A DNA stretch of 64,000 bases. Source: an uncultured archaeon (GTDB lineage Archaea > Aenigmatarchaeota > Aenigmatarchaeia > QMZP01 > QMZT01). Below are positions 1-64,000 of this stretch, in pieces. The stretch's first letter is position 1; every line of letters starts with the position of its first letter. The position numbers were made by a program, and so were the translations under genes. The stretch spans positions 1 to 64,000 of the forward strand of contig CAYYKJ010000007.1 of assembly GCA_964441265.1 (NCBI GenBank), read 5' to 3'. Below the pieces are notes generated by a model. The model ran no database searches and had not been told where the DNA came from. It saw nothing but the letters and a program-made list of their open reading frames with translations.

Positions 1-150
1 GTTTGGCTACAAGTGCTGAAGGTTGTTGGGCCAGAAGTCCACGATTTCACTTAACAACTATTAAACGAACTTTTTCCTGTCAATGCGGTGCGGATGCTTC
101 TTGGTCAGGATCATGTGTGAATAAAAGAGACCCGGGGCAATAATATAAAA

Positions 151-1191
151 ATGATCGGAAAAATCGTCCAGGTGGCGGCCTTTTTTGTATGCCTGATCTC
201 AGGATTTCTTCTTTACGGTTCTCCGGTCGGCTTTTCTCTGCTCTTCGTTTCGGGGATCATAGTCCTGGTGAACGGGGCGGATTACCTGATAGACGGGGCC
301 TCCGGGGCTGCTTCCAGACTCCGGGTGTCCCCCCTCCTCATCGGGCTCACCATAGTGGCGTTCGGGACCTCCTTCTCGGAGGTGGTGGTAAGCGCCATGG
401 CCTCCTTCTTCGGCAACAGCGGCATATCAATAGGCAACGTGGTGGGCAGCAACATACTCAACATAGCCCTAGTGCTGGGAATAACCGCGATCATATATCC
501 GCTGGCAGTAAGGAAATCTACCATCAGGATAGAGACTCCCTTCATGATAATCTCCGGTCTGGTGATGATATTCCTCTGCTTCAATTTCCTGGACTTCTCC
601 CCGCTCCCCTTCGTTCTGGGAAGGATCGACGGGATCATAATGCTGCTGATGTTCACCGGGTTTATCTATTATGTCGTGAAAAAAGCGAAGGAGGGAAGGG
701 AGACCTTCGTACCGGTCCCGGGCGTGAAGAAGGGAAAAACCTGGAAGCTGGCGGCCATGCTGGTTCTGGGGCTGGCCGGAATATTCATAGGGGCCCAGCT
801 AATCATAGACAGTTCGGTCGGCCTGGCCGGGGCGTTCGGGATCAGCGAGACGATAATAGGTCTGACCATAGTGGCCCTGGGGACCTCCCTCCCGGAGCTG
901 GCCACCAACACGGCGGCCGCCCTGAAGAGGCGCGCGGACATAGCGGTGGGAAACATAGTGGGATCCAACATCTCCAACACCCTTCTGGTCCTCGGCATCG
1001 CCTCCCTGATAAGGCCCATACCGGTTAACCTGTCCTTCGTCATTTTCGACATGGCGGCGATGATGATGCTCTTCTTCATACTCATGGTTTTCATAGCCAC
1101 CGGGAAGAAACTGAGCAGAAGGGAGGGCATCGCCCTGATCGTCTTTTATGCCATCTATGCGGCGTATCTGGTGTTCAGCCTGCTGAGTTAG
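151..1191 (+). CDS. Ca2+/Na+ antiporter, CaCA family (YrbG-like)
   Basis: Multi-TM protein. Two internal alpha-repeats (GTSFSEVVVSA / GTSLPELATNT) and two GNxVGSN motifs. Confidence 0.8.
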   Translation: MIGKIVQVAAFFVCLISGFLLYGSPVGFSLLFVSGIIVLVNGADYLIDGASGAASRLRVSPLLIGLTIVAFGTSFSEVVVSAMASFFGNSGISIGNVVGSNILNIALVLGITAIIYPLAVRKSTIRIETPFMIISGLVMIFLCFNFLDFSPLPFVLGRIDGIIMLLMFTGFIYYVVKKAKEGRETFVPVPGVKKGKTWKLAAMLVLGLAGIFIGAQLIIDSSVGLAGAFGISETIIGLTIVALGTSLPELATNTAAALKRRADIAVGNIVGSNISNTLLVLGIASLIRPIPVNLSFVIFDMAAMMMLFFILMVFIATGKKLSRREGIALIVFYAIYAAYLVFSLLS

Positions 1192-2452
1192 TCCCATATT
1201 TCATGGAACTTGAATAAGCGGTCTTTGTGACGTAATGATTTTTTGATGAATAGATGTTGTCATTCTTGTCCACGTTTATTTCTGTCCTGCTGATTTCCTC
1301 GAAATCCTCGGTGATTAAGCTTTCTATCTTTCCGGTGAAGCTGTAGTTGACCCTGAGGATGTGGAGAGCTTGGTTTTTTGTTGAAGTGGCGAATCTCCAT
1401 TTTTCTTTGCCCGTCTTCCAGTCCAGAGCGTAAAGGTAACAGTCCCATCCACCGAACATTACCTCCCCTTCAAAAAATACTGCCGTGGACCATATGGTTC
1501 CGCTCGTCTGGAAGGACCACAACTCCTTCCCTGTATCTGCATTTAAGGCATAAAAATTCTTGTCTATCGATCCGAAATAAATTGTCCCTTCATGCATGAG
1601 CGGCTTGAAATTCTCCAGGATGTCTTTTGCCCTGAACCTCCAGAGCTCCTTCCCGTAAATGTCGATGCAGTAGAAGTTTTTGTCCCACGATCCGAGATAT
1701 ATCCTGTCCCCGTGAACCAATGGAGTTACGCCTGTCCCCTTACTCATCTTGAATTTCCACACCTCCCTCCCGGTCCTCGTGTCCAGTGCGTAAAGATAAC
1801 CGTCCCAGTTGGTGAAATACATGATACCGTCCCTGATCGGCTGCTGGTGATAATTGAACATGGAACCCCCTGTCTTGAACCTCCATAATTCTCTCCCCGT
1901 TTTCGCTTCCAGCGCATATACGTAGCCGTCGAATGATCCGATGTAAACGTTCTTCCCATCATACGTCGGTGTGCACCCCACCCTGTCGCCGGTTTTGAAT
2001 CTCCATTTCTCTTCACCGCTCTTCTTGTCCACCGCATATATGAACTCGTCCCACGATCCGAATATCACGAGGTCATCGCATACGGTCGGTGTTCCGGTCA
2101 CTCTTTTGCCAGTTTTAAATTTCCATATGAGATTCCCGTCACTTTCATCAACCGCGTAAAGATACCCGTCGAAAAAACCGGAATACACGATGCCATCGTC
2201 GATGACCGGATAAGAAGTGTCATTGACGTCGCCTGCCCGGAACCTCCAGATCTCTTTCCCCGTTCTCGCGTCCACGCAGTAAAGATGATAATCAGCACAC
2301 CCGAAGAAGAGCTTTCCGTTGTGGAGGGTCACGCCGGCGGATATGCTCCCGCCGTATCCCACGTCCCAGTCGTCCTTCTTGTTGAAACCGTATTCCGGCT
2401 CATCCACCACGAAATCGGCCATCTCCGTCTCGAAACCAGGCTTTATTATCAT
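1175..2452 (-). CDS. PQQ-like beta-propeller repeat protein (paralog family; C-terminal TKTAY tail)
   Basis: About seven repeats of the 'G.LYA(L/V)D..TG.E.WRF.TG' blade pattern. No signal peptide. 3' end overlaps the antiporter by 17 nt (convergent). Confidence 0.7.
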   Translation of the reverse strand: MIIKPGFETEMADFVVDEPEYGFNKKDDWDVGYGGSISAGVTLHNGKLFFGCADYHLYCVDARTGKEIWRFRAGDVNDTSYPVIDDGIVYSGFFDGYLYAVDESDGNLIWKFKTGKRVTGTPTVCDDLVIFGSWDEFIYAVDKKSGEEKWRFKTGDRVGCTPTYDGKNVYIGSFDGYVYALEAKTGRELWRFKTGGSMFNYHQQPIRDGIMYFTNWDGYLYALDTRTGREVWKFKMSKGTGVTPLVHGDRIYLGSWDKNFYCIDIYGKELWRFRAKDILENFKPLMHEGTIYFGSIDKNFYALNADTGKELWSFQTSGTIWSTAVFFEGEVMFGGWDCYLYALDWKTGKEKWRFATSTKNQALHILRVNYSFTGKIESLITEDFEEISRTEINVDKNDNIYSSKNHYVTKTAYSSSMKYGTNSAG

Positions 2453-2774
2453 CCTTTGACCTCTTTTGAAAATTGAATGTTGAATTTATTAATTTGAATT
2501 ACCGCTTTCCGCATCATTTTTTAAGCTATCCCCACTACTATTTCTTATTGTACGCGGAGGTAACAAAACGGCTATGTGGCCGGCTGCAGTGATCATGTCA
2601 CTGAGGCCATTCGGTATTATGAGACCTGAGGTCTATGACTTGCGGATACCGGCATAAGTGGGTTCGACCGACCCTTTCCTGGTAGCCGAAGGAAAGGGTC
2701 CGAATATCCCACCCTCCGCTTAATACTCCTCAGAATACAGTCTCTATTTAATCGGGCTAACCGATAATATAAAC

Positions 2775-3110
2775 ATGATGGGCATCATACTGTCCCTGGC
2801 GGCAGCGGTATGCTACGGGCTTTCCGCGTCCATACAAAAACATTCCATGGGCGACATCACCACCTTCGATATAAGGAAGATACTCAGGAACGGCACCTGG
2901 CTATTTTCGATACTTCTCGGGGCGGTAGGGATTCTTTTTTATCTCATGGCGCTGGCCGGCGCGGCTCTCACCACGGTGCAGCCCATTCTTTCCATATCGC
3001 TGGTCATACCTATAATTTTCGGTGTCTGCATGTTCAGGGAAAAACTGGGGAGGGTTCAATGGATAGCGGTGTTCTTGGTCTTTTCAGGCATCGTCCTGGT
3101 TTCAATCTAG
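2775..3110 (+). CDS. EamA/DMT-family transporter, N-terminal 4-TM half
   Basis: Hydrophobic 111-aa ORF, DMT-like. Confidence 0.5.
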   Translation: MMGIILSLAAAVCYGLSASIQKHSMGDITTFDIRKILRNGTWLFSILLGAVGILFYLMALAGAALTTVQPILSISLVIPIIFGVCMFREKLGRVQWIAVFLVFSGIVLVSI

Positions 3111-3454
3111 TGAACGGGTTCGAGGGGGCGATAGGAGGGGTACTCGTAGGTTTCGCTTCTTTCCTTATCAAATCGGTCCTCATGGATTTCACCTTCGGGA
3201 TATCGTCCATCCTGGGTCTGGTATTCAATTTCACAACATGGATAGCTCTCGTCCTCGGCGGGGCAGGTTTCCTTTTCTTCCAGAAGGCGCTCCATTCGGG
3301 GGACGTCTCGGTGGAGACCCCGATCATGGCGGGGTTCGGGATCATCGTCCCGGTTGTCATGGCCGTTCTCTTCCTTGGCGAATCCATTGACCCCACGAAG
3401 GCGGCAGGAATAGTTGTCGTGCTGGCGGGGGTCTTCCTCTTGGCGAAGAAGTGA
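3059..3454 (+). CDS. EamA/DMT-family transporter, C-terminal half (overlapping frame; possibly one frameshifted gene)
   Basis: Met at 3059 in a different frame; the hydrophobic 4-TM sequence continues to 3454. Confidence 0.45.
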   Translation: MDSGVLGLFRHRPGFNLVNGFEGAIGGVLVGFASFLIKSVLMDFTFGISSILGLVFNFTTWIALVLGGAGFLFFQKALHSGDVSVETPIMAGFGIIVPVVMAVLFLGESIDPTKAAGIVVVLAGVFLLAKK

Positions 3455-3457
3455 GGA

Positions 3458-4222
3458 TCAGAAATGCTTTACGCCGTCCTGGCTGGCGAGTATGACTTTG
3501 TTGGGTCTCGACTGATCATCTGCGAAAAGACCGAATGACTCCACTCCCTGGATTTTGTTGACTTCCCGCTCTATTTCGGAGAGATCACTTTGGCCGGCTT
3601 TGAACGGAGAGATGTCAGCGATCAGCATGTTCTCGTTCGTGTAGAATGTCTCACCATTGCTCTTTTTCCTGATGTCAATCTCGGATCCTCCGAACATGGA
3701 CTCCAGTTCTTCCAGCACCAGCTTTTCGTTGTTTTTACGGAAAACCACCCCCACGGGGTAATTGTTTTCTCCCAGGCTTTTCACCCTCTTGCTCTCGTCC
3801 ACGACCACGATGAAATATTTTGCTCCCCCTGCCAGCTTCTTTTCCCAATAAGTGCATCCTGAGAGGAGGGGATTGTCTCCGGCGGGAGGTTTTTTGGGCC
3901 CGCCTTTTATTACCGCCCTGAATTGGGGGCTTTCGTGGTTAATAACGACCTGGTCTGCCCCGTCTATGTAAACGTAATTCTTGCCCCTTAGTACACCCCT
4001 GTCAAAGGTTTTTATCCCGTATTTTTTTGCCTCCCTGGCGCTGCCTGGAAGGCCCGGGACTATCCCCTTTTTTTGGTCATATCCCTCTTCACTGATAAAC
4101 TGTATTACCTTGCATGCATTTCTTCCGGTTCCTATGCACCAGAAATCAAAACCAGAGTCATAGGCGGACCTTATGGATTCCTTCGCTGAGAATTCCATCA
4201 GTTTTCCCTGGTCGTATCCCAT
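3458..4222 (-). CDS. rpiA: ribose-5-phosphate isomerase A
   Basis: Motifs GIGTGRNA, YIDGADQV, IKGGP, GLFA and DGVK match RpiA. Confidence 0.8.
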   Translation of the reverse strand: MGYDQGKLMEFSAKESIRSAYDSGFDFWCIGTGRNACKVIQFISEEGYDQKKGIVPGLPGSAREAKKYGIKTFDRGVLRGKNYVYIDGADQVVINHESPQFRAVIKGGPKKPPAGDNPLLSGCTYWEKKLAGGAKYFIVVVDESKRVKSLGENNYPVGVVFRKNNEKLVLEELESMFGGSEIDIRKKSNGETFYTNENMLIADISPFKAGQSDLSEIEREVNKIQGVESFGLFADDQSRPNKVILASQDGVKHF

Positions 4223-4260
4223 GGTGAATGTTTGTATAATTAGTTTTATATTCGCCGCCT

Positions 4261-5706
4261 TCAGTAGGCCTTCGCGAAATAAACCATATGTTTAGATTGC
4301 TTCTTGCAGTGGATGCACTGTCCCTTCCTGATGTCGCCCTCGATGAGCCTTATGGTTGCCGAGGTGTCTTCCTTTATCTTCTCCTCGCAGGACTCGTTCC
4401 CGCACCAGTGCGCCTTAACCAGCCTGCCTTCCCTGATCTGCCTTTTCAGGTCCTCGTAGTTCCCGGCTTTGACCGTGCTCGATTCCAGGAAGCTCTTCGC
4501 CTTCGCATAGAGGTTGTTTTGGATGTCTTCCAGAATGGATTTCGCTTTTTTGGTCAGGAGCTTCCTCCTTATCGGTATCTTCTCTCCGGTGTCCCTCCTG
4601 ACCCCCATGACCTGCTTGCTTTCGATGTCCCTCGGGCCGATCTCTATCCTGAGGGGCACACCCTTCATCTCCCATTCGTTGAACTTCCATCCGGGGGAGT
4701 ATTCGTCCCTGTCATCAAGCTTGACGGAGAAATCCCCGGACAGCTCTTTCTCCAGTTTGGAGGCCTCCCTGAGTACGGTCTTCCTGTTGCTCGTCTTGTA
4801 TATGGGGACGATGACCATCTGCAGGGGGGCTATCCTGGGAGGCAGCACCAGACCTTTGTCGTCCCCGTGGGTCATGACGACCGAACCTATCAGCCTGGTG
4901 GATATTCCCCAGGATGTCTGCCAAGCGTGCCTGTCCTCCTTGTCTTTGTCCTTGAACTCTATGTCGAAAACCTTGGCGAAATGCTGGCCGAGATTGTGGG
5001 TGGTTCCCATCTGCAGTGCTTTCCCGTCAGGCATCAACGCCTCGAGCGTCATGGTGTAAAGCGCGCCCGCGAATGCCTCGCTTTTGGATTTCCTGCCCAT
5101 CAGGACGGGGACGGCGAGCTGGCTTTCCATTAGCTCCCTGTACTGCTCCGCCCTGAGCATGGCCTCGTCGCTGGCTTCCCTGTTGGTGGCGTGCGCTGTG
5201 TGGCCCTCCTGCCACAGGAACTCCCTCGTCCGGAGGAAAAGCCTCGTGGCCTTGCATTCCCACCTGACGATGTTGCACCACTGGTTTATCCGGAGGGGGA
5301 GATCTCTCCAGGACCTGATCCATTTTGAAAAGGTATCGTAGATTATGGTTTCCGAGGTCGGCCTGAGGGCATACCTCTCGTCGCTCTGCTCTTTCTTCTC
5401 TATCCAGGCGACCTCAGGGGTGAAGCCCTCGAAGTGTTCGGCTTCCTTCTGAAAGAAGGATTCTGGTATGAACATGGGGAAATAGGCGTTCTCCACACCG
5501 GTCTCCTTGATCTTCCTGTCGAACCATCCCCTGATCTTTTCCCACATGGAATACGCATAAGGCTTGATCACCATGCACCCGCTTATGGGGGCGTAATCGG
5601 CGAGGCCGGACTTCTGGACCACCTCGTTGTACCAGTCCGAAAAATTCTCCTCCCTTGTCGCCCCGATGCCGACCAGCTCTTCCCTGCTCTTGTTGACCAT
5701 GATCAC
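4261..5706 (-). CDS. proS: prolyl-tRNA synthetase (archaeal/eukaryal type)
   Basis: 481 aa with class II synthetase motifs and a C-terminal zinc-binding CxxC...CxxC; archaeal-type ProRS architecture. Confidence 0.9.
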   Translation of the reverse strand: MIMVNKSREELVGIGATREENFSDWYNEVVQKSGLADYAPISGCMVIKPYAYSMWEKIRGWFDRKIKETGVENAYFPMFIPESFFQKEAEHFEGFTPEVAWIEKKEQSDERYALRPTSETIIYDTFSKWIRSWRDLPLRINQWCNIVRWECKATRLFLRTREFLWQEGHTAHATNREASDEAMLRAEQYRELMESQLAVPVLMGRKSKSEAFAGALYTMTLEALMPDGKALQMGTTHNLGQHFAKVFDIEFKDKDKEDRHAWQTSWGISTRLIGSVVMTHGDDKGLVLPPRIAPLQMVIVPIYKTSNRKTVLREASKLEKELSGDFSVKLDDRDEYSPGWKFNEWEMKGVPLRIEIGPRDIESKQVMGVRRDTGEKIPIRRKLLTKKAKSILEDIQNNLYAKAKSFLESSTVKAGNYEDLKRQIREGRLVKAHWCGNESCEEKIKEDTSATIRLIEGDIRKGQCIHCKKQSKHMVYFAKAY

Positions 5707-5925
5707 ACCTTAAGTCCCCCTTTAGGGCATTCTCAGTTCACAATATAATTTTGTATAGAGGTTTAGTAAATAAAATTTTAAAAGGATGATATCCGGTTTT
5801 TCCTGCGTGGCACAATCTGGATAACTGTGGAAAACCATGGATTTTTAAGTCACGGATCGAATTCATGTTTAAACATAAATTTCGAGAGACGACGTTAGAC
5901 AATTGATCAGGTCGTCATTCGATAA

Positions 5926-6393
5926 ATGGGGTGTTGCTGTATGGATTTCAAGCTGGCTACTGTGTTAGGTGTTGTCATGGCCGCTGTGGTCATATCTTCT
6001 GCTTCTTTCGTTTGGGTGTTTTCCGTTTCCATGGTGAGCCCGGTTTCGATGGCTCTCGTTATAATTCTTTCCCTGACCTTCGGATGGATATACTTCGGTA
6101 AGGAGGAATCGACCGCGAAAGAGGCGATGGCCCTGGGCATATTCTGGATCATAATAGCCATAATACTTGAGGCGGCGGCGGCGGTCGGGTTCTTCCAGCA
6201 GTCCGATTACTTCAAGGTCAACCCCTCCATATACGCGGGTTACCTGCTCATGCTGGTTTTTACGGTGGCGGCTTTCTTCCTGAGGAGAAGACTCGGAAAG
6301 TCCTCGGAAGAGCAGGCCGAGCCCGGAAAGGACAAGGAAAAAGAGATGGCAATGAGGGGCGAGGCATTGCTGGAGCCCTCAATCGCCTCCTGA
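5926..6393 (+). CDS. hypothetical membrane protein
   Basis: Hydrophobic segments with a charged C-terminus; start uncertain. Confidence 0.4.
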   Translation: MGCCCMDFKLATVLGVVMAAVVISSASFVWVFSVSMVSPVSMALVIILSLTFGWIYFGKEESTAKEAMALGIFWIIIAIILEAAAAVGFFQQSDYFKVNPSIYAGYLLMLVFTVAAFFLRRRLGKSSEEQAEPGKDKEKEMAMRGEALLEPSIAS

Positions 6394-6410
6394 ACGACCT
6401 TTTAAAGGCA

Positions 6411-6430
6411 TATTTTTATATATATTACTT
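6411..6430 (+). promoter_or_regulatory. TATA-like element upstream of the rRNA operon
   Basis: 'tttttatatatatt' lies about 130 nt upstream of the 16S 5' end. Confidence 0.35.
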
Positions 6431-7455
6431 GCTATAGATATAATTCGTGCGTATAGATGAGAGCTTGACACCGGCTCCCGGCGACGGGAGCGTTAAGTTT
6501 GAGGTAGGAGAATGCAAAACCCTTGTTGAAGCTCATATGAGGAGCTTTATGCGTAACGCCAATCCCAATTCCGGCTGATCCTGCCGGAGGCCACTGCTAT
6601 TCGGATTTGGCTAAGCCATGCTCGTTCTGGGTTAAACCAGAGCAAAGAGCTCAGTAACACGTAGTCAACCTGCCCTTGGGTCCGGACGAATCTCGGGAAA
6701 CTGAGGATAATGCCGGATAGGCAAAAAGATCTGGAAACGTGTGACAACTTGGATTTCAATCACGAGTTGTCCTTCGCCGGTTTGACTTTTTGTCCAACCA
6801 AGGATGGGACTGCGGCTGATTAGGTTGTTGCCAGGCTAAAATGGACTGACGTTCATTTCGAATGTCTTTCTTTAGATTCCTGGCAAGCCGATAATCAGTA
6901 CGGGCCTTGAGAGAGGAAGCCCGGAGATGGATTCTGAGACAAGAATCCAGGCCCTACGGGGTGCAGCAGGCGCGAAACTTTCCCAATGTGCGCAAGCATG
7001 AGGAAGAGATCCGGAGTGTTCTCCTTTTGGGGGAACTTTTGTCAAGTCCAAAAAAGATTGACGGCTGATTCTGTGAATCCATGCCGTCGCTCTGTGGTTA
7101 GCTTGGCGAATAAGTGGTGGGTAATACGGGTGCCAGCCGCCGCGGTAATACCCGAGCCACAAGTGGTGGCCACGTTTATTGGGCTTAAAGTGTTCGTAGC
7201 CGGTTCTGCCAGTCCTTGGTGAAATCATCTGGTAAACCAGGTGGCTTGCTGAGGATACTACAGGACTTGGGACCGGGAGAGGTCAAGGGTACTGACGGGG
7301 TAGGGGTAAAAAGCGATTGTTGACCCGGATTTTTCTGATCAGGTCAACCTTCCTTACATTCCTATAATCCTGTCAGGACCACCAGTGGCGAAGGCGCTTG
7401 ACTAGAACGGATCCGACGGTGAGGGACGAAAGCCAGGGGATCGAATGGGATTAGA

Positions 7456-7799
7456 TATGGGTTCAGGAAAAGGTATTTATTTCCAGTAATTAACTATAAA
7501 TAGATTAGAATGCCCAGTATTTCAAGTGATATTTGTAGGATGACTCTGAAGGACATATCAGTAAAAGGCAAGCGGAAATTGATTTCACAACAACTTCGAA
7601 GGAGATTTGCCAATATATACTTGAATATTTTAAAATAATTGGACTAAAAACAAGTGGCAGAGTCAGAAGCCGAAGAAAGAACAGGGAGTACGAAATAAGG
7701 ATATACGGCAAGGAAAATTTAATACTTTTTTCAAAACATGTCAAGATAAAACATCCTGATAAAATTGCCAGAATGAAGAAATTCCTGTCCCACTAAAAA
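7456..7799 (+). mobile_element. 16S intron 1 with decayed LAGLIDADG endonuclease remnant
   Basis: Inserted after GGATTAGATA and AT-rich. Two short out-of-frame reading frames resemble homing-endonuclease fragments (…EICQYILEYFKIIGLKTSGRV…EYEIRIYGKENLILF…). Confidence 0.45.
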
Positions 7800-8061
7800 C
7801 CCCAGTAGTCCTGGCTGTAAACGATACCCACTAGACATTAGGGATCTTACGTGGGTTCCTGGTGTCGCAGGAAAACCGCTAAGTGGGTCGCCTGGGAAGT
7901 ACGGTCGCAAGGCTGAAACTTAAGGGAATTGGCGGGGGAGCACACAAGGGGTGGAGGCTGCGGTTCAATTCGATTCAACGCGGGGAACCTTACCAGAGGC
8001 GAGGCAGGCACTCACTGTCACTAATGGTAAGGTTTATTAGCACCGTAATCAACAATTAAAC

Positions 8062-8640
8062 ATGAGGAACATAGCAGACCTCTCAAAAATAACACCGAAA
8101 GAAAGGGGATACCTGATTGGATTTTACATCGGAGACGGTAACATATTTGAACAAAATTCTTCAGGGATTTACAGGCTCAGATATTTTCTCGGCCTTAAAG
8201 AAAAACCAATACAGGAATCCCTTGTTGAAATATTGTCCAAGTTATTTGCGAATATAAGGACCTACGATGGACAGGGAAATACAATTGTAATTGAAATTCA
8301 TTCAAAACAGTTCATAACTTGGGTGAAAAACAACTGTACAAAGGATGGGATTAAAAACAAAAGCTCATCTAAAAGATTCAAAATTGGTGTTATAGAGGGT
8401 CTGATAGACAGCGATGGATATGTTCAAAGAAACTATGTTGAGATAACAACTGTCAATGAGAAACTGCGAAAAAATATTATTGAAATTTTGAGCGGTTTCA
8501 AAACAAAACCAAATGTTAGAAGTTATTCTTCTCCAATTTCCGGAAGAACCGGATGGAGAGTTGGTTTTTCTTTAAAAAACGGTGCTTTTAAACCTACCAA
8601 GTGGGTTCTTGCCCCTCAAACAGCAGAAAATGCTGCGTAA
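8062..8640 (+). CDS. LAGLIDADG homing endonuclease (double-motif) in 16S intron 2
   Basis: LIGFYIGDGNI and IEGLIDSDGYV motifs. Lies inside a 16S insertion (~8013-8679). Confidence 0.8.
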   Translation: MRNIADLSKITPKERGYLIGFYIGDGNIFEQNSSGIYRLRYFLGLKEKPIQESLVEILSKLFANIRTYDGQGNTIVIEIHSKQFITWVKNNCTKDGIKNKSSSKRFKIGVIEGLIDSDGYVQRNYVEITTVNEKLRKNIIEILSGFKTKPNVRSYSSPISGRTGWRVGFSLKNGAFKPTKWVLAPQTAENAA

Positions 8641-8795
8641 GGTTTACCATGAAGACATACCGTGCGCGCATCTGCAATGAAGGTCAGGTTGAAGGCCTTA
8701 CCAGACAAGCTGAGAAGTAGTGCATGGCCGTCGTCATTCCACGAGGGCAAAACCGGCATCTGATATTCTTCTTTTCGTCCGAAAAGCAGATAAGG

Positions 8796-9368
8796 ATGCC
8801 TCCCGAATTAAGAATCATGAAAACTGTTGGTTTTCAGAAAAAACAAATCAAATGCTCCGAAAATGATGCCTATATTTTAGGATTGTTTAGGGCAGACGGG
8901 TATACTTGGACAGGAACATTCGGAATAACTAATAGAAATCAGAAAATATTAGAAAAAGCTGCAAAAATCCTTTCAAAATTCGGCCAAAACAAATGGAGAA
9001 ATGATGAGAAAGGATTTTTCAGGGTTTGCATAACAAGTAGGCCCAGAAAAAGGGAATTTCTGAAGGCAATGGAAAATACAGAAAAATCATTAATTGATAA
9101 CAAATTAATGATTGCATCATATTTCGCAGGTAAATATGATGGAGATGGTTCTTATTGGAAAAAAACAAGACTGAGGTTCAAAATAACATACGGGAAACCT
9201 GAAAATATAGAATTTGATCAAAAGCTATTGCTCTCCGTTGGTATTTCAAGTAAAATAAGAAAATATAAAAATGCAAATGCATTTGACCTTGAAATATCAA
9301 GTGGTGATGCTTTAGCATTTTTTGACCTGATAAAAAATATTCGATTAAATGTCCTCTTGGAACGATAA
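8796..9368 (+). CDS. LAGLIDADG homing endonuclease (double-motif) in 16S intron 3
   Basis: ILGLFRADGYT and YFAGKYDGDGSY motifs. The ORF track starts at 8724 inside the exon; internal Met 8796 is more likely. Confidence 0.7.
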   Translation: MPPELRIMKTVGFQKKQIKCSENDAYILGLFRADGYTWTGTFGITNRNQKILEKAAKILSKFGQNKWRNDEKGFFRVCITSRPRKREFLKAMENTEKSLIDNKLMIASYFAGKYDGDGSYWKKTRLRFKITYGKPENIEFDQKLLLSVGISSKIRKYKNANAFDLEISSGDALAFFDLIKNIRLNVLLER

Positions 9369-9927
9369 AGTTCGTGCCGTGAGAGCTTGATGCTTTCATG
9401 TCATAAAGTGCCATGTTCCGGTAAAGGTGTCGTCTTAAGTGACGTAACGAACAAGACCCATACCTCATGTTGCTATCCAACTCTGTCGGAGCACTCATGA
9501 GGGACCGCTGGCGATAAGCCAGAGGAAGGTGTGGTCGACGGCAGGTCCGTATGCCCTGAATCCTCTGGGTAACACGCGGCCTACAATGGATGGGACAATG
9601 GGATGCCACTCCGAAAGGAGGAGCTAATCCTTCAAACCCATTCCTGGTCCGGATCGAGGGCTGCAACCCGCCCTCGTGAAGCCGAAATCCCTAGTAGTCG
9701 CTGGTTAGCAAGTGCGAAAGTCGCCGCGAAAGCGGTAGCGCTTTCGGGTCTAAAATCTAGCGTCGAATAAGTTCCTGCTCCTTGCACACACTGCCCGTCA
9801 AGCCATCCGAGTGGAGTTTTGGCGAGGTCTTCCCTTCGGGGAGGATCAAACCACAACTTTGCAAGGAGGGCTAACTCCAATAGTAATATTTTGGAGAACA
9901 ATTATTATTGGGGGCCTAAAGTCGTAA

Positions 9928-10067
9928 AATGGCTAGATGGGCAATTTGAGAAGTCGCAAAACGATTTCTATGACATCTATAACGTGTGTATAAACGGATG
10001 AAGCCTAGCTTGTAGCGCTTCATCAGACTCATGTATAGTTAGGAATATCATCTAGCTGTTCGATAAA
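9928..10067 (+). mobile_element. small ORF-less intron near 16S 3' end
   Basis: A ~140 nt insertion separates AAGTCGTAA from CAAGGTAGCCGTA. Confidence 0.4.
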
Positions 10068-10196
10068 CAAGGTAGCCGTACGGGAACGTGCGGCTGGATC
10101 ACCTCCTTATATATTTCGAATGACAACTTATTTCGAAAATTTAGGTTGTCTCTCGAAACATTCAACAGGGTGCATACTTCTCCTACCGCAAAAATC

Positions 10197-10402
10197 GGGC
10201 CGGTAGATCAACGGTGCGTTTCAAAAGGGAGCTGACATTTCACCCCACAACGAAACGTTTCGGGGTGTTGTGGGTCAATCGCTCCCGCTGCGTTAAAGAT
10301 CGCTGCCCTTGCAAGGCAGAGGCTTCGGGTTCAAAGCGACCCTTTTGCTCAAAGAAGAAACAGCTGATGCTTGCGGGGGTCGGGAAAATCCCGACCGGTC
10401 CA
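10197..10402 (+). tRNA. tRNA-Ala(TGC) in the 16S-23S spacer with two non-canonical introns (D-loop and T-loop)
   Basis: Acceptor GGGCCGG/CCGGTCC with G3:U70 and A73. D-stem GATC/GATC. Anticodon arm CTGCC-CTTGCAA-GGCAG. T-stem TCGGG/CCCGA with the T-loop TTCAAA...T split by an insertion. Confidence 0.6.
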
Positions 10403-12005
10403 TGAGAAATTGCATGGCGGGTCCGCCGGAGAGCAAATCCGGGCCGGGCTGGCCGCATTCGCGCACGTAAATATTTAAATATATAGTAACATATAATACA
10501 TGCTCTCTGCAGCCGTGCAGGGCTGGGAGGGCCAAATCGAATGCATTGGTTGACTATCAGACTGTTCAGAGTCGGTCACGCCCCGGTGACAGCGGGCTTG
10601 GTTGGCAGGCAGATAGTCGAGGCGACTCGGTATCTATTTTCTGGACAGTTTCGGGAATACCATGCTTGTAATGTTGAAATGAGGCTCGTTACTGCAAATA
10701 ACGGGCTGATTTGAGAAGGATGATGACCACTTTGACGGTCACGTGAGCACCGGCATAGCAGGGCGCGCCTCGGCGGGCCGTGTTACCGGCTGCGATGAAA
10801 GAGTGAACACCATTAGAGTCCTTTGATGATTCCATAGGCGAGTTGTCCCGACCACAAGGGTCTGTTACGCTGCATGGTGGCTGACTTGGCTCGGAAAACG
10901 AAGAGGGACGTGGCAAGCTGCGAAAAGCCCGGGGTAGGTGCAAGCAGCCTTTGAACCCGGGATTTCCTAATGGGACTTCCCAGCATTTGCTATTCGCAAT
11001 AGCGAAGGTTGACGGCCTGGATTGAAACATCTTATTAGGGCCAGGAAGAGAAAGCAATCGCGATTCCCTGAGTAAAGGCGATCGAAAGGGGAACAGGACA
11101 AACCGAATCCCCTATTGAGAGATAGGGGACATGTGGGGTTTGGACCTGCGCTCGGCCCAACTTCCCAACCCGAAGTGACCTGGAACGGTTCACGACAAAG
11201 GGTGAGAGTCCCGTAGGGATAAGGAAGAGGGTTGATATCAGGTATCCGGAGTACCGTTGGTTGGAAATCCAGCGGGAATGCGGGAGACACTAACTCCCAA
11301 TCCTAAACATAATCCGAGTCCGATAGCGTACTAGTACGGTGACGGAAAGTCGAAAAGCATCCTTAACAGGAGCTGAAAAGAGCCTAAAGCCATGTAGTTA
11401 TAGGTTGGTAAGGCACATGCTTGCATGTGTTTTGCCGTCCGTTTTGAAACACGCGGCAAGGAGTTTATCTCCGTGGCGAGGATAACGTGATGGTATCCAT
11501 AGCGAAAGCGAGAACCCCGCAGCTTGCGAGGGGGTCAGGTGTGAAAGCGCCTACAGTCACGGGGATAATACCTGAAGCCGGTCGATCTAGCCCTGGGCAG
11601 GGTGAAGTCTAGCGAAAGCTGGATGGAGGCCCGTTACCGTTGCTGAGATTCAAATCGCTCAGGTGACCTGGGGCTAGGAGTGAAAATGGGGTGACGGCCA
11701 GAATTCATCTGTTTAGGCCGTCGTTCCTTCAACGCTAATCGAGATCGGCAATAGCTGGTTCCTCTCTAAATGTATCTGAGTACAGCCTGGCCGGAGGTAG
11801 AATATGGGGTAAAGATACTGATTGCGTAACCAAGGATCGAAAGGTCCAGTTGTGCTGTCAAACTCAGAATCCATGTTCGCCGTAGAAGGCTGGAGTGGGG
11901 GTGCCGGGGTAAGCTCGGTATCCGAAAGGGAAAGAACCCAGACTGAAGTTAAGGTCCCTAAATGTTGTCTAATCGAAGAAAAGCGTCATCAACCATAAAC
12001 AATAG

Positions 12006-12037
<32 letters not shown>

Positions 12038-12404
12038 CGAGCGAAGGCTTGGATTTATCGGATTAAGCCTTCATTCGAAAGAGAGAGTGTGTAATAACTC
12101 ACCTATCTAGGTTGATGGCCTTGAAAATGGACGGGACTAAGGCAACTACCGATACTTTGGATCACGAAAGTGATAGCGTAGGGAGGTGTCCTGCTGGGGC
12201 AGAAGTTCTTCCGTAAGGGGGAATGGACCTTGCAGGAATAAGAATCTTGCTGATAGTAGCAGCACTAGTGGAGTGAGAATCTCCACCACCTAAAGGGCTA
12301 GGGTTCCTCAGCAACGATTAAAAGCTTGACGCTGAATGGTCAGCGTCGGTTTGTCGAATCAGCTGAGGGTTAGTCGGTCCTAAGGCGTCTCCTAACCGGA
12401 GGAT

Positions 12405-12436
<32 letters not shown>

Positions 12437-13090
12437 CATGGAAGTACGTGCGGCGACGCAAGCCCGGTTCCAGACTTTTCGGGATAGGCTGACCATTTCG
12501 ATGGTTAACCCGTTAAGCCTGCGGAGTACCGTAATGGTGAGAAGCAGGTGAAGCGGGGAATAGCCCGTGTATTCGGGTTTGGCTGAATCCTGGAAACCGT
12601 GAAAATGGAAACGGGAAGGATCTTTCATGTCCGTACCGAGAACCGTTACTGGTGACCCTTGCTGAAAAGGTTAAGGTGTATTAGGTTAAATTACCCTAGG
12701 GAATTCGGCAAATTAGCCCCGAATCTTTGGTATGAGGGGTGCCTAGTCCCTTGGCTCAGCCAAGAAGACTAGGTCGCAGTGACAAGGGGGGTCCGACTGT
12801 TTAACAAATGGGAAGCGCAGATTTAATGATTATCTGTTCTTTTCGTGCTTCAGTCGGAAATCGAACCCTCGGACAGGCCAAGTTAGTATGAAAGGACGTT
12901 TTTACAAATTTCAAACTTTCCGTTCTTCCCAGTTAAAAAACATAGGGGGCTGCTAGTCGGAAACGATTTGTATAGCTCCTGAGGCCTGCCCAGTGCGAGT
13001 GTGTCAAGCTGGACTTCAATCCAGTGAAGCCCTCGTAAACGGCGGCGGTAACTCTGACCGTTGACTTAGGCGGTCACAAAATTTGGCTAT

Positions 13091-13738
13091 ATGCGGGAAC
13101 TCCATAGTATTCCGGGTCCTGAGAAAGGAAAAATCCCGGAAACGATGACGGATAATCCGCAGGAAACTGTTTGCTTCATGGGGGTGGTTACCATGAAGAA
13201 AGTCGAACAAGGGTTTAGTAAACTCTTGAGAAAAAAGCGTTACCTGAGATTTTATATCTTGGGTTTCGTTGATGCCGAAGGTTGTTTTAGTGTGTCATTG
13301 AAGCAACAGAAAACGACGAGATTCGGCTGGGTATTGGATCCGTTATTCCAGGTAACTCAACACAAAAATAACAGGATTGTACTCGAAAAGATAAAAGGAG
13401 AATTGGGTTGCGGAAGGATAATTGATAAACCCGGTCAAAAAGATACACTGATATATTTGGTTGATAACCGAAGACAACTGAACGAGAAAATAATTCCCTT
13501 CTTTGAAAAGTACAGGCTTGTTTCGAAGGACAGTGATTTCCAGAAATTCAAGAGAATCGTCAGAGGACTTGAAAAAAAGGAACACGGCGAATTGGAATCT
13601 TTCTTGAAACTGATCAAAAAAGCCTTCGAAATGAATCTGGGAGGGAAACAAAGAAGATACAAACTCGAAGAAGTCTTGAAAAAATTGGGAAGCAGACAGA
13701 ATCCCCAGAGGCCATACGCCAGACACTCAAGTGAGTGA
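13091..13738 (+). CDS. LAGLIDADG homing endonuclease (single-motif) in 23S intron
   Basis: ILGFVDAEGCF motif; the ORF lies inside a 23S insertion. The true start may be an internal Met. Confidence 0.75.
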   Translation: MRELHSIPGPEKGKIPETMTDNPQETVCFMGVVTMKKVEQGFSKLLRKKRYLRFYILGFVDAEGCFSVSLKQQKTTRFGWVLDPLFQVTQHKNNRIVLEKIKGELGCGRIIDKPGQKDTLIYLVDNRRQLNEKIIPFFEKYRLVSKDSDFQKFKRIVRGLEKKEHGELESFLKLIKKAFEMNLGGKQRRYKLEEVLKKLGSRQNPQRPYARHSSE

Positions 13739-14398
13739 AGATATGGTCCGACTCTTACAGTAATGTAAGTAAGTTGCTTAAGGTAGCGTAGTCCCTTGCC
13801 GATTAATTGTCGGCCTGCATCAAGGGCTTAACGAGATCCCCGCTGTCCTGGGGTAATGCCTAGTGAAATTAATTGTCCAGTGCATATTCTGGAGACCTTC
13901 AGTGGGACGAGAAGACCCCATTGAGCTTTACTGCAGTCTACTGCTGTGATATGATAATGGTTGCACAGTGTAGGTGGGAGCGTCGAACCCGCGTCTTTGG
14001 GTGCGGGGAATGCGACAATGTAACACCACCCTACCGTTCTCATATTGCTTATCCTTCGGGAGACACCAGTTGATGGGCAGTTTGGCTGGGGCGGTACGCC
14101 TCTGATAAGGGATCAGAGGTGCCCTAAGTTCGGCTCATTCCGGTCAGAAATCGGAATTAGAGTGCAAGAGCAAAAGCCGGACTGATAGGATTCTGCAAAG
14201 TGAGGAATCCTAACGCGAAAGCGTGGTCTAGCGATCCGCTGTGTCTTTATTAGATGAAAGCCAGCTCTGACAGAAAAGTTACCATGGGGATAATCAACCA
14301 GAGAGTTGATAGGTTTTGAAAGCCATGTCAGGGGATATCTTTTCCTTTCTGTATTTTGAGACGAAAGTAAGATAAATCCCATTAATGAAATAATAAGC

Positions 14399-14953
14399 AT
14401 GGATTTGATTGAAAAGGGATTCGTTTTCGGTGCCAGCGAAGACGGAACTGTTTACCATAGACCTTCAAGAAATCAATATAACATAGAAATCGAGCAGAAA
14501 GTTCAAAAATGGCTTGAGATTGTGAAGAAAGCAGTGCAGAAAACATATAACAAAAACGTGAGGATAGCAAGGACTTCTAAAGGTTATTTCAGGTTGCTTG
14601 TTTATTCCAAAAAACTGCATAATGATCTCAAATCTTTCAGAAAGGATTATTCGAAAATCCTAACCGAAAACAAAGACTTCCAGACCGGCTTCCTTCGCGG
14701 ATTTTTTGATGCGGAGGGAACGGTCCACAACAAAAGATATTCGATTAGGGTGGCATCGAAGAATAAGCAAACAATCCTTGTAATCAAGAAAATGCTTAAT
14801 AAATTCAATATTAAAACCGGTAAAATTCATGCCGATAAGACGGCATATGTTTTGCCTCTGTACGGAAAAGATAATCTAGAAAGATTCGATTCCGTTGTCA
14901 GTTTTAGACATGAAGAAAAGAAAGAAAGACTTTCAAAACTTCTCTCTGGTTGA
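14399..14953 (+). CDS. LAGLIDADG homing endonuclease (single-motif) in 23S intron
   Basis: LRGFFDAEGTV motif; inserted after GGGGATAA in 23S domain V. Confidence 0.75.
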   Translation: MDLIEKGFVFGASEDGTVYHRPSRNQYNIEIEQKVQKWLEIVKKAVQKTYNKNVRIARTSKGYFRLLVYSKKLHNDLKSFRKDYSKILTENKDFQTGFLRGFFDAEGTVHNKRYSIRVASKNKQTILVIKKMLNKFNIKTGKIHADKTAYVLPLYGKDNLERFDSVVSFRHEEKKERLSKLLSG

Positions 14954-15525
14954 TCCCGAAAATGGAGTCGTGACGCGTGAGAGTCCATAGCGTCATAACT
15001 TGGTTAACTTTCTAAAAGGTCTTTGATTTCCAAGTTAGACATGGATATATCGACCGCGTTCGTTGCTTCTCCGCCGTCGGCTCGGCTCTTCCTGGACGTG
15101 CAGCAGCGTCCAAGGGTGGGGGTGTTCACCCATCAAAGAGCCACGTTAGCTGGGTTAAATACGGTGCGAGCCAGTATGGTCTATATCTACTGAAGGTGTC
15201 GGGAACCTGAGGGGAAGAAGCACTCAGTACGAAAGGAACAGTGCATCGTGGCCTCTGGTGTACCAGTTGTGTATACATCGCTGGGTAGCTATGCCATTGT
15301 GGATAAGGGCTGAAAGCATCTAAGCTCGAAGCCGCTCCCGAAAATAGGTTCCCACTCCTCAAACTGATTGGCAACAACCGGTGCGAGGGAAAGGATCCGG
15401 TATACGACCGGGTTGATAGAATCGGGGTGTAAGTACCGAGGCAACGAGGTATTCAGCCTACGATCACTAATACTCCAAATGGCCCTGGTTAAAGGGACAA
15501 CTCGCCGCTATTATTTTTTTATCAT

Positions 15526-15786
15526 TTGCCCCGCTTAGCCACAGCTTTAATCTATTTAAGTTTCCGGCAAGAAATATTCATCATGATAGAGCTAAAAAAG
15601 AACCAGTGGTTCTCGATCGTTCTGTTCCTGATGGTGATATACGAGGTGATCTTCGGGTTCACCATGAACATGACCGGTTCCACCTACTTCCAGATGAACC
15701 AGCTGTACATATGGGTATTGTTCCTCATAGTGGTGACCCTCACCCTCTCGTTCTACTTCTGGAGCAGGGAATCGAGACTTTACTAG
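15526..15786 (+). CDS. hypothetical small membrane protein
   Basis: Two hydrophobic helices; weak support. Confidence 0.3.
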   Translation: MPRLATALIYLSFRQEIFIMIELKKNQWFSIVLFLMVIYEVIFGFTMNMTGSTYFQMNQLYIWVLFLIVVTLTLSFYFWSRESRLY

Positions 15787-15857
15787 ATCCCTTCTTTTCT
15801 CTTTTATTTCACTGGCAAAGGTAGTTCTGACTATGCCCCTTTGTATTTTTGTGGAAT

Positions 15858-16115
15858 TCAACAATTACTGTAGGAAAAAATATCTGAATGACCGCATTCA
15901 GGGCATTTCAATTTTTTGATCTTTTCAAATCCCCCGTGGAGACGGAATAATTTCTCTTTGTATTTCGCACCACATTCGCCGCAATTGACAACGGCTACCG
16001 GTTTTCCTATATCTAATGGATTATAAGAGTGCCTTATTATGATATTTGATTTACTTTTAGTTGTGCTGATATCATCTATGTGTATATTTTTCATCTTTGT
16101 TTTTATGTCAGACAT
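15858..16115 (-). CDS. zinc-ribbon protein
   Basis: CGECG…CPECG pair of CxxC motifs. Confidence 0.45.
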   Translation of the reverse strand: MSDIKTKMKNIHIDDISTTKSKSNIIIRHSYNPLDIGKPVAVVNCGECGAKYKEKLFRLHGGFEKIKKLKCPECGHSDIFSYSNC

Positions 16116-16149
16116 GTTTTATGATAAAATTTGTTGTCATTTAAGTCTT

Positions 16150-16440
16150 TATCCTAGAAAAATTCAGTTTGCCCGCTGACCGAAAAACAGTCATGGGAAG
16201 GCGCGGATGCCCGGTTTAGGGGGTTGCTTATGGGGTGAACATGCCAGCAATCTTCAGGCGGACCTCGAAAGTCCGTTGCCGGGCATCCGCTAACCCCGGA
16301 GGTTCGTTGTGACCCCCGGAGCTTCCAAGTGATGATTGTATGGAGTTTAAATATGTATTGCGAAGCCCTGGTATGGACGAGTGATTCATAAGGTATTTAA
16401 ACCCCTTCCCGGAGGCCGGTTTTTTCCAGAACCGCAGGTT
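16150..16440. ncRNA. candidate structured RNA (GC-rich, long complementary arms; identity unresolved)
   Basis: GCGGATGCCCGG…CCGGGCATCCGC inverted repeat; GGGGG/CCCC pairings; GAAA-loop hairpin GGACCUCGAAAGUCC. The overlapping minus-strand ORF looks non-coding. Confidence 0.3.
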
Positions 16441-16458
16441 CATAAGATTTAAAAGAAT

Positions 16459-17133
16459 TTGGAGTTTAGAGTAATTATGCACGTGATATTTTCCCCCATG
16501 TGGTTCATGGGCATAGATTCGATATTCGAAATCATGTCAGCGATAATCGCCATACTGGTGGGGTTCTATTCGTTCAAGATATACAGAGCCACCCGCAGGA
16601 AGGAATTCAAGTTCCTTTTCCTCGCCTTTGCGCTGCTGTTCTTCGCCTTCATAGCGAGATCGGTGACCGACCTGGCGGCGTATAATCTTTTCCTGGAGAG
16701 GATTCCGACCATATCCAGGATAGTCAGCGTCCAGTACGTGTATTTCGTCGGAATATACTTCTACCAGATGCTCACTCTTTTCGCCTATCTTACCCTGGCG
16801 GTGCTTTCTCTGAAGGTGAGGAGCAGGAGGACGATCTCGCTCCTTATCCTGTTTGTGGTCTTCTCGTCATTCACCACGCTGATAAACTATTCAATGTTCC
16901 ACCTGGTCTCGGCGGTGCTCTTGTCCTACGTGGTGCTGCATTTCTATGAGAACTGCAGGGAGAGGTCATGCACGAATTCACATCTTGTGTTCGTCTCCTT
17001 CCTGCTGATACTCTGCTCCCAGGTGGTTTTCATAATGATATTCCATTCGTTGTTCTACGTCTTCGGGCACTTCCTGCAGTTCGCGGGATATCTCGTGCTT
17101 CTGATAAATCTTTTGCTGGTGCATAGGTCATGA
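16459..17133 (+). CDS. polytopic membrane protein, unknown function
   Basis: About 6-7 hydrophobic helices. Its stop overlaps the start of the next gene. Confidence 0.5.
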   Translation: MEFRVIMHVIFSPMWFMGIDSIFEIMSAIIAILVGFYSFKIYRATRRKEFKFLFLAFALLFFAFIARSVTDLAAYNLFLERIPTISRIVSVQYVYFVGIYFYQMLTLFAYLTLAVLSLKVRSRRTISLLILFVVFSSFTTLINYSMFHLVSAVLLSYVVLHFYENCRERSCTNSHLVFVSFLLILCSQVVFIMIFHSLFYVFGHFLQFAGYLVLLINLLLVHRS

Positions 17134-17405
17134 AAAAGAGGAGGGACAAGGGGGAGATAGTTTACGACATGCTGTCTGCCTTGTGGGAGAGCAGGAGAGG
17201 CCTCAAGCCGACCCACCTCATATACAAGTCCAACATATCCTACGTCCGTCTCAAGAGGCACGTTAAGGAACTACTGGAAAAGGGAATGGTCAAAGAGGGG
17301 ACCGGAGAGGGCGGACACAAGGTCTATAAGATCACAGATAAGGGAATCAAATTCATCAGGGAATACGACAGGATGAAGAGGTTCATGGATTCGTTCGGAC
17401 TTTGA
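17130..17405 (+). CDS. small winged-helix DNA-binding protein
   Basis: 91 aa and basic, with a wHTH-like pattern. Translationally coupled to the upstream membrane protein (ATGA overlap). Confidence 0.5.
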   Translation: MKKRRDKGEIVYDMLSALWESRRGLKPTHLIYKSNISYVRLKRHVKELLEKGMVKEGTGEGGHKVYKITDKGIKFIREYDRMKRFMDSFGL

Positions 17406-17744
17406 TCTATTAATGCTTTTTGATGAATTGAGTTTGCGGGAAGAACTAAATGCGCGGCTGGAATTTATTGCATGTGGGATTCTCGCGCGTTTTTAAGCGA
17501 TTGCGATACATTTCCGATGTTAAAAAATCATGGCCAATCTGTATAGTCAAGTTATTTGGAACGTTTAAGCTGATGTACACCTCATTCGGGCCAAGGCCAT
17601 GTTCTTCCCCTCCTGGCGACTTGAAGAAATATTCACCCATTTTCGTCATTGTATGTTATTGGTTGTTTGGTTTTTTATTCGCTTCATATTAACTCGCCTT
17701 TTGGATACAGATACTTTTATAAATCTTTTTATAGAAGGGATAAT

Positions 17745-18115
17745 CAAGTTGAGCTGGGTAGATAGCTCCCCGGCCGTTCAGAGGGCTGTTCAGCCCCGAA
17801 CAGAGGCCGGGAGGAAGCTCCATTCACCCATACAAGGTAATGCCGGAAGGCATGGGCCGGGAGGCCCCCACAGGACACAGAAAAGACCGGCGCGGCAGAG
17901 CCATGATGCTTACGGTAGAACGGTTAAACCTGTTCTGATCCGGGCTGAGCGGGGAGGCCGATGCCGGGTGAAATAATCCGTGGTGCCGGGTGCAAGCCGG
18001 CTAAAAGCGGGCCGGACAGCAGGTCGTTCAACCGTCTAGACCGACTGGCCAGAGGCGCTCAGAAAAATGCTATCACCCCGTCCAGGGTTAGATGTTTGGT
18101 CCCTGCGGGATGACA
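17745..18115. ncRNA. candidate structured RNA (GC-rich island in AT-rich intergenic; RNase P RNA- or SRP RNA-like motifs but not assignable)
   Basis: Nested stems (GAGCT…AGCTC, CCGGCC…GGCCGG, CTGTTC…GAACAG) and an AUGCC-GGAA-GGCAU tetraloop hairpin. Motifs GGAAGCUCCAU, ACAGAAAAGACCGGC and GGGUGAAAU are present. No plausible ORF. Confidence 0.35.
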
Positions 18116-18176
18116 AAAAATGGGCTATTCCCAGCACAACTATTTCCTTTTTAAGATTTGATTTCGAGTTTTTATC

Positions 18177-19430
18177 ATGCAGCCGGAATACGGTTTCCAG
18201 GACTTCGAGATTGAACTGGAGGACATCCAGATAACCAAGACCAAGACCTTCGTCAGGGGTTTTGAGCCCACGGAAGGGGGATCGATCGCGTCCTCCCCGA
18301 AATTCTGGAAGGGTCTTGTTCATTTCGGGTCTTTCGACACGAACTGCTATGCCCTGACCCCTGACGGGGAGGAGGTTTGGAGGACCAAGCTGGGAGGCAT
18401 GGTCACCTGGGTGAATCCGGCTTTCTGGAACGGTTTCGTGATGTACGGGGCGTACGACAACAAATTCTACGCCCTCGACTCCATGACGGGGAAGATAATC
18501 TGGGAATTCCAGACAGGCGGTAAGATCGCCATGCAGGGATACGTTTCCGGCGACGTCGTTTACGTGGGGAGTTCGGACGGTTATGTCTATGCTCTGAGGA
18601 CATCTGACGGAAAGGAGCTCTGGAGGTTCAGGACAGGCGGGAAGGTGGCCACTCCACCGAGCGTCTACGGAGGCAGGGTATATTTCGGATCCTTCGACCA
18701 TAACATGTACTGCCTCTCCGAGGAGGGGAAGGAACTATGGCGGTTCAAGACCGGGGACGAGCTCCTGGCCGACAATCCCTATGAGGTTTACGACGGTGTC
18801 CTTTATTTCTCTTCCCTGGACTCCTACCTGTACGCGGTGGATGCGGAGACCGGCCGGCTCAAGTGGAAGTTCAAGACGGGGAAATACGGAAACACCTGCG
18901 CTCCCGTGCTCCACAGGGACAGGATATATCACGGCTGCAGGGACGGTATAGTCTACTGCCTTACCAGGGATGGGAAGGAGCTCTGGAGGTTCCAGGCGGA
19001 GAACCTGGTCGTCCAGGTGGGTATACACCGCGACAGGCTCTATTTCGGCGACGAGAGCGGGAACTTCTACTGCCTTTCCCTGGAAGGCAAGGAATTATGG
19101 AGATTCAAGACATCCGGGGCCGTGTTCACCGATCCATTATTCCACGAAGACCGGGTATGCATAGGATCTTTCGACTGCCACCTCTACTGCCTCTCCCTGG
19201 AAGGAAAGGAGCTCTGGAGGTTCCAGACCAGTTCGACGACCATGTCGGACATAGGGGAGCCCTACGAGATGTACGAGGCCGTGGTCTCCCAGGAGTCCGT
19301 GGACGAGGAAGGGTCCGGTGAAGAGGATAGCTATTCCGTCAACCTCTCCGGCGGAGGAATGGACGAATACGACGTGAAGAGCCAGTACGTGACCAAATCG
19401 GAATACGCCACCAAGAGCGAATACGCCTGA
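18177..19430 (+). CDS. PQQ-like beta-propeller repeat protein (paralog family; C-terminal YVTKSEYATKSEYA tail)
   Basis: Repeated 'YCL/YAL(D)..G.ELWRF.T' blades, an acidic N-terminus QPEYGFQDFEIE and a TKSEY-repeat C-terminus. Confidence 0.75.
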   Translation: MQPEYGFQDFEIELEDIQITKTKTFVRGFEPTEGGSIASSPKFWKGLVHFGSFDTNCYALTPDGEEVWRTKLGGMVTWVNPAFWNGFVMYGAYDNKFYALDSMTGKIIWEFQTGGKIAMQGYVSGDVVYVGSSDGYVYALRTSDGKELWRFRTGGKVATPPSVYGGRVYFGSFDHNMYCLSEEGKELWRFKTGDELLADNPYEVYDGVLYFSSLDSYLYAVDAETGRLKWKFKTGKYGNTCAPVLHRDRIYHGCRDGIVYCLTRDGKELWRFQAENLVVQVGIHRDRLYFGDESGNFYCLSLEGKELWRFKTSGAVFTDPLFHEDRVCIGSFDCHLYCLSLEGKELWRFQTSSTTMSDIGEPYEMYEAVVSQESVDEEGSGEEDSYSVNLSGGGMDEYDVKSQYVTKSEYATKSEYA

Positions 19431-19479
19431 AAAACGCTTTTAAACCTTCCCTGTTCTAAATATTATACGAGTGATCACG

Positions 19480-19641
19480 ATGGCCAAGAAGAACAAGACA
19501 TTCATGCCCCAGAGCACGGCGGGGCTCATCAGGTATTTCGAGCAGTCAGAGGAATCGATCAAGCTCAGGCCGGAGCACATCGTGGGCATATGCGTCGTGA
19601 TAATAATCGTTGAGATTATGCTCAAGTTCGTGTTCATTTGA
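19480..19641 (+). CDS. secG: preprotein translocase subunit Sec61beta/SecG (53 aa; absent from ORF track)
   Basis: MAKKNKTFMPQSTAGLIRYFEQSEESIKLRPEHIVGICVVIIIVEIMLKFVFI; the GLxRYF(E/D) motif plus a C-terminal TM. Confidence 0.7.
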   Translation: MAKKNKTFMPQSTAGLIRYFEQSEESIKLRPEHIVGICVVIIIVEIMLKFVFI

Positions 19642-19732
19642 TATTCACTATCTTTGAGTCATTTCTATAAAAAATATTTTTTTATAAGGACGTTCATATC
19701 TTTTTAAATCCTTTTGCGGCCAAGATATTATC

Positions 19733-20386
19733 ATGAGTTTGCCCGGATTCCGTAAGATAGAAGACGGGATAACCATGGTGAGCCTTTCCGGCATTGATTC
19801 CAACATCTATCTGATCGGGAAGGACACCCTGGTCGACACGGGCACTGGTTTCAACTTCGTCCGGCTTTATGATCTCTTCAAGAAGATGGGAGAGGATTTC
19901 GACAACATAAAGACCATAATAAACACCCACATGCATTTCGATCACGTGGGCGGCAACAAGTTCTTCGACAATGCGAAGGTGCTCATACACAGCCTTGATT
20001 CCGCCCCTCTGGAGAAGGGGGACGACGAGCACACCTGCGCGGGATTTTTCAACGGGGAGATGAAGCCTGTGGAGGTGCATCAGAAGCTCAAGGACGGGGA
20101 AAGGGTCGCCGGATTACGGGTGATCCATACTCCCGGGCACACCCCGGGCTCCGTATGCCTCTACGACGAGAAGAAGAAGATACTGTTCTCTGGGGACACC
20201 ATCTTCGCGGAGGGCGTGGGCAGGACGGATCTCCCGGGCGGCAGCGAGCAGGACCTTGAGAAGTCGCTTGAAAAACTCTCGGAACTGAAGACAGAGAAGA
20301 TACTCTGCGGGCATGGGGAGCCCATACTAAAAGACGGCAAGGACGTTCTCAAGAAGGTATTCGAGAACGTCTCGGACATACATTAG
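19733..20386 (+). CDS. metallo-beta-lactamase fold hydrolase
   Basis: HMHFDHVGG motif, downstream His/Asp ligands, IHTPGHTPGS. Confidence 0.8.
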   Translation: MSLPGFRKIEDGITMVSLSGIDSNIYLIGKDTLVDTGTGFNFVRLYDLFKKMGEDFDNIKTIINTHMHFDHVGGNKFFDNAKVLIHSLDSAPLEKGDDEHTCAGFFNGEMKPVEVHQKLKDGERVAGLRVIHTPGHTPGSVCLYDEKKKILFSGDTIFAEGVGRTDLPGGSEQDLEKSLEKLSELKTEKILCGHGEPILKDGKDVLKKVFENVSDIH

Positions 20387-20856
20387 ACTTCCCTGAACCC
20401 GAGGACCTTTCCGTCCTTCTGCCTGATCTCCAGATGGCTTATGGTTATGGGCGGGTTCTCGAGGAATTTCTCCACCATCCACACGTCCTGGGGGACCACT
20501 TTTTCATCCTTCAGTTCGTTTATCCAGAACCATTTTAGCTGCCCTTCTTTCGTTCCCCTCACTCTATTCTCTTCGGTTTCCGCGTGGGCGAGGAACACCA
20601 CCCCGGAAAAGACCACGCTCTTGTCCTCCTTCAGCCTCTCGTGTATTACGGACCTTATACCTTCTATCTTGGTTTTCAGTCCGGTTTCCTCCCTGATCTC
20701 CCTGGCCGCCGCCTCCTCCACGCTCTCGTCAGACTCCATCTTTCCCCCTATTAATGCCCAGTATCCCTTGTAGGGAGGGGAATTCCTATTTACGAGCAGG
20801 ATCTGGTCACCGCAGGTCACCATGCATATGACCATGGGAACCGGTCTTTTTTCCAT
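20383..20856 (-). CDS. NUDIX hydrolase
   Basis: Nudix box GGKMESDESVEEAAAREIREETGL. Confidence 0.8.
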   Translation of the reverse strand: MEKRPVPMVICMVTCGDQILLVNRNSPPYKGYWALIGGKMESDESVEEAAAREIREETGLKTKIEGIRSVIHERLKEDKSVVFSGVVFLAHAETEENRVRGTKEGQLKWFWINELKDEKVVPQDVWMVEKFLENPPITISHLEIRQKDGKVLGFREV

Positions 20857-20907
20857 GATAATTCATTGTCACTTTCCCTTAAAAAATGGGATTAGAAAAA
20901 GAATGAA

Positions 20908-21147
20908 TGGGCCCGACGGGAATTCCACGTTGCCTTTTTGGCAGGCGTAGGTTTTGTGACCTGCGCCAGCGTCCGTAAAAGCTACGCTTCGAACCCGCGA
21001 CACCCGGATATCTCCAGCGAAAGAAGCGCCGTTGCGCCTCTTGCCTTGTCATCCCCGTTAAGGTCATCATATCCGATAAGAGTCCGGTGCTCTAAATGTC
21101 CGGAAGTCCGCTTATGCGGAAAACCCGCCAGACTGAGCTACGGGCCC
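20908..21147 (-). tRNA. tRNA-Lys(CTT) with three introns (D-loop, anticodon loop 37/38, T-loop)
   Basis: Minus strand: GGGCCCG-TA-GCTC-AGTCTGG[intron]TAGAGC-A-CCGGA-CTCTTA[intron]A-TCCGG-GTGTC-GCGGG-TTCGAA[intron]T-CCCGT-CGGGCCC-A. The seven acceptor pairs are complementary. Confidence 0.55.
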
Positions 21148-21256
21148 ATTATTAGGGAGACAGCTTGTTTCAATGGGTTGGAGCTGTCATGCTCTGTGAG
21201 TTATTAATATAGATAAGGGAATTTATTTAAATTTGCAAAATCAGGAAAAACGGATT

Positions 21257-21454
21257 TTATTTCGTCCTTTTGTCCCGTGTGACGGTCTTCCACTGCCATT
21301 TGGCCTTCTTCATCCTGGCAGATTTGCCGAATCCGCAGGCTGCGCACACGCCCTTCGTGGCGTGGAATGCATGGCGGCCGCACCTACGGCAGAGTACGTG
21401 GGTCTTCCCCTGATGTTTGCCGAAGCTGGGTGTTCCTTTTGACATGAGAATCAT
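21257..21454 (-). CDS. rpl37e: ribosomal protein L37e
   Basis: [25 protein letters not shown]…CAACG zinc ribbon. Confidence 0.85.
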
Positions 21455-21462
21455 TCCTCATA

Positions 21463-21696
21463 TTATTTTGCGGGCGAAATCAGAACTATGTTGTCTCCTC
21501 TCACGAGGACGGTTCCTAGCTTGACGTTGCTCTCCCCGTCGTTAGACTGGACCTCTGCCTCCTCGAGCCATATGTTCAGGTGCGAATCAAAGGCCTTCAG
21601 GATGCCCGTGATTTTGTCCCTGTTCTTGACCTGTATTATTATCCTCTTGTTTTCGGAGCTTCCAAGAACGTCCAATGGTCTTTGCTGCATTTTCAA
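21463..21696 (-). CDS. Sm-like archaeal protein (LSm)
   Basis: Sm1/Sm2 pattern (PLDVL…GILKAFDSHLNIWL…VRGDNIVLI), adjacent to L37e as in many archaea. Confidence 0.8.
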   Translation of the reverse strand: MKMQQRPLDVLGSSENKRIIIQVKNRDKITGILKAFDSHLNIWLEEAEVQSNDGESNVKLGTVLVRGDNIVLISPAK

Positions 21697-21809
21697 ACCT
21701 CCTGTAAATCAGCTAACAGTGAATACACTCTATTTGATTCATTTATTTAAAAGCATATATTTATAAGTATTTACGGTTTTATAGTGTAATAATACCAATA
21801 TTCAGCGGT

Positions 21810-22205
21810 GTGAAAATGACCAAGTGGCACAGGAAATCCAAGAGATCCCTGACCGGGAGAAGGGTGAGGCATTCCAGGAAGAAGAAGAAATTCGAGAAGG
21901 GAAACGTGTTTCTGGAGACCAGGATAGGCAAGAGAAGCGTGAAGGTCCAGAAGACAATAGGCGGAAACAAAAAATTAAAGGTCCTGTCCGTTGAGAGGAT
22001 CAACGTGGCGGACCCCAAGAAGGGGACGATAAAGAGCGTAAAGGTCGAGTCCGTCGAGAAGAACCCCGCCAATCCGCATTACGTCCGAAGGAACGTGATC
22101 ACCAAGGGAGCGGTGGTCAAGACCGAACTGGGATCGGCCAGAGTGACCTCCAAGCCCGGACAGCACGGAATCGTGAACGCCGTACTAGCCGAGGAAAAGA
22201 AGTGA
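21810..22205 (+). CDS. rps8e: ribosomal protein S8e
   Basis: HRKSKRSLTGRR…TKGAVVKTELGSARVTSKPGQHGIVNAVLAE. Confidence 0.85.
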   Translation: MKMTKWHRKSKRSLTGRRVRHSRKKKKFEKGNVFLETRIGKRSVKVQKTIGGNKKLKVLSVERINVADPKKGTIKSVKVESVEKNPANPHYVRRNVITKGAVVKTELGSARVTSKPGQHGIVNAVLAEEKK

Positions 22206-22236
22206 ATCCCGTTACACGTTCCGTTTTAGAATCTTA

Positions 22237-22611
22237 TTGTCATATTCAACTTCTATGGGAAATTTATACGGAGAAATAGCGGATAAGCTTAGTGTTTGCG
22301 TGGGTGATTGGAATGAATATCCGTTACTTGAAGGGGATTCCCCTCAGGAGGGAGGCGTTAATGGGATTTTCCAGGAAATCGACGGTCCTTATTCGGAGAA
22401 GATGCCTGTCGTAGCAGCGGCAGCGGATAAGTTCGGTCTGGGATCGGGAGAAGTTCACGAACTCATTAAAATGACTATGAATGATCATTTCAGTAAGAAC
22501 AAAACCAGCAAGAAATCGATAGAACTTTCTTATCTCACCTGGTGCGAGATTTTTCGGATGGAGCCCGGTAAGGGTTACCTGAATGAATTGCTGAAATTGT
22601 CCAAAAAATAG
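22237..22611 (+). CDS. hypothetical protein
   Basis: ORF only; codon usage is plausible. Confidence 0.35.
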   Translation: MSYSTSMGNLYGEIADKLSVCVGDWNEYPLLEGDSPQEGGVNGIFQEIDGPYSEKMPVVAAAADKFGLGSGEVHELIKMTMNDHFSKNKTSKKSIELSYLTWCEIFRMEPGKGYLNELLKLSKK

Positions 22612-22612
22612 C

Positions 22613-22930
22613 CTATTTCAGCTCGATGTCGATCTTGACGCCCTCGGGGATCGGTATCCTGACCACCTGTCTGAGGGCGCGCTCGTTGGCCCCGATGTCC
22701 ACGATCCTCTTGTGTATGCGCATCTCGTACCTGTCGTAAGTGGCGTTTCCGTGCCCCGTCCCGTCGCCGCAGGGGGTCTTCATGGTGGTGACCTTGAGCT
22801 TCTTTGTCGGGAGGGGTATCGGTCCCCGGGTGGACACGCCGTATTTCTTGGCGATCTCCCTGATATCTTCGCATATCTGCTCGAGTTCCTTTATGTCCCT
22901 TCCGGCAATCTTGATGCGGGCATATTCCAT
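22613..22930 (-). CDS. rps10: ribosomal protein S10 (uS10)
   Basis: KIAGRDIKELEQ…GVSTRGPIPLPTK…YEMRIHKRIVDI. Confidence 0.85.
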   Translation of the reverse strand: MEYARIKIAGRDIKELEQICEDIREIAKKYGVSTRGPIPLPTKKLKVTTMKTPCGDGTGHGNATYDRYEMRIHKRIVDIGANERALRQVVRIPIPEGVKIDIELK

Positions 22931-22959
22931 ATTATCACGTTGACTCCGTTCTTAAATAA

Positions 22960-23442
22960 CTACCTCTTTGACCTCTGCTTGTATCTTCTTGCTCCCTGGG
23001 ATGATCTGGGGGGCTTGTGGGGCTCGGTCCTGCGGGGATCGTACGCGAGCATGTTGCGGTCGTAATCCATCAACTTTTCCCTGATACCCGATCCGAATAT
23101 CTCCACCAGGGCCTTGCCTATTGCCTGCCTGGCAGCGGATGCCTGGCCCATCACTCCTCCTCCCTTGACGTTTATGATGAAATCGTATTTCTTCCAGTCC
23201 GCACCGGACACTATGAGGGGCTCCATCACCCTCAGCCTGTATACCTCATTGGTCTCGTTTTCGATGAGATTGTAATTTATCTTTATCTTTCCGGAGCCCT
23301 TCCTGACCACCGCACGGGCTACGGATCTCTTCCTCTTCCCCGTGCTGTGGAGGGGCAGCTTCTTCGCTTTTGGGGTCTCCTTTTTCTTCCCTGCCTTCTC
23401 TTCCTTTGAAGCCTTTTTCTTTTCTGTCATGATATCACTCAA
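22960..23442 (-). CDS. rps9: ribosomal protein S9 (uS9)
   Basis: GKRKRSVARAVV…VKGGGVMGQASAARQAIGKAL…RYKQRSKR C-terminus. Confidence 0.85.
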   Translation of the reverse strand: MSDIMTEKKKASKEEKAGKKKETPKAKKLPLHSTGKRKRSVARAVVRKGSGKIKINYNLIENETNEVYRLRVMEPLIVSGADWKKYDFIINVKGGGVMGQASAARQAIGKALVEIFGSGIREKLMDYDRNMLAYDPRRTEPHKPPRSSQGARRYKQRSKR

Positions 23443-23899
23443 GTTTCGCCCCCAGCCCCCTGCTTATCTTTTCCAGTGTGACATATTTGTGGACGAGTTT
23501 GTTCTTGGTCTTTTCTATGGTCTCGAAATCACTGTCTTTGAATTCTTCGGGGACGGACATAAATACCCTCAGGCGCCTCATGGCGTTCCTGCCCTTCGGC
23601 TCCCTGCGGGGAACCATGCCTCTGACGATCCTTCTCAGGATGTCCTCGGGCCTTTTGGGGTAGAATGGCCCGTGATAAGGATCTCCTCTTCTCCTCTTCT
23701 TCTTGTAGGTCTCGAGTATGACTTCCGGTTTCCCGGATATTACCGCCTTCTCGGCGTTTGCTATGTATACCCTCTTTCCCCCCATCAGCATCTTGGCGGC
23801 GCAGGAGGCGACCCTGCCGGCTATACAGTTATCGGCGTTTATGAACATCTCCCCGGAATTCCCTGTCTTCTTCTCCCTTTCAGCGCTCTTTCCTGGCAT
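23435..23899 (-). CDS. rpl13: ribosomal protein L13 (uL13)
   Basis: INADNCIAGRVAS…GPFYPKRPEDILRRIVRGMVP. Confidence 0.85.
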   Translation of the reverse strand: MPGKSAEREKKTGNSGEMFINADNCIAGRVASCAAKMLMGGKRVYIANAEKAVISGKPEVILETYKKKRRRGDPYHGPFYPKRPEDILRRIVRGMVPRREPKGRNAMRRLRVFMSVPEEFKDSDFETIEKTKNKLVHKYVTLEKISRGLGAKLE

Positions 23900-23900
23900 T

Positions 23901-24251
23901 TTATCCCATTATCCTTGCCTTCGGCGTCTTTTCGGCGAATTCCTCTATGCTCATGCATTTTCCCCCGGCCTTTCCGATTTTCTCCCTCGCGGAACCGGAG
24001 AATTTCAGGGCATACACGTTGACTGCCTTGGATATGTCCCCGTTCCCCAGTACGGTTCCCGGGACCACTATGTTCTCCTTGGGCATGGAGAACCTCTCGA
24101 TCCTGTCCAGGTTCACCTCGTATCCGACCCTGGATGGCCTGTTTATCCCCCTGGCTATGGCCATGAATATGGGCTTCTTCTCCTTCCTAGACCTTTGCCT
24201 GAGGTTTTCTATCATTTCCTTCGTTGCCGGGTTTTTGTCCCTCGCTTTCAT
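23901..24251 (-). CDS. rpl18e: ribosomal protein L18e
   Basis: VNLDRIERF…VVPGTVLGNG…ALKFSGSAREKIGKAGG. Confidence 0.8.
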   Translation of the reverse strand: MKARDKNPATKEMIENLRQRSRKEKKPIFMAIARGINRPSRVGYEVNLDRIERFSMPKENIVVPGTVLGNGDISKAVNVYALKFSGSAREKIGKAGGKCMSIEEFAEKTPKARIMG

Positions 24252-24375
24252 GTTTTCACCATGAATCGGTATAAAGTGTATAGTCTATTAAGTTTATAAA
24301 TATTTAAATAAGAGCACACGGAGCGGGTATCGGTCGCTGCGGAGGGCCTTGCTTTTGGGGGACAGAGCCGTTTCC

Positions 24376-25155
24376 TTATATTTTCCCCCTCTCAGGCGCC
24401 TCCGGGCAGTCGCAGCCCCTCTTTTCGGGTATATTGGGAATCAGAACCTTCAGGAGCCTTTCCAGGTTGTCCGAATTCCCCTTCATGGTCTCCAGAACGT
24501 CGGAGACCTCCACCGCCTTCTCTTTGTAAACGTCATAATCCGTTATCATGGCGATGACGGAGTAGCAGATTCCCCTTTCCCTGGCCAGAACCGCCTCGGG
24601 TATGCAGGTCATCCCTATTATGTCGGCGAATTTCCTGAACATGCGCGATTCCGCCCTGGTGGAGAATCTGGGGCCCGGGACCCGGAGATACGTCCCCTTA
24701 TCGTGGGATTTTATTCCCACCTCTTCCGCCGACCTGATCATGGATTCCCTGATTTCAGGACAGAAAGGGTCTGCAAAGGCTATGTGGCGCACGTCCGGCC
24801 CGTCGTAGAAGGTGGTCACTTCCCTCCCCATGTCTATCAGCTGGTCGGGGAAAACGAAATCCCCCGGGTGGAGGTCATCCCTGAGCGAGCCGACCGCAGC
24901 GGTGCCTATGATCCTTTCGACGCCCATGTCCTCCATGGCCCGGACGTTCGCCCGGAAATTGATCGCGTGAGGGGGTATGGTATGCCCGCTCCCGTGCCTG
25001 AACAGGAATGCGACCCTTTTCCCGTGAAATTTTCCCACGATTATTTCGCTGGAGGGCTTCCCGTACCTGTTTTCGGGGCTCGTTTTCTCCGGTTTTTCCA
25101 GCATCCCTTCGGAATAAATGCCGGTTCCCCCTATGATTCCGATATCAGCTTTCAT
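24376..25155 (-). CDS. mtnP: S-methyl-5'-thioadenosine phosphorylase (PNP family)
   Basis: IGIIGGTG…FLFRHGSGH…GMTCIPEAVLARERGICYSVIAMITDYD. Confidence 0.8.
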   Translation of the reverse strand: MKADIGIIGGTGIYSEGMLEKPEKTSPENRYGKPSSEIIVGKFHGKRVAFLFRHGSGHTIPPHAINFRANVRAMEDMGVERIIGTAAVGSLRDDLHPGDFVFPDQLIDMGREVTTFYDGPDVRHIAFADPFCPEIRESMIRSAEEVGIKSHDKGTYLRVPGPRFSTRAESRMFRKFADIIGMTCIPEAVLARERGICYSVIAMITDYDVYKEKAVEVSDVLETMKGNSDNLERLLKVLIPNIPEKRGCDCPEAPERGKI

Positions 25156-25233
25156 GTCGGCCGCACCGCCCTTAAATAGATTATTATATTTATAAATTAT
25201 ATATTAACTGAATCGTTAAGCAGGAGGGCCGGA

Positions 25234-26274
25234 ATGGTAAAGGAAAAACCAAAAGAGAACCTGATGGTACTGTGCGTAGACAGGGACAATGACATAGGCG
25301 AAAAACTGGGCATCTCCGGACCCGTGACGGGCAGGAACAGCATAGTCAAGGTGGCCACAGACCTCAGCATGAAGGATCCTGAGGAGAGCGATGCAAACGC
25401 CCTTTTCGGGGCGGTGAAGCTTCTGGACGAACTCAAGGACAAATACAGCACCGAGGTATCGGTGATTACCGGTTCTAAGAGCAGGGGCGTGGATTCCGAC
25501 AGGGAGGTCGCCAGGCAGCTTGACCATGTCCTCTCCAAGAGACCCAGCGATTTCGTTATACTCGTTTCAGACGGCAAGGACGACGAGTACGTGATACCCA
25601 TAATACAGTCCAAGGTCCCGATACTCTCGGTAAAGAGGATAATAGTCAGGCAGTCGGAGCAGCTCGAATCATCCTACTACAAGATAAAGGACTTTCTGAA
25701 CGAGACCATGGAAAACCCCAAGTTTTCCAGGATGCTTTTCGGCATACCCGCGGTGGTCCTGCTGGTCTGGGCCCTTTTCGGATACGAGGGATGGCGCCTG
25801 ATACTGGGCATAGTCGGTGCTTACCTCTTCATAAAGGGCTTCAAGCTGGAGGATTACGTAGTGGGCATTTTCGACGAGCTGAAAAACTCATTCACCAAGC
25901 GTAGATTCGCATTCTTCGTGTATATAGTTTCATTCGCAATAGTCGCACTTGCCCTTTACAGGGGTTACGTATCGGTAATGGAATTCGCGAACATAGGGCT
26001 TTTCGAGAGCATGGCTGCCTTCCTGATAGCTTCGGTATATTTTTTCTGGATAGCCGGGACAATAGCCTGGCTGGGCAACAACATCTCCCTGGGAACTAAA
26101 TCCTCTTCCAGAATGGCCTCGGTTCCGATTTTCGGGCTCGCGGTTGCCATAGTGCTCTACAACGTTTCGGAGATAATACTCAATCCGGAGATATCATCCT
26201 TCAATTTCATAATCTCCATAGCGTTGGGCTTCGTGATAGCCTTCATAGCGCTTTCCCTGGAAGCCGTGGACTGA
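25234..26274 (+). CDS. DUF373-family archaeal membrane protein
   Basis: N-terminal LCVDRDNDIG motif plus a C-terminal polytopic region. Confidence 0.6.
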   Translation: MVKEKPKENLMVLCVDRDNDIGEKLGISGPVTGRNSIVKVATDLSMKDPEESDANALFGAVKLLDELKDKYSTEVSVITGSKSRGVDSDREVARQLDHVLSKRPSDFVILVSDGKDDEYVIPIIQSKVPILSVKRIIVRQSEQLESSYYKIKDFLNETMENPKFSRMLFGIPAVVLLVWALFGYEGWRLILGIVGAYLFIKGFKLEDYVVGIFDELKNSFTKRRFAFFVYIVSFAIVALALYRGYVSVMEFANIGLFESMAAFLIASVYFFWIAGTIAWLGNNISLGTKSSSRMASVPIFGLAVAIVLYNVSEIILNPEISSFNFIISIALGFVIAFIALSLEAVD

Positions 26275-26275
26275 T

Positions 26276-27283
26276 TCATTCCAGGACCTTTTCCGCGGTC
26301 TTATCTTTGTCAGGTTCCTTTTTCTCCGGGGGCTTTTCCTGCTTTGCATTCCCCTTTTCATACCCTTCCTTCCCTTGCAGCTTCCCCTGGAGAAGGACAA
26401 TGTTCCTGTTGCATTCGTCTTTTATCTTCCTGAACGCCTCCCTGCTCATCTGCTTTTTCTCATGTTTCTCGGCCGCTATCTCCTTCGCCCTTGACAGTTC
26501 CCCTATCTTCTTCTTTATCTCTTCCTCGCTCATGTCCTGCTTTATCTTCTTGAGCTCCATTGCCTCCAGGGCGTCCTCCATGTCCCTCTGGGTCTTCTCC
26601 TTTTCCAGCTGCATCTCTGCTTCCTTTTCTGCCCTCTCTTTTTCCAGCTTCGCGAACTCCTCTTCCCTGCTTTCCTCCACTTTATCATCTCCCCTTTCAG
26701 ATGGCTTCGGTATGTCCTTCGGGAAATCCCATTCAACCGAAAACGAAACCATTTCAATGCCGAACCCGGTGAGTATCCCCCCCGTTTTCTCTTCCATCTC
26801 CTTTCCGATTTTCTCCCTCAGTGATCCGTTCCTGCTGACTTCGAGCAGGCCGAGACCGCTCAGATGGGGCGCTATCACGCCTGAAATCAGCTCCATGTAT
26901 ATCTCATTCCAGAGATCGTCCTCGTAGAGCATTTCCTTGGATTTCATCAGGTTTTCCCTGAATTCATCCACGTCCTGAACCCTGAATACTATTTCGACAT
27001 CCAGGGAGAGCTTCTGGACATCCCTGGTCCTTATTTTCCTTATCTTCTTCTCCAGCTTCCTTTCTGAGGCGTCTACGAAGAGCGCATGGGTGAAATCCGA
27101 GTTTATCGGACCGAAGGAATATGTTTTCCCTCCATCCAGTATGTTCTGGAGTATGCCGTTCTTCTCCAGAACGACCGATATGCCTTCGGCCACCTTTATA
27201 TCCTTCCTCAGAAAGCCCGGAAATTCCTCCTTGTGGAACTTCTGGGCGAGAACGTTCCCTTTACGTTTCCATTCCCTGAACAT
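26276..27283 (-). CDS. SPFH/band-7-like domain protein with long E/K-rich coiled-coil tail
   Basis: The N-terminal ~180 aa fit the SPFH pattern (VDASERKLE…VEIVFRVQDVDEF). The C-terminal ~150 aa are a charged heptad-like repeat. Confidence 0.5.
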   Translation of the reverse strand: MFREWKRKGNVLAQKFHKEEFPGFLRKDIKVAEGISVVLEKNGILQNILDGGKTYSFGPINSDFTHALFVDASERKLEKKIRKIRTRDVQKLSLDVEIVFRVQDVDEFRENLMKSKEMLYEDDLWNEIYMELISGVIAPHLSGLGLLEVSRNGSLREKIGKEMEEKTGGILTGFGIEMVSFSVEWDFPKDIPKPSERGDDKVEESREEEFAKLEKERAEKEAEMQLEKEKTQRDMEDALEAMELKKIKQDMSEEEIKKKIGELSRAKEIAAEKHEKKQMSREAFRKIKDECNRNIVLLQGKLQGKEGYEKGNAKQEKPPEKKEPDKDKTAEKVLE

Positions 27284-27371
27284 GCGCTCACCGGATTACC
27301 CTGTTTTTAAAGTATGACGAAAAAGCATAAAAATAAAGTATTTAAATTGTAAAGACCCATATTAGAGAATT

Positions 27372-27800
27372 GTGAGTGGTACTATGGCATCAATAGGAGA
27401 GGCACATGCCGAAAAACTGATAGAAGCGATGGCCAAAGAAATGGAGAAAATGGACCAGATAACCCCCCCGGAATGGGCTTCCGTAGTCAAGACGGGAGTG
27501 TCCAAGGAGAGGGCGCCCGCCCAGAAGAACTGGTGGTATGTCCGCTCCGCCTCCGTGCTGAGGAAGATTGCCAGGGGAGATGCCCTGGGGGTATCCAGGC
27601 TGAGGAGGATATACGGCTCGAGGAAGCGCAGCGGCCACAGGCCTGAACACAAGCACGTGGCTTCGGGGGCGGTCATAAGAAAGATACTCCAGCAGCTCGA
27701 GGCTGCGGAACTCGTGAAAACCGCGAAACCCCGGGGCAGGATAACCACCCCCAAGGGAAAGAAATTCATTAATGATGTTTCGAAGAAGATCGCGGGCTGA
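27372..27800 (+). CDS. rps19e: ribosomal protein S19e
   Basis: WASVVKTGVSKERAPAQKNWWYVRSASVLRKIA…GVSRLRRIYGSRKRSGHRPEH. Confidence 0.8.
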   Translation: MSGTMASIGEAHAEKLIEAMAKEMEKMDQITPPEWASVVKTGVSKERAPAQKNWWYVRSASVLRKIARGDALGVSRLRRIYGSRKRSGHRPEHKHVASGAVIRKILQQLEAAELVKTAKPRGRITTPKGKKFINDVSKKIAG

Positions 27801-27805
27801 TTGAA

Positions 27806-28087
27806 ATGAACACAATGGATCCCAACGATCTCGCCAAAGCAAGGCAGATGGAACAGATAGAGAAGACGAAGAAGAAGCTCCTTGCAAAGATACTTAGCAA
27901 GGAGGCCTACGAGAGACTCGGAAGGGTGAGATTCGCCAATCCCGAGCTTGCCTCGCAGGCGGAGCTGTACATACTTCAGGTTTACCAGGCCGGTAAGCTG
28001 GGCGGCTCCGTGAGCGACGGTCAGATGAGGGAGGTTCTGAAGGCCCTCTCGGAAGGCAAAAAGGACTTCAAGATAAAGAGGCAGTGA
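27806..28087 (+). CDS. PDCD5/TFAR19-like dsDNA-binding protein
   Basis: KILSKEAYERLGRVRFANPELASQAELYILQ pattern, in the conserved position after S19e. Confidence 0.6.
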   Translation: MNTMDPNDLAKARQMEQIEKTKKKLLAKILSKEAYERLGRVRFANPELASQAELYILQVYQAGKLGGSVSDGQMREVLKALSEGKKDFKIKRQ

Positions 28088-28091
28088 TTAC

Positions 28092-28262
28092 ATGTCGAGA
28101 AACAAGACAGCAGGAAAGAAGAAGAGGCTTTCGTCCAAAGGTAACCTCAGGCCCGCCCCCAGATGGGCCGACATAAAGAAGTTCTCCCTGAAGAGGGCCA
28201 GAACCAGGAGAATAAGGGTAAGGACGAGGAACTGGAGAAGGGGATCGGGGCTGGACGTATAG
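28092..28262 (+). CDS. rpl39e: ribosomal protein L39e (56 aa; absent from ORF track)
   Basis: MSRNKTAGKKKRLSSKGNLRPAPRWADIKKFSLKRARTRRIRVRTRNWRRGSGLDV. Confidence 0.75.
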   Translation: MSRNKTAGKKKRLSSKGNLRPAPRWADIKKFSLKRARTRRIRVRTRNWRRGSGLDV

Positions 28263-28263
28263 A

Positions 28264-28884
28264 GTGATTCTTATGGCGGAGAAAGGGAAAACCAATGACA
28301 TCGAGCGCGTGTACAGGATAAACCTCAGGAGGGCATGGCTGAACCACCCCAGGTCCAGAAGGACCAAAAAATCGATTTCTGCCATCAGGGAATTCGTCCT
28401 CAGGCACACCAAATCCGCCGACGTCAAGATATCCGGGGGCATAAACGAGTATGTTATGTCCAGGGGATTCAAGAAGCCCCCCGGGAAGATAAGCATAGAG
28501 GTCAGCGGGGATTTCGCCTCCGTGCAGGCAAAGCTTCCAGGCGAGGTCATAACGAAGAGGGAAGTCAAGAAGTCAGGCATGGGTGGCCTGAAGGAAAGGC
28601 TCATGACGAAGCGGGGCGTTACTCCTAAGAAGAAAGAGGAGATCGAGGAAAAGGCGAAGGAGGCGACCTCGGATGAGAAGATAAAGGAAGCCACCGAAAG
28701 GGTCGCCAAAGAGGAGAAGACCGAAAAGCCGTCCGGGAAGCTGGCGGAAAAGGGAAAAAAGGATACCAAAAAGAAAAAGCCGGAGAAGCCCCCCGGGAAG
28801 AAAAAGCAGAAAAAGCCAGAGACAAAGAAGGCATCAAAAAAGCCGAAAAATCAGGATAAATCTTCTAAACAGGGGAAGAAATGA
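28264..28884 (+). CDS. rpl31e: ribosomal protein L31e with ~110-aa Lys/Glu-rich C-terminal extension
   Basis: The N-terminal 90 aa match L31e (YRINLRRAW…RRTKKSISAIREFVLRHTK…DVKISGGINEYVMSRG); the remainder is a KKPE-rich tail. Confidence 0.75.
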   Translation: MILMAEKGKTNDIERVYRINLRRAWLNHPRSRRTKKSISAIREFVLRHTKSADVKISGGINEYVMSRGFKKPPGKISIEVSGDFASVQAKLPGEVITKREVKKSGMGGLKERLMTKRGVTPKKKEEIEEKAKEATSDEKIKEATERVAKEEKTEKPSGKLAEKGKKDTKKKKPEKPPGKKKQKKPETKKASKKPKNQDKSSKQGKK

Positions 28885-28888
28885 TAAA

Positions 28889-29548
28889 ATGGGTGTTGAA
28901 AGGCTCCGCTTCCGGAGAAACCCCAACATAGGGCTGTACGGGTTCTCGAACGAAAAATCATGCTTTCTGGGCAGGGTTCTCAAGAAGACCATGAGAGACA
29001 AGATCTCGGAGGCCCTGGGAACCCCCGTGATCAGCGGAACCATGATGGGCACCTCCCTGGCCGGGATATTCTCCGCCGGCAACTCCAAAGGTATAATAGT
29101 TTCTGACAAGCTTTTCGAGAACGAGATCAAGGCCCTCGAAAAGCAGACCAGCGTGCTGACCCTGAAGACCAGCTTCACCGCCCTGGGGAATCTCATTCTC
29201 TGCAACGATCACGGCTGTATCATTTCTGAGGAGATCAAAAAACATTCCGGGAAGATCAGCGATTTCCTCGGCGTCCCGGTGAAGACCGGAACGATAGCGG
29301 GTATGGATCTCGTGGGTTCCCTTGCCCTGGCCACCAACAAGGGGTGCCTCGCCTACAAGATGATCGAGACCAGCGAGGCCAAAGCGATAGGCAAGGTTCT
29401 GAAGGTGGGCGTGGACGTGGGGTCGGTAAACTTCGGGAACTACTGGGTCAGATCAGGCATCATAGCCAACTCCAGGGGCGCGGTCGTGGGAGAGCAGACC
29501 AGCGGGCCGGAACTGGGGATAATCGCGGAGACGCTGGGGTTCGTGTAA
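28889..29548 (+). CDS. eif6: translation initiation factor 6 (aIF6)
   Basis: NPNIGLYGFSNEKSCFLG…ALGNLILCNDHGCIIS, with pseudo-5-fold repeats. Confidence 0.8.
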   Translation: MGVERLRFRRNPNIGLYGFSNEKSCFLGRVLKKTMRDKISEALGTPVISGTMMGTSLAGIFSAGNSKGIIVSDKLFENEIKALEKQTSVLTLKTSFTALGNLILCNDHGCIISEEIKKHSGKISDFLGVPVKTGTIAGMDLVGSLALATNKGCLAYKMIETSEAKAIGKVLKVGVDVGSVNFGNYWVRSGIIANSRGAVVGEQTSGPELGIIAETLGFV

Positions 29549-29582
29549 GTAATAATATAAGCCACAAACGGAAATCTTTTCC

Positions 29583-29900
29583 ATGAAAGATGGATTTTAC
29601 AGGGTTCTGATAAGTGCGACCACTAAACAGGAAGCAGAGCGGGTACTCAAGATCCTCCTGAGCAACAGACTGATAGCAGGAGGACTGATCACTCAGGGCC
29701 TCTCCAACCACTGGTGGAAGGGAAAGATCGAAGAGGAAACTTATTATAATCTGTCTGCTTTCACGATCAATCAGCACAAAGACGAAATAATCTCCGAGGT
29801 CGAAAAAATCCATCGTGATGAAACGCCAATAGTTGCCTTCTTCCATATCGATTATGCCAATGAAGGGTTTTTCGAATGGGTCAAGAAAAATGCGAAATAG
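29583..29900 (+). CDS. cutA: CutA-like divalent-cation tolerance protein
   Basis: ISATTKQEAERVLKILLSNRLIAGG…HWWKGKIEEETYYNLSAFT…. Confidence 0.6.
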   Translation: MKDGFYRVLISATTKQEAERVLKILLSNRLIAGGLITQGLSNHWWKGKIEEETYYNLSAFTINQHKDEIISEVEKIHRDETPIVAFFHIDYANEGFFEWVKKNAK

Positions 29901-29949
29901 GCTGCAGAAACCAAAACACTTAAATATTATTGTTTACTTATATATTCAT

Positions 29950-30537
29950 ATGGTTATTAAAGTAAACGACACTGATTTGAATGTGCTTAGTTTGTTCACG
30001 AAGGGATACGACAAGGGATATTACATCCGGGAGGTCGAAAAGCTTCTGAGCGTGAGTTCAAGAACTGCTCTTGTGACATTGGACAAGCTCGAAAAGAGGG
30101 GCATTCTTGACTCGAAAAGAAAAGGCAATATCAAGATTTACTCAATAAAAAAATCAAGTGTATCGAGGGAGTTTTTCCTTCTGACCGAACAATACAAAAA
30201 AATACAGTTCCTTGAAGGTAACCATCTGATCAAGGAAATCCTGGAAAAAGCAGACGATTTCATGCGAGGAATAGTCATCGTTTTTGGGAGTTATGCCAAA
30301 GGGACGCAAAAAGAAGATTCTGATCTGGACCTGTTTGTTGTAGGTGAATACGAAGAGGATAAAATAAAGGCGGTGGGGAAGAAATACGGGACTAATGTGA
30401 ATATCAAGAGTTATCCCGTGGAGGTCTTCAATGAAGAAATACATGATGATATTTTACTCAAAGAGGTCACAGAAAATCACATTTTAATAAAGGGTACAGA
30501 GGCATTTGTAAGGGGGGTTTTGAAATGGATCAGATAG
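29950..30537 (+). CDS. minimal nucleotidyltransferase (MNT) with N-terminal wHTH; antitoxin-like
   Basis: GSYAKGTQKEDSDLDLFVV pol-beta NTase signature. The ORF track starts at 29833; Met 29950 is more likely. Confidence 0.65.
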   Translation: MVIKVNDTDLNVLSLFTKGYDKGYYIREVEKLLSVSSRTALVTLDKLEKRGILDSKRKGNIKIYSIKKSSVSREFFLLTEQYKKIQFLEGNHLIKEILEKADDFMRGIVIVFGSYAKGTQKEDSDLDLFVVGEYEEDKIKAVGKKYGTNVNIKSYPVEVFNEEIHDDILLKEVTENHILIKGTEAFVRGVLKWIR

Positions 30538-30989
30538 AATGGTGCTTGCGCCAAAGGAAAGGGATTGAACTTGTAGATCCAAACGATAATCTCAGAGATG
30601 CTTACTTGGTCAAAGCCGAGGAAGCTTTGGGCACGTTGAGAACATCAGAAAGCAGGGACTGGCAATTGATCGCCGCGTATTATACAATTTACCATGGAAT
30701 CTATTCCCTGCTCATGGAAATTGGTGTGAAATGCGAGATCCATTCATGCACCATTGAATTTGCCAAAAGATTTCTGAGCGATTATTTTTCCCCTGGGGAT
30801 TTTGAACTGATCAACAAGGCATTCTCCGCCAGGATCGATTCTCAATATTATGTGAACAGGGAGGTTCCCAACCGGAATTATGATGTCATTGTCAAGAAGA
30901 CCCCGGGGTTTCTGGTCAAGTGCAAGAACATTGTAATTGATCAAAGAGAGATTGAGGGCATAAGAGACAAGATTTCTTCGGCGGAATAG
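30525..30989 (+). CDS. HEPN-domain protein (toxin-like partner of MNT)
   Basis: All alpha-helical, ~150 aa, 13-nt overlap with the MNT gene, R…H-containing helix. Confidence 0.5.
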   Translation: MDQIEWCLRQRKGIELVDPNDNLRDAYLVKAEEALGTLRTSESRDWQLIAAYYTIYHGIYSLLMEIGVKCEIHSCTIEFAKRFLSDYFSPGDFELINKAFSARIDSQYYVNREVPNRNYDVIVKKTPGFLVKCKNIVIDQREIEGIRDKISSAE

Positions 30990-31066
30990 TCTTCGTTTGC
31001 ATTCGGGGCGTAGTAAGACAAATTCCGCGTGGCCAATATAATAAAAATGAACAGGCGAAGTTTTTT

Positions 31067-31492
31067 TTATCTGTACTCGCTCCCTCCTGATCTGTATCCA
31101 CTCCCTCCGGAGGAGTACTCGCTCTTCGTCGTGTATTCGTTCTCGATGATCTGGATTTCGGGGTTTGGCCCGTAGTCTATGGGCTTTTCGTCCTCTACCG
31201 TCACCCCTTCTCCCGTTATGATCGTTACAAGCGCGACCTCGCTGTGGTCGATCACCTTCTCCTTCGAAGGGCTTCCTCCGGTCCTGAACTTCCATATCTC
31301 TTTTCCCGTTTTCGCGTCGAGGGCGTAGAAATAATAGTTGTCGCACCCGAAGTAAACGATGCCTTCGGATTCGCAGGGACGGCATGCAATGGTCCCGCCG
31401 TATTCATGCCTCCACCTGAGTCCGTAATTCTTCTGGAAAGCCGAATCGGTGATCTCTATGTCGAAATCCTCCGTGAAGTCGAATCCGTCCAT
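31067..31492 (-). CDS. truncated paralog of the PQQ-propeller family (N-terminal motif + one blade + TKSEY tail)
   Basis: DGFDFTEDFDIE N-terminus, a single YALDAKTGKEIWKFRTGG blade, and an ENEYTTKSEYSSGGSGYRSGGSEYR tail. Confidence 0.5.
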   Translation of the reverse strand: MDGFDFTEDFDIEITDSAFQKNYGLRWRHEYGGTIACRPCESEGIVYFGCDNYYFYALDAKTGKEIWKFRTGGSPSKEKVIDHSEVALVTIITGEGVTVEDEKPIDYGPNPEIQIIENEYTTKSEYSSGGSGYRSGGSEYR

Positions 31493-31525
31493 CTTTAGAA
31501 GATGGATGAAAGAAATAAATTTGGA

Positions 31526-31798
31526 TCAAAGAGGCATGTCCGGGAGGGTCCTGCATTCGACCCCGAAGGTCCTCTTAACGGAGAAATCGCTCAAATCTAT
31601 CACCTCAAATTCGACCGGCCCCTTCCCGGAGAAGACGGAAGTGTATGAGGATGCGTATTTGACGTGGCAGGGAACTTCTCCTGAAACGGCATCGCACGGA
31701 CATATATATCTCCCTTTGTACCTAAGGGCAGTTCCGTATATGCTCTTCCCACACTGGCTGCAGGACACTGACATCGATGCCATGAATAGGAATGGCAA
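31526..31798 (-). CDS. hypothetical Cys-rich protein
   Basis: CSQCG…CPC…C pattern; weak support. Confidence 0.3.
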   Translation of the reverse strand: MPFLFMASMSVSCSQCGKSIYGTALRYKGRYICPCDAVSGEVPCHVKYASSYTSVFSGKGPVEFEVIDLSDFSVKRTFGVECRTLPDMPL

Positions 31799-33790
31799 CT
31801 AATTTTTAAAAACGGATTGTGCGCCCCCTTGGGTTTCCATGTACCCTCCATTCTCCCTCGCGTACGCGATCAGCTCCCGGTATGTCCCGTGATGCTCAAG
31901 GGTTTTGGAATCGCCCGTCATGATCAGCTTCTTCCTCGCCCTGGTTATGGAGACGTTCAGCCTCCTGAGATCCTCCAGGAAGCCTATCGATCCCTTCCCG
32001 TTCGATCTCACGAAAGAGACAAGGATGACGTCCTTCTCCCTGCCCTGGAAGCCGTCCACGGTCTTGGTCTCGACGTCCTCCGGGAGTTCCCTTTTCATGA
32101 GGTCTGTCTGGTCGTCGTAGGGGGATATGACCCCGATGCCTCTCGGCTTCACGCCCAGTTCCAGGAGCTGTTTTACCAGCTTCCTGATGATCGCGGCCTC
32201 CCAGGGGTTCTCCCTGGACTTTGACCCCGGCCTCTTCCTCTCCGGACATGATCCCAGTGTGTCGAGGAACACGAGCGGTCTCTCCGGATCGAGAGGGCCC
32301 TTGACCTTTATGTTCAGCTTATGGTTTCTGACGCTCTCCGCCGCGCGGAGGCCGTCGCTGTAGAATTGTTTACTGGGGAAGTCCATTATCACGCCGTTCA
32401 TCCGGTACTGGGTCTCCAGCATCTCCTTTATTCCCTCCCCGTGGACCTCGATCATCCTCTCGAACAGGGTCTCCTCCAGACCTCCTTTTTTCGCCTTCTG
32501 GTTCATTATGGTGGGTGGAAGTTGTTTGTGGTCCCCTGCCATCACGACCTTGCTTCCCCGGTTCATGGGTATGAGGCAGGACGGCTCGGTCGACTGCGTT
32601 GCCTCGTCTATGAATATGACGTCGAATTTCCTCTCCTCCATGATCTCGCTTCCGGCGGTGGAATTTGTGGTACACACCACATCCGCACTGTCCAGTATCT
32701 CGTTCACGGCCCCGTCCTCCAGCTTTTTGGCCTTTTCGATGAGACCGCTCATCCTTTCCTGGAGTCTGGCCCATTCCGCCATCTTCTTTATCTTCCCCGG
32801 CGGGACCCCTCTGGACCCCTCTCCCTTGCCGGCCAGCTCCAGTATCTTCTCGTTGCTCATGCCCCTCCTCCACCTCTGGGATGGGTATTCGTGCTCTTCC
32901 TTCTTCTCACTTATCCTGTCCGCCTCCTCCCTCAGCTTCCTGGCCTCCCCGTATTTCTCCACGTCCTGTACCAGGAAATCGAGGGAATGCTGCCTTAGGG
33001 ATTTGGTTATCCTGGCCGGGTGGCCAACCCTGACGGCCTTCCTCCCCTTCCCGGTTATGAAATCTACCATGTTGTCGACCGCTACGTTGGAAGCTGCAGT
33101 AGCCAGGACCTTCTTCCCCATTTTCACGTGCTGGATTATTATCTCTATCAGGGTGGTGGTCTTTCCCGTCCCCGGGGGGCCGTGGACCAGGAACATGTCC
33201 TTCGCTGCCACGGACATTTTCACCGCCCTCCTCTGGGAGGGGTCCAGTGTTTCGTCCTCTATCCTTATTCCCGGGGACTCCGAGAAGCCGGGCTTCCGCT
33301 TCCCCAGAAGGATGTCCCTCATCTCGGCCTTCCTGCCTTCCGCCTTCTCCATCCTGCCCAGGACGTCTTTCATCCTCTGGAAAGTTATGTCGTTGACGTA
33401 GAGGTCCATCCTCAGGCCCCTGCCGTATGCAAGGCGAGGGGGCTTCCTTTCGAAAGAAACGGTGACGGAATAACTGGTCTTGCCGCAGACCGTTCCCGTG
33501 GGATTCTCCTTGAGGAGGGGGTTCCCCCTGCTGATCAGGACGAGGTCTCCGACGGATATCTCCGTTTCCGGGAGCGGCCCTCCCCTCACGTACTTTATGA
33601 TGTGGCTTCCCCCCAGGCCGGTCCCCTGGTCCCTTCCCTTCAGGCCAAGAAGCGCCCTGCCCTTAGATTCCCTTTCCCGGGGGCTCATGTTCCTTATCTC
33701 GTTCTCGTGGGCCCGCATCTCCTCCTGCCTTTCCAGCTCCACCAGCCTCCCGTACCTCTTCCTGTATCTCCCGTAATCCCTGAAAATCAT
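31799..33790 (-). CDS. SF1B helicase, Upf1/Sen1/Dna2-like
   Basis: Walker A LVHGPPGTGKTTT, DEATQ-like IDEATQ, VDGFQGREKDVIL, ITRARKKLI. Confidence 0.8.
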   Translation of the reverse strand: MIFRDYGRYRKRYGRLVELERQEEMRAHENEIRNMSPRERESKGRALLGLKGRDQGTGLGGSHIIKYVRGGPLPETEISVGDLVLISRGNPLLKENPTGTVCGKTSYSVTVSFERKPPRLAYGRGLRMDLYVNDITFQRMKDVLGRMEKAEGRKAEMRDILLGKRKPGFSESPGIRIEDETLDPSQRRAVKMSVAAKDMFLVHGPPGTGKTTTLIEIIIQHVKMGKKVLATAASNVAVDNMVDFITGKGRKAVRVGHPARITKSLRQHSLDFLVQDVEKYGEARKLREEADRISEKKEEHEYPSQRWRRGMSNEKILELAGKGEGSRGVPPGKIKKMAEWARLQERMSGLIEKAKKLEDGAVNEILDSADVVCTTNSTAGSEIMEERKFDVIFIDEATQSTEPSCLIPMNRGSKVVMAGDHKQLPPTIMNQKAKKGGLEETLFERMIEVHGEGIKEMLETQYRMNGVIMDFPSKQFYSDGLRAAESVRNHKLNIKVKGPLDPERPLVFLDTLGSCPERKRPGSKSRENPWEAAIIRKLVKQLLELGVKPRGIGVISPYDDQTDLMKRELPEDVETKTVDGFQGREKDVILVSFVRSNGKGSIGFLEDLRRLNVSITRARKKLIMTGDSKTLEHHGTYRELIAYARENGGYMETQGGAQSVFKN

Positions 33791-33873
33791 ATAAACAACT
33801 GGACGGGGAGTGCTTTAAATGTTTTTGTCCGGTCCGGGGCCTGCTCTTAAATTAGCGTCACCAATCTGATAAT

Positions 33874-34965
33874 ATGCCTGAGATAAAGCAGATCCCGGAG
33901 GACTTCGTGGTCAGGGAGATCTTCCGGAAGAAGGAACCCGGGGAAGGAGGGAAGACCGAGGACAGCCACTACGTATGGTTCACGCTCAAGAAGACCAACT
34001 GGAGCCTTTTCCGGGCGGTCAAAATGATCTCAAGGAAGCTGGGGGTCTCCGTGAAGAGATTCGGATATGCCGGCACCAAGGACAAGAGGGCGGTGACATA
34101 CCAGAAGGTTTCTGTGTGGAACGTCCCGATGGAGCGGCTGGAGTCGGTCAGGATAAAGGACATCGAGCTATCCGGTTTCGAGGAGAGGAGGGAGAGGATA
34201 AATCTGGGGGACCTGAAAGGCAACCGCTTCGAGATAACGGTAAGGGACATCGGGAAAGGGAAAAGGAAGGGTATGGAGAAGAACCTGGAGAGGATAAAAA
34301 GGGAGGGCATGATCAATTTTTACGGAAAGCAGAGGTTCGGGGTGAGGGGCAACACACACCTGGTCGGAAAGGAGATAATAAGGGACCGTCTGAAGGAGGC
34401 GGTCTGGACGTACCTGACTCATGGGAGAGAAAGGGAAAGGAACGAAGACGCCAGGTCGTTCAGGGAGAACCTGGAAAAGGGCGGGGATTTCATGGCCGCC
34501 ATTAAGGAGTGCCCGGGTTTCCTGGGGACCGAGAAGACACTTTTGCAGCACCTCGCCCGGGAACCGAACGATTACGCGGGAGCGCTGAGGAGGATACCGA
34601 AAAAGCTCCGGAGGATATTCGTCCATGCCTACCAGTCATACCTGTGGAACGAGATCGCGAAGGTTACGGAAGAGAAAACAATACCTATTATAGGTTTCGA
34701 TACCGATCTCTCGAAATACGAGTCGGGAAAAGAAATGAAGAGAATCCTCGGAGGGGAGGGGATAAAACCGGGCGATTTCAGGCTCAAGTCAATGCCCGAG
34801 CTCTCCGCCGAGGGGAGCGAGAGGAAAAGGATAGTTAGACCGAAGAAACTCGAATGGTCCTTCGGGGAGGATGAAATCAACGAGGGAAAGCTGAAATGCC
34901 TGCTGAAGTTCGGGATACCCCCGGGCTCCTACGCAACGGTCCTCGTGGACGGGGTGCTGAAATGA
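33874..34965 (+). CDS. truD: tRNA pseudouridine synthase TruD/Pus7
   Basis: FGYAGTKDKRAVTYQ catalytic-Asp motif; N-terminal IPEDFVVREI. Confidence 0.8.
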   Translation: MPEIKQIPEDFVVREIFRKKEPGEGGKTEDSHYVWFTLKKTNWSLFRAVKMISRKLGVSVKRFGYAGTKDKRAVTYQKVSVWNVPMERLESVRIKDIELSGFEERRERINLGDLKGNRFEITVRDIGKGKRKGMEKNLERIKREGMINFYGKQRFGVRGNTHLVGKEIIRDRLKEAVWTYLTHGRERERNEDARSFRENLEKGGDFMAAIKECPGFLGTEKTLLQHLAREPNDYAGALRRIPKKLRRIFVHAYQSYLWNEIAKVTEEKTIPIIGFDTDLSKYESGKEMKRILGGEGIKPGDFRLKSMPELSAEGSERKRIVRPKKLEWSFGEDEINEGKLKCLLKFGIPPGSYATVLVDGVLK

Positions 34966-36059
34966 GGATAGGCAAATTCGCTCTGGTGGGGGGAAGCGGG
35001 ATACTGGTGAACGAGTTCTTCCTGTGGTTCTTCACGGAGATTTTCGGTTTCTATTATCTCGTTTCCTCTGCGATAGCCATAGAGCTGTCCATAATCTCCA
35101 ATTTCGTCCTGAACAATTACTGGACCTTCGGGGACAGGAAGAAAGACGTGGGATTTTTCAGGAGGCTGATCAAGTTCAATTCCGTCTCCCTGATCGGGAT
35201 GGTTTTCACCATATTGATACTGCACCTGTTGACGGAATATTTCGGGATTTACTACCTTATATCCAACCTCATCGCCATATCCATCGTCTTCGTATGGAAT
35301 TACTTCGCCAACAAGAGATGGACCTGGTCCCCGGGAATAAGGAGAATCCCCCCGGTGGCAAAGAATCCCATGGTTTCCATAGTGATCCCAACCTACAACG
35401 AGAGGGAGAACCTGGAACTGCTGATACCCGAGATATTCATGTCCCTCTCCGAGGGGGGCGTGAAGGGGGAGGTGATCGTCGTGGATGACGATTCCCCTGA
35501 CGGGACCGGGGAGACCGCGGAAAGGATGAAGAAGAGGTTCAGGATGAAGGTCATTCGCAGGGAGGGGAAGAAGGGTCTTTCCTCCGCGGTTCTGGAAGGT
35601 TTCGGGAAGGCGGAGGGGGAGATACTGGGGGTGATGGATGCCGATTTCTCTCACCCCCCGGGGGACATTCCGAGGCTGGTGAATCCAATAATCAGGAACC
35701 GGGCGGACATGACGGTGGGCAGCCGCAAGGTCCGCGGCGGAGGAACCGAAGGCTGGCCGCTGAAGAGGAAGATCATATCATGGGGGGCCGGCCTCCTGGC
35801 CAGGCCGCTGACCAGCGTGAGGGATCCCATGTCCGGTTTCTTCTTCCTCAAGAAGGGGGTCATCAGGGGATTGGACCTGAACCCCACCGGATACAAGATA
35901 GGTCTGGAGGTAATGGTCAAGGGAAGTAACGCGAGGATACTTGAGGTCCCCTTCGTTTTCCGGGAAAGGAAGTCCGGAGAGAGCAAGCTTACTTTCAGGG
36001 AGGATCTCCGGTATCTCTTCCATTTGATTAAATTATATTGGTACAAAGCGAATAGATAA
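34962..36059 (+). CDS. GtrA-domain + GT2 glycosyltransferase (dolichyl-phosphate hexose synthase-like)
   Basis: N-terminal GtrA-like 4-TM region. Then VSIVIPTYNERENL…VVDDDSPDGT…DADFSHPP…QEG-less DPM1-like GT2. Start overlaps the truD stop. Confidence 0.75.
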   Translation: MRIGKFALVGGSGILVNEFFLWFFTEIFGFYYLVSSAIAIELSIISNFVLNNYWTFGDRKKDVGFFRRLIKFNSVSLIGMVFTILILHLLTEYFGIYYLISNLIAISIVFVWNYFANKRWTWSPGIRRIPPVAKNPMVSIVIPTYNERENLELLIPEIFMSLSEGGVKGEVIVVDDDSPDGTGETAERMKKRFRMKVIRREGKKGLSSAVLEGFGKAEGEILGVMDADFSHPPGDIPRLVNPIIRNRADMTVGSRKVRGGGTEGWPLKRKIISWGAGLLARPLTSVRDPMSGFFFLKKGVIRGLDLNPTGYKIGLEVMVKGSNARILEVPFVFRERKSGESKLTFREDLRYLFHLIKLYWYKANR

Positions 36060-36061
36060 AC

Positions 36062-37414
36062 ATGAACGGAATCCTGAAGAGAAGGGAGCTGGCGGTTTTC
36101 GTTTTGTTCCTGATATGCTATTCGTATTTCTACCTGCCGGCCGGATGGAACGAGAACAGCAGATACGACCTTACCTATTCCATGGTGGAAAACGGGACCT
36201 TCCGGATAGGCAGTTACCATGAGAACACACATGACAAATCATTCCTTGACGGACATTACTATTCGGACAAGGCACCGGGCTCCTCCTTCTTCGGTGCTGT
36301 GGCCTATTCGATGCTCGCCCCTTTCTCGGGGCCGGGCCCGGTTGCGGAGTATTTCATCAGGTTCCTGGTGGTCTCCCTCCCCTCCGCCTTCCTCTGCGTG
36401 CTTATTTACAGGCTTTCCGGCGAGTTCACGAAAAGGGAGAGGTACAGGGTGCTCGTGACCCTCGCTTACGGTCTGGGTACGATGGCTTTCCCTTATTCTC
36501 TCATGTTCTACGGTCACCAGATAGCCAGCGTTCTCCTGTTCTCCTGCTTCTATCTCCTTTTCACCAGGAGGGGTAGGATAGGTGATTACGGTCTCTTCGC
36601 CTGCGGTCTGATGATGGGAGCCGCTTTCATGACCGAATTCCCCGCCGCAATCATTTCGGTCTTCTTGTTCTTCTATGCATTCGCGGTTCTTGAGAATAAG
36701 GAGAAGATTTCCTTCCTGATACTGGGGATCATACCTCCCCTCATAATCCTCGCGGCCTACAATTTCCTCTGTTTTGGGGGGATGTTTTCCACCGGATATT
36801 CGTACCTCGCCTACCAGGAGTCCGCTGAATTCCAGTCCGCGGGATTCCTGGGGGTGTCACTCCCCGATCCCCTCGTCCTGTTGGGCATACTGTTCTCCCC
36901 GTACAGAGGGCTGTTCTTCTTTTCCCCATTCCTGCTCCTCTGCATACCCGGATTCCACCGCTTCTACAGGAACAACCGCCTCAGGAAGGAGTTCTGGCTG
37001 TTCCTCCTCTCCGTTCTTTCGTTCATTCTGTGGAATGCCGGTTATTCGGTGTGGTGGGGAGGATGGTCTCCCGGCCCCAGGCACCTAGTGCCCGTGATAC
37101 CTTTCATGGTCGTTACAATAATGCTATATTCCAGGGAATTCTCCGGCTGGAAGGAAAAGTTCGCGGTTCTGCTGGCGGCGGCTTCCATCGTCCTTACCTT
37201 TTCGGTCACCGTTACCGATCCCTTCCTGCCGGAGGGGGCATACAATCCCCTCGTCCAGCACACGATTCCCCTTCTCGCCAGGGGCGATTTCGCGTTCAAC
37301 GCGGGCAACCTGCTCGGTCTGGGGGGATTGCTTTCCCTGGTCCCCCTGCTGGCTGCCTTGGCGGTAATCCTGTGGATTCTTTCAGGAAGGAGGTTCCTGC
37401 AATGGATATCATAA
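36062..37414 (+). CDS. GT-C fold membrane glycosyltransferase (ArnT/PMT-like)
   Basis: ~11 TM, an N-terminal luminal loop with YSDKAPG, and an aromatic-rich architecture. Confidence 0.55.
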   Translation: MNGILKRRELAVFVLFLICYSYFYLPAGWNENSRYDLTYSMVENGTFRIGSYHENTHDKSFLDGHYYSDKAPGSSFFGAVAYSMLAPFSGPGPVAEYFIRFLVVSLPSAFLCVLIYRLSGEFTKRERYRVLVTLAYGLGTMAFPYSLMFYGHQIASVLLFSCFYLLFTRRGRIGDYGLFACGLMMGAAFMTEFPAAIISVFLFFYAFAVLENKEKISFLILGIIPPLIILAAYNFLCFGGMFSTGYSYLAYQESAEFQSAGFLGVSLPDPLVLLGILFSPYRGLFFFSPFLLLCIPGFHRFYRNNRLRKEFWLFLLSVLSFILWNAGYSVWWGGWSPGPRHLVPVIPFMVVTIMLYSREFSGWKEKFAVLLAAASIVLTFSVTVTDPFLPEGAYNPLVQHTIPLLARGDFAFNAGNLLGLGGLLSLVPLLAALAVILWILSGRRFLQWIS

Positions 37415-38805
37415 GAAGGATAGGCCCCGTGCGCATCCTTCTACTGGCCATACTGGGGGTCGGGATATTGCACATGATCCTGAAGTTCCACTTCATACTG
37501 TGGGACGAGGCGGTGTACATAGGCATAGGCAAGTACCTCTTTTCCCTTGGTTCGGTGGGGCTTTTCGAGGTCATCCGCCCGCCCGCCCTGCCGGTGATGC
37601 TCGGGTTCCTGTGGTTCCTGGGGGAGAGGGCGACCCTGTCTTACGACCTGCTCATCCTCCTCTTCTCCATGGGAAACGTGTACATGGCCTATCTCCTTGG
37701 GAAGAGAATTTCCGGGGAAAATGCCGGCCTTCTGGCGGGAGCATTACTCGCCATCACCCCCGTCTTCCTTTACAATTCCTTCAGGATAATGACCGGCATA
37801 CCATCCGCCTTCTTCGTTCTGATCTCCGTTTATCTGTATCTTGAGAAGAGGCCCCTTCTGGCCGGCCTTTTCTCGGGGCTGGCAGTTATGTTCAGATTCA
37901 CCAACGGGATACTTTTGCCGGTGCTCTTTTTGCTTCTCGTTCTGGACCATCACGGGGACCCCAAAAGACTGCTGAGGAAATCCCTTCTCATAGTCTTGGG
38001 ATTCTTGGTGGTCGTTTCTCCCTACCTCTTTGCCAGCCATCTCGCGTACGGAGATCCCCTCCATCCCCTGGTGCTCGCCGGCCAGCACCAGTACAATCCC
38101 GTCCACATCGTGGGTAATCCCGCGGAGAACCTCTTTTATTACCCCTCCCTCCTTTTCTGGGACAATATGCTGCTTTCCTTCTCCTTGTTTTCACTCCTGT
38201 ACATATCGGAAAACAAATGGGTGAGATATCTGTTGTTGATTTCGCTCGTATACTTGGTGGTGTTCACCTGGATGCCCAACAAGCAGCTCCGGTTCTCTCT
38301 CCCCTTTCTCCCGCTCCTTGCCGTGCTCTCCTCCTTCGGAATGCTGAGGATGAAGGACTACCTCCTGGAACAGAGGAGGAGGGTGATACTTTTCATCGCC
38401 TTCTCGCTGCTTATACTCCTATCAACCTCCGTCTCCCTTTGCAAGGATTTCCACAGGTTCGATTCCTTCCCGTCGGAGGAGCCGGGGATAGTCGGGGAAT
38501 ACTACCGCTATTTCGAGGACTCGGAGGGAACCATACTCACCAGCGACCCGGTCCCGGCCGCCTATTCAGACGTGTACATGGTCCCCTATTACAACAACAT
38601 AACCGATGCACACAGGATCTATGACCGGCATGTCGACCGGAGCGATTATGTGATCTTCAGCTTCAATCCGTTCCCCTGCTTTGACAGAGAATGCGAAGAA
38701 TTAAGAGAAGAACTGTTCGGGAAGATAAGCAGGAACGAGCTCTGCTTCAGCGAGACCTACGAGGAAACCAAGTACATCTTCAGGGTCAGTAAAACTCGGG
38801 ATTGA
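37403..38805 (+). CDS. GT-C fold membrane glycosyltransferase (ArnT/PMT-like), second copy
   Basis: A polytopic N-terminal half with WDEAVYIGIGKY (DE..Y-like) and a C-terminal soluble domain. Likely start at Met 37403; 12-nt overlap with the upstream gene. Confidence 0.55.
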
Positions 38806-40351
38806 TGTCGTCGAAGGTGGTCTGGCCGGGGAATTCCTTTAGGAGTTTGTATCCGTAAGGGTAGGAGACCGTGTGGAAGAGTATGGCCCTGTTTTCCGGG
38901 TCCTCCTCCAGCCATTCTCTGACCTCGCGGTAATCTCCAGAGCTGAATACTCTGACGGCTATGGCTTTTGCCCCTGTTTCCCTGGCCCTTTCGGTAACCC
39001 TTCCCATCTGCCCGAAATCGTCTATGAGGACGTATTCCACGTCCAGTTCTATGTCACCTGTCAGCTGATCGAAATACATCCTTGGGGTGTCGTAATAGCT
39101 GAGGGCGAACTTGTCACCGGATACCCCCATGACCACGAATTTCTCTTCCGTGCCGAATTCAACGGGCCTGTCTCCTATCACCATTATGTTGCCTTCCCTC
39201 CTGATGGGAGGGGAGCCCAGTATCTCTAATCCGCTCCCGAGAATGAGGGGCAGGTACTTGTCCGTGAAGCATATGGTCTTTATGCCCTTGCTCCCGAGAT
39301 ACATGGCCGCCTTGATCTTGCCGGGATTGTCGCAGCAACCCACCACCACCGTGGCGTTTTTCCGGACGGCCTGCTCCACCAGCATGTTTATGCCGTGGGT
39401 GTCTATTATGACCGCGATGTCTTCCCTGAAGAAGCGGGTGGTTGGGTAGAGGACCTTGTCCCTTGGGACCTCGAACCGGAAGACTCCATTCTCATCCGGA
39501 GCGTACCACTTCCCCTCCCGGTTTATGACGACGGTCCCACTGGCCGTCATGTGGGTGAGTCCCACCTCCCGTATTTCCCGGATGCGTGCCCCTTCGTGCC
39601 ATCCTATTTCCGGGAGGAGTTCGGTCTTGTTGTAACTCAGCCTTTCGGAGAAGGTGGTGAGGAGCTTCGGCCTCTGGAGTTCGTATTCGGTAAGCAATTC
39701 GTCCCTTCCGGCCCTGTAGAGAGGACCATAAAATATCTGGTAGCTCAGCCAATCCCTGGTGACCCTGTCGACCTGAGAAACCAGGATATCATGTTTGCCG
39801 AGATTTATTGAGGATTTCCCTGTTACGAACCCCTCCGGGTTCTCGGGGACGGAAAGGTTGAAGTCGGGGAGCCCCGCGGTATCCGTTTCGAAGTCGAGTG
39901 TTTCATTCAAGGCCAGAGCCTCGTCAAGTTCAGAGCGGAATTCGTTCCCCGCCGACTTCCAGAGTTCCGATGCCTTCAGCAGATCCCCTTCCGCATCCCT
40001 CCCGCAGTCCAGGGAGGCGAGCGTCTCGTATATTATCGCATCCCGCTCCGGTTCCCCTGAGAGCGAATGCTCGTAATGTGGGACCGATTCGCATATCAGG
40101 GAGGAGTCGTTTTTCAGTCTCCCCAGTATCAGGAGGATATCCCCCCTGGCGAAATCGCTTATGTCCTCCTCCAGAAGGTTCGTGAGGTTTCCTGTGAATG
40201 ACCTTTCATCCGAGCCCGTTGCCCTCAGGACGAAATGGAAGTCATGATTCTTCCCATGAGGGTCCGCATCCTGGTTCAATGTATCGGGGGCTAATAGCAT
40301 TGCTCCTAAAAAAATCATTATTATCACGAGAAGTGTTATTTCCATCTTCAT
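38786..40351 (-). CDS. secreted/membrane-anchored protein of unknown function
   Basis: N-terminal signal/anchor MKMEITLLVIIMIFLGAMLLA. ~500 aa with no recognisable motif. Confidence 0.5.
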   Translation of the reverse strand: MKMEITLLVIIMIFLGAMLLAPDTLNQDADPHGKNHDFHFVLRATGSDERSFTGNLTNLLEEDISDFARGDILLILGRLKNDSSLICESVPHYEHSLSGEPERDAIIYETLASLDCGRDAEGDLLKASELWKSAGNEFRSELDEALALNETLDFETDTAGLPDFNLSVPENPEGFVTGKSSINLGKHDILVSQVDRVTRDWLSYQIFYGPLYRAGRDELLTEYELQRPKLLTTFSERLSYNKTELLPEIGWHEGARIREIREVGLTHMTASGTVVINREGKWYAPDENGVFRFEVPRDKVLYPTTRFFREDIAVIIDTHGINMLVEQAVRKNATVVVGCCDNPGKIKAAMYLGSKGIKTICFTDKYLPLILGSGLEILGSPPIRREGNIMVIGDRPVEFGTEEKFVVMGVSGDKFALSYYDTPRMYFDQLTGDIELDVEYVLIDDFGQMGRVTERARETGAKAIAVRVFSSGDYREVREWLEEDPENRAILFHTVSYPYGYKLLKEFPGQTTFDDINPEFY

Positions 40352-40400
40352 GTTGAAATAGTTCCGGCAGTATTTAAATTCAGGTATTCCTATTATAAAA

Positions 40401-41807
40401 ATGGGCGAAATGGGGAAGGCCGTTGGGGCTTTTTATGACATGGTGAAGGAAAACAGACTGATTGCGGTCCTTTTCGTTTTTTCAACTCTTTTCTTCCTTT
40501 TCCAGCACACGACGGGAATATCCTGGGACTTCGCTTCCTACGTCCTTAACGCGAAATACCTTTTCGGAGACGGGTTCTATTTCGAGCTTCTCCGGCCCCC
40601 GGTGACTCCTTTTCTTCTGGGGATTTTCAGCGTTTTCGGATGGGCCGCTTCTGAGTATGTGTACATAATATTCGTTTCTTCTCTGTATCTTTTTTCCTGC
40701 GTCAGGGTTTCTGAGGCCCTCGGGATCGACAGGAGGATTTTTTACGCTCTCTCCCTCAACCCCTTCGTTCTTTTTTACGGGCTTTCAGTAGGTACCGAGC
40801 TCCTTTCCCTGGCCCTCCTCCAGCTCTTCGCTTACTACGCGCTCAGGAGCGACGGTTTTAGATCGGGTGTCTGTTCCGGCCTATGTTCCCTCGTCAGGTA
40901 CACCAATCTGATTTATGCCCCTCTCATACTCCTTTCGAAGAGTCTCAGGAAGATTCTTGTATTCGCTCTGGTGGTTGCGCTTGTATTCTCGCCCTGGCTC
41001 CTTTTCAATTACCTGAATTACGGACACCCCCTGATGAGCATGCTGGATTCCTTCATACTGACCGTAACGACGAGGGCGGACATCGTAATGGGTTTTGATA
41101 TCTCTCATGTGTTTATTGCCGGGAATTATCTCATCCCTCTCTTCCTTTTAGGAGTTTTTCTGAAATACAGGGAGGGATCATTCGGAAAGAAAGAATGGGC
41201 CATGTTACTGGTCCTTTTCCTCACCCTATTCTCTTATTACAGGATACCCCTGAAGCACCCCAGGTTCCTTTTCAATCTGGCGCTCCCGTTAGCCTATTTT
41301 TCTTCATTGTCGCTGGAAAAATACAGGATCAGGCCCCTTTTTGTAGCCCTGTTCAGCATTGTGCTGGGTCTGGTTTTGCTGTTTCTGGTGGCGACCTCCA
41401 GCCCGATAGTCCCCCGCATGGGGCCTTCCGACCCTTCCGTGTATCTGGCGCACGGGGGGGGATGCATGGTGAGCAGCAACAGGTGGGTTTATTTCAATTA
41501 CCTCGGAATCCCTGCCGTTCCCAATCCGAGGGATTTCAGGCTGGAAGAGTACGTGAACGAGGGATACAGGATAATAATTTTCAGGGATCCCGAACCCGAT
41601 TATGCCCGCAATCTCAGCTTTCTGAGGCAGTTTCCGGTGATAGAGGAGGGAAACAATTACGTTGTGATCGGGAATGAGAGCCTGTGCCTTGATCCTTACG
41701 TGATTAACAGCACATACCACCAGCAGCTGAACGAGTCCATATACATCGGATACGGCTATCCGGTGGAGAAAGACCCCCTGAAAATCGTGATTTCGGGAGA
41801 ATACTAG
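40401..41807 (+). CDS. polytopic membrane protein, GT-C/DUF2029-like putative glycosyltransferase
   Basis: >10 TM, with a C-terminal soluble domain. Confidence 0.4.
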   Translation: MGEMGKAVGAFYDMVKENRLIAVLFVFSTLFFLFQHTTGISWDFASYVLNAKYLFGDGFYFELLRPPVTPFLLGIFSVFGWAASEYVYIIFVSSLYLFSCVRVSEALGIDRRIFYALSLNPFVLFYGLSVGTELLSLALLQLFAYYALRSDGFRSGVCSGLCSLVRYTNLIYAPLILLSKSLRKILVFALVVALVFSPWLLFNYLNYGHPLMSMLDSFILTVTTRADIVMGFDISHVFIAGNYLIPLFLLGVFLKYREGSFGKKEWAMLLVLFLTLFSYYRIPLKHPRFLFNLALPLAYFSSLSLEKYRIRPLFVALFSIVLGLVLLFLVATSSPIVPRMGPSDPSVYLAHGGGCMVSSNRWVYFNYLGIPAVPNPRDFRLEEYVNEGYRIIIFRDPEPDYARNLSFLRQFPVIEEGNNYVVIGNESLCLDPYVINSTYHQQLNESIYIGYGYPVEKDPLKIVISGEY

Positions 41808-41846
41808 CTTTTTAAGAATTTAATCCTTAAAATCCAAAGAATAAAC

Positions 41847-43085
41847 ATGCTTGAGGATATTTTGTTCAACGGACTGTATTACATCCTGATATACGTGACT
41901 CTGTTCATATCCGTTTTCTGGTTCATGATATTCTTCGAGAAAAAGGACAGTATGACCAGAGACCCGGCGAAGCTCAAAAGGACACCCGGCCTGACCATGA
42001 TAGTCCCGGCTTACAACGAGGAAAAGAACCTGGGCAGGACCGTGGACTCCGTCCTGGGACAACATTATCCGAAAAACAAGCTGAAGGTCATAATAGTCGA
42101 CGACGCCTCCACCGACGGGACTGCCGCCGTGGGAAGGGAATACGCGGAAAAGTATCCCAACGTCAGGTTCTTCAGGCACAGGAAAAACAGGAGGAAGGCC
42201 GCTGCCACCAACACCGGACTCAGGCACGTGGATACGGAACTGGTCGGGTTCATAGACGCGGACACCGTTCTTGAGGAAAGGGACGCCCTCGTCCGCTCGA
42301 TATCCTATTTCGGAAACAAGAAAACGGGAAGCGTCATAGCTACTATAAAGCCCATGGACACCAGGACGTTCTCCCAGAAGCTCCAGAAGATAGAGTACAC
42401 CTTCACCGCCCTCGTGAGGAAGCTCCTGACCTTTCTGGGGGCGCTCTACATGACTCCCGCCTTCGCCCTTTACAGGACAAATCTCGTGAGGGAACTGGGG
42501 GGATGGGACGAGGAGAATTTCACCGAGGACCTGGAGATGGGCCTCAGGCTGCAGAACGAGGGCTATAAGATAGAGATGTCGATGAACGCGGCCGTCAAAA
42601 CGGACACCCCTGCCTCATTCAGCAAGTTCTGGAACCAGCGCATAAGGTGGGCCAGGGGATTCGTGCACAATTCCAGAAAATACACCCATATCTTCTTCGG
42701 GAGGAGCTTTGGTCACCTCGGATGGTTCGTTCTTCCCACCCAGTATCTGGTAGTGCTGCTGGCCATACCGGTTTTCCTTTATGGATTTTTTGACGCTCTC
42801 GATTCAGCGTACAGGACCGTGGTCAATTACTCTCTCATAGGTTTCGATGTACCTTACATACTTTCCCACCCCCTCAGCATTAATTTCAATTTCTTCAACC
42901 TTTCGCTGTTCCTCGTCACCCTGGTGGCCCTGGCAGCCCTTATAAGAATCGGCAGCAAACAAATCAACGAAAGCATAAACAAGCTCGAATACATACTTTA
43001 CATACCCCTCTATCCCCTGGTGAACATGCTGGTGTGGATGTGCGTGTTTTACCACGAGATCCGGAGAAGTGAGTACAAATGGTGA
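41847..43085 (+). CDS. processive family-2 glycosyltransferase (cellulose/chitin/NodC-synthase-like)
   Basis: The four GT2 synthase signatures are present in order: DDASTDGT, DAD, TED, QRIRWARG (QxxRW). Flanking TM helices. Confidence 0.8.
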   Translation: MLEDILFNGLYYILIYVTLFISVFWFMIFFEKKDSMTRDPAKLKRTPGLTMIVPAYNEEKNLGRTVDSVLGQHYPKNKLKVIIVDDASTDGTAAVGREYAEKYPNVRFFRHRKNRRKAAATNTGLRHVDTELVGFIDADTVLEERDALVRSISYFGNKKTGSVIATIKPMDTRTFSQKLQKIEYTFTALVRKLLTFLGALYMTPAFALYRTNLVRELGGWDEENFTEDLEMGLRLQNEGYKIEMSMNAAVKTDTPASFSKFWNQRIRWARGFVHNSRKYTHIFFGRSFGHLGWFVLPTQYLVVLLAIPVFLYGFFDALDSAYRTVVNYSLIGFDVPYILSHPLSINFNFFNLSLFLVTLVALAALIRIGSKQINESINKLEYILYIPLYPLVNMLVWMCVFYHEIRRSEYKW

Positions 43086-43756
43086 AGAAGAAGAAAAGCC
43101 CTTATATCGTGGCAGGCGTGGTTTCCTTCGTGATATTCATAGTGGGGTTCCTCGTCGGCTTCGCCATGCTTGATTTCCAGCTGGAGAACATCAGGCTGGA
43201 GATGGACAGGAACGAGCTGGAACTGAAGAACATAAATCTGGAACTCATGCTTCTCGACAAACTGGGGGATGGGGAAAAGCTGTGCTCCTACCTCAACAGG
43301 AGGATAGAATACATAGACAGGAAGACCTGGGAGCTGGGCAACAAGATAGTCAACCCAGAAGAAATAAACCAGCAGTATTTCGACATGCTTTCCAGGAGGT
43401 ATTCCGTCTCGCTCATAGAGGACTGGCTTTTCTCCGAGGAGCTTTCCGAGAGATGCGAGACGAAGAGGGTGAACGTGCTTTATTTCTTCGAGAAGAATTC
43501 CGACCTGTGCCAGTCCCAGGGGTATGTGCTGGATTATCTGGTCGAGAAGGACAAGGAGAACTACCTACGCATATTCTCACTTGACAAGGACCTCGACGAG
43601 CCCGCCATACAGATACTGGTGGAGGCGTACGACATAGAGAAGGCCCCCACCGTGGTGGTGGAGGGCAACAAGTTCGAGGGATTCCGGACGAAAGAGGAAC
43701 TGATGAACATATTCTGTGCGATAAACAGCGATTTCTCTTTCTGCGTACCATCCTGA
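43079..43756 (+). CDS. single-TM membrane-anchored protein coupled to the processive GT2
   Basis: 7-nt overlap with the upstream gene; an N-terminal TM, then coiled-coil and a soluble domain. Confidence 0.5.
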   Translation: MVKKKKSPYIVAGVVSFVIFIVGFLVGFAMLDFQLENIRLEMDRNELELKNINLELMLLDKLGDGEKLCSYLNRRIEYIDRKTWELGNKIVNPEEINQQYFDMLSRRYSVSLIEDWLFSEELSERCETKRVNVLYFFEKNSDLCQSQGYVLDYLVEKDKENYLRIFSLDKDLDEPAIQILVEAYDIEKAPTVVVEGNKFEGFRTKEELMNIFCAINSDFSFCVPS

Positions 43757-43864
43757 ATCCGTTTCCTGCGGAGTTCTGATATACGTACCCCTGTCTGGGC
43801 ATCGAAAATAAAAAGAAAAAGGGGTAACGTAGGCGCAATGCCTACGTTTTATTATTCAACGGAT

Positions 43865-46228
43865 TTATACGACTGCGCCTTTGTACTGGTCGCCTGACAG
43901 TGTAGCCATCTTGCTCGGCTTTATCACGTAGTTACCGATGAGGTCCCTAGTGTCAGCCGCCTGGTTACCTGCCACGATGAGCGCTTTCTGACCAGAACCG
44001 AACACGTCCTCTACGACCTCTATAAGGCCATTGCCCGACGTCTTGAGCGTGTCGTCCTCGAACCATGCTGTGCATGCGTCGGAGACGTTCCACTCGGTGT
44101 TGAGCAATTCCTTTACCAGAGTGTTTGCGCAGGGTCCGCCAACAAGGATAAGGTCCTTGTTAAGGGTGCTGGTCTGAGTTATCTCGCTCGGGAATTTGGC
44201 AACCGGGTTGGTTATTGGAACAGCTTCGCTGTATGTTCCTCCTGACGTTCCGCCAGTCGTGGATATCACCGGATCCGTCCCTATGGCTACGTTCGCGTAT
44301 GCCGGCCTTGTTCCTGGGTAGTACAGAGTCATCTTGTCGGAGTCGGTGTCTCTCTCTATGAAGGTACCGTAGTTGGATACGGCCCTGTAGAGCTTCTCTG
44401 TCCCGACCTGGTTCTCTGTCGGACCTGATGCCATTGTTACTGTGGCGATTTCCTGTGTGCTTCCGTCCCAGTTAGCAAGGAACTTCAGGGCCTGCCCTGA
44501 AGGCTCGTTTCCGCTGATGGAATACAACGGGCTCTCCGTGAAGGTCATGTTACCTACCTGGCTGAGGTCGATCTTTCCCTGTTCTTTCGTGTAAAGGTAC
44601 ACGTTCTCGTTGTCCACGATCGAACCGTTGCCGTTGAGGTCAACAGCTACCTCGTGAGAGGTGTCGTTGTATTTCAATACGAACTGGTTCGCACCCACTA
44701 TCAGGTTACCGTCATACAGGTTTGATGAACCGGTGTATGCGACCTCGTATTCGTCACCGCTTCCAAGATCCGTGAAAGTGAGGATCTTGTTGGTGTCGTC
44801 GTACGAGGAGTACCTGAGCAGGTACGATTTCTTGTCCTTGTCGAGTCCGAAGTACTCGTATCTGGCTATCCAGTCAGCGTCTGCCGGGACCGATATGTTG
44901 GGCTCCTGAACGTGGAACGCTTTTGAACCGTCCCCGTACTTCCAGCCCGAGCTGTAATAGAACACGTCTTTTGCGTATTCCGTGCTGTCGTCGTTCGTGA
45001 AGGTCAGTTTCACCTTGGTCGTACCGTCCTTCGCGAAGACAACCTTGTCCCTGTCGCTGCCTGTAAGTGCTGGTGTCATGCCTTCGAGCGCATACTTGAA
45101 GTTACCGAACAGCGGGTCCGTGTGGGAAGTCCCATCCGTGAGGTAGACTGTGTCTTCCGGAGCGACAGAGAATGTTAGCGAGTTTATCTCTGCGTTCTGC
45201 GTGCCGCCCTGTACGAAGTCTACGCTGGAACTCGTCATAAGGTCGTCGTTCTTTTTGACGGAGTTGTCAGTATCTGACAGCTCGATCTTGTCGCTCCCTA
45301 TGAAAAGCTCCACCGAACCGCTTGACTGGTCGGCTCCGGTGTACACAAGGCTTACCTGGCTGACGTATACGTTTGTGCTAATGCCAGATGCCAGTGTGTA
45401 TGAATTACCGGAAGCCCATCCGTACGTCGGCGGATTGGCTCCGTTTACCTGCACGTATGCCGTTGTTCCTGCACTGTCCCAACCGACAAGGCTGAGCGTG
45501 TAGTCGGTACCTCCGACCGTGACCGTTTCCTCATCTCCTGAGCCCGAAAGCGTAACGGTCTGAGCGCCGCTGGCCGCGTAAAGGGTCAGGGATGTGTTCG
45601 TCGGGTTCGGACCTATCTTGTATTCAGTGCCGAACATTTCTACTGACTTATCTTCGGCATCCGAAGGGTTCAGTCCGCCGAGGAAGATCACTTTCAGATC
45701 GTATGTGGTCGAGGTGTCGAACTTCACGTTGAGCACCGGCTCATCCCAGTCGTCCGGACTCTCGTCATAAAGGACCTTGTGGGTTCCGAGGTTAACCAAC
45801 TGAAGGTAGTTGACGCTCGGGTTCGTCTGAACGCTGCCCTTTGCAAGCATGTCGGGCATTTCAGAGTCCGTAAGGCTTGTCTTTATGGTCGAGAAGGCCA
45901 GATTAAGGTACGGGTAGTCGCTGGCGCTCTTCAACAGTATTCCGTTGGTAACTGATGTCTCCCCTGATGTCGAAGGGATCGATTTCTCTTCGACTGCGTA
46001 GTTTGAAACCAGGCTTGCCGCGATGTCTGCTGCACCCACCACATCTGTGGTGTCAACACCGGAACCAACCACTATGGCTGGTGATGTAAGTGTGCTTGTG
46101 GCAGAATCGGCCACCACGTATGGTGAAAGACCCTGGTCCAGGGTAGTTGCTGCAAAGGCTCCGAAAGCCAGTGTTGCTCCTGCTGCTATTGTTGCCAAAC
46201 CTCCTGCGATTAATTGCTTGATTTTCAT
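43865..46228 (-). CDS. putative S-layer / major surface glycoprotein
   Basis: Signal peptide MKIKQLIAGGLATIAAGATLAFGAFA. 787 aa, rich in T/S/N/G/Y/V/D with many N-x-S/T sequons. Strong AT-rich promoter region upstream (46229-46437). Confidence 0.5.
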   Translation of the reverse strand: MKIKQLIAGGLATIAAGATLAFGAFAATTLDQGLSPYVVADSATSTLTSPAIVVGSGVDTTDVVGAADIAASLVSNYAVEEKSIPSTSGETSVTNGILLKSASDYPYLNLAFSTIKTSLTDSEMPDMLAKGSVQTNPSVNYLQLVNLGTHKVLYDESPDDWDEPVLNVKFDTSTTYDLKVIFLGGLNPSDAEDKSVEMFGTEYKIGPNPTNTSLTLYAASGAQTVTLSGSGDEETVTVGGTDYTLSLVGWDSAGTTAYVQVNGANPPTYGWASGNSYTLASGISTNVYVSQVSLVYTGADQSSGSVELFIGSDKIELSDTDNSVKKNDDLMTSSSVDFVQGGTQNAEINSLTFSVAPEDTVYLTDGTSHTDPLFGNFKYALEGMTPALTGSDRDKVVFAKDGTTKVKLTFTNDDSTEYAKDVFYYSSGWKYGDGSKAFHVQEPNISVPADADWIARYEYFGLDKDKKSYLLRYSSYDDTNKILTFTDLGSGDEYEVAYTGSSNLYDGNLIVGANQFVLKYNDTSHEVAVDLNGNGSIVDNENVYLYTKEQGKIDLSQVGNMTFTESPLYSISGNEPSGQALKFLANWDGSTQEIATVTMASGPTENQVGTEKLYRAVSNYGTFIERDTDSDKMTLYYPGTRPAYANVAIGTDPVISTTGGTSGGTYSEAVPITNPVAKFPSEITQTSTLNKDLILVGGPCANTLVKELLNTEWNVSDACTAWFEDDTLKTSGNGLIEVVEDVFGSGQKALIVAGNQAADTRDLIGNYVIKPSKMATLSGDQYKGAVV

Positions 46229-46437
46229 ATCATATCTCCTCCTATGTTATATTTTGAGCCCTATGGGCTCTTCGTGATAAATTGTTTGTTCGATGGGGTA
46301 TATATAACTTCATTGAAACAGTTATATGGACCGTTCCATCTGGATTTAATAATATTTATATGGACTCATAATAGTTTTTTTGATGTTTTAATTGTTCCAA
46401 AAAGATTTAAAATCCTTTTTTGGCTATTTAATAGATT

Positions 46438-47292
46438 TTAAACTATTATTAGTATTATATCTCCGATTAAAAACGTTATTATCGTGGTGAGCAGGAAAAC
46501 AGGAGCGAACCGGACACCCTCTTTTATACACACGAACTTCCTGTTCTTTCGTATCTTTTCCACCTCCTCCTTTTCGAGTCCTCTCCACTTGTCATCGAGG
46601 ACAACGTCCCCCTCCCTGAGTTCTGAGACGGGAATCCTCTTCTTGAACATGTCCTTCTCTATCAACCTGGCGTAACTCGTGAAAATGAGTATGAAAGAAA
46701 GCAGGAAGGGAAGCATTAGCATGGTGGGCATTGAGGCGGGGGGTATGCCGAAAGTAATCGAAAGGTACATCACGGAAAGATAGCTGCCCAGGAAAAATAC
46801 CGCCACGAAAAATCCGTATCTCTTTGAATCATTTCTGATTTCCCTGAGGAAGGATTTCCTGAGCTTTCTGCTTCTGTATCCCAGTAAGAGGGAATAGCAT
46901 ATCAGGTAGAAGAGCGAAACGAAGAGGAAGTTCAGGAGGAGGGCCAGCGGAAGGTTGAACGTCACCGGGACCTCGAATCCCGTCATGTCAGGGAAGAGGA
47001 ATCCCATCGCTCCGAGGAGCCACGCATCTCCGTCTCCCCACTGCTTGAGGAAATACATGACCAGACCAAGCCCCAGGAACAGGCAGCCCACCATCACAGA
47101 ATTCGCCAGCAGGGAGAAGTCGGAGTAGAGGAAAGAGAATACCGCCCTCGCCGCCAGGGCCGAGATTATCATGGAATACGGGAGCCAGTCGGGGAATTCC
47201 GTATACCTGAGATCCCAGTAGCTCCCAGCCGAAAACCCGGCCAAACCGATTATCAAGGACACTATCCAGAGCATAATAATATATGACTGCAT
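46438..47292 (-). CDS. A24-family prepilin/preflagellin peptidase (PibD/FlaK-like)
   Basis: Polytopic, with WGDGDAWLLGAMG (the GDxxLL aspartyl motif). Confidence 0.6.
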   Translation of the reverse strand: MQSYIIMLWIVSLIIGLAGFSAGSYWDLRYTEFPDWLPYSMIISALAARAVFSFLYSDFSLLANSVMVGCLFLGLGLVMYFLKQWGDGDAWLLGAMGFLFPDMTGFEVPVTFNLPLALLLNFLFVSLFYLICYSLLLGYRSRKLRKSFLREIRNDSKRYGFFVAVFFLGSYLSVMYLSITFGIPPASMPTMLMLPFLLSFILIFTSYARLIEKDMFKKRIPVSELREGDVVLDDKWRGLEKEEVEKIRKNRKFVCIKEGVRFAPVFLLTTIITFLIGDIILIIV

Positions 47293-47310
47293 CTGAATAA
47301 ATGTTTTAGA

Positions 47311-48156
47311 TCATTCGAGACGTTTTTCGTATTCTTCTATAAACGTATCGAATTCTTTTTGATCGAATGTTTCCTTCCATGGCGGTTTCAAATTATCTTT
47401 ATAATTTACAAATCTTTCCAGTTCTTTCATTCTAGATTCCCAGTTCAATTTACTTGGTTTAAGGTGCCTGTCCACAAGCTCCCAGTCCAGTATCATAATG
47501 CCGAAGGGATTATTTTTTTCGGGCCTCATGAGGTAAACATTTCCGGGGTGGAAATCCCTTTGAAGAATTCCCTTTTCATCCATGGTACCGTGCATCTTTA
47601 TCATTGTCTCAGAAAGAGGTTCGATTACAATCCTTTTCATTTCTTCGGATGAGAGATTCACATGACCCTTTGTTTTAAGGAAATCGTCTAGGAACGATCC
47701 CGGTGGGTATTGTCTCATGACAATGTAAAAATTTGGAGATTCGTGTAAATTTAGTCCTGATAATATCACTTCAGAAGAAGTTCTTATCAATCTCAAATTG
47801 TGTACGTTAGAGGAAGAATATATTTCATTGAGTCCCCTTTCCTCTACCATCTTCTCTTTGTCTTTTCTTGTAATATCGTGCATCAAGTCAATGTTCTTGG
47901 CGGGTTCCATTCTCTTGATATATAAGTTCCTGTTACCTTTCCTCCATTCTAGTATGGTCGACCTGTCACCTTCATAGACAGTCCGTTTTATTTCCCCTGT
48001 TTTTATTTTTTCTTCCAAAAACCCTCTCGGGTTCCTTTTGAAATCAATCGGTAACTTGAAATCAATTATTGGATTATATATTTCTCTGCCCAATTTCAGA
48101 TGTCCATAACTTTCTAGTACATCTTTTTTGTGAAATTTTGTTTTTTCCATAACCAA
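47311..48156 (-). CDS. atypical protein kinase-like protein
   Basis: ILQRDFHPGNVYL resembles the HRDLKPxN catalytic loop, and ILDWELVD the DFG-like site. The gene is markedly AT-rich relative to its neighbours. Confidence 0.5.
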   Translation of the reverse strand: MVMEKTKFHKKDVLESYGHLKLGREIYNPIIDFKLPIDFKRNPRGFLEEKIKTGEIKRTVYEGDRSTILEWRKGNRNLYIKRMEPAKNIDLMHDITRKDKEKMVEERGLNEIYSSSNVHNLRLIRTSSEVILSGLNLHESPNFYIVMRQYPPGSFLDDFLKTKGHVNLSSEEMKRIVIEPLSETMIKMHGTMDEKGILQRDFHPGNVYLMRPEKNNPFGIMILDWELVDRHLKPSKLNWESRMKELERFVNYKDNLKPPWKETFDQKEFDTFIEEYEKRLE

Positions 48157-48253
48157 ATAAGCAAAAGTTTATTTATAAATGGTTACTATTTAGTAGTTAT
48201 TTTTTATAATTCGCATATAAATTTAAAGATTAGAATAAAGAAATTGATAACAC

Positions 48254-48447
48254 GGGGTTATGGTGTAGCTTGGTCTAGCTGATCCCTGGTGGGACAGGCG
48301 CCAAAAGCATCGGAGCTTCGGGCCAATTCCGCTCTAACGGGCGGGATAGCGAAACGGCTTCAGACCTGGGTTCAAAAGCGCGGTAATCGAAACAACTGTT
48401 TCCGCGGGGAATATTCCCGCCTGCGCGGACATTCCCAGTAACCCCAT
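48254..48447 (+). tRNA. tRNA-like gene with T-loop intron (and further insertions); anticodon unresolved
   Basis: Acceptor GGGGTTA/TAACCCC. T-arm CTGGG-TTCAAA[intron]T-CCCAG. D-loop-like AGCTTGGTCTAGC. ~118 nt of extra sequence. Confidence 0.4.
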
Positions 48448-48667
48448 TAGAAAGCATTTATTCACGGTGATTTAGAACAGGCCCTTGATGAAGAGCACCG
48501 TGGTCACCAGGACGGTGAAGCATATGAGGAAGAAAGCCCCCTGAATGAATGCCATCCTCATGAATTCGTTTTCGGTTTTTATTTTTTCCATAGAAACCAT
48601 TCCTGTAGGATTATGGTATTGTATCCCAAGAATATATGATGCTCCTAAAAAAATATTTTTTTTAAAA

Positions 48668-50842
48668 TTATTCTATTCCCTTCCGGGACTTTATCTGGTT
48701 TATCACCTTCTGCTCCAGGTCCTTGGTGAGCGGCTCGTGTATGACGTCTATCAGCCAGTAGAATCCGAGTCCGGAAGTAGAGGACTTCAGAGATGAGTTG
48801 AAACCGAACATGTCCGCCACCGGAAGCTTGGCCTTTATGGTGGTGGTCCCCCTCTCGTCCTTCATTTCGAGTATCTGTCCCCTCCTGTTCTGGACCTCCT
48901 TCATGGCCCCGCTGACCTGCTCCGTGGGGACGTCTATCCTTATTATCTGTTTCGGCTCGAGTATGTACGCCCCGGCCTTTATCATGGCGTTCCTCATTGC
49001 CGACCTGGTGGCGGGTATCACCTGGGCGGGACCCCTGTGTATGGCATCCTCGTGGAGCTTCGCGTCCACGATCTTGATTTTGACGCCGGTGCAGGGCTCC
49101 CTTGCCAGAGGACCCTCGCTCATGGCCTCGGTGAAGGACTGCTTGAGCATCTCCATCACCTCGAGTATGGCCTGAACCCCCCTGGTCATGTCTATGAATA
49201 TGCATTTGTTGTGAATGAGCTTGATCTTCTTGGACTCGTCCCTGTCGAATCCCAGCTCAACCAGCTGGTCCTGAAGTTCGACCATCTTCTTTTTCACTTC
49301 CATGTCCTGGATTTCCCCTCTCATCATCGCCTGGTAGACCTTCGGTTCGAGCGGCTCCGCGACCATGTAGAACCTGTTGTGCTTGTTGGGCGATTTCCCC
49401 TCCACGGGGGACGGGGTCATGGATTTCACGGATTCCCTGTATATGACTATGGGAGAGGAAACGTCGACGTCTATGTTCTCTTCCTTCAGCGGCCTCTCTA
49501 TCTTTGCGTTTATGTGTAGCTCTCCCAGGCCGGAGACCAGGTATTCGCCTGTCTCCTCGTTTATCTTGACTTCAAGGGTAGGGTCTTCCTTTCCGGTCCT
49601 TCTGAGGAACTCGATGAGCTTGGAGAGCTGCTTGGGGCTCTTGGGCTCTATGGCCTTGGTCACCACGGGCTCGAATATGTGCCTTATGGACTCGAAACTG
49701 GGCATTTCGTTGTCCGGATCGCTTATGGTTTCCCCGGAGTATGCCTCCTTCAGTCCCACTATACCGACTATGTTGCCCGCATCCACTTCCTCCATGTTGA
49801 CCCTCTGCTGGCCCTTGTAAACGGAAACCTGCTGGAGCTTTTGCGTCTGTTTGCTCCCGACAAGCAGGACCTCTTGGCCGGTCTTCATCTTCCCGGAGAA
49901 TATCCTCACCGTGGCCACGTAACCGGCATGCGGGTCGGGGTAAAGTTTGGTCACGACTCCCGCCAGCTTACCGTCAGGATCGCATTTCATCATGTCCTTG
50001 GCAACTTCTGATTCGTTGCTCCCGGGCCATATCTTCGGGATCCTGTAGGCCTGGGATTCGAGAGGATCGGGGAGGTGCTTGATGACCATGTTGAGGACTA
50101 TCTCGTGAAGGGGGGCTTTCTCTGCCAGCTCCTTCTCCCCCTCCGCCCCCTTCTCGGTCATCTCTATTATGTCCTTGAAGCTCATCCCCGTCTTCTTCAT
50201 GAAGGGTATTGAGATGGCCCAGTTCTTCACGGCGGATCCGAATGCAACGCCGCCGTCGTTGACGCTGACCATCCATTTGTTCTTGTATTCCTTCTCGGCG
50301 TATTTCTGTATGAGCATGTTGACTTCGGTTATTATCTTCTTGAACTTTTCCTGCATATCCTCGGGTGTCAGCTTTAGCTCCTTTATCAGCCTGTCCACCT
50401 TGTTTATGAAAAGTATCGGCTTCACCCGCTCCTTGAGGGCCTGCCTGATGACCGTTTCGGTCTGGGGCATGCACCCCTCCACGGCGTCTGTGACCACCAC
50501 AACGCCGTCGACGGCCCTCATTGCCCTGGTGACATCTCCCCCGAAGTCCACGTGGCCTGGGGTGTCTATGAGGTTGATGAGATACTTTTGTCCCTCCCAG
50601 TCGTGCACCATTGATACGTTTGCAGAATAAATCGTTATTCCCCTTTCCTGTTCCTGCTCCACGAAATCCATCGCCAGCTGCTGGCCGGCAAGTTCGCTGG
50701 ATATCATGCCGGCTCCCGCTAGCAGGTTGTCGGAAAGGGTGGTTTTTCCGTGATCTATATGGGCCACTATTCCTATGTTTCTGATCTGCTCGGGCTTCCT
50801 CATCAGTTCCTTGACGAGAAGATTCATGTTTTCCTTGGTCAT
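48668..50842 (-). CDS. fusA: elongation factor 2 (aEF-2)
   Basis: IRNIGIVAHIDHGKTTLSD G-domain; 724 aa; a diphthamide-region His is present. Confidence 0.95.
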   Translation of the reverse strand: MTKENMNLLVKELMRKPEQIRNIGIVAHIDHGKTTLSDNLLAGAGMISSELAGQQLAMDFVEQEQERGITIYSANVSMVHDWEGQKYLINLIDTPGHVDFGGDVTRAMRAVDGVVVVTDAVEGCMPQTETVIRQALKERVKPILFINKVDRLIKELKLTPEDMQEKFKKIITEVNMLIQKYAEKEYKNKWMVSVNDGGVAFGSAVKNWAISIPFMKKTGMSFKDIIEMTEKGAEGEKELAEKAPLHEIVLNMVIKHLPDPLESQAYRIPKIWPGSNESEVAKDMMKCDPDGKLAGVVTKLYPDPHAGYVATVRIFSGKMKTGQEVLLVGSKQTQKLQQVSVYKGQQRVNMEEVDAGNIVGIVGLKEAYSGETISDPDNEMPSFESIRHIFEPVVTKAIEPKSPKQLSKLIEFLRRTGKEDPTLEVKINEETGEYLVSGLGELHINAKIERPLKEENIDVDVSSPIVIYRESVKSMTPSPVEGKSPNKHNRFYMVAEPLEPKVYQAMMRGEIQDMEVKKKMVELQDQLVELGFDRDESKKIKLIHNKCIFIDMTRGVQAILEVMEMLKQSFTEAMSEGPLAREPCTGVKIKIVDAKLHEDAIHRGPAQVIPATRSAMRNAMIKAGAYILEPKQIIRIDVPTEQVSGAMKEVQNRRGQILEMKDERGTTTIKAKLPVADMFGFNSSLKSSTSGLGFYWLIDVIHEPLTKDLEQKVINQIKSRKGIE

Positions 50843-50920
50843 TTCAAATCACAATTTCTTTAATTTGTAGATAATATATATAAATGTTAGCAGCGAGAAT
50901 CAGCAGGCGTCCGGGAAGGA

Positions 50921-51520
50921 TTATCTTGCCCCTTCTGCTTCCCTCTCTATGCGGCTCCTCTCCCTCACCACCGGATTTTTCTGGTCGTTGTTGGCAATCG
51001 CTATCAGCTCGTCAGCGATGACCTCAGGGAACTTCTTCTTTTTCTGGAAAGAGGAAGCGAAAATGTTCTGCGCTATCAGGCGGAGCGAGATGTCCAGCCT
51101 TCTCTGGGGCGTGGTTATTACGGCCTTCCTGGCTATTATACCCCCGAGACGGTAGCCCATTACCTCCTCGAGCAGCGCCCCGTTCTCGACTGCCTCCACC
51201 AGGACCTGCACCGGATTTTTTTTCGTTTTCTTGTATATTGTCTCAAAGGCTTCCTTGACCGCGAGGTAGACGTTCTGGTACCCTCCGGTTACATGCCTGG
51301 AGGTGATCTTGTGCCTTTTTCCCCTGTGGCCGGGGACCCTCAGCTTGTTTATCAGCCTCTCCACTATGCTCATCTGTTTCTTGTGTATGGAGGGGGTTAT
51401 CAGTTTTCCCGATGATTTTGGCACTATGAAAGGCCTGACGTTGACGTATCTTTTCAGTCCCGGGTCATTTACCTTGACGCCGGAGACGTCCCACCGGTTG
51501 AAAAGCAGAATCTTGTCCAT
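50921..51520 (-). CDS. rps7: ribosomal protein S7 (uS7)
   Basis: S7 pattern …LINKLRVPGHRGKRH…AIENGALLEE…. Confidence 0.9.
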   Translation of the reverse strand: MDKILLFNRWDVSGVKVNDPGLKRYVNVRPFIVPKSSGKLITPSIHKKQMSIVERLINKLRVPGHRGKRHKITSRHVTGGYQNVYLAVKEAFETIYKKTKKNPVQVLVEAVENGALLEEVMGYRLGGIIARKAVITTPQRRLDISLRLIAQNIFASSFQKKKKFPEVIADELIAIANNDQKNPVVRERSRIEREAEGAR

Positions 51521-51521
51521 T

Positions 51522-51953
51522 TTATCCTTCCTTCTTCTCCTTCTTCCCCTTCCTTATTTCGTCGAGTGATACGCCGTTGACGGCTATGACCTTGTATTTT
51601 ATGCCGTGCATGGAACCCACAGCTCCTCCCTGGGACCCGCCCAGACCCGCTATAAGAACCTCGTCGTGCTCGTCTATGTGCTTTATGGCGCCGGTCTTGG
51701 GGACGAAAGCGGTGACGTGTATGCCGTTCTTGATTATCTGGCACCTCACGGTCTTTATTATACCCGAGTGGGGCTGCTTCTGCTCGACTCCCTTCTTCTT
51801 GAGCACCAGCGCCCTGGCCAGAGGTGATCCCTTCATGGGCCTCTCCTGCCACAGTTTCAGCTTCTTTCTCTTGTACTGGTCGGAGTTCCATCTGAACTTC
51901 TTCCTCTTCTTCTTCAGGTTCCTTGCGGAAAATTGTCCTGTCATTTTGATCAC
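51522..51953 (-). CDS. rps12: ribosomal protein S12 (uS12)
   Basis: KKPHSGIIKTVRCQIIKNGIHVTAFVP…GGAVGSMHGIKYKV. Confidence 0.85.
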   Translation of the reverse strand: MIKMTGQFSARNLKKKRKKFRWNSDQYKRKKLKLWQERPMKGSPLARALVLKKKGVEQKQPHSGIIKTVRCQIIKNGIHVTAFVPKTGAIKHIDEHDEVLIAGLGGSQGGAVGSMHGIKYKVIAVNGVSLDEIRKGKKEKKEG

Positions 51954-52354
51954 TTGAGCTTGAGGTTGTTTATCTTGAAATGCCTCTTGAGGAATTCCCT
52001 CACTATCTTTATGTTCCTGCCGTTCCTGCCTATCACGGTTGATCTTTCGCTGGCAGGTATGGTTATCACGACCGAATCTCCCTTGATATCAAGGGTCTTG
52101 ATGCTCGGTATCATGCTCCTGAGCAGTCCCTCGGGCGTTTCGGCGTACTCGAATATCTTTATGGATTTTCCGAGCGTCCTTTCCACGATCTTTATGGTCG
52201 AGCCGTTCTTTCCTATCGCCAGTCCCATCTTTCCCGGCTCTATGAGGAAATAGGCGCAGTTTTCGTCGATGAGACAGTCCCTCACATGCACGCCGGTTAT
52301 CTCCTCGAAGGTTCCGACAGCCCTTATGTGCTCGGTGTTCAGTTTAACTCCCAT
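51950..52354 (-). CDS. nusA: archaeal NusA-like termination factor (two KH domains)
   Basis: IGKNGSTIKIVERTLGKSI and IGRNGRNIKIVREFL KH GxxG motifs. Confidence 0.8.
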   Translation of the reverse strand: MGVKLNTEHIRAVGTFEEITGVHVRDCLIDENCAYFLIEPGKMGLAIGKNGSTIKIVERTLGKSIKIFEYAETPEGLLRSMIPSIKTLDIKGDSVVITIPASERSTVIGRNGRNIKIVREFLKRHFKINNLKLK

Positions 52355-52358
52355 GATT

Positions 52359-52622
52359 TCACTTTTTTATTCCTAGTATTGTCACGTTGAAAGGTTTTCC
52401 GCAGAACTCGCCAAGCTGCCGCGAGTTCCCCTTGAACGTTTCCGATCCGATACCAAAGTTTTTATTATAGTAATTTAAATTCCTTTTCACGCTTTCCGGT
52501 GCGTTCGAAGCGTATATTATCAGCTTCAGACCCGACTGTTTCGCTGTCCTCTCAACAGCCCGGCTTCCCATCACTGTTTTTCCCTCTTTCATCGCTTCCT
52601 TTATGGTTTCCTTTACTTCCAT
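52359..52622 (-). CDS. rpl30e: ribosomal protein L30e
   Basis: KTVMGSRAVERTAKQSGLKLIIYASNAPE…GNSRQLGEFCGKPFNVTILGI. Confidence 0.85.
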   Translation of the reverse strand: MEVKETIKEAMKEGKTVMGSRAVERTAKQSGLKLIIYASNAPESVKRNLNYYNKNFGIGSETFKGNSRQLGEFCGKPFNVTILGIKK

Positions 52623-52632
52623 GAAATTTCAC

Positions 52633-53025
52633 CTAATAAATATAACCCAGCAGGACGCCTCCGATCCCGTCCTTCCCGGCCTGTCCGTGCTCCATGACTC
52701 CCTTGGATGTGGAGAGGAACATGAGCCCTATGTTGACGGCGGGAAGATATCTCTTCTCCCACTTTATCATTTCGTCCTTCTTTATCTCGAAACGGGGCCT
52801 TATCACCCTGCAGTCGTTTATCCTTCCCACGAGCTCTATCTTGAACTTTCCGCTCTTCCCGTCATCTATGAATTCGAAGTTGCCTATGTATTTCTTTTCC
52901 TTCATTATTCCGAGTATCTTCTTTATGAGCTTGGTGGCCGGAACCATGCACATCCTTTTCCCTATCGTTTCCGCGTTCTTTATCGTGCAGAACATGTCCC
53001 CGAGTATATCATGTCTCATAATCAC
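52633..53025 (-). CDS. rps8: ribosomal protein S8 (uS8)
   Basis: DILGDMFCTIKNAE…KILGIMKEKKYIGNFEFIDD. Confidence 0.85.
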   Translation of the reverse strand: MIMRHDILGDMFCTIKNAETIGKRMCMVPATKLIKKILGIMKEKKYIGNFEFIDDGKSGKFKIELVGRINDCRVIRPRFEIKKDEMIKWEKRYLPAVNIGLMFLSTSKGVMEHGQAGKDGIGGVLLGYIY

Positions 53026-53028
53026 ACC

Positions 53029-53259
53029 TCATCTGAATTTCCTGAATCCGAGTTTCTCGGCAATCTCCCTGAAGCATTGCCTGCAGTAGCGGAGACCGTA
53101 CTTGTTTATCACGCCTTCGGTCTTTCCGCATCTCCTGCAGGGGGTGACGTTCCTCCCGAACTTCCTGTCTTTGGGCTTGTTGAACTTCATGAACCTGTCC
53201 ATCTTCACTTTCTTCCCCTTCAGCTGCTTTTTCGCGTTTTCGAAAGTCATGCCAATCAC
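53029..53259 (-). CDS. rps14: ribosomal protein S14 (zinc-binding type)
   Basis: [25 protein letters not shown]. Confidence 0.85.
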
Positions 53260-53774
53260 TCAGCCCCCTTTTCGGCTATATCAACATCAAATTCCTTTTT
53301 TACCCAATCCATTGCTTCATCGGGCTTTATCCTGTGGGATTTCCCGACTTTTTTCGGCATTATGCGCCTTTTCTTGATCCTGTAGCCCTTCCTCTCAAGG
53401 GTGGCGCATACGTCCATTCCCATTATGTCTATCTCCGGGTCGTATTTTATTCCCGGGAGGTGTATGTATTCCTTCACCCCCACGGAGAAGTTCCCGTTCC
53501 TGTCGAAGCTGGATGCCGGCAGCCTGTTCTCGATGCTTTTCAGGGCGTCCTCTAGGAATGCCCTCGCTTCCTTTCCCCGGAGGGTGACCTTCACTCCTAT
53601 GGGCCTTCCTTTACCTCCTCCGAAACTGGTCCTTTTTTTTCTCTTCGTGACGGTCATTTTCCCGCCCGACAGCTTTGACATGAGCTTTTTGGCGGTTTCC
53701 AGTTTGGGACCGGCCTCTCCTGCCCCTATGTTGATCGTGACCTTCTCCAGCATTATATTTTTCATCGGATTCAT
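53256..53774 (-). CDS. rpl5: ribosomal protein L5 (uL5)
   Basis: [12 protein letters not shown]…[15 protein letters not shown]…[15 protein letters not shown]. Confidence 0.9.
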
Positions 53775-54448
53775 TTGAATTCACCTACGAGAATGTAATC
53801 CTTAACCGTCTCTATGTCCCCTTCATTCGTCTCTATTATGGTCCTGTTGACCTCGAGCATGTGCTTCTTCTCCTGGATTTCCTTTATCTTTCCCTTCAAT
53901 CCGAGGTTCCTTCCGGAAACGATCATCACCTTCGCCCCCTTCTCGAATTTGAAGTGCTTCATGATCTTCTGCTCCGGCAGCTTGATCAGCAGGGAATCGC
54001 TGGTCTTGTAGGAGCTCTTGCCGACCAGTATGTTCCTCCCGTCATGAAGACTGAGCTGGATCTTGCCTCCGTTGACCAGCTTCTTGTTCTTTATCCTGCA
54101 GAGCTTCTGCCCGGAGTCAGAGGATTTGATTTCCTGGAGGGCAAGCCCTTTCCTGTCCACGGTGACCCTGAAAGACTTCTTCATGGCCGGGAACTCCAGC
54201 ACGTCCATCAGACCAACCGGGAAATTGGGGTCTTTCCTTTCCTTCTTGTCCACCAGGACTCCGCCGGATTTTATTATCCTGCCGGCTTCCCCCGCATTCT
54301 GGGCCATACCCATGACGTTCCTGATGATCACGGTCAGCGGTATGCAGCTGCCGATGGGATGCGGTCCCGCCCTCGGCCTGACCGCGAACTTGTTTCCCTT
54401 TTTTGCAACCTTCCAGTATGAAGGAATCACGTATCTCTTCAGATGCAT
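53771..54448 (-). CDS. rps4e: ribosomal protein S4e
   Basis: MHLKRYVIPSYWKVAKKGNKFAVRPRAGPH… with S4/KOW domains. Confidence 0.9.
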   Translation of the reverse strand: MHLKRYVIPSYWKVAKKGNKFAVRPRAGPHPIGSCIPLTVIIRNVMGMAQNAGEAGRIIKSGGVLVDKKERKDPNFPVGLMDVLEFPAMKKSFRVTVDRKGLALQEIKSSDSGQKLCRIKNKKLVNGGKIQLSLHDGRNILVGKSSYKTSDSLLIKLPEQKIMKHFKFEKGAKVMIVSGRNLGLKGKIKEIQEKKHMLEVNRTIIETNEGDIETVKDYILVGEFK

Positions 54449-54449
54449 A

Positions 54450-54857
54450 TCAGCTCTTTACCTCCGGTTTCTTTGATCTTGATCTTTCCACAACCATCTG
54501 CCTTCTCTTGTCGTCCATGTCCGGCTCCACTATTATCAGATTGGACGGGTTAACCGGCCTCAGGACCTCGGACCCGTCGACCTTCTTGACATTCACGCCC
54601 TCTATGTATACCTTCGAATTCTTCAGGTCGATCCTGTCAATCTTTCCCTTGGTTCCCTTGGACGATCCCCTGATAAGCTTCACCTCGTCTCCCTTCCTCA
54701 GGGGGAGCGATCTCCTTTCGAACCGGTTCCTGAGCGCGTCGGATAGGTGGGCGCTCAAGAATTTGTGCCTGGTGTGGGTGGGAGCGTTGTGCCTGAACTT
54801 CCTCTGCTTCCTCGGCTGGACGCTCGAATTCCATTTGTTTGACCATTCCTTCTTCAT
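54450..54857 (-). CDS. rpl24: ribosomal protein L24 (uL24)
   Basis: KOW motif LRKGDEVKLIRGSSKGTKGKI. Confidence 0.85.
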   Translation of the reverse strand: MKKEWSNKWNSSVQPRKQRKFRHNAPTHTRHKFLSAHLSDALRNRFERRSLPLRKGDEVKLIRGSSKGTKGKIDRIDLKNSKVYIEGVNVKKVDGSEVLRPVNPSNLIIVEPDMDDKRRQMVVERSRSKKPEVKS

Positions 54858-55256
54858 TCAGATCACCATGCTCGCTATCTTGCCTATGGCAGGGAACCTT
54901 TCCACTGCTTCTCTCGCTATGGGGCCCTTTATCTGGGTCCCCTTGGGATCGCCGTTCTCGTCGACCGCCACGGCCGCATTGTCCTCGAAATAAACGTAAA
55001 TTCCCTCGCCCCTCCTGTATTCCCTTTTCTGCCTGACTATAACGGCCCTGTGCACCTCGTGCCTGACCTTTTCAGTACCGACCCTGACCTTGCAGAAGAC
55101 CAGCGATCCCACGCCCGCCCTTGGCTTTGCCCTCCGGTTGGTCTTGTAGCCCTTGACTGAGATTATTTCCAGCATCTTGGCTCCGGAGTTGTCTATGCAT
55201 TTGAGCTTTGTTCTGGGTGTGAAGCTTTTCTGTACCCTGGATGACATTCCCTTCAT
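54858..55256 (-). CDS. rpl14: ribosomal protein L14 (uL14)
   Basis: KLKCIDNSGAKMLEIISVKGY…. Confidence 0.9.
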   Translation of the reverse strand: MKGMSSRVQKSFTPRTKLKCIDNSGAKMLEIISVKGYKTNRRAKPRAGVGSLVFCKVRVGTEKVRHEVHRAVIVRQKREYRRGEGIYVYFEDNAAVAVDENGDPKGTQIKGPIAREAVERFPAIGKIASMVI

Positions 55257-55624
55257 TTCTTTTCACCCTTCTTTTGGACGACCACGAAATGCTTGGTCTT
55301 AGAAAAAGGCCTGCACTCGGCTATAACGACTCTTTCCCCTTCCCTGGCGTGTATGCAGGGGGGGTTGTGCGCGGAAACCCTGGATTTCTTCTTCTCGTAC
55401 CTCTGGTATTTGGGGATGAATTCGTGGTATCCCCAGGATACCCGTACGGTGTTGTGGGACTTGGCCGACTTCACAATACCCTCGAAGACCCTTCCCCTGA
55501 CTGGCATTTCCCCGTGCCATGGGCACCTGGGATCCTCGCACTTCGCTTCAGGCGGCTTGATGCCGAGCCCTATGTCATTTTTCATACTAATTCCATTATC
55601 CAACTTATTTAAATACATTAACAT
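55253..55624 (-). CDS. rps17: ribosomal protein S17 (uS17)
   Basis: RGRVFEGIVKSAKSHNTVRVSW…HAREGERVVIAECRPFSKTKHF; probably starts at an internal Met. Confidence 0.85.
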   Translation of the reverse strand: MLMYLNKLDNGISMKNDIGLGIKPPEAKCEDPRCPWHGEMPVRGRVFEGIVKSAKSHNTVRVSWGYHEFIPKYQRYEKKKSRVSAHNPPCIHAREGERVVIAECRPFSKTKHFVVVQKKGEKK

Positions 55625-55695
55625 TACAGACGATTAACGGATTATATATTAAGAGGGTTAAATATTTAAGTAGTTTTGCGGTTTTCAGGTGAAAC

Positions 55696-56292
55696 ATGAT
55701 AAGGGCGGTAATATTCGACATGGGTGGAGTGATGGTCAAAAACAAATCAGAGGCGGTTTTCAGCAGACTCGCAGAGAAACTGGGCGTCGATCCCGCTTCT
55801 TTGGACGATTTGCGAAAGGAAAATTACCGGGAGATGCTGATAGGGGAAAAATCTTCGAGGCAGTTTGCAGAGATGATCAGCCGGCGTTTTAATCTCAGTG
55901 CCGATGTTATCGGGGAATGGAAGAAATCCTATTTAGAAGTGATGCCGGTAAACGAAGATCTTGCCGAGATGACTGGGAGCTTAAAGAGAATATATAAAGT
56001 GGCGATTATTTCGAACGTCCCTGATCTGCATGCTGACATTAATAAAAAGAGAGGCGTTTTTTCTCATTTCGAGCCGGCATTGATATCCTGCGACGTAGGT
56101 ATGGCCAAGCCCGATAGGGGAATATTCGAACTCGCCCTGGAAAAACTGGACATGAAAGCTGAAGAATGCATTTTCATCGACGATCGCGAGAAGTTTCTGA
56201 AGACTCCGGAAGAGATGGGCTTCCGCACGATACACTTCCGGAGCAACGGGCAATTGAAGAAAGATCTTGTGAAACTCGGGGTTCAGATTTAA
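55696..56292 (+). CDS. HAD-superfamily hydrolase, subfamily IA
   Basis: Motif I FDMGGV, motif II S/T (ISN), motif III K…, motif IV DD. Confidence 0.75.
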   Translation: MIRAVIFDMGGVMVKNKSEAVFSRLAEKLGVDPASLDDLRKENYREMLIGEKSSRQFAEMISRRFNLSADVIGEWKKSYLEVMPVNEDLAEMTGSLKRIYKVAIISNVPDLHADINKKRGVFSHFEPALISCDVGMAKPDRGIFELALEKLDMKAEECIFIDDREKFLKTPEEMGFRTIHFRSNGQLKKDLVKLGVQI

Positions 56293-56333
56293 AAGAATTC
56301 ATTCCCATTCTATACCACCGGGAGAGGGGTGAC

Positions 56334-57830
56334 ATGTTTTCTGAGGAAGACCGGAAGATTCTGGAGAATCACGTGACCAGTATAGACGGGGATATATACG
56401 CGATTTACAACCTCCCTCCCGAAGTGGTCGCCGTTCTTTTCGCCTACGTCTCCCGCTCGCCGGCGAGCTTCAGGGAGAACCTGCTCAAGCTGATAAAGAG
56501 CAGGGACCTCGACATGGGGGAACTGATCACCAGTTTCCGGAGGAAGGGGATGGATTACGGGGAGGCGAAGGAGAAGGCCAGGAAATTCCACGAGAAATGG
56601 GTCGTTGGATACGGCCACTCCTCCGTGGCCGAGCACGCCTTCGCAAGCATAGCCATAGAGAACGTGTCCATTCTCGCCACCAAGGTGATCGAGGACAACC
56701 GCCTGGCCTCCTACACCGAGAAGTCCACCAGATACCAGGTTTTCGACAGGGACAGGTACTACAAACCCGGAAGGATCATGGATTCGGAATTCTCCGGGGA
56801 GTATGAAGACTTCTGCAATTCACTTTTCGGTTTCTACACGGAAAACATGCCAAAGGTGATCGGCCATTTCAAGAAGGCCCATCCGAAACCGGAGGACATG
56901 AGCGAAAGGTTGTACGAATCCGTCTCCAAGGCGAGGGCCTGCGACGTCATGAGGTATGCCCTCCCGGCGGCCACCCTGACGAACCTGGGCATGACCATAA
57001 ACGCCCGCTCTCTGGAGCACGCCATCCGGAAACTGCTCTCCCATCCCCTGCGGGAGATGAACGAGACGGGGAAGGGAATCAGGGGGGAGGTCACCAAGAT
57101 CATCCCCACACTGGTGAAATACGCGGACAGGAACGAGTATATCGCTGAAACGAACAATGCGATGAAATCCTTCGGGATGGGCGGGGATCGGGAAGAGGGG
57201 AAGGCGGTCTCGCTGGTGGAATACGACAGGGAAGCGGAAGAAAAGCTCGTCTCGGCTATCCTGTACAGATATTCAAAAAGGTCCTATGGTCAGATAAAAG
57301 AATCGGTTAAAAAAATGCCTGCGGGAGAGAAGGAGGAAGTGATCGATGAGTTCCTGAAGAGGATGGAGAAGCACGACATTCCCATGCGTGAGCTGGAGCA
57401 CGTTTACTACACCTTCGACATCCTGTTGGACTACGGGGCATTCAGGGACATACAGCGCCACAGGATGTGCACCCAGACAAACCAGGAGCTGGGCACGGGT
57501 CATGGATATTCGGTACCCAAGGAGATGGAAGAGGTCGGGATAAAGGAAGGATTCACGGATCTCATGGAAAGGGCCAAGGAGCTGTTCGGTAAGATTTCAA
57601 GGAAGTTCCCCAAGGAGGCGCAGTATCTGGTCCCTCTCGCCTTCCGCAAGCGCGTTCTGATCACCTGGAACCTCAGGGAGCTGTTCTATTTCGTGCGCCT
57701 GCGCTCCGGCAAGGGGGGCCACGAATCCTACAGAAAAATCGCCTGCCGGGTATATGATGAGCTCGAAAAGGTTCATCCCCTTATGGCGAAGTACATCACG
57801 GTAGAAAGAATTAATGGTCCTGCAAGGTAG
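56334..57830 (+). CDS. tandem ThyX-like (flavin-dependent thymidylate synthase family) protein
   Basis: Half 1 has GHSSVAEHAFASIAIENVS…DNRLASYTEKSTRY (RHR replaced by DNR). Half 2 has FRDIQRHRMCTQTNQ (RHR present, SxRY missing). The ORF track starts at 56166, overlapping the HAD gene; Met 56334 is more likely. Confidence 0.5.
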   Translation: MFSEEDRKILENHVTSIDGDIYAIYNLPPEVVAVLFAYVSRSPASFRENLLKLIKSRDLDMGELITSFRRKGMDYGEAKEKARKFHEKWVVGYGHSSVAEHAFASIAIENVSILATKVIEDNRLASYTEKSTRYQVFDRDRYYKPGRIMDSEFSGEYEDFCNSLFGFYTENMPKVIGHFKKAHPKPEDMSERLYESVSKARACDVMRYALPAATLTNLGMTINARSLEHAIRKLLSHPLREMNETGKGIRGEVTKIIPTLVKYADRNEYIAETNNAMKSFGMGGDREEGKAVSLVEYDREAEEKLVSAILYRYSKRSYGQIKESVKKMPAGEKEEVIDEFLKRMEKHDIPMRELEHVYYTFDILLDYGAFRDIQRHRMCTQTNQELGTGHGYSVPKEMEEVGIKEGFTDLMERAKELFGKISRKFPKEAQYLVPLAFRKRVLITWNLRELFYFVRLRSGKGGHESYRKIACRVYDELEKVHPLMAKYITVERINGPAR

Positions 57831-57928
57831 TTATTCCTCTATTCTTTCGATGATCTCTTTTGGATTGTCTGCGAAGTGGATAAATTCTCTCTCACTTTTC
57901 CCTGTCATTTCTTTAACACTTCCCTGTT

Positions 57929-58210
57929 TTACCACTTCTTGAACTTCTTCTTTATCCTGTCCTCGGGCCGGGATATCATGACCTCGCCCCTGACCGATAC
58001 CCTCCTCCCGCCGGGAAGGATGAAAACGAATGTGCATTCCCCCTTCGCCAGCGTGGCTTCCTTCCCGTTGTCTTTCTCTATTTTCAGGGTGTTCCTGGTC
58101 TCGTCGATTACCCTGCCCCTTATCCCCACGGATTTTGGGTTTCTGGCCTCCTTGACCTCTATTTTCAGGCCGATCAGCTCGTGGCGGACCAGATTTTCAG
58201 GGGTGATCAT
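57929..58210 (-). CDS. rnp1: RNase P protein subunit Rpp29/Pop4
   Basis: LIGLKIEVKEARNPKSVGIRGRVIDETRNTLKIE…. Confidence 0.75.
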   Translation of the reverse strand: MITPENLVRHELIGLKIEVKEARNPKSVGIRGRVIDETRNTLKIEKDNGKEATLAKGECTFVFILPGGRRVSVRGEVMISRPEDRIKKKFKKW

Positions 58211-58262
58211 AGGAATATCTTGATCACCATACTAAAAAATGCATTCTTCCCCGGGTGTATAC

Positions 58263-58568
58263 TTATCTCACTTCAACATTCTTCTCCGGAAATCCGAGCT
58301 TGGCGAGAACCTTCTTTATCTGCCTGCGGTGGTCGCCCTGGAGTTCTATGGTGTCCCCCTTCATGGTCCCCCCGCACGCCAGCTTTGTCTTCAGCTGCTT
58401 GAGGAGGAATTTTACGTCGACATCCCTGCTTATTCCGGATATCAGCGTTATCCGCTTTCCGTATCTCTTTCTGTCGGAGGTTACCCATATCTTTTCCTCT
58501 TCCTTTGCCACCACGTCGCAGACGCATATGCTCTTGTCAAGTCCGCATTTCTTGCAGATTTCACTCAT
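58263..58568 (-). CDS. sui1: translation initiation factor aSUI1 (eIF1)
   Basis: KRYGKRITLISGI…KLACGGTMKGDTIELQGDHR. Confidence 0.85.
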   Translation of the reverse strand: MSEICKKCGLDKSICVCDVVAKEEEKIWVTSDRKRYGKRITLISGISRDVDVKFLLKQLKTKLACGGTMKGDTIELQGDHRRQIKKVLAKLGFPEKNVEVR

Positions 58569-58629
58569 CTTTTTGTTTCACCTTCCGTTCTAAAAAAAGA
58601 TTTTCCCGAACCTTGGAATCTGGAGCTGG

Positions 58630-58839
58630 TCATTTTCTCTTCTCTTTCTCCCTTCTGATAGTAAGAATGCGGGCTATGGTCTTCCGTATCTCGTTCAGTT
58701 TGCCGGGCGAGGTGACCGATGCCCCTATATGGATGTTCGCCCTTTCCTTGCTCAGTTCGAGCCTGAGTTCTTTCAACTGCTCATCCAGCTTCTTGTCGTT
58801 CATCTTTCTGATTTCCTTGGTTCTCAGGATAGCCATCAT
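58630..58839 (-). CDS. rpl29: ribosomal protein L29 (uL29)
   Basis: ILRTKEIRKMNDKKLDEQLKELRLEL. Confidence 0.8.
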   Translation of the reverse strand: MMAILRTKEIRKMNDKKLDEQLKELRLELSKERANIHIGASVTSPGKLNEIRKTIARILTIRREKEKRK

Positions 58840-59486
58840 TTATCACCCTTTCCGGTTTCCTTGTTTTTCTTTTTATTCTTTTTAACGCCTTTTTTTTCCT
58901 CTTCGGGTATGTCCTCGGCAAGAACGGGCGCATGGGTCATTATTTTCACCTTCACCCCTATCTTGCCGGGCCTGGTGTTGGCCTCCTTGAATCCGTAGTC
59001 AACCATCTCCCGGGCGGGCTCACCGCAGTGTTTGAGGTATCCGTCGGTGAATTTTCCCATCCTGCCTTTGGATCCGCCCAGTTTACCTGATATGATTATT
59101 TCAGCCCCTATGGCCCCGGCCTTCATGGTTCTTTTGATGCTTATGTTCCCTATCTTCTTGTAGTTGTATCCGCTTTCGAGGGCAGTCGCGATTTTCCTGG
59201 CGACTATGCTGGCGTCGAGGTCCGCGGAGGGTATGCTCCTCACGTCTATCTGGGGGTTCTCGAGTTTGAAATGATTCTTTAGGTCCTCGGTCATGCCGTT
59301 GATTTTCTTCCCCCCGGCGCCGATTATCCTCCCCGGCCTGTCGGTGTATATGATTATCTTGACCCCGAGGGGGGTCCTCTCCATCTCGATTTTCGAATAG
59401 TTTTCGTCCGGGAAGTTATCTCGTATGAAATTCTCTATCTGCATCTTTCTCGTGCTGTAATCGACGAAGAAATTTTTCAGTAACAT
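58836..59486 (-). CDS. rps3: ribosomal protein S3 (uS3)
   Basis: KH domain IGAGGKKINGMTEDL; K-rich C-terminus. Confidence 0.9.
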   Translation of the reverse strand: MLLKNFFVDYSTRKMQIENFIRDNFPDENYSKIEMERTPLGVKIIIYTDRPGRIIGAGGKKINGMTEDLKNHFKLENPQIDVRSIPSADLDASIVARKIATALESGYNYKKIGNISIKRTMKAGAIGAEIIISGKLGGSKGRMGKFTDGYLKHCGEPAREMVDYGFKEANTRPGKIGVKVKIMTHAPVLAEDIPEEEKKGVKKNKKKNKETGKGDK

Positions 59487-59488
59487 GA

Positions 59489-59878
59489 TCAGTTCTGGGA
59501 GAGGACTATCTGTATGTTGGTCATCTTCCTCTTCGTCCCCCTTAGTTTTAAACGCCTGGGTCTCATGAACCCGAAGCCCTGATGGGCCGAGGCGTGTATT
59601 ATCATCCTTCCGGTGTCCAGCCCCTTGAATTCGGCATTCGCCTCTGCCGAATTGAGTATAGAGAGTATCTCCTTCGCGGAGTTGGTGTAATATTTGCCTT
59701 TTATATCTCTCTTCTTCTGGAGGAGGTCCTCCAGCATCCTCCTTCCCTTCTGGAGGTTCTTCCTGTTTATCTCCCTGCAGAGGATCACTGAGTCCTTGGT
59801 GGATATTCTGAGGGCTCTCCCGTACGCCTTTGCGGATTTCTTGGGGCTCATTTTCGTAGCGTAACTGTCAGCCATCAT
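59489..59878 (-). CDS. rpl22: ribosomal protein L22 (uL22)
   Basis: AKAYGRALRISTKDSVILCREI…. Confidence 0.85.
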   Translation of the reverse strand: MMADSYATKMSPKKSAKAYGRALRISTKDSVILCREINRKNLQKGRRMLEDLLQKKRDIKGKYYTNSAKEILSILNSAEANAEFKGLDTGRMIIHASAHQGFGFMRPRRLKLRGTKRKMTNIQIVLSQN

Positions 59879-59886
59879 ATATCACC

Positions 59887-60267
59887 TTACTTCAGGGGCA
59901 CGAACTTGCTCGAGCGCGTGGCACCGAATCCTGGGGCGGAGTGCTGCACCTTCTTCCTGGTCTGGGAAAATTCTCCCAGCCGGTGCCCGAGCATTTCGGG
60001 TGTGACCTCAACGGTTACATACTCCTTTCCGTTGTGCACCCCGATCTTCTCGCCTGTCATCTCAGGAAGTATTATCATTTCCCGGCAGGTGGTCCTGTGA
60101 AATTTTCCGGGCTTTTTCTTTATTTTCTCCAGAAGTTTCTTCTGGTTCTCTGTCATTCCCCTCTTCAGGGACCTCCTCATCCTTGAGGGGAGCATCTCGC
60201 TGAATTCAGCCGTGCTCATCTTCCTTATCTCCTCCATGTCCCTTCCGCGGTAGCTTTCCTTTGGCAT
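59887..60267 (-). CDS. rps19: ribosomal protein S19 (uS19)
   Basis: MPKESYRGRDMEEI…GVHNGKEYVTVEVTPEMLGHRLGEF. The ORF track extends the N-terminus spuriously to 60582. Confidence 0.85.
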   Translation of the reverse strand: MPKESYRGRDMEEIRKMSTAEFSEMLPSRMRRSLKRGMTENQKKLLEKIKKKPGKFHRTTCREMIILPEMTGEKIGVHNGKEYVTVEVTPEMLGHRLGEFSQTRKKVQHSAPGFGATRSSKFVPLK

Positions 60268-60272
60268 AACCA

Positions 60273-60941
60273 TCACTTTCCTGCCCTCTTCCCTGTTCTC
60301 CTGGCTCCCCATGAACCCACCTTTGCGCCCGGAGGCGCATGCCTGCTGGTGGTAGTCGGCTTTCCGGGCCCGGTCGGCCCTCCGAACGGGTGGTCTATGG
60401 CGTTCATGGCGACGCCGGACGTCCTCGGATAAAGCTTGCCCTTCCTGTGCATTATGATCCATTTCTTGCCTGCTTTGACCAGGGGCTTTTCGATGTGGCC
60501 TCCGCCTGCAGGCACCCCCGTGCTTGCCCTGCAATCGGTGTGGAAGGTCTTCTTTTTTTTCGATGACAGCTGGACAACGCATTTCTTCCCGCTCTTCGAA
60601 ACTATGGTCCCGAAAGATCCCGCGGTCCTGCAGAATTTCGGTCCCGAATTGGGGGATGATTCTATGGCAAAGATCGAAGCCCCTATTGGAGCATCTCCAA
60701 GGGTCGAGATGAATCCGGTGTCATCGCCGGTCTTGATTCCCAGGGGGGCCAGCAGATAGTTGCTGCTGCCGTCCTGATATTTCACCCTGGCGAGGGGGGT
60801 CCTTCTCGAGGGGTCGTTCACTATATCGACCACCTTTCCCTTTTCTTTCCTGTAGGACAGTCTGGTGTCTAACCTTCTCTTGCGGGCCCTGTATGTGGGG
60901 GTCCCTCTTCCTCTCCTCTGGGGTATCAGTCTCCTGCCCAT
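60273..60941 (-). CDS. rpl2: ribosomal protein L2 (uL2)
   Basis: GRRLIPQRRGRG…HRKGKLYPRTSGVAMNAIDHPFGG. Confidence 0.85.
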   Translation of the reverse strand: MGRRLIPQRRGRGTPTYRARKRRLDTRLSYRKEKGKVVDIVNDPSRRTPLARVKYQDGSSNYLLAPLGIKTGDDTGFISTLGDAPIGASIFAIESSPNSGPKFCRTAGSFGTIVSKSGKKCVVQLSSKKKKTFHTDCRASTGVPAGGGHIEKPLVKAGKKWIIMHRKGKLYPRTSGVAMNAIDHPFGGPTGPGKPTTTSRHAPPGAKVGSWGARRTGKRAGK

Positions 60942-60959
60942 TTTTTTACCTTGTATGTA

Positions 60960-61286
60960 TTATATCATACCGAGTTTCGAGGCCACGTCCGATGCTGAAA
61001 ACTCTGGGTTTATTTTAACGTAGGCCTTTTTATATCCCTTCCTGTTTACTTCGCTTTTCACCCATTCAACCTTTACCTCGAACTCCTTTTCTATGGCCTC
61101 CTTTACCTGTCTTTTGGTGGCCTTGCGGTCGACTATGAAAACGAGCTTGTTCTCCATCTCCACCATGTTCATTGATTTCTCCGTGAGGTGGGGGTAAACC
61201 AGTATGTCCCAGGGACGGAGCTCCTTCTTTTTGGTGTCTCCTTTCCCTTTCGTCTCCTTTTTCTCACTTTGCTTCTTTTTTGGCAT
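60960..61286 (-). CDS. rpl23: ribosomal protein L23 (uL23)
   Basis: ILVYPHLTEKSMNMVEMENKLVFIVDRKATKRQVKEAIEKEFEVKV. Confidence 0.85.
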   Translation of the reverse strand: MPKKKQSEKKETKGKGDTKKKELRPWDILVYPHLTEKSMNMVEMENKLVFIVDRKATKRQVKEAIEKEFEVKVEWVKSEVNRKGYKKAYVKINPEFSASDVASKLGMI

Positions 61287-62079
61287 TTCCCTTCACCTTC
61301 CTGCCCAGTTCCTTCACGGCCGACTCAGACCAGATGGTCATCCTCCCGGGATGTGTCCCGGGCGCGACCAACTCTGCGGTGAGCCCGCTGACATTAGAAA
61401 CGTCCAGTCCCGGTATGCCCTTGGCGGCTTTCATTATTCCCTTGTCGTCGCTGATTATGATCAGGGGCCCTTTTTTTTTCTTGAATTTCCTCCCCCTTGT
61501 CTTCCCCCTTCCGGACCTTATCTTTTTCTCCGAGCACCTCTCGAGTTCCTCTCCCAGTCCGATCGAGAGCAGGAGGTTCCTCACGTCCCCGGTCTTTTTG
61601 ATAGCCTCGAACCCGTCCTCGAACACCACGGGCAAATTCATGTCCTTTATTCTGTGCCTTTTGGAAACCATTTTCCCGTCAGCGGAGGCGGCCAGTGCGG
61701 AATAAATCGCCTTCTTCAGTTCCTTCCTGTTTATTTTTTTCTCCCATTTCTTCTCGGTTTTTGGGGGATGCGCCTTCCTTCCCTTGACCACCTCGGATCC
61801 GACCCTTGCAGTCATGTTCAGAAATCCCTGGTTGTGTATCCTTTTCATCCGGGCCATCTCCCTGTTCATCATGCTGTGCCTGATCTGCCTCCTTCCGTGA
61901 TAGTGCGCAGAGCTCCTCTGTCCGGCCAGAGGATCGGCTCCGTATTTCTGCCTCTTTATGCTCTGCTCCGAAAGCACGGCCCTCTTTATGAGGTCCGGCC
62001 TGACCCTTCCGGAGAAGGGTTCCGGGAGCTCAATTTTTCTCTTCTCTTTTCCCTTCAAATCGTGCACGGTTACCTTCAT
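61264..62079 (-). CDS. rpl4: ribosomal protein L4 (uL4)
   Basis: The ~270-aa L4 pattern …GRRQIRHSMMNREMAR…KKKGPLIIISDDKG…. Confidence 0.85.
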   Translation of the reverse strand: MKVTVHDLKGKEKRKIELPEPFSGRVRPDLIKRAVLSEQSIKRQKYGADPLAGQRSSAHYHGRRQIRHSMMNREMARMKRIHNQGFLNMTARVGSEVVKGRKAHPPKTEKKWEKKINRKELKKAIYSALAASADGKMVSKRHRIKDMNLPVVFEDGFEAIKKTGDVRNLLLSIGLGEELERCSEKKIRSGRGKTRGRKFKKKKGPLIIISDDKGIMKAAKGIPGLDVSNVSGLTAELVAPGTHPGRMTIWSESAVKELGRKVKGNAKKEAK

Positions 62080-62197
62080 TTTCCCACCGGTTACTCTGGT
62101 TAAACGAATTATACTATTAATCTTTTTAATATTTAAGCGTTTTTATAAGAAAGAAATCGCTGCATGGTTTATTAATCCCTTTTCACTAAATCTAAAC

Positions 62198-62437
62198 ATG
62201 ACCAAGCAGGGGGACGAGGAATCCCACAAGACAAAACAGCCGTGGAGATCCAAGATAATGCTGATGGCCGCCCTGGCGGTCGTCTTCGTAATTCTGGTTT
62301 ACTCCATCGTGCACCTCTTCAGGACGGGTGAGAACCCCCTGCTGATGATAGCGCTGATAGTTGTCCTGCTCATAATGATACCGGTTTCCATATTCTCGGT
62401 AGACACGGCTTTCTATCATTATTCATGGAACGGGTAG
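62198..62437 (+). CDS. small 2-TM membrane protein (tandem paralog 1)
   Basis: MTKQGDEESHKTKQPWRSKIMLMAALAVVFVIL…LIVVLLIMIPVSIFSVDTAFY. Confidence 0.4.
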   Translation: MTKQGDEESHKTKQPWRSKIMLMAALAVVFVILVYSIVHLFRTGENPLLMIALIVVLLIMIPVSIFSVDTAFYHYSWNG

Positions 62438-62445
62438 GTGGATAA

Positions 62446-62670
62446 ATGTTTATCTCAAAGATATGGCCCGTCGGAAAGGAGAGATTCGGATGGAAGACCA
62501 GGTTTCTGGTGACCATCGCCATACTTGTCATATTCATCCTTCTCTTTTCCATACTCTTCCTCATCACCCGGGAGGAGATAGGCATACTTCTGGTTGGTCT
62601 GGTGGTGCTTCTCATAATGGTGCTGGTTCCCTTCGCCGCCTTCTCCATGGATGTGGCATACGGACCCTAA
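62446..62670 (+). CDS. small 2-TM membrane protein (tandem paralog 2)
   Basis: WKTRFLVTIAILVIFILL…LVVLLIMVLVPFAAFSMDVAY; similar to paralog 1. Confidence 0.4.
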   Translation: MFISKIWPVGKERFGWKTRFLVTIAILVIFILLFSILFLITREEIGILLVGLVVLLIMVLVPFAAFSMDVAYGP

Positions 62671-62683
62671 AGAGCAGATTTTT

Positions 62684-63418
62684 CTACCCGGTCTCGAAAT
62701 TCCTGAGGTATTCCTCCTCAGAGAAGTGAAGGTCCCCGGGGACTATGATTACAGCGGGGGAGGGCAGCGATTCAGAAACGCTCTCCGCCTTCCCGTATAT
62801 TATTTTTTCGTCTTCTGAGCCCAGCCTGGAACAGAACACGATTTTCTTTTCGCTCGATATCCTTTTCCATCTCCCCTTCCCGGCCTTGAGGAGGATTTCA
62901 GTCGCCTTCGAGGTGTCCAGGTCCCTGTCCAGCAGGAGCAGTGAGTGAAGCCCGGCCTCCAGATTCTTTTCGATCGCCCCGTAAAAAGAATCCGGGCTGT
63001 AATTCTCCTCGGGTGAGGGGATGGTCACCACCCTCCCGAACTTGTAGAGCTGGAGTCCGGTCCTCCCGACCGCTGTCAGGACGGATGATGAGTGCACGAT
63101 GCGGAAGGGTATTCCCTTCTCGCCGGCCTCAGCAAGAAGGTGAAGATGGGTAGTGGCCACCAGGGGATCCCCGGGAACCAGCAGGACCACGTCCTTATTT
63201 CCTGCTTTTTTAATCAGTTTTTCCGATTCCTCCTCCACACCCTTCCTTTCGAGGGGTATAATATCCTTACCAATCATCTTCCCCAATGATTCAAGCGATC
63301 CTCCCCAGGCGGCGGTGTACAGTTCGGCATAGACCTCATCCGCTTTCCCGCAGATATTCATACCCCTGACCGAGATGTCCTTCTCGTCCCAGATGCCCAA
63401 ACCTACCAGGTGAATCAT
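62684..63418 (-). CDS. dph5: diphthine synthase
   Basis: MIHLVGLGIWDEKDISVRG…LLVPGDPLVATTHLHL…IVHSSSVLTAVGRTGLQLYKFG. The ORF track N-terminus to 63985 is spurious. Confidence 0.8.
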   Translation of the reverse strand: MIHLVGLGIWDEKDISVRGMNICGKADEVYAELYTAAWGGSLESLGKMIGKDIIPLERKGVEEESEKLIKKAGNKDVVLLVPGDPLVATTHLHLLAEAGEKGIPFRIVHSSSVLTAVGRTGLQLYKFGRVVTIPSPEENYSPDSFYGAIEKNLEAGLHSLLLLDRDLDTSKATEILLKAGKGRWKRISSEKKIVFCSRLGSEDEKIIYGKAESVSESLPSPAVIIVPGDLHFSEEEYLRNFETG

Positions 63419-63472
63419 GAATAGAATTGACCGGTTTGTTTTAAATTTAAGTTTTCTTTCCAAGACCTGATC

Positions 63473-64000
63473 ATGGACGACATGTTCATGGCCACCGCCG
63501 GGGAAGGAATGGGATTCGAGCTGGGAGACTTCGCCAAAAAGACCAGCGGGAAGAAATCCTTCCTGACCTGGCACATAGAGGAGGGCGGGGGCTCCATAAA
63601 CTCCAGCCCGAGGCTGAGGGGGGATTACATCTACGTCGCCGCAATGGATGGCTGTCTTTACAAGCTCGACAAGGAAACGGGAAAGTTGGTCTGGAAGTTC
63701 AAGGCGGGAGGCCTCTTCTGTGACGCTTATCCTGTATTCATGGACGGTTTCATATACATCGGAAATTACGATCACAATTTTTACGCCATAGAAGAGGAGA
63801 CGGGGAAGGAGCTCTGGCGCTTCCAGACCGGGGACAGGATATACGGCTCCTCCGCCCTCGTAACGGGCGATATGGTGATATTCACCTCCAAGGACTACTA
63901 TGTCTATTCCCTGAACCGCAGAACAGGCGAGATAATCTGGACCTTCCGAACCGGCGGATGGGCCGCCTCCACCCCCACAGAACACGATGGCAGGATACTG
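63473..64000 (+). CDS. PQQ-like beta-propeller repeat protein (paralog; 3'-truncated by window end)
   Basis: GFELGDF N-terminal motif and repeated YKLDKETGKLVWKFKAGG / YAIEEETGKELWRFQTGD blades. Confidence 0.7.
   Translation, partial: MDDMFMATAGEGMGFELGDFAKKTSGKKSFLTWHIEEGGGSINSSPRLRGDYIYVAAMDGCLYKLDKETGKLVWKFKAGGLFCDAYPVFMDGFIYIGNYDHNFYAIEEETGKELWRFQTGDRIYGSSALVTGDMVIFTSKDYYVYSLNRRTGEIIWTFRTGGWAASTPTEHDGRIL

Follow-up and report, generated by a model that had tools for sequence, protein, structure and literature searches.

In the Thermoproteales, up to three introns per tRNA gene are well documented (PMC4390854, PMC4033280, PMC8450103), and tRNA-Glu(UUC) of Pyrobaculum calidifontis and tRNA-Pro(UGG) of P. 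islandicum carry three each according to Sugahara et al. (2007/2008), as cited in the same three papers. Related introns at the same position of different tRNAs in this order were read as transposition by Fujishima et al. (2010), in the account given in PMC4033280. Within DPANN, many tRNA genes are disrupted in several lineages whose EndAs are of the L3-loop alpha4 type (Kaneta et al., 2018, PMC5829648), and in ARMAN-2 (Candidatus Micrarchaeum acidiphilum) introns occupy T-loop position 59/60 of tRNA-Cys(GCA) and tRNA-Pro(GGG), the former being cleaved in vitro by the organism's own epsilon2 three-unit endonuclease (Fujishima et al., 2011, PMC3239211). One tRNA with introns in all three arms has been described from a red alga (PMC9602550). 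A search of the accessible literature found no description of tRNA introns in the Aenigmarchaeota.

Here we followed up a tRNA-Lys(CUU) gene in a 64-kb stretch of DNA, called the window throughout. To judge by the sequence, its host is an intron-rich archaeon of the Aenigmarchaeota (DPANN); the EF-2 encoded in the window is 85% identical to proteins of Candidatus Aenigmarchaeota archaeon MAGs and 100% identical to one NCBI protein. The locus is very probably a functional gene whose precursor of about 240 nt contains three bulge-helix-bulge (BHB) introns spliced by EndA. A sequence-only reading had placed a tRNA-Lys with all four arms on the minus strand at 20908-21147 and interrupted it in the D-loop, at 37/38 and at T-loop 59/60; the coordinates are exact, and BHB geometry and intron-less alleles bear out the number and sites of the introns. 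Its parts, with the flanking signals, are the following.

20908..21147, minus strand: complete tRNA-Lys(CUU) gene, 240 nt, four exons and three introns, ending at discriminator A73.
21128..21147, minus strand: exon 1, 20 nt; acceptor 5' strand, U8 A9, D-stem 5' strand, D-loop A14-G19 (GGGCCCGUAGCUCAGUCUGG), the same in the orthologues L005 and L087.
21096..21127, minus strand: intron 1, 32 nt; D-loop, between G19 and U20, relaxed BHB.
21077..21095, minus strand: exon 2, 19 nt; U20 U20a A21, D-stem 3' strand, A26, anticodon stem 5' strand, C32 U33 C34 U35 U36 A37.
21010..21076, minus strand: intron 2, 67 nt; canonical position 37/38, hBH-type motif, with an AUGAUGA box and a 9-bp hairpin inside.
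20988..21009, minus strand: exon 3, 22 nt; A38, anticodon stem 3' strand, variable loop GUGUC, T-stem 5' strand, T-loop U54-A59.
20922..20987, minus strand: intron 3, 66 nt; T-loop 59/60, strict hBHBh'.
20908..20921, minus strand: exon 4, 14 nt; U60, T-stem 3' strand, acceptor 3' strand, A73.
21201..21232, minus strand: probable promoter, TTTAAATAAATTCCCTTATCTATATTAATAA, an AT-rich block lying 54-85 nt ahead of the mature 5' end.
20881..20903, minus strand: T-rich tract (runs T5 and T6) directly past the discriminator, probably serving as an archaeal terminator.

Read on the minus strand, the exons are GGGCCCG-UA-GCUC-AGUCUGG / UUAGAGC-A-CCGGA-CUCUUA / A-UCCGG-GUGUC-GCGGG-UUCGAA / U-CCCGU-CGGGCCC-A. 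The product spliced in silico was called tRNA-Lys(ctt) by ARAGORN, both as a 74-nt and as a 75-nt version, and carries U8, A14, G18G19, A21, the G15:C48 pair, U33, A37, the T-loop UUCGAAU and A73; CCA is absent from the encoded 3' end. As all exons follow one another colinearly on a single strand, within 240 nt, this is not a split or permuted tRNA gene. The unspliced gene gave no ARAGORN match under default settings, with introns of up to 300 nt or with lowered thresholds, when only low-score false calls elsewhere appeared, and Rfam gave no tRNA match anywhere in the window at gathering or E-value thresholds (E<=5-10). Since neither tool sees the unspliced gene, with or without the intron options of ARAGORN, there is no alternative continuous tRNA fold, the competing outcome that the earlier reading had itself raised. 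That reading also took the open reading frames 20879-21070 (minus strand) and 20938-21207 (plus strand) for artefacts, and we agree, because both are short and cross introns that are altogether different in sequence and length in orthologues; 20938-21207 has no Pfam match. Upstream, the block TTTAAATAAATTCCCTTATCTATATTAATAA recurs nearly identically before the L005 and L087 orthologues although the spacers diverge, the leader between block and tRNA varying from about 25 to 53 nt. From what is known of archaeal TATA/BRE elements, the block is a probable promoter, and its position 54-85 nt upstream implies a leader that RNase P would remove. A NUDIX gene neighbours the locus; looking it up by exact match gave no entry.

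Each intron was scored against the 3-4-3 BHB geometry, in which an outer helix h, a 3-nt bulge, a 4-bp central helix H, a second 3-nt bulge and an inner helix h' follow each other and the cut falls after the second base of each bulge (marked by a caret).

Intron 1, D-loop 19/20, 32 nt: H of G15-U17a with GGAC, 4/4 pairs; h' 3 bp; bulges GG^C and AU^U; relaxed HBh'.
Intron 2, 37/38, 67 nt: H of C32-U35 (CUCU/GGAG), 4/4 pairs; h the 5-bp anticodon stem; h' none; bulges UA^U and AU^A; hBH.
Intron 3, T-loop 59/60, 66 nt: H of U54-G57 with UGGA, 4/4 pairs; h the 5-bp T stem; h' 3 bp; bulges AA^G and AU^U; strict hBHBh'.

A complete central helix at all three junctions was obtained in none of 20,000 intron shuffles (0/20,000), and the precursor folds more stably than shuffled sequences (z -3.3). 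The T-loop motif is the top strict BHB of the entire tRNA-Lys precursor in the strict-BHB scan, and 59/60 scores best among six registers of this loop; its central helix is weak (U-A, U-G, C-G, G-U) and does not form spontaneously in RNAfold. The outer helix of intron 1 is irregular, with A14-U followed by the D stem offset by one base. As the strict scan demands an outer helix of at least 2 bp, it missed the D-loop junction, which was evaluated by hand. An EndA of strict specificity would be expected to struggle with the two relaxed motifs of this gene, since one of them (D-loop) has no regular outer helix and the other (37/38) no inner helix.

Orthologues of the tRNA-Lys gene were located in metagenomes and MAGs through syntenic S8e loci, S8e being oriented divergently to the tRNA, with LSm and L37e between the two. 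They are given below in order of S8e identity to the window.

Window: S8e 100%; D-loop 19/20 intron 32 nt; 37/38 67 nt; 59/60 66 nt.
L087 (GCA_016932215.1): S8e 88%; no D-arm intron; 37/38 56 nt; 59/60 37 nt.
L005: S8e 85%; no D-arm intron; 37/38 72 nt; 59/60 58 nt.
L088: S8e 71%; intron in the D stem; 37/38 65 nt; no 59/60 intron.
L006: S8e 70%; D-loop 19/20 intron 31 nt; 37/38 48 nt; no 59/60 intron.
L090: S8e 70%; no D-arm intron; 37/38 81 nt; 59/60 19 nt.
L011: S8e 61%; no D-arm intron; 37/38 36 nt; no 59/60 intron.
L015, L016 and L022: S8e 55-59%; no D-arm intron; 37/38 42 nt; 59/60 66 nt.
L046: S8e 53%; no D-arm intron; 37/38 51 nt; no 59/60 intron.
L053: S8e 53%; intron in the D stem; 37/38 intron present; a variable-loop intron instead of one at 59/60.

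The empty T-loop site of L006, L011, L046 and L088 reads TTCGAATCCCGT, which is the product predicted from BHB geometry. In L053 and L088 the tRNA-Lys introns sit at other sites, on the D-stem 3' strand around 22-24 and, in L053, also in the variable loop, so that the set of used sites shifts between sub-lineages.

The same comparison settles the D-loop junction, where the 33-nt intron implied by the sequence-only reading was one base too long. Starting exon 2 at UAGAGC would leave a mature tRNA of 74 nt, which likewise makes a valid cloverleaf, and the more distant orthologue L006 has a D-loop that is indeed one base shorter (GG joined to UAGAGC). With the 4-bp helix between G15-U17a and GGAC, however, the symmetric cut follows AU and not AUU, and consequently exon 2 begins with UUAGAGC, the intron measures 32 nt (21127..21096) and the mature tRNA 75 nt. 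L005 and L087, the two nearest orthologues, with no exon differences elsewhere, carry an uninterrupted D-loop GUCUGGUUAGAGC that fixes the junction of the window; their continuous junction sequence GGTTAGAGC and their intron-less D-loops, which read GTCTGGTTAGAGC, equal the BHB-predicted product. The 33-nt version is therefore unlikely. In the corrected form exon 1 ends in GG, the intron ends in AU and the mature D-loop is AGUCUGGUUA (10 nt). The 31-nt D-loop intron of L006 occupies the same site as that of the window and shares its 3' motif TTYCGGACA.

As a check on its T-loop assignment, the sequence-only reading had proposed to look for the 59/60 intron in other tRNA genes. A scan for an acceptor stem and T arm, with a gap permitted in the T-loop, gave four tRNA genes in the window.

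21147..20908, minus strand: tRNA-Lys(CUU), three introns.
10197-10402, plus strand: tRNA-Ala(UGC), in the 16S-23S spacer; D-loop intron of 81 nt (10216-10296), 59/60 intron of 53 nt; G3:U70.
48254-48446, plus strand: tRNA-Pro(CGG), adjoining EF-2; D-loop intron of 29 nt, 37/38 intron of 33 nt, 59/60 intron of 56 nt.
2554-2720, plus strand: tRNA-Cys(GCA); 37/38 intron of 58 nt, 59/60 intron of 38 nt; U73.

Together they hold 10 introns, and one at 59/60 is found in every gene (4/4); the tRNA-Ala T-loop intron thus has the position that had been claimed for it, the same as in tRNA-Lys and in the same BHB register, and tRNA-Pro and tRNA-Cys extend the pattern. Unspliced, all four were missed by ARAGORN and the Rfam tRNA model, and each was recognised by ARAGORN once spliced: in Lys, Ala, Pro and Cys alike, removing the introns restores a cloverleaf. 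The tRNA-Lys junctions lie in strict or relaxed BHB motifs, and those of tRNA-Lys and tRNA-Pro agree with intron-less alleles. The 59/60 motif is a strict hBHBh' in the Lys and Cys genes of the window. A contig search with S9 yielded no more than three Aenigmatarchaeota loci, all of them distant (58-61% identity) and none with an orthologous tRNA-Lys; tRNAs with 59/60 introns do occur in these loci. Across the window and related loci, two of the S9-found MAG loci included, 59/60 was the best BHB register in 11 of the 11 tRNAs with a T-loop intron. As a separate observation, the D-loop intron of tRNA-Ala encloses a second strict hBHBh' (10239-10279; H 4/4, h 6, h' 4), which would release a piece of 41 nt and could be an intron within an intron.

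The recurrence of this site may have a simple structural reason. The T arm is shaped like the anticodon arm, with a 5-bp stem and a 7-nt loop, and 59/60 is the counterpart of 37/38: in either arm the intron pairs through its 3' end with loop bases 1-4, and cleavage would lie between loop bases 6 and 7. This account is our own reading and was not found stated in the papers examined. A lineage-specific preference, as first proposed, holds in so far as the use of 59/60 is very strong here; the exclusiveness does not, since the site had already been documented in ARMAN-2 (PMC3239211), and 59/60 is a general hot spot that is not confined to one lineage.

All 75 exon bases are identical in the window, L005 and L087 (75/75), at a third-codon identity in S8e of only 0.49 (49%) between window and L005, which puts neutral sites near saturation. 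This bears directly on the idea that a former tRNA-Lys gene was disabled by three unrelated insertions and is now decaying, for which one could cite that standard tools do not recognise the unspliced gene. A pseudogene would hardly keep its exons perfectly against such divergence, nor its promoter block in L005 and L087, nor its syntenic place beside L37e, LSm and S8e in many relatives; moreover, every insertion sits in a BHB of the correct register, and all four tRNA genes of the window are built alike, including tRNA-Ala inside the rRNA operon. We regard decay as very unlikely, and the combination of three BHB junctions with exon conservation is beyond chance. Still more remote is that one or more of the inserts leave as self-splicing group I or II introns or through a nuclease other than EndA. 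Group I introns have been reported in the LSU rRNA of Aenigmarchaeota (PMC6125680), and the window seemingly has one in its 23S gene, a sub-threshold match at 13495-13770 (33 bits, E 1e-4), but the tRNA inserts of 32-67 nt are far below the size of a ribozyme core (roughly 200 nt or more), have no Rfam match (15400-27000 at E<=10; the whole window at E<=5) and each lie in a BHB.

The rRNA genes of the window are themselves long: the SSU gene (6568-9917) spans 3350 nt against 1478 nt in the Rfam model and the LSU gene (10853-15490) 4638 nt against 2987 nt, and four LAGLIDADG homing-endonuclease ORFs lie in them (8062-8640, 8724-9368, 13091-13738 and 14399-14953). The window further contains an archaeal RNase P RNA gene (17757-18131, plus strand; 74 bits against a gathering threshold of 84), which spans 375 nt against a 288-nt model and may hold an insertion, and a gene for a TruD-family tRNA pseudouridine synthase (33874-34965, plus strand).

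For a functional gene with three EndA-spliced introns, the anatomy, the BHB geometry, the junctions with their intron-less alleles and the exon conservation are what the sequences show; the enzymes, the splicing itself and the order of intron removal are what we infer, and the following course is proposed. Transcription from the conserved promoter block would yield the precursor of about 240 nt, in which an intron towards the 3' side of the loop extends each arm (at 19/20 in the D-loop, 37/38 in the anticodon loop and 59/60 in the T-loop). The 4-bp central helix would arise between four loop bases and the intron's 3' end, the arm's own stem serving as outer helix, and EndA would cut two bases into each 3-nt bulge. 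A ligase of the RtcB type would then join the four exons and probably circularise the introns, while RNase P would trim the 5' end, a 3' nuclease would trim the 3' end and CCA would be added to give the 75-nt tRNA. Neither EndA (PF01974/PF02778) nor RtcB was found among the approximately 58 window ORFs scanned with Pfam.

Presence or absence of introns changes even between close relatives. In tRNA-Pro(CGG), one genome (L085; EF-2 85%) has the D-loop intron only and another (L086; EF-2 86%) the 59/60 intron only, and their empty sites match the predicted junctions; taking tRNA-Lys and tRNA-Pro together, every intron is present in some and absent from other genomes with 85-88% identical EF-2 or S8e. 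At the same time, similar T-loop introns are found in different tRNAs. Between the 59/60 introns of L087 tRNA-Lys and L086 tRNA-Pro, 21 of 25 bases agree and changes in the stem are compensatory (z 9.5). Two blocks of the window tRNA-Ala 59/60 intron recur in the tRNA-Lys introns of L015 (z 7.8) and L022 (z 5.2), the block CAGCTNANGCTTGCGG occurring in the window tRNA-Ala intron (10361-10376), L015, L016 and L022 and in no further copies. The window tRNA-Lys T-loop intron opens with a CGTAGCTTT(T)ACG hairpin, as does the 19-nt intron of L090 (z 4.9), and CGACCCTTT is common to the window Ala and Cys introns. This relatedness across different tRNAs suggests that introns may move between tRNA genes while keeping their position. 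Mobile families of BHB introns in the Aenigmarchaeota that repeatedly enter many tRNA genes, above all at 59/60 but also at D-loop 19-21, are a possibility that we put forward tentatively, with somewhat more doubt than confidence; if true, the lineage would have the highest tRNA-intron density yet, and much of the DPANN tRNA set would be hidden from routine annotation. The T-loop introns of window and L005 tRNA-Lys show no similarity to each other. An argument for their independent gain from this dissimilarity was dropped, since unconstrained intron sequence cannot be aligned at near-saturated divergence (S8e third-codon identity 0.49) and the dissimilarity is thus uninformative.

The 37/38 introns of window, L005 and L087 tRNA-Lys are homologous: they can be aligned (z 14.8), end in an identical 17-nt 3' block and form a common hairpin with compensatory changes. 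As they remain alignable despite the saturated neutral background, this intron looks constrained. Its 5' end in the window carries UCGGAUAU, a segment of 7-8 nt complementary to the 3' splice junction that is found in 7 of the 10 orthologues and co-varies with the anticodon stem (CGGATAT/ATATCCG against CCAGATAT/ATATCTGG); L088 has a shorter 6-nt match (AGGTAT/ATACCT). The loci that bear on this are the window, L005, L087, L006, L015, L022, L090 and L088. Pairing of this segment would bury the 3' splice site and compete with the BHB. The intron of Haloferax volcanii pre-tRNA-Trp carries a box C/D guide, and the tRNA-Lys intron of the window resembles it in being a long 37/38 intron with a box-C-like AUGAUGA and a stretch that can pair with the 3' exon in a fold competing with the BHB. 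The AUGAUGA box is present in the window and L087 and absent in L005. A canonical guide, for which we asked for a C box (RUGAUGA), a D box (CUGA) and a guide of at least 10 nt ending beside D or D', is not supported for intron 2: by-eye inspection showed a 3' end of CUGG instead of CUGA and the complementary segment 5' of the C-like box, boxes and spacing fit a guide poorly, no consensus D or D' box was found, and Rfam gave no snoRNA or sRNA match (15400-27000, E<=10). The match is incomplete and a resemblance only; with the adjacent AUGAUGA, the complementary segment may give intron 2 an alternative structure, similar to a K-turn or box C/D, in competition with the BHB, and such a structure might lend the conserved intron a separate function.

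As multi-intron tRNAs and the 59/60 site are already known from Thermoproteales and ARMAN-2, the gene is not a new type of element. Noteworthy are the Aenigmarchaeota host, the local intron density, the 59/60 intron in every tRNA gene of the window and the clean presence and absence of introns among relatives. Gaps in the tRNA complement of new DPANN and Asgard genomes have been taken as a sign of disrupted genes that escaped detection (PMC5829648); since common tools missed the window genes, tRNA shortages in DPANN may be partly an artefact of intron-rich genes. Reviewers of the field call for 'snapshots' of tRNA intron insertion (PMC4033280), and this lineage offers a tractable data set outside the Thermoproteales for testing how BHB introns spread. 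Its consistent use of 59/60 would mean that the T arm can replace the anticodon arm as an endonuclease substrate.

Compared with these systems, the window resembles the Thermoproteales in having up to three BHB introns in a colinear tRNA gene at canonical and non-canonical sites, in mixing strict and relaxed motifs that standard tools under-detect, and, across its lineage, in related introns shared by different tRNAs; it differs in its DPANN instead of crenarchaeal host and in the 59/60 intron of all four genes (4/4). Non-canonical introns of Thermoproteales are mostly shorter than the introns of 32-81 nt in this lineage. Locally the window averages 2.5 introns per gene, counted on four genes, against a published record of 71 introns in 46 genes (PMC8450103). 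The red alga likewise has an intron in each of three arms of one tRNA with BHB-like junctions, but the alga, a eukaryote, has a Sen complex that is heterotetrameric, and no relation of descent connects its gene to that of the window (PMC9602550). ARMAN-2 is also a DPANN archaeon with T-loop introns exactly at 59/60 and, as in the window, with one in tRNA-Cys(GCA); its tRNA-Cys intron is a relaxed hBH of 13 nt, whereas the 59/60 introns of the window measure 38-66 nt and are strict in Lys and Cys.

What the first reader, a model, noticed from the sequence alone, without database searches (positions are those of the whole stretch)
34962..47292. Cell-surface glycosylation / exopolysaccharide island ending in a putative S-layer gene and prepilin peptidase
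The genes are contiguous:
- a GtrA-fused DPM-synthase-like GT2 (lipid-linked sugar donor synthesis), translationally coupled to truD;
- two consecutive GT-C (ArnT/PMT-like) transferases that would use such donors;
- a 521-aa secreted protein of unknown function;
- another GT-C-like polytopic protein;
- a processive QxxRW GT2 with a coupled single-TM partner;
- a 787-aa signal-peptide protein rich in N-x-S/T sequons (S-layer candidate);
- an A24 prepilin peptidase.
This looks like a dedicated machinery for glycosylating or coating the cell surface. It has both O-mannosyl-type GT-C enzymes and a polysaccharide synthase, which is an unusual combination for archaea.
Basis: partly seen in the sequence, partly recalled or inferred. 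Interest (0 to 1): 0.65.

Follow-up and report, generated by a model that had tools for sequence, protein, structure and literature searches.

The report
Conserved DPANN cell-surface glycosylation gene cluster
This stretch of a tiny symbiotic (DPANN) archaeon's genome carries a real set of cell-surface sugar-attaching genes, and its core, including a highly conserved protein of unknown function, recurs in the same order in dozens of related species and has not, as far as I could find, been described.

Summary
The gene list is real. All nine genes sit at the stated coordinates and every family call held. Two details failed: the S-layer protein is not rich in N-x-S/T sequons, and the GT2's small "partner" is really the partner of the 521-aa protein.

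The organism is a DPANN archaeon (Aenigmatarchaeota). The region is not a foreign island. It lies among housekeeping genes and has ordinary GC content.

Its core is GT-C transferases, a 225-aa membrane-anchored thioredoxin-like protein and the 521-aa ectodomain protein. A cellulose-synthase-like GT2 joins them in about half of loci. This core keeps its order across Aenigmatarchaeota, Woesearchaeota and Nanoarchaeia: 30 of 37 complete loci have at least three GT-C-like genes beside the 521-aa gene.

The 521-aa family has no Pfam domain and no solved homologue. Its model shows a helical repeat, a beta domain and a periplasmic-binding-protein-like domain. In other lineages it is fused to the 225-aa protein, to a PMT-type GT-C, or to S-layer anchor modules.

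Best reading: dolichyl-phosphate-hexose-dependent glycosylation of the S-layer or envelope on the outer face of the membrane, with a new ligand-binding accessory subunit. The substrate is inferred. The A24 peptidase is only a neighbour.

The parts
33874..34965 (+). truD (tRNA pseudouridine-13 synthase). Not part of the system, but first gene of the same transcription unit; its stop overlaps the next start (ATGA).
   Evidence: PF01142 6e-103; overlap sequence; the TruD-DPMS pair is kept in L007-L010.
34962..36059 (+). Dolichyl-phosphate-hexose (probably mannose) synthase. It is a GT2 catalytic domain with the four-helix GtrA/DPMS membrane domain moved to the N-terminus.
   Evidence: 5mlz 1.5e-83. 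Catalytic residues 137-360 match PfDPMS 24-248, and TM residues 2-123 match PfDPMS 255-373. Pfam hits.
36062..37414 (+). GT-C fold glycosyltransferase of an unnamed family that appears mostly bacterial. A lineage-specific addition to the cluster.
37402..38805 (+). PMT_2-type GT-C glycosyltransferase with a W-D-E motif after TM1. A conserved member of the DPANN core cluster.
   Evidence: PF13231 41.4 bits against cut-off 26.1. Orthologues lie next to the 521-aa gene in most loci. N-terminal sequence.
38786..40351 (-). The 521-aa family: an N-terminal membrane anchor plus a conserved ectodomain. The ectodomain has a helical repeat (40-147), a beta domain (174-315) and a periplasmic-binding-protein type I-like alpha/beta domain (320-513). 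It is the anchor gene of the DPANN cluster.
40352..40400 (.). 49-bp divergent intergenic region. A near-palindromic TATA-like box (TATTTAAAT, 40371-40379) lies about 24-26 nt from both start codons. I infer a shared bidirectional promoter giving leaderless transcripts.
   Evidence: Sequence read directly. The promoter function is inference only.
40401..41807 (+). Second PMT_2-like GT-C, a paralogue of 37402-38805, with a W-D motif after TM1.
   Evidence: BLASTP 1e-12 to the PMT_2 protein. Weak GT87 hit, 4e-4. Orthologues in L007, L008, L010 and L011 and in some Woesearchaeota loci.
41847..43085 (+). Membrane-embedded cellulose/chitin/PNAG-synthase-like GT2 of a DPANN clade. An accessory member of the cluster.
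   Evidence: PgaC_IcaA profile matched end to end, but at 149 bits against a cut-off of 422. PDB matches 6yv7 1.8e-23 and BcsA 1e-15. Invariant D, DxD, ED and QRxRW motifs. Present in 21 of 37 complete loci.
43079..43756 (+). 225-aa protein with an N-terminal TM anchor and a thioredoxin-like ectodomain that lacks CxxC. It is the evolutionary partner of the 521-aa protein.
   Evidence: Homologous to the N-terminal ~200 aa of the 700-aa fused versions (5e-19). Weak thioredoxin and TraF profile hits. Present, fused or separate, in 35 of 37 complete loci.
43826..43848 (.). Hairpin (AACGTAGGC-GCAAT-GCCTACGTT) flanked by A and T runs, between the convergent 225-aa and S-layer genes. Terminator-like.
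   Evidence: Sequence read directly. Function inferred.
43865..46228 (-). S-layer protein of the Methanococcales/Thermococcales type. It has a Sec-type signal peptide, a variable centre and a C-terminal "GGPCAN" anchor module. It is the likely glycosylation target.
   Evidence: PF05124 69.9 bits and TIGR01564 42.6 bits. Residues 660-711 match the M. voltae anchor domain 9fsa (PMC11410804). AGGAGG ribosome-binding site and AT-rich upstream region. 6 sequons and 20.7% Ser+Thr.
46438..47292 (-). A24-family aspartic (prepilin/preflagellin-type) signal peptidase. A neighbour, probably not part of the glycosylation system.
   Evidence: PF01478 30.6 bits. D27 and D89 align with the FlaK catalytic Asp residues. 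Linked only in L007-L010.

Best explanation
The region is a housekeeping, vertically inherited envelope-glycosylation locus of a DPANN (Aenigmatarchaeota) archaeon. It was built around a gene cluster that is conserved across DPANN.

Proposed mechanism:
1. On the cytoplasmic face, the GtrA-fused GT2 (34962-36059) loads a hexose, most likely mannose, onto dolichyl phosphate. Its GtrA-like four-helix domain holds the lipid and may help the product reach the outer leaflet.
2. On the outer face, three GT-C enzymes (36062-37414, 37402-38805, 40401-41807) transfer that sugar to acceptors.
3. The 521-aa ectodomain protein and the 225-aa thioredoxin-like protein are membrane-anchored, non-GT accessory subunits of the GT-C enzymes. 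The 521-aa protein most likely acts as a ligand- or acceptor-binding adaptor at the base of the S-layer. Its architecture (helical repeat plus Venus-flytrap-like domain) resembles LpoA, the periplasmic activator of a bacterial wall synthase.
4. The most likely acceptor is the Ser/Thr-rich S-layer protein encoded next door, or its glycans.
5. The cellulose-synthase-like GT2 (41847-43085) is an optional module. It supplies either a secreted glycan or a lipid-linked primer that the GT-Cs may extend or decorate.

Shown here: the identities and folds of the enzymes, the conservation of the gene order, and the domain fusions.
Inferred: the sugar, the acceptor, physical complex formation, and the role of the 521-aa protein.

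The A24 peptidase is an unrelated neighbour.
For: Donor synthesis:
- Match to PfDPMS 5mlz at 1.5e-83 over both domains.

GT-C identity:
- PMT_2 hit above the cut-off.
- The 468-aa protein is a paralogue of the PMT_2 protein.
- Conserved Asp in the first outer loop.

Operon structure:
- ATGA overlap, a 2-nt gap and a 13-nt overlap from truD to PMT_2.
- 7-nt overlap between the GT2 and 225-aa genes.

Conservation, across 80 species-level DPANN loci:
- Of 37 loci with at least 6 kb on both sides, 35 have the 225-aa-like module.
- 33 have at least one GT-C-like gene within 6 kb, and 30 have at least three.
- 30 have a GT-C-like gene within 300 bp of the 521-aa gene.

Domain fusions:
- 225-like::521 in 54 of 80 loci.
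- PMT_2 GT-C::521 in three clusters that differ by more than 50% (P0250, P0255, P0259), seen as one continuous 921-aa ORF in L034.
- Signal peptide + 2-3 S-layer anchor modules::521 in four clusters (P0277, P0278, P0284, P0297).
- The anchor module corresponds to the M. voltae S-layer anchoring/dimerisation domain.

The 521-aa protein:
- Confident model (pLDDT 92.4).
- The C-terminal half matches type I periplasmic binding proteins (Foldseek probability 0.99-1.0).
- The whole chain aligns weakly to LpoA, which is a TPR domain plus a PBP-like domain.
- 54 invariant columns rich in D, R, H, W and Y.

S-layer gene proximity:
- The S-layer gene is near the cluster in all five Aenigmatarchaeota loci, in two different arrangements.
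Against: - No acceptor, sugar or complex has been demonstrated. Everything downstream of fold and family identity is inference.
- The Woesearchaeota loci show no PF05124-type S-layer gene within 6 kb, and only 10 of 37 have a DPMS-like gene nearby. The donor synthase and the target are therefore not part of the conserved core.
- In lineages with the S-layer-module::521 fusion, the gene stands alone without GT-C neighbours.
- The very high conservation of the 521-aa protein (45-55% identity between phyla, against 24-32% for the GT-C and GT2) and its many invariant charged residues would also fit an enzyme rather than an adaptor.
- Man versus Glc specificity of DPMS-like enzymes cannot be read from sequence.
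Confidence: 0.55

Rival explanations
1. Exopolysaccharide machine. The GT2 (41847-43085) is a processive synthase-translocase making a chitin-, PNAG- or cellulose-like polymer. The 225-aa and 521-aa proteins are its extracytoplasmic partners, as PgaD or BcsB are for their synthases, and guide or modify the nascent chain. The GT-Cs decorate the polymer with Dol-P-linked sugars, as GtrC/GacL-type enzymes do in bacteria.
For: - Processive-type motifs are invariant in the DPANN GT2 clade.
- The architecture matches PgaC end to end.
- PDB relatives include BcsA.
- The 225-aa gene overlaps the GT2 stop codon.
- In the canonical Woesearchaeota order the GT2 sits immediately before the 225-like gene.
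Against: - The GT2 is missing from 16 of 37 complete loci in which the 225-like, 521 and GT-C genes stay together.
- No GT2::521 or GT2::225 fusion was seen, whereas GT-C::521 fusions exist.
- The closest solved relative, 6yv7, is (from my own knowledge) a crenarchaeal membrane mannosyltransferase reported to act in N-glycan synthesis, so this fold need not be processive.
Confidence: 0.2
2. Lipoglycan or glycolipid pathway. The GT2 glycosylates a membrane lipid, and the several GT-C paralogues extend it outside the cell with Dol-P-mannose into a lipomannan-like glycan. This would resemble mycobacterial LM/LAM or the lipoglycans of wall-less archaea, and would coat a cell that takes its lipids from a host.
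For: - Three GT-C paralogues per locus is typical of stepwise extracytoplasmic elongation.
- Weak GT87 (PimE-type) hit for the 468-aa protein.
- GT21/ceramide glucosyltransferase hits for the GT2, and one distant relative named diacylglycerol glucosyltransferase.
Against: - All of these hits are weak or generic.
- The fusions tie the 521-aa domain to S-layer anchor modules, not to lipid-handling domains.
- No lipid-anchor synthesis gene was seen in the cluster.
Confidence: 0.15
3. No system at all. These are unrelated membrane and surface genes packed together by chance in a small, gene-dense genome.
For: - The A24 peptidase, TruD and the 281-aa gene are linked only in close relatives.
- The flanks are housekeeping genes.
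- The DPMS and S-layer genes are not linked in Woesearchaeota.
Against: - Gene order of the core is kept across phylum-level distances in 30 or more of 37 complete loci.
- There are three independent kinds of domain fusion among its members.
- Start and stop codons overlap between adjacent genes.
Confidence: 0.05

Closest known systems
Three-component polyprenyl-phosphate-sugar glycosylation systems: GtrA/GtrB/GtrC, ArnC/ArnT and CsbB/GtcA/YfhO in bacteria, and AglD/AglR/AglS acting on the Haloferax volcanii S-layer glycan
   Same: A GT2 makes a polyprenyl-P-monosaccharide on the inside. A GtrA-type membrane module is present, here fused to the GT2. GT-C enzymes encoded next to it use the donor on the outside. 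AglS is a Dol-P-Man GT-C that modifies an S-layer N-glycan (PMC4973528).
   Different: There are three GT-C paralogues instead of one. Two conserved non-GT ectodomain proteins (225 aa and 521 aa) have no counterpart in those systems. A cellulose-synthase-like GT2 sits in the same cluster. The donor synthase is not part of the conserved DPANN core.
Protein O-mannosylation (Dpm1/Ppm1 with the PMT family, GT39) of eukaryotes and actinobacteria
   Same: A DPMS homologue is paired with PMT_2-domain GT-Cs carrying the D-E motif after TM1, next to a Ser/Thr-rich secreted surface protein.
   Different: There are no MIR domains, and the proteins are about 460 aa rather than 700-800. O-mannosylation had not been described in archaea as of 2016 (PMC4973528). 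The acceptor is untested.
Eukaryotic oligosaccharyltransferase complex, with its Ost3/Ost6 (Tusc3/MagT1) thioredoxin-like subunit
   Same: A GT-C enzyme is associated with a membrane-anchored, outward-facing thioredoxin-fold protein. This association is supported here by gene order and fusions.
   Different: The DPANN thioredoxin-like domain lacks CxxC and has one TM helix rather than four. No WWD motif was found in the two extra Woesearchaeota GT-C-like proteins I checked, and the window's GT-Cs match the PMT_2 family or fall nearest ALG12, ArnT and PMT by fold. Complex formation is not shown.
LpoA, the outer-membrane lipoprotein activator of peptidoglycan synthase PBP1A
   Same: An extracytoplasmic protein with an N-terminal helical-repeat domain and a C-terminal type I periplasmic-binding-protein-like domain. 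The whole-chain Foldseek alignment to 5vat covers 524-579 columns, and 3ckm also matches.
   Different: The match is weak (probability 0.54-0.66, TM about 0.2). An extra beta domain is present and there is no sequence similarity. The membrane anchor and biological context differ. This is an analogy of architecture, not membership.
Membrane-embedded processive GT2 synthases (BcsA, PgaC/IcaA, NodC, chitin and hyaluronan synthases) and the minimal archaeal relative PDB 6yv7
   Same: The D, DxD, (T)ED and QxxRW motifs, one N-terminal and three C-terminal TM helices, and end-to-end alignment with the PgaC profile.
   Different: The score is far below the PgaC equivalog cut-off (149 against 422). 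No PilZ, BcsB, PgaD or deacetylase partners were seen. Processivity and product are unknown.

Membership tests
GT-C glycosyltransferase superfamily (450-aa protein, 36062-37414) | Polytopic GT-C fold: a conserved N-terminal TM module with long first outer loops | tested here: met
GT-C glycosyltransferase superfamily (450-aa protein) | Conserved acidic residue(s) in the first extracytoplasmic loop | tested here: met
   D58 is invariant and D69 nearly invariant among 59 family members. Both lie after TM1.
GT-C glycosyltransferase superfamily | Use of a polyprenyl-phosphate-linked sugar donor on the outer face | not testable with these tools
   Suggested only by the adjacent DPMS gene.
PMT_2 (PF13231) / GT39-like (37402-38805) | Pfam gathering score reached, with a D-E motif after TM1 | tested here: met
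   41.4 bits against 26.1. W34-D35-E36 after TM1.
Eukaryote-type protein O-mannosyltransferase (PMT1/2/4) | Luminal MIR domain and a length of about 700-800 aa | tested here: not met
   467 aa with no MIR hit. No PDB sequence hit at E<=1.
Dolichyl-phosphate-mannose synthase, archaeal type (PfDPMS) | GT2 catalytic domain plus a four-helix GtrA-like membrane domain, both homologous to PfDPMS | tested here: met
   219 bits for the catalytic domain and 70 bits for the TM domain against 5mlz. Domain order is permuted.
Dolichyl-phosphate-mannose synthase | Specificity for GDP-mannose rather than UDP-glucose or another donor | not testable with these tools
   NCBIfam equivalog cut-offs for AglJ and Dol-P-hexose transferase were not reached.
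Processive membrane GT2 synthases (BcsA/PgaC/NodC/Chs) | D, DxD, (T)ED and QxxRW motifs with flanking TM helices | tested here: met
   D86, D137(/D139), E227-D228 and Q264-R265-x-R267-W268 are invariant in 28 DPANN members. TM helices at 12-30, 293-311, 350-368 and 383-401.
PgaC/IcaA poly-beta-1,6-GlcNAc synthase (TIGR03937 equivalog) | Curated equivalog score | tested here: not met
   149.2 bits against a cut-off of 422.3.
Methanococcales/Thermococcales-type S-layer protein (PF05124, TIGR01564) | Family score above the cut-offs, a signal peptide, and a split N- plus C-terminal anchor domain | tested here: met
   69.9 against 23.9 bits, spanning residues 51-762, and 42.6 against 25 bits. Hydrophobic N-terminus ending AFA. 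Residues 660-711 match the M. voltae anchor domain.
S-layer protein | Forms the surface lattice and is abundant | not testable with these tools
   Only indirect signs: a strong AGGAGG ribosome-binding site, an AT-rich upstream region and a terminator hairpin.
Peptidase A24 (prepilin/preflagellin peptidase) | Two catalytic aspartates, the second in a GxGD motif | tested here: met
   D27 and G86-D-G-D89 align with FlaK (3s0x). PF01478 30.6 bits against 26.5.
FlaK preflagellin peptidase (NF040695 equivalog) | Curated equivalog score | tested here: not met
   31.4 bits against a cut-off of 330.
Thioredoxin-family oxidoreductase (225-aa protein) | Thioredoxin fold with a CxxC active site | tested here: not met
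   The fold is suggested only by weak hits (0.0025-0.004). The corresponding position reads C-Q-S-Q here and S-E-R-Q in the fused consensus.
Horizontally acquired genomic island | Deviant composition, mobility genes, or absence from relatives | tested here: not met
   GC 0.49-0.545 against 0.502 for the window. Flanks are housekeeping genes. Full synteny in L001/L007. Only the 450-aa GT-C looks imported.

The most novel reading that the evidence does not exclude
The 521-aa and 225-aa families are dedicated extracytoplasmic subunits of a multi-subunit GT-C glycosyltransferase complex specific to DPANN archaea. This would be a prokaryotic counterpart of the eukaryotic OST/PMT assemblies, with a thioredoxin-like subunit and a Venus-flytrap acceptor-binding subunit docked at the base of the S-layer. 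It would carry out archaeal protein O-mannosylation, or an equivalent outer-face glycosylation, of the S-layer. That would give archaeal O-glycosylation, whose enzymes are unknown, its first candidate machinery, and would define a new protein family conserved across DPANN.
Probability: 0.2. Interest if true: 0.8.

Novelty: new variant of a known kind. Interest (0 to 1): 0.6.

Why it matters
DPANN archaea have very small genomes and live attached to host cells, so their envelope is where the symbiosis happens. Despite this genome reduction, the cluster keeps its gene order across phylum-level distances, which suggests it is important for building that envelope.

Its central protein has no Pfam domain and no solved homologue. 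I found no description of it in three full-text searches. It is nevertheless 45-73% identical across DPANN.

The fusions to GT-C enzymes and to S-layer anchor modules give a concrete, testable hypothesis for its role. They also offer a candidate route to archaeal O-glycosylation, which had no known enzymes as of the 2016 review read here (PMC4973528).

The reading is limited by the lack of any biochemical data and by the fact that most carriers are uncultivated.

Tried and rejected
- Exact-sequence look-ups of the window's own S-layer and 521-aa proteins found no contig on record. The organism was identified through a 73%-identical relative instead.
- Sequence searches of the PDB with the 450-aa protein, its family profile and the PMT_2 protein gave nothing useful. 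The fold search settled the question.
- The AlphaFold-database library was not available, so the 521-aa model could be compared only with solved structures.
- I considered that the extra Woesearchaeota GT-C-like proteins (~500 and ~480 aa) might be short AglB/STT3 enzymes. I rejected this for lack of a WWD motif. They give only weak PMT_2 hits.
- I considered that the S-layer protein might be a substrate of the A24 peptidase. Its N-terminus is Sec-type, and a scan of the window for class III signal peptides found only spurious ORFs.
- Cluster-member look-ups gave no organism names for distant relatives of the 450-aa GT-C. Its bacterial origin therefore rests on the few named hits.
- Literature searches for the cluster returned nothing specific.

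Full report
**What is in the sequence**

ORF listing and translation show a tight run of genes between 33.9 and 47.3 kb.

- TruD lies at 33874-34965. Its TGA stop overlaps the ATG of the next gene (ATGA).
- The next gene, 34962-36059, joins a GtrA/DPMS membrane domain to a GT2 domain. It matches the solved Pyrococcus furiosus dolichyl-phosphate-mannose synthase at 1.5e-83.
- The alignment falls in two pieces. Catalytic residues 137-360 match 24-248 of the enzyme, and membrane residues 2-123 match 255-373. The membrane domain has therefore been moved from the C- to the N-terminus.
- Two nucleotides downstream starts a 450-aa polytopic protein with no Pfam hit. I modelled it from 59 homologues (pLDDT 94.9).
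- The next gene, 37402-38805, overlaps it by 13 nt and reaches the PMT_2 gathering score.
- The 468-aa protein at 40401-41807 is a paralogue of that PMT_2 protein (1e-12).
- The GT2 at 41847-43085 aligns end to end with the PgaC/IcaA profile but far below its cut-off. Its clade keeps D86, D137, E227-D228 and Q264-R-x-R-W268 invariant.
- The 787-aa protein is a Methanococcales/Thermococcales-type S-layer protein: PF05124 at 69.9 bits and TIGR01564 at 42.6 bits.
- The last gene is an A24 peptidase with both catalytic aspartates.

**What was wrong in the observation**

- The S-layer protein has 6 N-x-S/T sequons, against 8.8 +/- 2.6 expected from its composition. It is not sequon-rich, although it is 20.7% Ser+Thr.
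- The region is not compositionally distinct.
- It sits between eIF6, an Upf1-like helicase, EF-2 and ribosomal protein genes.

**Whose genome, and how conserved**

The 521-aa protein has more than 350 relatives. Every one that carries a source name comes from DPANN archaea (Aenigmarchaeota, Woesearchaeota, Nanoarchaeota), and identities to the query are 44-73%. A 73%-identical copy in an Aenigmarchaeota MAG lies in a locus with the same genes in the same order from EF-2 to TruD.

More distant copies still sit in a recognisable cluster. A scan of one genome per species returned 127 relatives, of which 80 loci were kept. A few carry other labels, which I take to be mislabelled bins. I called ORFs in all of them and classified the ORFs with profiles built from the window's proteins and from the Woesearchaeota neighbours.

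The canonical Woesearchaeota/Nanoarchaeia order, all on one strand, is:
- a ~500-aa GT-C-like gene;
- a ~480-aa GT-C-like gene;
- the GT2 synthase, in about half of loci;
- a ~210-aa gene like the window's 225-aa gene;
- a ~700-aa gene that is a fusion of a second 225-like module with the 521-aa domain;
- a PMT_2 GT-C gene.

Among the 37 loci with at least 6 kb on both sides:
- 35 have the 225-like module;
- 33 have at least one GT-C-like gene within 6 kb, and 30 have at least three;
- 21 have the GT2;
- 10 have a DPMS-like gene;
- 4 have a PF05124 S-layer gene, all in Aenigmatarchaeota;
- 1 has the A24 peptidase within 6 kb.

The 450-aa GT-C occurs only in the two closest relatives. Of its more distant homologues, the few that carry a source name are bacterial, and some have C-terminal TPR repeats. 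It looks like a recent import, but this rests on few named hits.

The first is an old DPANN core: the GT-Cs, the 225-aa and 521-aa genes, with or without the GT2. The second is a lineage-specific donor module, the DPMS plus the extra GT-C. The third is neighbours: the S-layer gene, the A24 peptidase and truD.

**The 521-aa protein**

It has no Pfam or NCBIfam hit. It is by far the most conserved gene of the cluster. Identity between Aenigmatarchaeota and Woesearchaeota is 44-55%, against 24-32% for the PMT_2 and GT2 genes. There are 54 invariant columns, including Q193-x-D-R-x-x-R-D-W-L202, G250-W-H-E-G-x-R256, D317-x-H-G320, D341, K345 and D364.

The model is confident (pLDDT 92.4, pTM 0.89). 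It consists of:
- an N-terminal membrane helix;
- a helical-repeat domain (40-147);
- a beta-rich domain (174-315);
- two alpha/beta subdomains (320-513).

An exhaustive profile search of 1.84 billion representatives found 180 clusters at E<=1e-30. Among them are informative fusions:
- Three mutually divergent clusters have a PMT_2 GT-C at the N-terminus and the 521 domain at the C-terminus. One, named glycosyltransferase family 39 by NCBI, appears to correspond to the uninterrupted 921-aa ORF in L034.
- Four clusters have a signal peptide and two or three copies of the PF05124 "GGPCAN" module followed by the 521 domain.

That module is the part of the Methanococcus voltae S-layer protein crystallised as the anchoring/dimerisation domain (PDB 9FSA; PMC11410804). 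The window's S-layer protein matches it at residues 660-711.

Together with the 225::521 fusion, these place the 521 domain outside the membrane at the base of the S-layer. They tie it functionally to the GT-C enzymes and to the thioredoxin-like protein. The latter gives only weak thioredoxin and TraF hits and lacks CxxC, so it is probably not a redox enzyme.

**Mechanism**

I commit to the following, with the shown and inferred steps marked.

- Shown: a DPMS-type enzyme, three GT-C-fold or GT-C-family enzymes, a synthase-like GT2, two outward-facing accessory proteins and an S-layer protein are encoded together. The core is kept in order across DPANN, and its members are found fused.
- Inferred from the established biochemistry of these families: the DPMS charges dolichyl phosphate with a hexose inside the cell, and the GT-Cs use it outside.
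- Inferred from the fusions and the fold: the 521-aa and 225-aa proteins are accessory subunits. The Venus-flytrap-like domain would bind an acceptor or ligand.
- Inferred from proximity and the anchor-module fusions: the S-layer protein, or its glycans, is the target.

The closest archaeal precedent is AglD/AglS of Haloferax volcanii, where a Dol-P-Man-dependent GT-C adds the last mannose to the S-layer N-glycan. Protein O-mannosylation itself had not been described in archaea as of 2016 (PMC4973528).

**Rivals**

- An exopolysaccharide system built around the GT2 fits the invariant processive motifs and the GT2/225 overlap. It is weakened by the absence of the GT2 from 16 of 37 complete loci and by the lack of any GT2 fusion.
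- A lipomannan-like lipoglycan pathway fits the multiplicity of GT-Cs and the weak GT87 and GT21 hits, but has no specific support.
- Chance juxtaposition is excluded for the core. It remains the best reading for the A24 peptidase and truD.

**Novelty and limits**

Each enzyme family is known, and the Dol-P-sugar plus GT-C logic is a known kind of system. What is new is threefold: the cluster's conservation across DPANN, the unannotated 521-aa family, and that family's fusions to GT-Cs and S-layer anchors. I found no description of any of these.

No sugar, acceptor or protein contact has been tested. The AlphaFold-database comparison could not be run. Organism labels come from MAG records.

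Noticed in passing
window 6568-9917 and 10853-15490 (+): The 16S and 23S rRNA genes span 3350 and 4638 nt, against model lengths of 1478 and 2987 nt. Each carries two ORFs with LAGLIDADG homing-endonuclease domains: 8062-8640, 8724-9368, 13091-13738 and 14399-14953. That suggests four intron-like insertions in one rRNA operon. GC drops to 0.41-0.46 there.
   Followed up: partly
window 47311-48156 (-): A 281-aa gene between the A24 peptidase and EF-2 has GC 0.365, against about 0.50-0.54 for its neighbours. It has no Pfam hit. It is conserved at 64% identity in the closest relative. It contains a D-F-H-P-G-N motif reminiscent of protein-kinase-like folds; that resemblance is from memory and was not tested.
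   Followed up: partly
L087 10001-13009; L088 10001-12562: In other archaeal lineages the 521-aa domain is the C-terminus of an 850-1000-aa protein. These proteins have a signal peptide and 2-3 S-layer anchor (PF05124) modules. They are encoded alone next to ABC-transporter genes, with no GT-C neighbours.
   Followed up: partly
P0304, P0307 (1362-1366 aa; metagenomic): Very long relatives carry N-terminal TPR repeats and only the C-terminal alpha/beta half of the 521-aa domain. Their organism and genomic context are unknown.
   Followed up: no
window 56166-57830 (+): A ThyX (Thy1) homologue of 554 aa, with two matched stretches. From my own knowledge this is roughly twice the usual length, so it may be a duplication, a fusion or an inserted element.
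   Followed up: no
window 1175-2452 (-) and 18177-19430 (+): Two paralogous PQQ/BamB-like beta-propeller proteins of 417-425 aa. They may be further surface proteins.
   Followed up: no
whole window: ARAGORN finds no tRNA gene in 64 kb, even though the window holds an rRNA operon and many translation genes.
   Followed up: no
window 31799-33790 (-): An Upf1/SMUBP-2-like superfamily 1 helicase (AAA_11/AAA_12, 1B domain) lies immediately upstream of truD. In the closest relative this position is occupied by purD (GARS).
   Followed up: no

Follow-up and report, generated by a model that had tools for sequence, protein, structure and literature searches.

A conserved gene pair of DPANN archaea and CPR bacteria couples a synthase-class glycosyltransferase to a stalked thioredoxin-fold protein and is a candidate surface-glycan synthase

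Introduction

In the operons of the poly-β-1,6-GlcNAc synthases PgaC (Escherichia coli) and IcaA (staphylococci), a small membrane-protein gene lies directly downstream of the synthase gene, and its products, PgaD and IcaD, are small and mostly membrane-embedded. BcsB, the subunit that accompanies BcsA, is large and C-terminally anchored, with carbohydrate-binding and flavodoxin-like domains. Thioredoxin-fold subunits are known from another kind of membrane glycosyltransferase: Ost3/Ost6 (TUSC3/MagT1), subunits of the eukaryotic oligosaccharyltransferase, consist of a thioredoxin domain followed by four transmembrane (TM) helices.

Two smaller systems are also relevant. PcManGT of Pyrobaculum calidifontis (PDB 6YV7-9) is an archaeal membrane GT2 enzyme, similar in size to the one described here, with a 'minimal cellulose-synthase-like fold'. 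It reportedly acts in N-glycan synthesis and not as a processive synthase, and we know of no thioredoxin-fold partner for it. Its donor is GDP-mannose (PMC12595478). In reduced-genome mycoplasmas, one membrane GT2, which has 3-7 TM helices and carries DxD and QxxRW, both makes and exports a capsular homopolymer (PMC11658790). These stand-alone synthases, which we liken to the present enzyme by description and not by sequence, follow the same minimal-genome logic that we propose for DPANN archaea and CPR bacteria. No conserved thioredoxin-fold partner has, to our knowledge, been described for them.

Here we analyse a GT2 gene and its downstream neighbour in an uncultured archaeon. Our literature search found no paper on this gene pair or on a thioredoxin-fold partner of a synthase; where 'PgaC' is mentioned in CPR or DPANN papers, the mentions are DOIs in reference lists or concern other bacteria.

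Results

The window is a 64,000-nucleotide stretch of DNA (GCA_964441265.1, CAYYKJ010000007.1:1-64000); features lie on the plus strand unless stated otherwise. A 412-amino-acid (aa) ORF at 41847..43085 encodes a synthase-class GT2 glycosyltransferase of BcsA/PgaC-like architecture, and a 225-aa ORF at 43079..43756, from a family that carries no annotation, encodes its partner. ORF calls and the junction sequence (...AAATGGTGA...) bear out the predicted arrangement, in which the partner ATG and the GT2 stop fall within a 7-nt overlap (ATGGTGA, 43079..43085), as in translational coupling. Homologues have an invariant M-V N terminus, which supports the start at 43079, and the identical 7-nt overlap recurs at loci L001-L003, L008, L088-L093, L110, L111, L116, L117 and L130. 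We assign the window to the Aenigmarchaeota on the strength of relatives that show 87% identity. A terminator-like hairpin with T-runs on both strands (43826..43848) sits between the partner gene and a convergent S-layer gene and probably ends the two-gene unit.

The translated GT2 carries the four predicted motifs of processive synthases in order, save that the first is DDxxxD and not DDxxD, a trivial slip. We assessed their conservation in a clade of 60 sequences with identity down to 26%. In the nucleotide-binding motif DDASTD (D85, D86, S88, D90; 42099..42116), S88 and D90 are invariant and D86 nearly so. KAAATN (42195..42212) corresponds to the UDP-binding motif KAG/KAxxxN of BcsA-type synthases and aligns with 'AKAGNINNAL' of BcsA; N122 is invariant and K117 nearly invariant. 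The metal/diphosphate-binding motif DAD (DxD; 42255..42263) has an invariant D137 and a nearly invariant D139. E227 and D228 of the TED motif (42522..42530), where D228 is the putative catalytic base, are both invariant, and the region aligns with VTEDAHTSLRLHRRGY of BcsA. Finally, the acceptor-holding motif QRIRW (42636..42650) is the same as in QRIRWARG of E. coli BcsA; QRxRW is present in 60/60 clade members, with Q264, R265, R267 and W268 invariant. Because these residues are invariant or nearly so across the clade, the motifs are not chance occurrences. They can be aligned to E. coli BcsA residue by residue and match its series one for one (VPxYNE, DDx, DxD, xxxxxxYR/IRR, TEDxxxxLRLxxxGY, QRIRWARG).

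Hydropathy also agrees with the prediction that TM helices flank the motifs. One helix precedes them (aa 10-30; 41874..41936), and three strongly hydrophobic helices (approximately aa 293-318, 345-368 and 383-402) follow in a C-terminal membrane region (42708..43052).

The GT2 matches Pfam Glyco_tranf_2_3 (4e-34), and its best curated family is NCBIfam PgaC_IcaA (149 bits, 1.6e-43), whose members are of similar size, ~410 aa. The alignment spans aa 11-407 against profile positions 8-393 of 407 and so includes the C-terminal membrane region. PgaC_IcaA is likewise the best NCBIfam match for orthologues from CPR (185 bits) and Woesearchaeota (161 bits). Scores nevertheless fall below all curated equivalog cut-offs (PgaC_IcaA 149 versus 422, NodC 65 versus 550, CelA 80 versus 699, BcsA 75 versus 992). 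We therefore call the enzyme synthase-class, or synthase-like, and not an orthologue of any characterised synthase; being so far below every cut-off, its processivity and product are properties that we can only infer. Profile searches did not assign the GT2 to a non-processive family with a coincidental QxxRW, since the best match is PgaC_IcaA over the whole protein. Non-processive look-alikes scored low (ceramide glucosyltransferase 32 bits, HpnI 31, DPMS 24).

Among solved structures, only BcsA (profile positions 12-325) and HAS1 (87-340) let the GT2 family profile pass through and beyond QxxRW into the membrane part, and with BcsA the alignment starts at the TM helix before the glycosyltransferase domain. 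The GT2 is nevertheless half the size of BcsA, has no PilZ domain and has no FxVTxK gating-loop region in the alignment. We rejected a polyprenyl-phosphate glycosyltransferase of the GtrB/DPMS/ArnC/AglJ type: GtrB, DPMS and ArnC align over approximately aa 40-150 only, and the GT2 has both an N-terminal TM helix and QRIRW.

The partner is a bitopic membrane protein composed of a TM helix, a three-helix stalk and a thioredoxin domain. Its anchor, placed by hydropathy at aa 9-31 (43103..43171), contains an invariant F20 and a G23xxxG27 motif, and the KKKK that precedes it predicts an N-in topology. The AlphaFold2 model reached a pLDDT of 87.8 with 111 sequences, versus 54 with 12 close sequences. 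It comprises helices 8-62, 66-91 and 98-125, the part outside the membrane forming an extracytoplasmic stalk (aa 32-125; 43172..43453), followed by a domain at aa 129-216 (43463..43726) with the β-α-β-α-β-β-α order of the thioredoxin fold. The anchor thus stood as predicted, and the predicted coiled-coil segment is better described as a three-helix stalk that leads into a thioredoxin-fold domain.

In an alignment of 260 partner-family members, F20, C69, C126, Q147 and P190 form the invariant set, and E55 of the stalk is also invariant. C69 (43283..43285), at the start of stalk helix 2, is Cys in 256 of the 260 members, the rest being gaps. C126 (43454..43456), at the end of stalk helix 3 and its junction with the thioredoxin-fold domain, is Cys in 259. 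The helix geometry of the model suggests that the two form a disulfide. P190 (43646..43648; Pro in 257/260) occupies the thioredoxin cis-proline position and aligns with the 'PT' loop of thioredoxin, and a Q147-G148 pair (43517..43522; Q in 256/260, G in 243/260) lies just past the active-site position.

The family is large, with ~1,180 clusters at 50% identity. The window partner matches no Pfam family at E <= 0.01, in line with the claim that similarity to BcsB or PgaB is undetectable, and the full-length model matched no PDB structure (TM-score ~0.33, normalised to the query). Homology to BcsB, PgaB, PgaD or IcaD was rejected: there is no Pfam or NCBIfam match, and the fold also differs. 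In structural terms the partner is no analogue of BcsB or PgaB; it is a stalked thioredoxin-fold protein.

We sought homologous pairs by scanning genomes with the GT2 clade and metagenomes with a Woesearchaeota partner sub-alignment. The partner proved strongly co-conserved: it is adjacent in 19/19 evaluable GT2-centred loci, from Aenigmarchaeota, Woesearchaeota/Nanoarchaeia, Micrarchaeota and five CPR bacteria. All GT2 loci scoring >= 358 bits with the clade HMM have an adjacent partner. Among the more distant GT2 relatives (<= 295 bits) none has one; a partner lies nearby only in L018, where it is on the opposite strand, 1.3 kb upstream. A neighbour-joining tree groups the partner-associated GT2s into one clade. 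We saw no GT2-partner fusion among 120 GT2 homologues or the best 150 partner-family representatives, and the partner domain begins within the first 33 residues in all of those 150. In the sample scanned here the pair is confined to DPANN archaea and CPR bacteria, and its presence in the latter makes the label 'archaeal' too narrow.

In 15 of 36 partner-centred Woesearchaeota-type loci (about 40%) the GT2 is absent and the partner overlaps, and is coupled to, a GT-C glycosyltransferase gene; the partner therefore has no obligate GT2 neighbour. In those loci the GT-C shows a weak AglB_core-like match (E 0.002). In the five CPR loci, the pair stands alone among housekeeping genes, with no glycan or GT-C gene within ~5 kb, and looks self-sufficient.

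In the window, the genes around the pair include three for GT-C paralogues, one for a GtrA-GT2 protein and that for the S-layer protein. One paralogue, a 468-aa membrane glycosyltransferase of the PMT_2 superfamily (40401..41807), has homologues near the pair in L001-L005, and a PMT_2-type GT-C glycosyltransferase lies at 37399..38805. On the minus strand, 38786..40351 encodes a membrane-anchored protein of 521 aa with no Pfam, NCBIfam or PDB sequence match; elsewhere, its homologue follows a partner-like domain in a single fused protein. A GtrA-TM and GT2 fusion resembling AglJ and Dol-P-hexose synthases (34896..36059), separate from the synthase-class GT2, likely supplies the lipid-linked sugar donor for the GT-C enzymes. 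We saw no nucleotide-sugar precursor genes within the window.

The strongest alternative, for which this setting speaks, is a system for surface glycosylation and not for polymer synthesis. The GT2 could, like PcManGT, add one or a few sugars to a dolichol-phosphate- or other lipid-linked acceptor, after which GT-C enzymes would glycosylate the S-layer protein or other targets outside the cell; the partner would then be Ost3/Ost6-like, holding or chaperoning the acceptor beside a GT-C. PcManGT is in fact the top-scoring solved relative over the catalytic half (6yv7; aa 39-256/261; 86 bits with the single sequence, 130 with the profile), the pair has GT-C paralogues with it in loci of Aenigmarchaeota and Woesearchaeota, and the loci that lack the GT2 keep a coupled GT-C. 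The resemblance to Ost3/Ost6 is that of a non-cytoplasmic, membrane-bound thioredoxin module tied to membrane glycosyltransferases. Several observations point the other way. The PcManGT alignment ends before QxxRW, and PcManGT has ADD where the window clade has an invariant TED followed by QRxRW. The partner has one TM helix before a stalk and not four after the thioredoxin domain, most family members lack CxxC, and, often as the family sits beside GT-C enzymes, its strongest linkage is to the GT2. The solitary CPR pairs offer no GT-C to serve, and carrier lipids differ between archaea and bacteria, which would make a carrier-dependent enzyme shared across domains less parsimonious. In addition, the GtrA-GT2 protein of the same cluster already covers the Dol-P-sugar synthase role, which counts for a synthase-class assignment of the GT2. 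We regard this surface-glycosylation reading as unlikely, but as one that must be kept in play.

A second alternative is that the GT2 glycosylates membrane lipids, much as GT21 ceramide glucosyltransferase, HpnI or MGlcDG synthase does. It would decorate the host-derived lipids of lipid-auxotrophic episymbionts, and the partner would aid the presentation or flipping of the glycolipid. DPANN archaea and CPR bacteria, the only groups with the pair in our sample, are known to depend on hosts for lipids. At L004, L005 and L130, genes for CarS, inositol-1-phosphate synthase and a CDP-alcohol phosphatidyltransferase are only a few genes away from the pair, but PTH2 and TruD intervene, and the other contexts have no lipid genes. 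The GT2 does match Pfam Glyco_transf_21 (5e-11), and ceramide glucosyltransferase structures share its layout (an N-terminal TM helix, then D1-D2-D3-(Q/R)xxRW) and align from that helix to QxxRW (aa 6-270). Their scores are low, however, at 32 bits with the single sequence and 58 with the profile, versus 60 and 110 for BcsA; HpnI (31 bits) and CruG (23) also fall well short of PgaC_IcaA. With ceramide glucosyltransferase, moreover, the GT2 profile (8-266) stops inside QxxRW instead of running past it. On balance we consider lipid glycosylation improbable.

At the position of the thioredoxin CxxC, the window partner reads SDLC (43499..43510), with Ser in place of the nucleophilic Cys. Lacking CxxC, it does not qualify as a thiol-disulfide oxidoreductase, and the head in this genome is thus not a redox enzyme. 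Across the 260 family members, CxxC is present in 35, xxxC in 11 and neither Cys in 201. The carriers of CxxC include 4/5 CPR members, L129 of the Micrarchaeota, the loci L131 and L018, and 4/12 close relatives, and its survival in CPR, Micrarchaeota and some others hints at a redox role in the ancestor. We considered, and rejected, a redox action of the partner on the GT2 itself: the GT2s have no conserved cysteine, none tracks the CxxC of the partner, and the GT2 of L013 contains no cysteine at all. It is very improbable that the partner is an independent membrane-tethered oxidoreductase (DsbA/ResA/TlpA-like) that merely shares an operon with the GT2, since its thioredoxin fold and retained cis-proline, the CxxC carriers and the occurrence of partners without an adjacent GT2 are outweighed. 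Most members lack both cysteines, and this one lacks the nucleophile, yet adjacency and the other invariant residues are kept. The adjacency also spans two domains and many contexts, often with the 7-nt overlap, and would be difficult to account for if the two proteins had no functional link.

Discussion

Our leading interpretation, put forward tentatively, is a surface-glycan machine of synthase type, built as two subunits from the products of both genes, in which the partner is an accessory subunit of a new kind. The original prediction of an exopolysaccharide synthase module is upheld in part: the GT2 is of synthase class and has a co-conserved partner, but a synthase module is one of two live readings, because the partner adjoins a GT-C without the GT2 at a substantial share of its loci and the archaeal loci are GT-C-rich.

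In the proposed machine, the GT2, with one membrane helix before and three after its cytoplasmic GT-A domain, would most likely take up a nucleotide-sugar at the cytoplasmic face. Sugars would be added repeatedly to a chain gripped by QRIRW, with D228 of TED acting as the catalytic base, and the membrane helices of the GT2 itself would serve as the way out for the chain, as in BcsA, PgaC, NodC and HAS. Translational coupling would provide the partner in fixed proportion. The partner's helix, with its F20 and GxxxG, may pack against the synthase in the membrane, and a stalk stapled by C69-C126 would lift the thioredoxin-fold head a few nanometres above it. There the head surface around Q147-G148 and cis-Pro190 could receive, guide or gate the emerging chain. 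Alternatively, the head may pass the chain to neighbouring extracytoplasmic GT-C enzymes.

The synthase interpretation has precedents and difficulties. In its favour, the mycoplasma stand-alone synthases show that one TM-GT2 enzyme can suffice. The gene order also recalls BcsA-BcsB, in that the synthase gene is followed by one for a membrane-anchored subunit that is mostly extracytoplasmic; the partner, however, is anchored N-terminally, has a thioredoxin fold and, at 225 aa, is far from the large BcsB. The Pga and Ica systems likewise place a membrane-protein gene behind the synthase gene, whereas the partner, with its single TM helix, large stalk and head, bears no similarity to PgaD or IcaD, and the window pair has no equivalent of PgaA/PgaB or IcaB/IcaC. 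Counting against a polymer synthase, the top solved match over the catalytic half is the non-processive PcManGT, and the equally non-processive ceramide glucosyltransferase has the same layout. The surviving CxxC counts against the synthase model as well, since the redox role at which it hints goes unused there. So do the scores below the curated cut-offs, the partner loci that have a GT-C and no GT2, and the lack of GT2-partner fusions among the sequences surveyed.

The occurrence of the pair in both DPANN and CPR suggests a shared cell-surface sugar machine. A wider proposal, possible but more doubtful than the synthase interpretation itself, is that the two radiations share a dedicated two-subunit glycan synthase through horizontal transfer. 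Its accessory would be a previously unrecognised class of subunit, in which a helical stalk stapled by a disulfide carries a thioredoxin-fold cap; the class would have arisen from a redox-active CxxC protein and repeatedly become a non-redox binding module; the polymer would be specific to ultra-small episymbionts. That surface polymer is possibly the material with which they contact their hosts.

The partner family itself, large and without a Pfam model, offers a structure predicted with confidence and a clear set of invariant residues. If the surface-glycosylation reading were correct, prokaryotes would have in this family a counterpart to the thioredoxin-fold subunits of oligosaccharyltransferase. 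If the synthase interpretation is correct, synthase-dependent polysaccharide pathways would gain an accessory subunit of a new type, beside BcsB, PgaD, IcaD and Alg44. A large part of microbial diversity belongs to the DPANN archaea and CPR bacteria, which live attached to other cells and whose envelopes have seen almost no biochemical study; a compact two-gene module conserved in both radiations offers a concrete candidate for a surface-polymer machine that they share.

A synthase-class GT2 and its overlapping partner

The pair lies on the forward strand at the positions originally described, with a 412-aa glycosyltransferase gene (GT2; 41847..43085) followed by a 225-aa partner gene (43079..43756). 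Their junction reads AAATGGTGA, so that the partner gene, from its ATG, shares its first 7 nt with the end of the GT2 gene, stop codon included. Between the partner and a convergent S-layer gene stands a terminator-like hairpin (43826-43848), which has T-runs on each strand, so the pair probably closes a transcription unit. The nearest relatives, at 87% identity, are from Candidatus Aenigmarchaeota, a DPANN archaeal group. The GT2 and its clade of relatives, hereafter the GT2 clade, end in an almost invariant K-W (alignment A4; window 43077-43085). At overlapping loci the codons AAA-TGG-TGA also spell the partner's invariant M-V start, so that both conserved termini are constrained by the same nucleotides.

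Translation recovered the four expected motifs in order, DDASTD (42099-42116), DAD (42255-42263), TED (42522-42530) and QRIRW (42636-42650), all on the forward strand; the first is DDxxxD, not DDxxD as originally read. Hydropathy placed one helix N-terminal to the catalytic domain (aa 10-30) and three strongly hydrophobic helices C-terminal to it (about aa 293-318, 345-368 and 383-402). Pfam returned generic GT2 families, with weak matches to cellulose and chitin synthases. The best curated NCBIfam family was PgaC_IcaA (1.6e-43; 149 bits, far under its cut-off of 422 bits), aligned over the entire GT2 (aa 11-407 against 8-393 of 407), its C-terminal membrane region included. The same family was the top match to the CPR and Woesearchaeota orthologues as well, full-length in both, at 185 and 161 bits respectively.

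In alignments to solved structures, E. coli BcsA matched the GT2 motif for motif: VPTYNE in BcsA corresponds to VPAYNE in the GT2, DCD to DAD, FFCGSCAVIRR to YMTPAFALYRT, VTEDAHTSLRLHRRGY to FTEDLEMGLRLQNEGY, and QRIRWARGMV to QRIRWARGFV. We searched the PDB with a profile of 60 clade members, which aligned to BcsA over positions 12-325 and to HAS1 over 87-340, in both cases beyond QxxRW. Higher-scoring matches (K4CP; PcManGT at 39-261) covered only the nucleotide-binding half or ended before QxxRW, and ceramide glucosyltransferase (8-266) scored much lower. D137, E227, D228, Q264, R265, R267 and W268 were invariant across the clade alignment, down to 26% identity, and QRxRW was present in 60/60 sequences. 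These invariant motifs, together with profile alignments that continue past QxxRW, argue against the GT2 being a member of a non-processive family that has its QxxRW by chance. Judged by sequence, the GT2 is not orthologous to any characterised synthase; it joins a known class as a new member that branches deeply. We infer that it is processive; PcManGT and ceramide glucosyltransferase, both non-processive, have parts of the same layout.

Co-conservation of the GT2 and its partner

Co-conservation was examined both ways, through GT2-centred and partner-centred loci. Scanning for the GT2 clade in genomes, one for each GTDB species, gave 80 loci. Wherever the GT2 reached 358 bits against the clade HMM and the locus was evaluable, the partner adjoined it; of the roughly 70 relatives with lower scores (≤295 bits), which include Streptomyces, Acidobacteriota and Bacteroidota, only that of locus L018 had a partner nearby, on the opposite strand. 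There (L018:6617-9155) two synthase-class GT2 genes stand in tandem with a CxxC partner homologue divergent just upstream, an arrangement unlike every other locus. Seven loci reached via distant GT2 homologues, including L129 from Micrarchaeota, had the partner immediately 3' in 7/7. Adjacency was 16/16 with the window included and the partner-centred loci L001-L003 excluded, and 19/19 with them; in these three close relatives the GT2 lies upstream despite different flanking genes. The partner is thus co-conserved, remaining adjacent in all 19 evaluable GT2-clade loci. The two genes overlap by up to 10 nt or lie up to 189 nt apart, and many lineages share the 7-nt overlap.

Five positive loci are from CPR bacteria, among them Parcubacteria, Paceibacterota, Nomurabacteria and Kaiserbacteria, so the pair is not confined to archaea. 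Its CPR neighbours are PheS/PheT, EF-Ts, S2 and GyrB genes, and no other glycan genes were found near the pair in these five loci. The order is reversed in L012 (Nomurabacteria), with the partner upstream. A rough neighbour-joining tree placed the partner-associated GT2s in one clade with the CPR sequences as a single group within it, which lends support to a single origin of the pair.

The partner is a predicted extracellular stalk with a thioredoxin-fold head

The partner matched no Pfam family, and an initial search found only 12 close homologues. The 210-223-aa genes 3' of distant GT2 homologues proved to be partner homologues at 23-27% identity; with a profile search the family grew to 109 clusters (90% identity) and with an exhaustive HMM search to 1,177 (50% identity), of which 891 were at E ≤ 1e-10. 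Members are about 200-230 aa, except for recurrent fusions of about 700 aa. Our literature search found no description of the pair or the partner family, for which Pfam has no model.

An AlphaFold2 model from 111 sequences (pLDDT 87.8, confident) comprises a helix forming the membrane anchor and its extension (aa 8-62), two helices completing a three-helix stalk (66-91 and 98-125), and a beta-alpha-beta-alpha-beta-beta-alpha domain (131-215). The lysine-rich N-terminus predicts an N-in topology, which would place stalk and head outside the cell. Near-invariant in 260 members were the anchor residue F20, C69 and C126 (which open stalk helix 2 and close helix 3, respectively), Q147-G148, and the proline P190 in the cis-proline position. 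By its geometry, an up-down-up bundle would place C69 beside C126 at its top, suggesting a structural disulfide, which would fit an extracytoplasmic location.

At the classical CxxC site the window partner reads SDLC, and the site is patchy across the family: of the 260, 35 have CxxC, 11 xxxC and 201 neither, most of these reading DxxS. Most Woesearchaeota partners likewise read DxxS. Unlike these and the window partner, CxxC is intact among the CPR loci L009-L013 (4/5 as a group), in L129 (Micrarchaeota) and in L131 and L018, as CADC, CDDC, CPDC, CRDC, CPEC, CPSC or CDKC; several other archaeal members have it too. This scatter across CPR, Micrarchaeota and other archaea suggests that the ancestor was probably redox-active and that the site was lost repeatedly. 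No conserved cysteine that might serve as a partner substrate was present among the GT2s compared.

Genomic context and partner loci without the GT2

Upstream of the pair, preceded by TruD, is a 387-aa fusion (34896-36059, +) of an N-terminal GtrA/DPMS-type TM domain with a GT2 of the AglJ/Dol-P-hexose-synthase type (best NCBIfam matches AglJ, ArnC and dolichyl-phosphate hexose transferase). By homology it probably supplies a lipid-linked sugar donor for the neighbouring GT-C enzymes, three PMT_2 / LA_3751-3752-like paralogues (36062-37414, 37399-38805 and 40401-41807, all +). Iterative searches united these with 450-500-aa genes flanking Woesearchaeota-type pairs. On the opposite strand, between the second and third of the window's GT-C genes, lies a gene for a 521-aa N-terminally anchored protein (38786-40351, −), which had no relatives in Pfam, NCBIfam or PDB sequences. 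Woesearchaeota-type loci carry a second partner-like ORF directly after the partner, and in many a homologue of the 521-aa protein is fused behind this second partner-like domain (TM, stalk and thioredoxin fold; about 700 aa; for example, L007:7884-9977 and L088:4599-6740).

The S-layer gene convergent with the pair (S_layer_C, S_layer_MJ; 43865-46228, −) is followed by a FlaK/PibD-like prepilin/preflagellin peptidase gene (46438-47292, −). L130 likewise has an S-layer gene after the pair, and in L003 an S-layer-like ORF is found upstream. In the Aenigmarchaeota-type loci L004:649-4132, L005:1277-4522 and L130:1-1259, genes for CDP-archaeol synthase (CarS), a DedA/VTT protein and a CDP-alcohol phosphatidyltransferase lie a few genes upstream of the pair; L004 and L005 additionally carry inositol-1-phosphate synthase and have TruD directly upstream of the GT2, and in L130 TruD is one GT-C gene further off. 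TruD in the window heads the glycosylation cluster, several genes upstream of the pair. Elsewhere the window encodes two PQQ/BamB-like beta-propeller proteins of about 420 aa (1175-2452, −; 18177-19430, +) and a 554-aa protein (56166-57830, +) matching ThyX (Thy1) only over aa 132-315, far longer than typical ThyX. Given its GT-C, GtrA-GT2 and S-layer neighbours, the pair in DPANN archaea is part of a larger envelope-glycan cluster, of which only the pair is shared in CPR.

When metagenomes were scanned for the partner with a Woesearchaeota-type sub-alignment, 41 loci were recovered, 36 of them evaluable. The GT2 was directly upstream in 21/36 and absent from the locus in 15/36 (L095, L097-L099, L101-L105, L108, L112, L119, L122-L124). 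In these 15 a gene of about 480 aa overlaps the partner start by 4 nt; like the window's neighbours, it belongs to the GT-C (PMT_2) superfamily. The L095 paralogue has a weak AglB_core-like match (E 0.002). The conserved cluster order is RadA, GT-C, GT-C, [GT2], partner, partner-like, GT-C, ABC, and synteny with L007, judged within the locus only, indicates that the GT2 is missing from an otherwise kept cluster.

A candidate two-subunit synthase

The best-supported reading, which we hold tentatively at somewhat less than even odds, is that the pair forms a two-subunit synthase-type machine. On the cytoplasmic side the GT2 would build a sugar chain from a nucleotide-sugar and pass it outward through the enzyme's own helices. 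The partner, kept in a fixed ratio by translational coupling, would pack its anchor helix against the synthase, and its stapled stalk would carry a non-redox thioredoxin-fold head above the chain exit; the head may receive, guide or gate the chain, or hand it to GT-C enzymes for decoration. This reading draws on the synthase-class homology of the GT2, the strict association of its clade with the partner, the stand-alone CPR pair, and the presence in the cluster of a Dol-P-sugar-synthase-type gene distinct from the GT2. Minimal genomes of mycoplasmas, which use TM-GT2 synthases for capsules, offer a precedent (PMC11658790).

The abundance of GT-C genes around the pair and the 15 partner loci that lack a GT2 would also suit a PcManGT-like lipid-linked glycan step feeding GT-C surface glycosylation, with an Ost3/Ost6-like partner; we consider this unlikely, however, given the invariant TED/QRxRW of the GT2 clade and the CPR context of the pair. 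A GT21-like glycolipid synthase modifying host-derived lipids is less probable again, and that the partner is an unrelated tethered thiol-disulfide oxidoreductase merely sharing an operon with the GT2 is the most doubtful reading.

The observation behind the proposed archaeal exopolysaccharide synthase module stands and its interpretation holds in part, corrected for the nature of the partner, the wider phyletic range and the linkage to GT-C enzymes. In the two-subunit synthase reading, the partner is an accessory subunit of a type that synthase-dependent systems are not known to have. The spread of the pair across DPANN and CPR is notable, and its stand-alone occurrence in CPR suggests independence from domain-specific carrier lipids.
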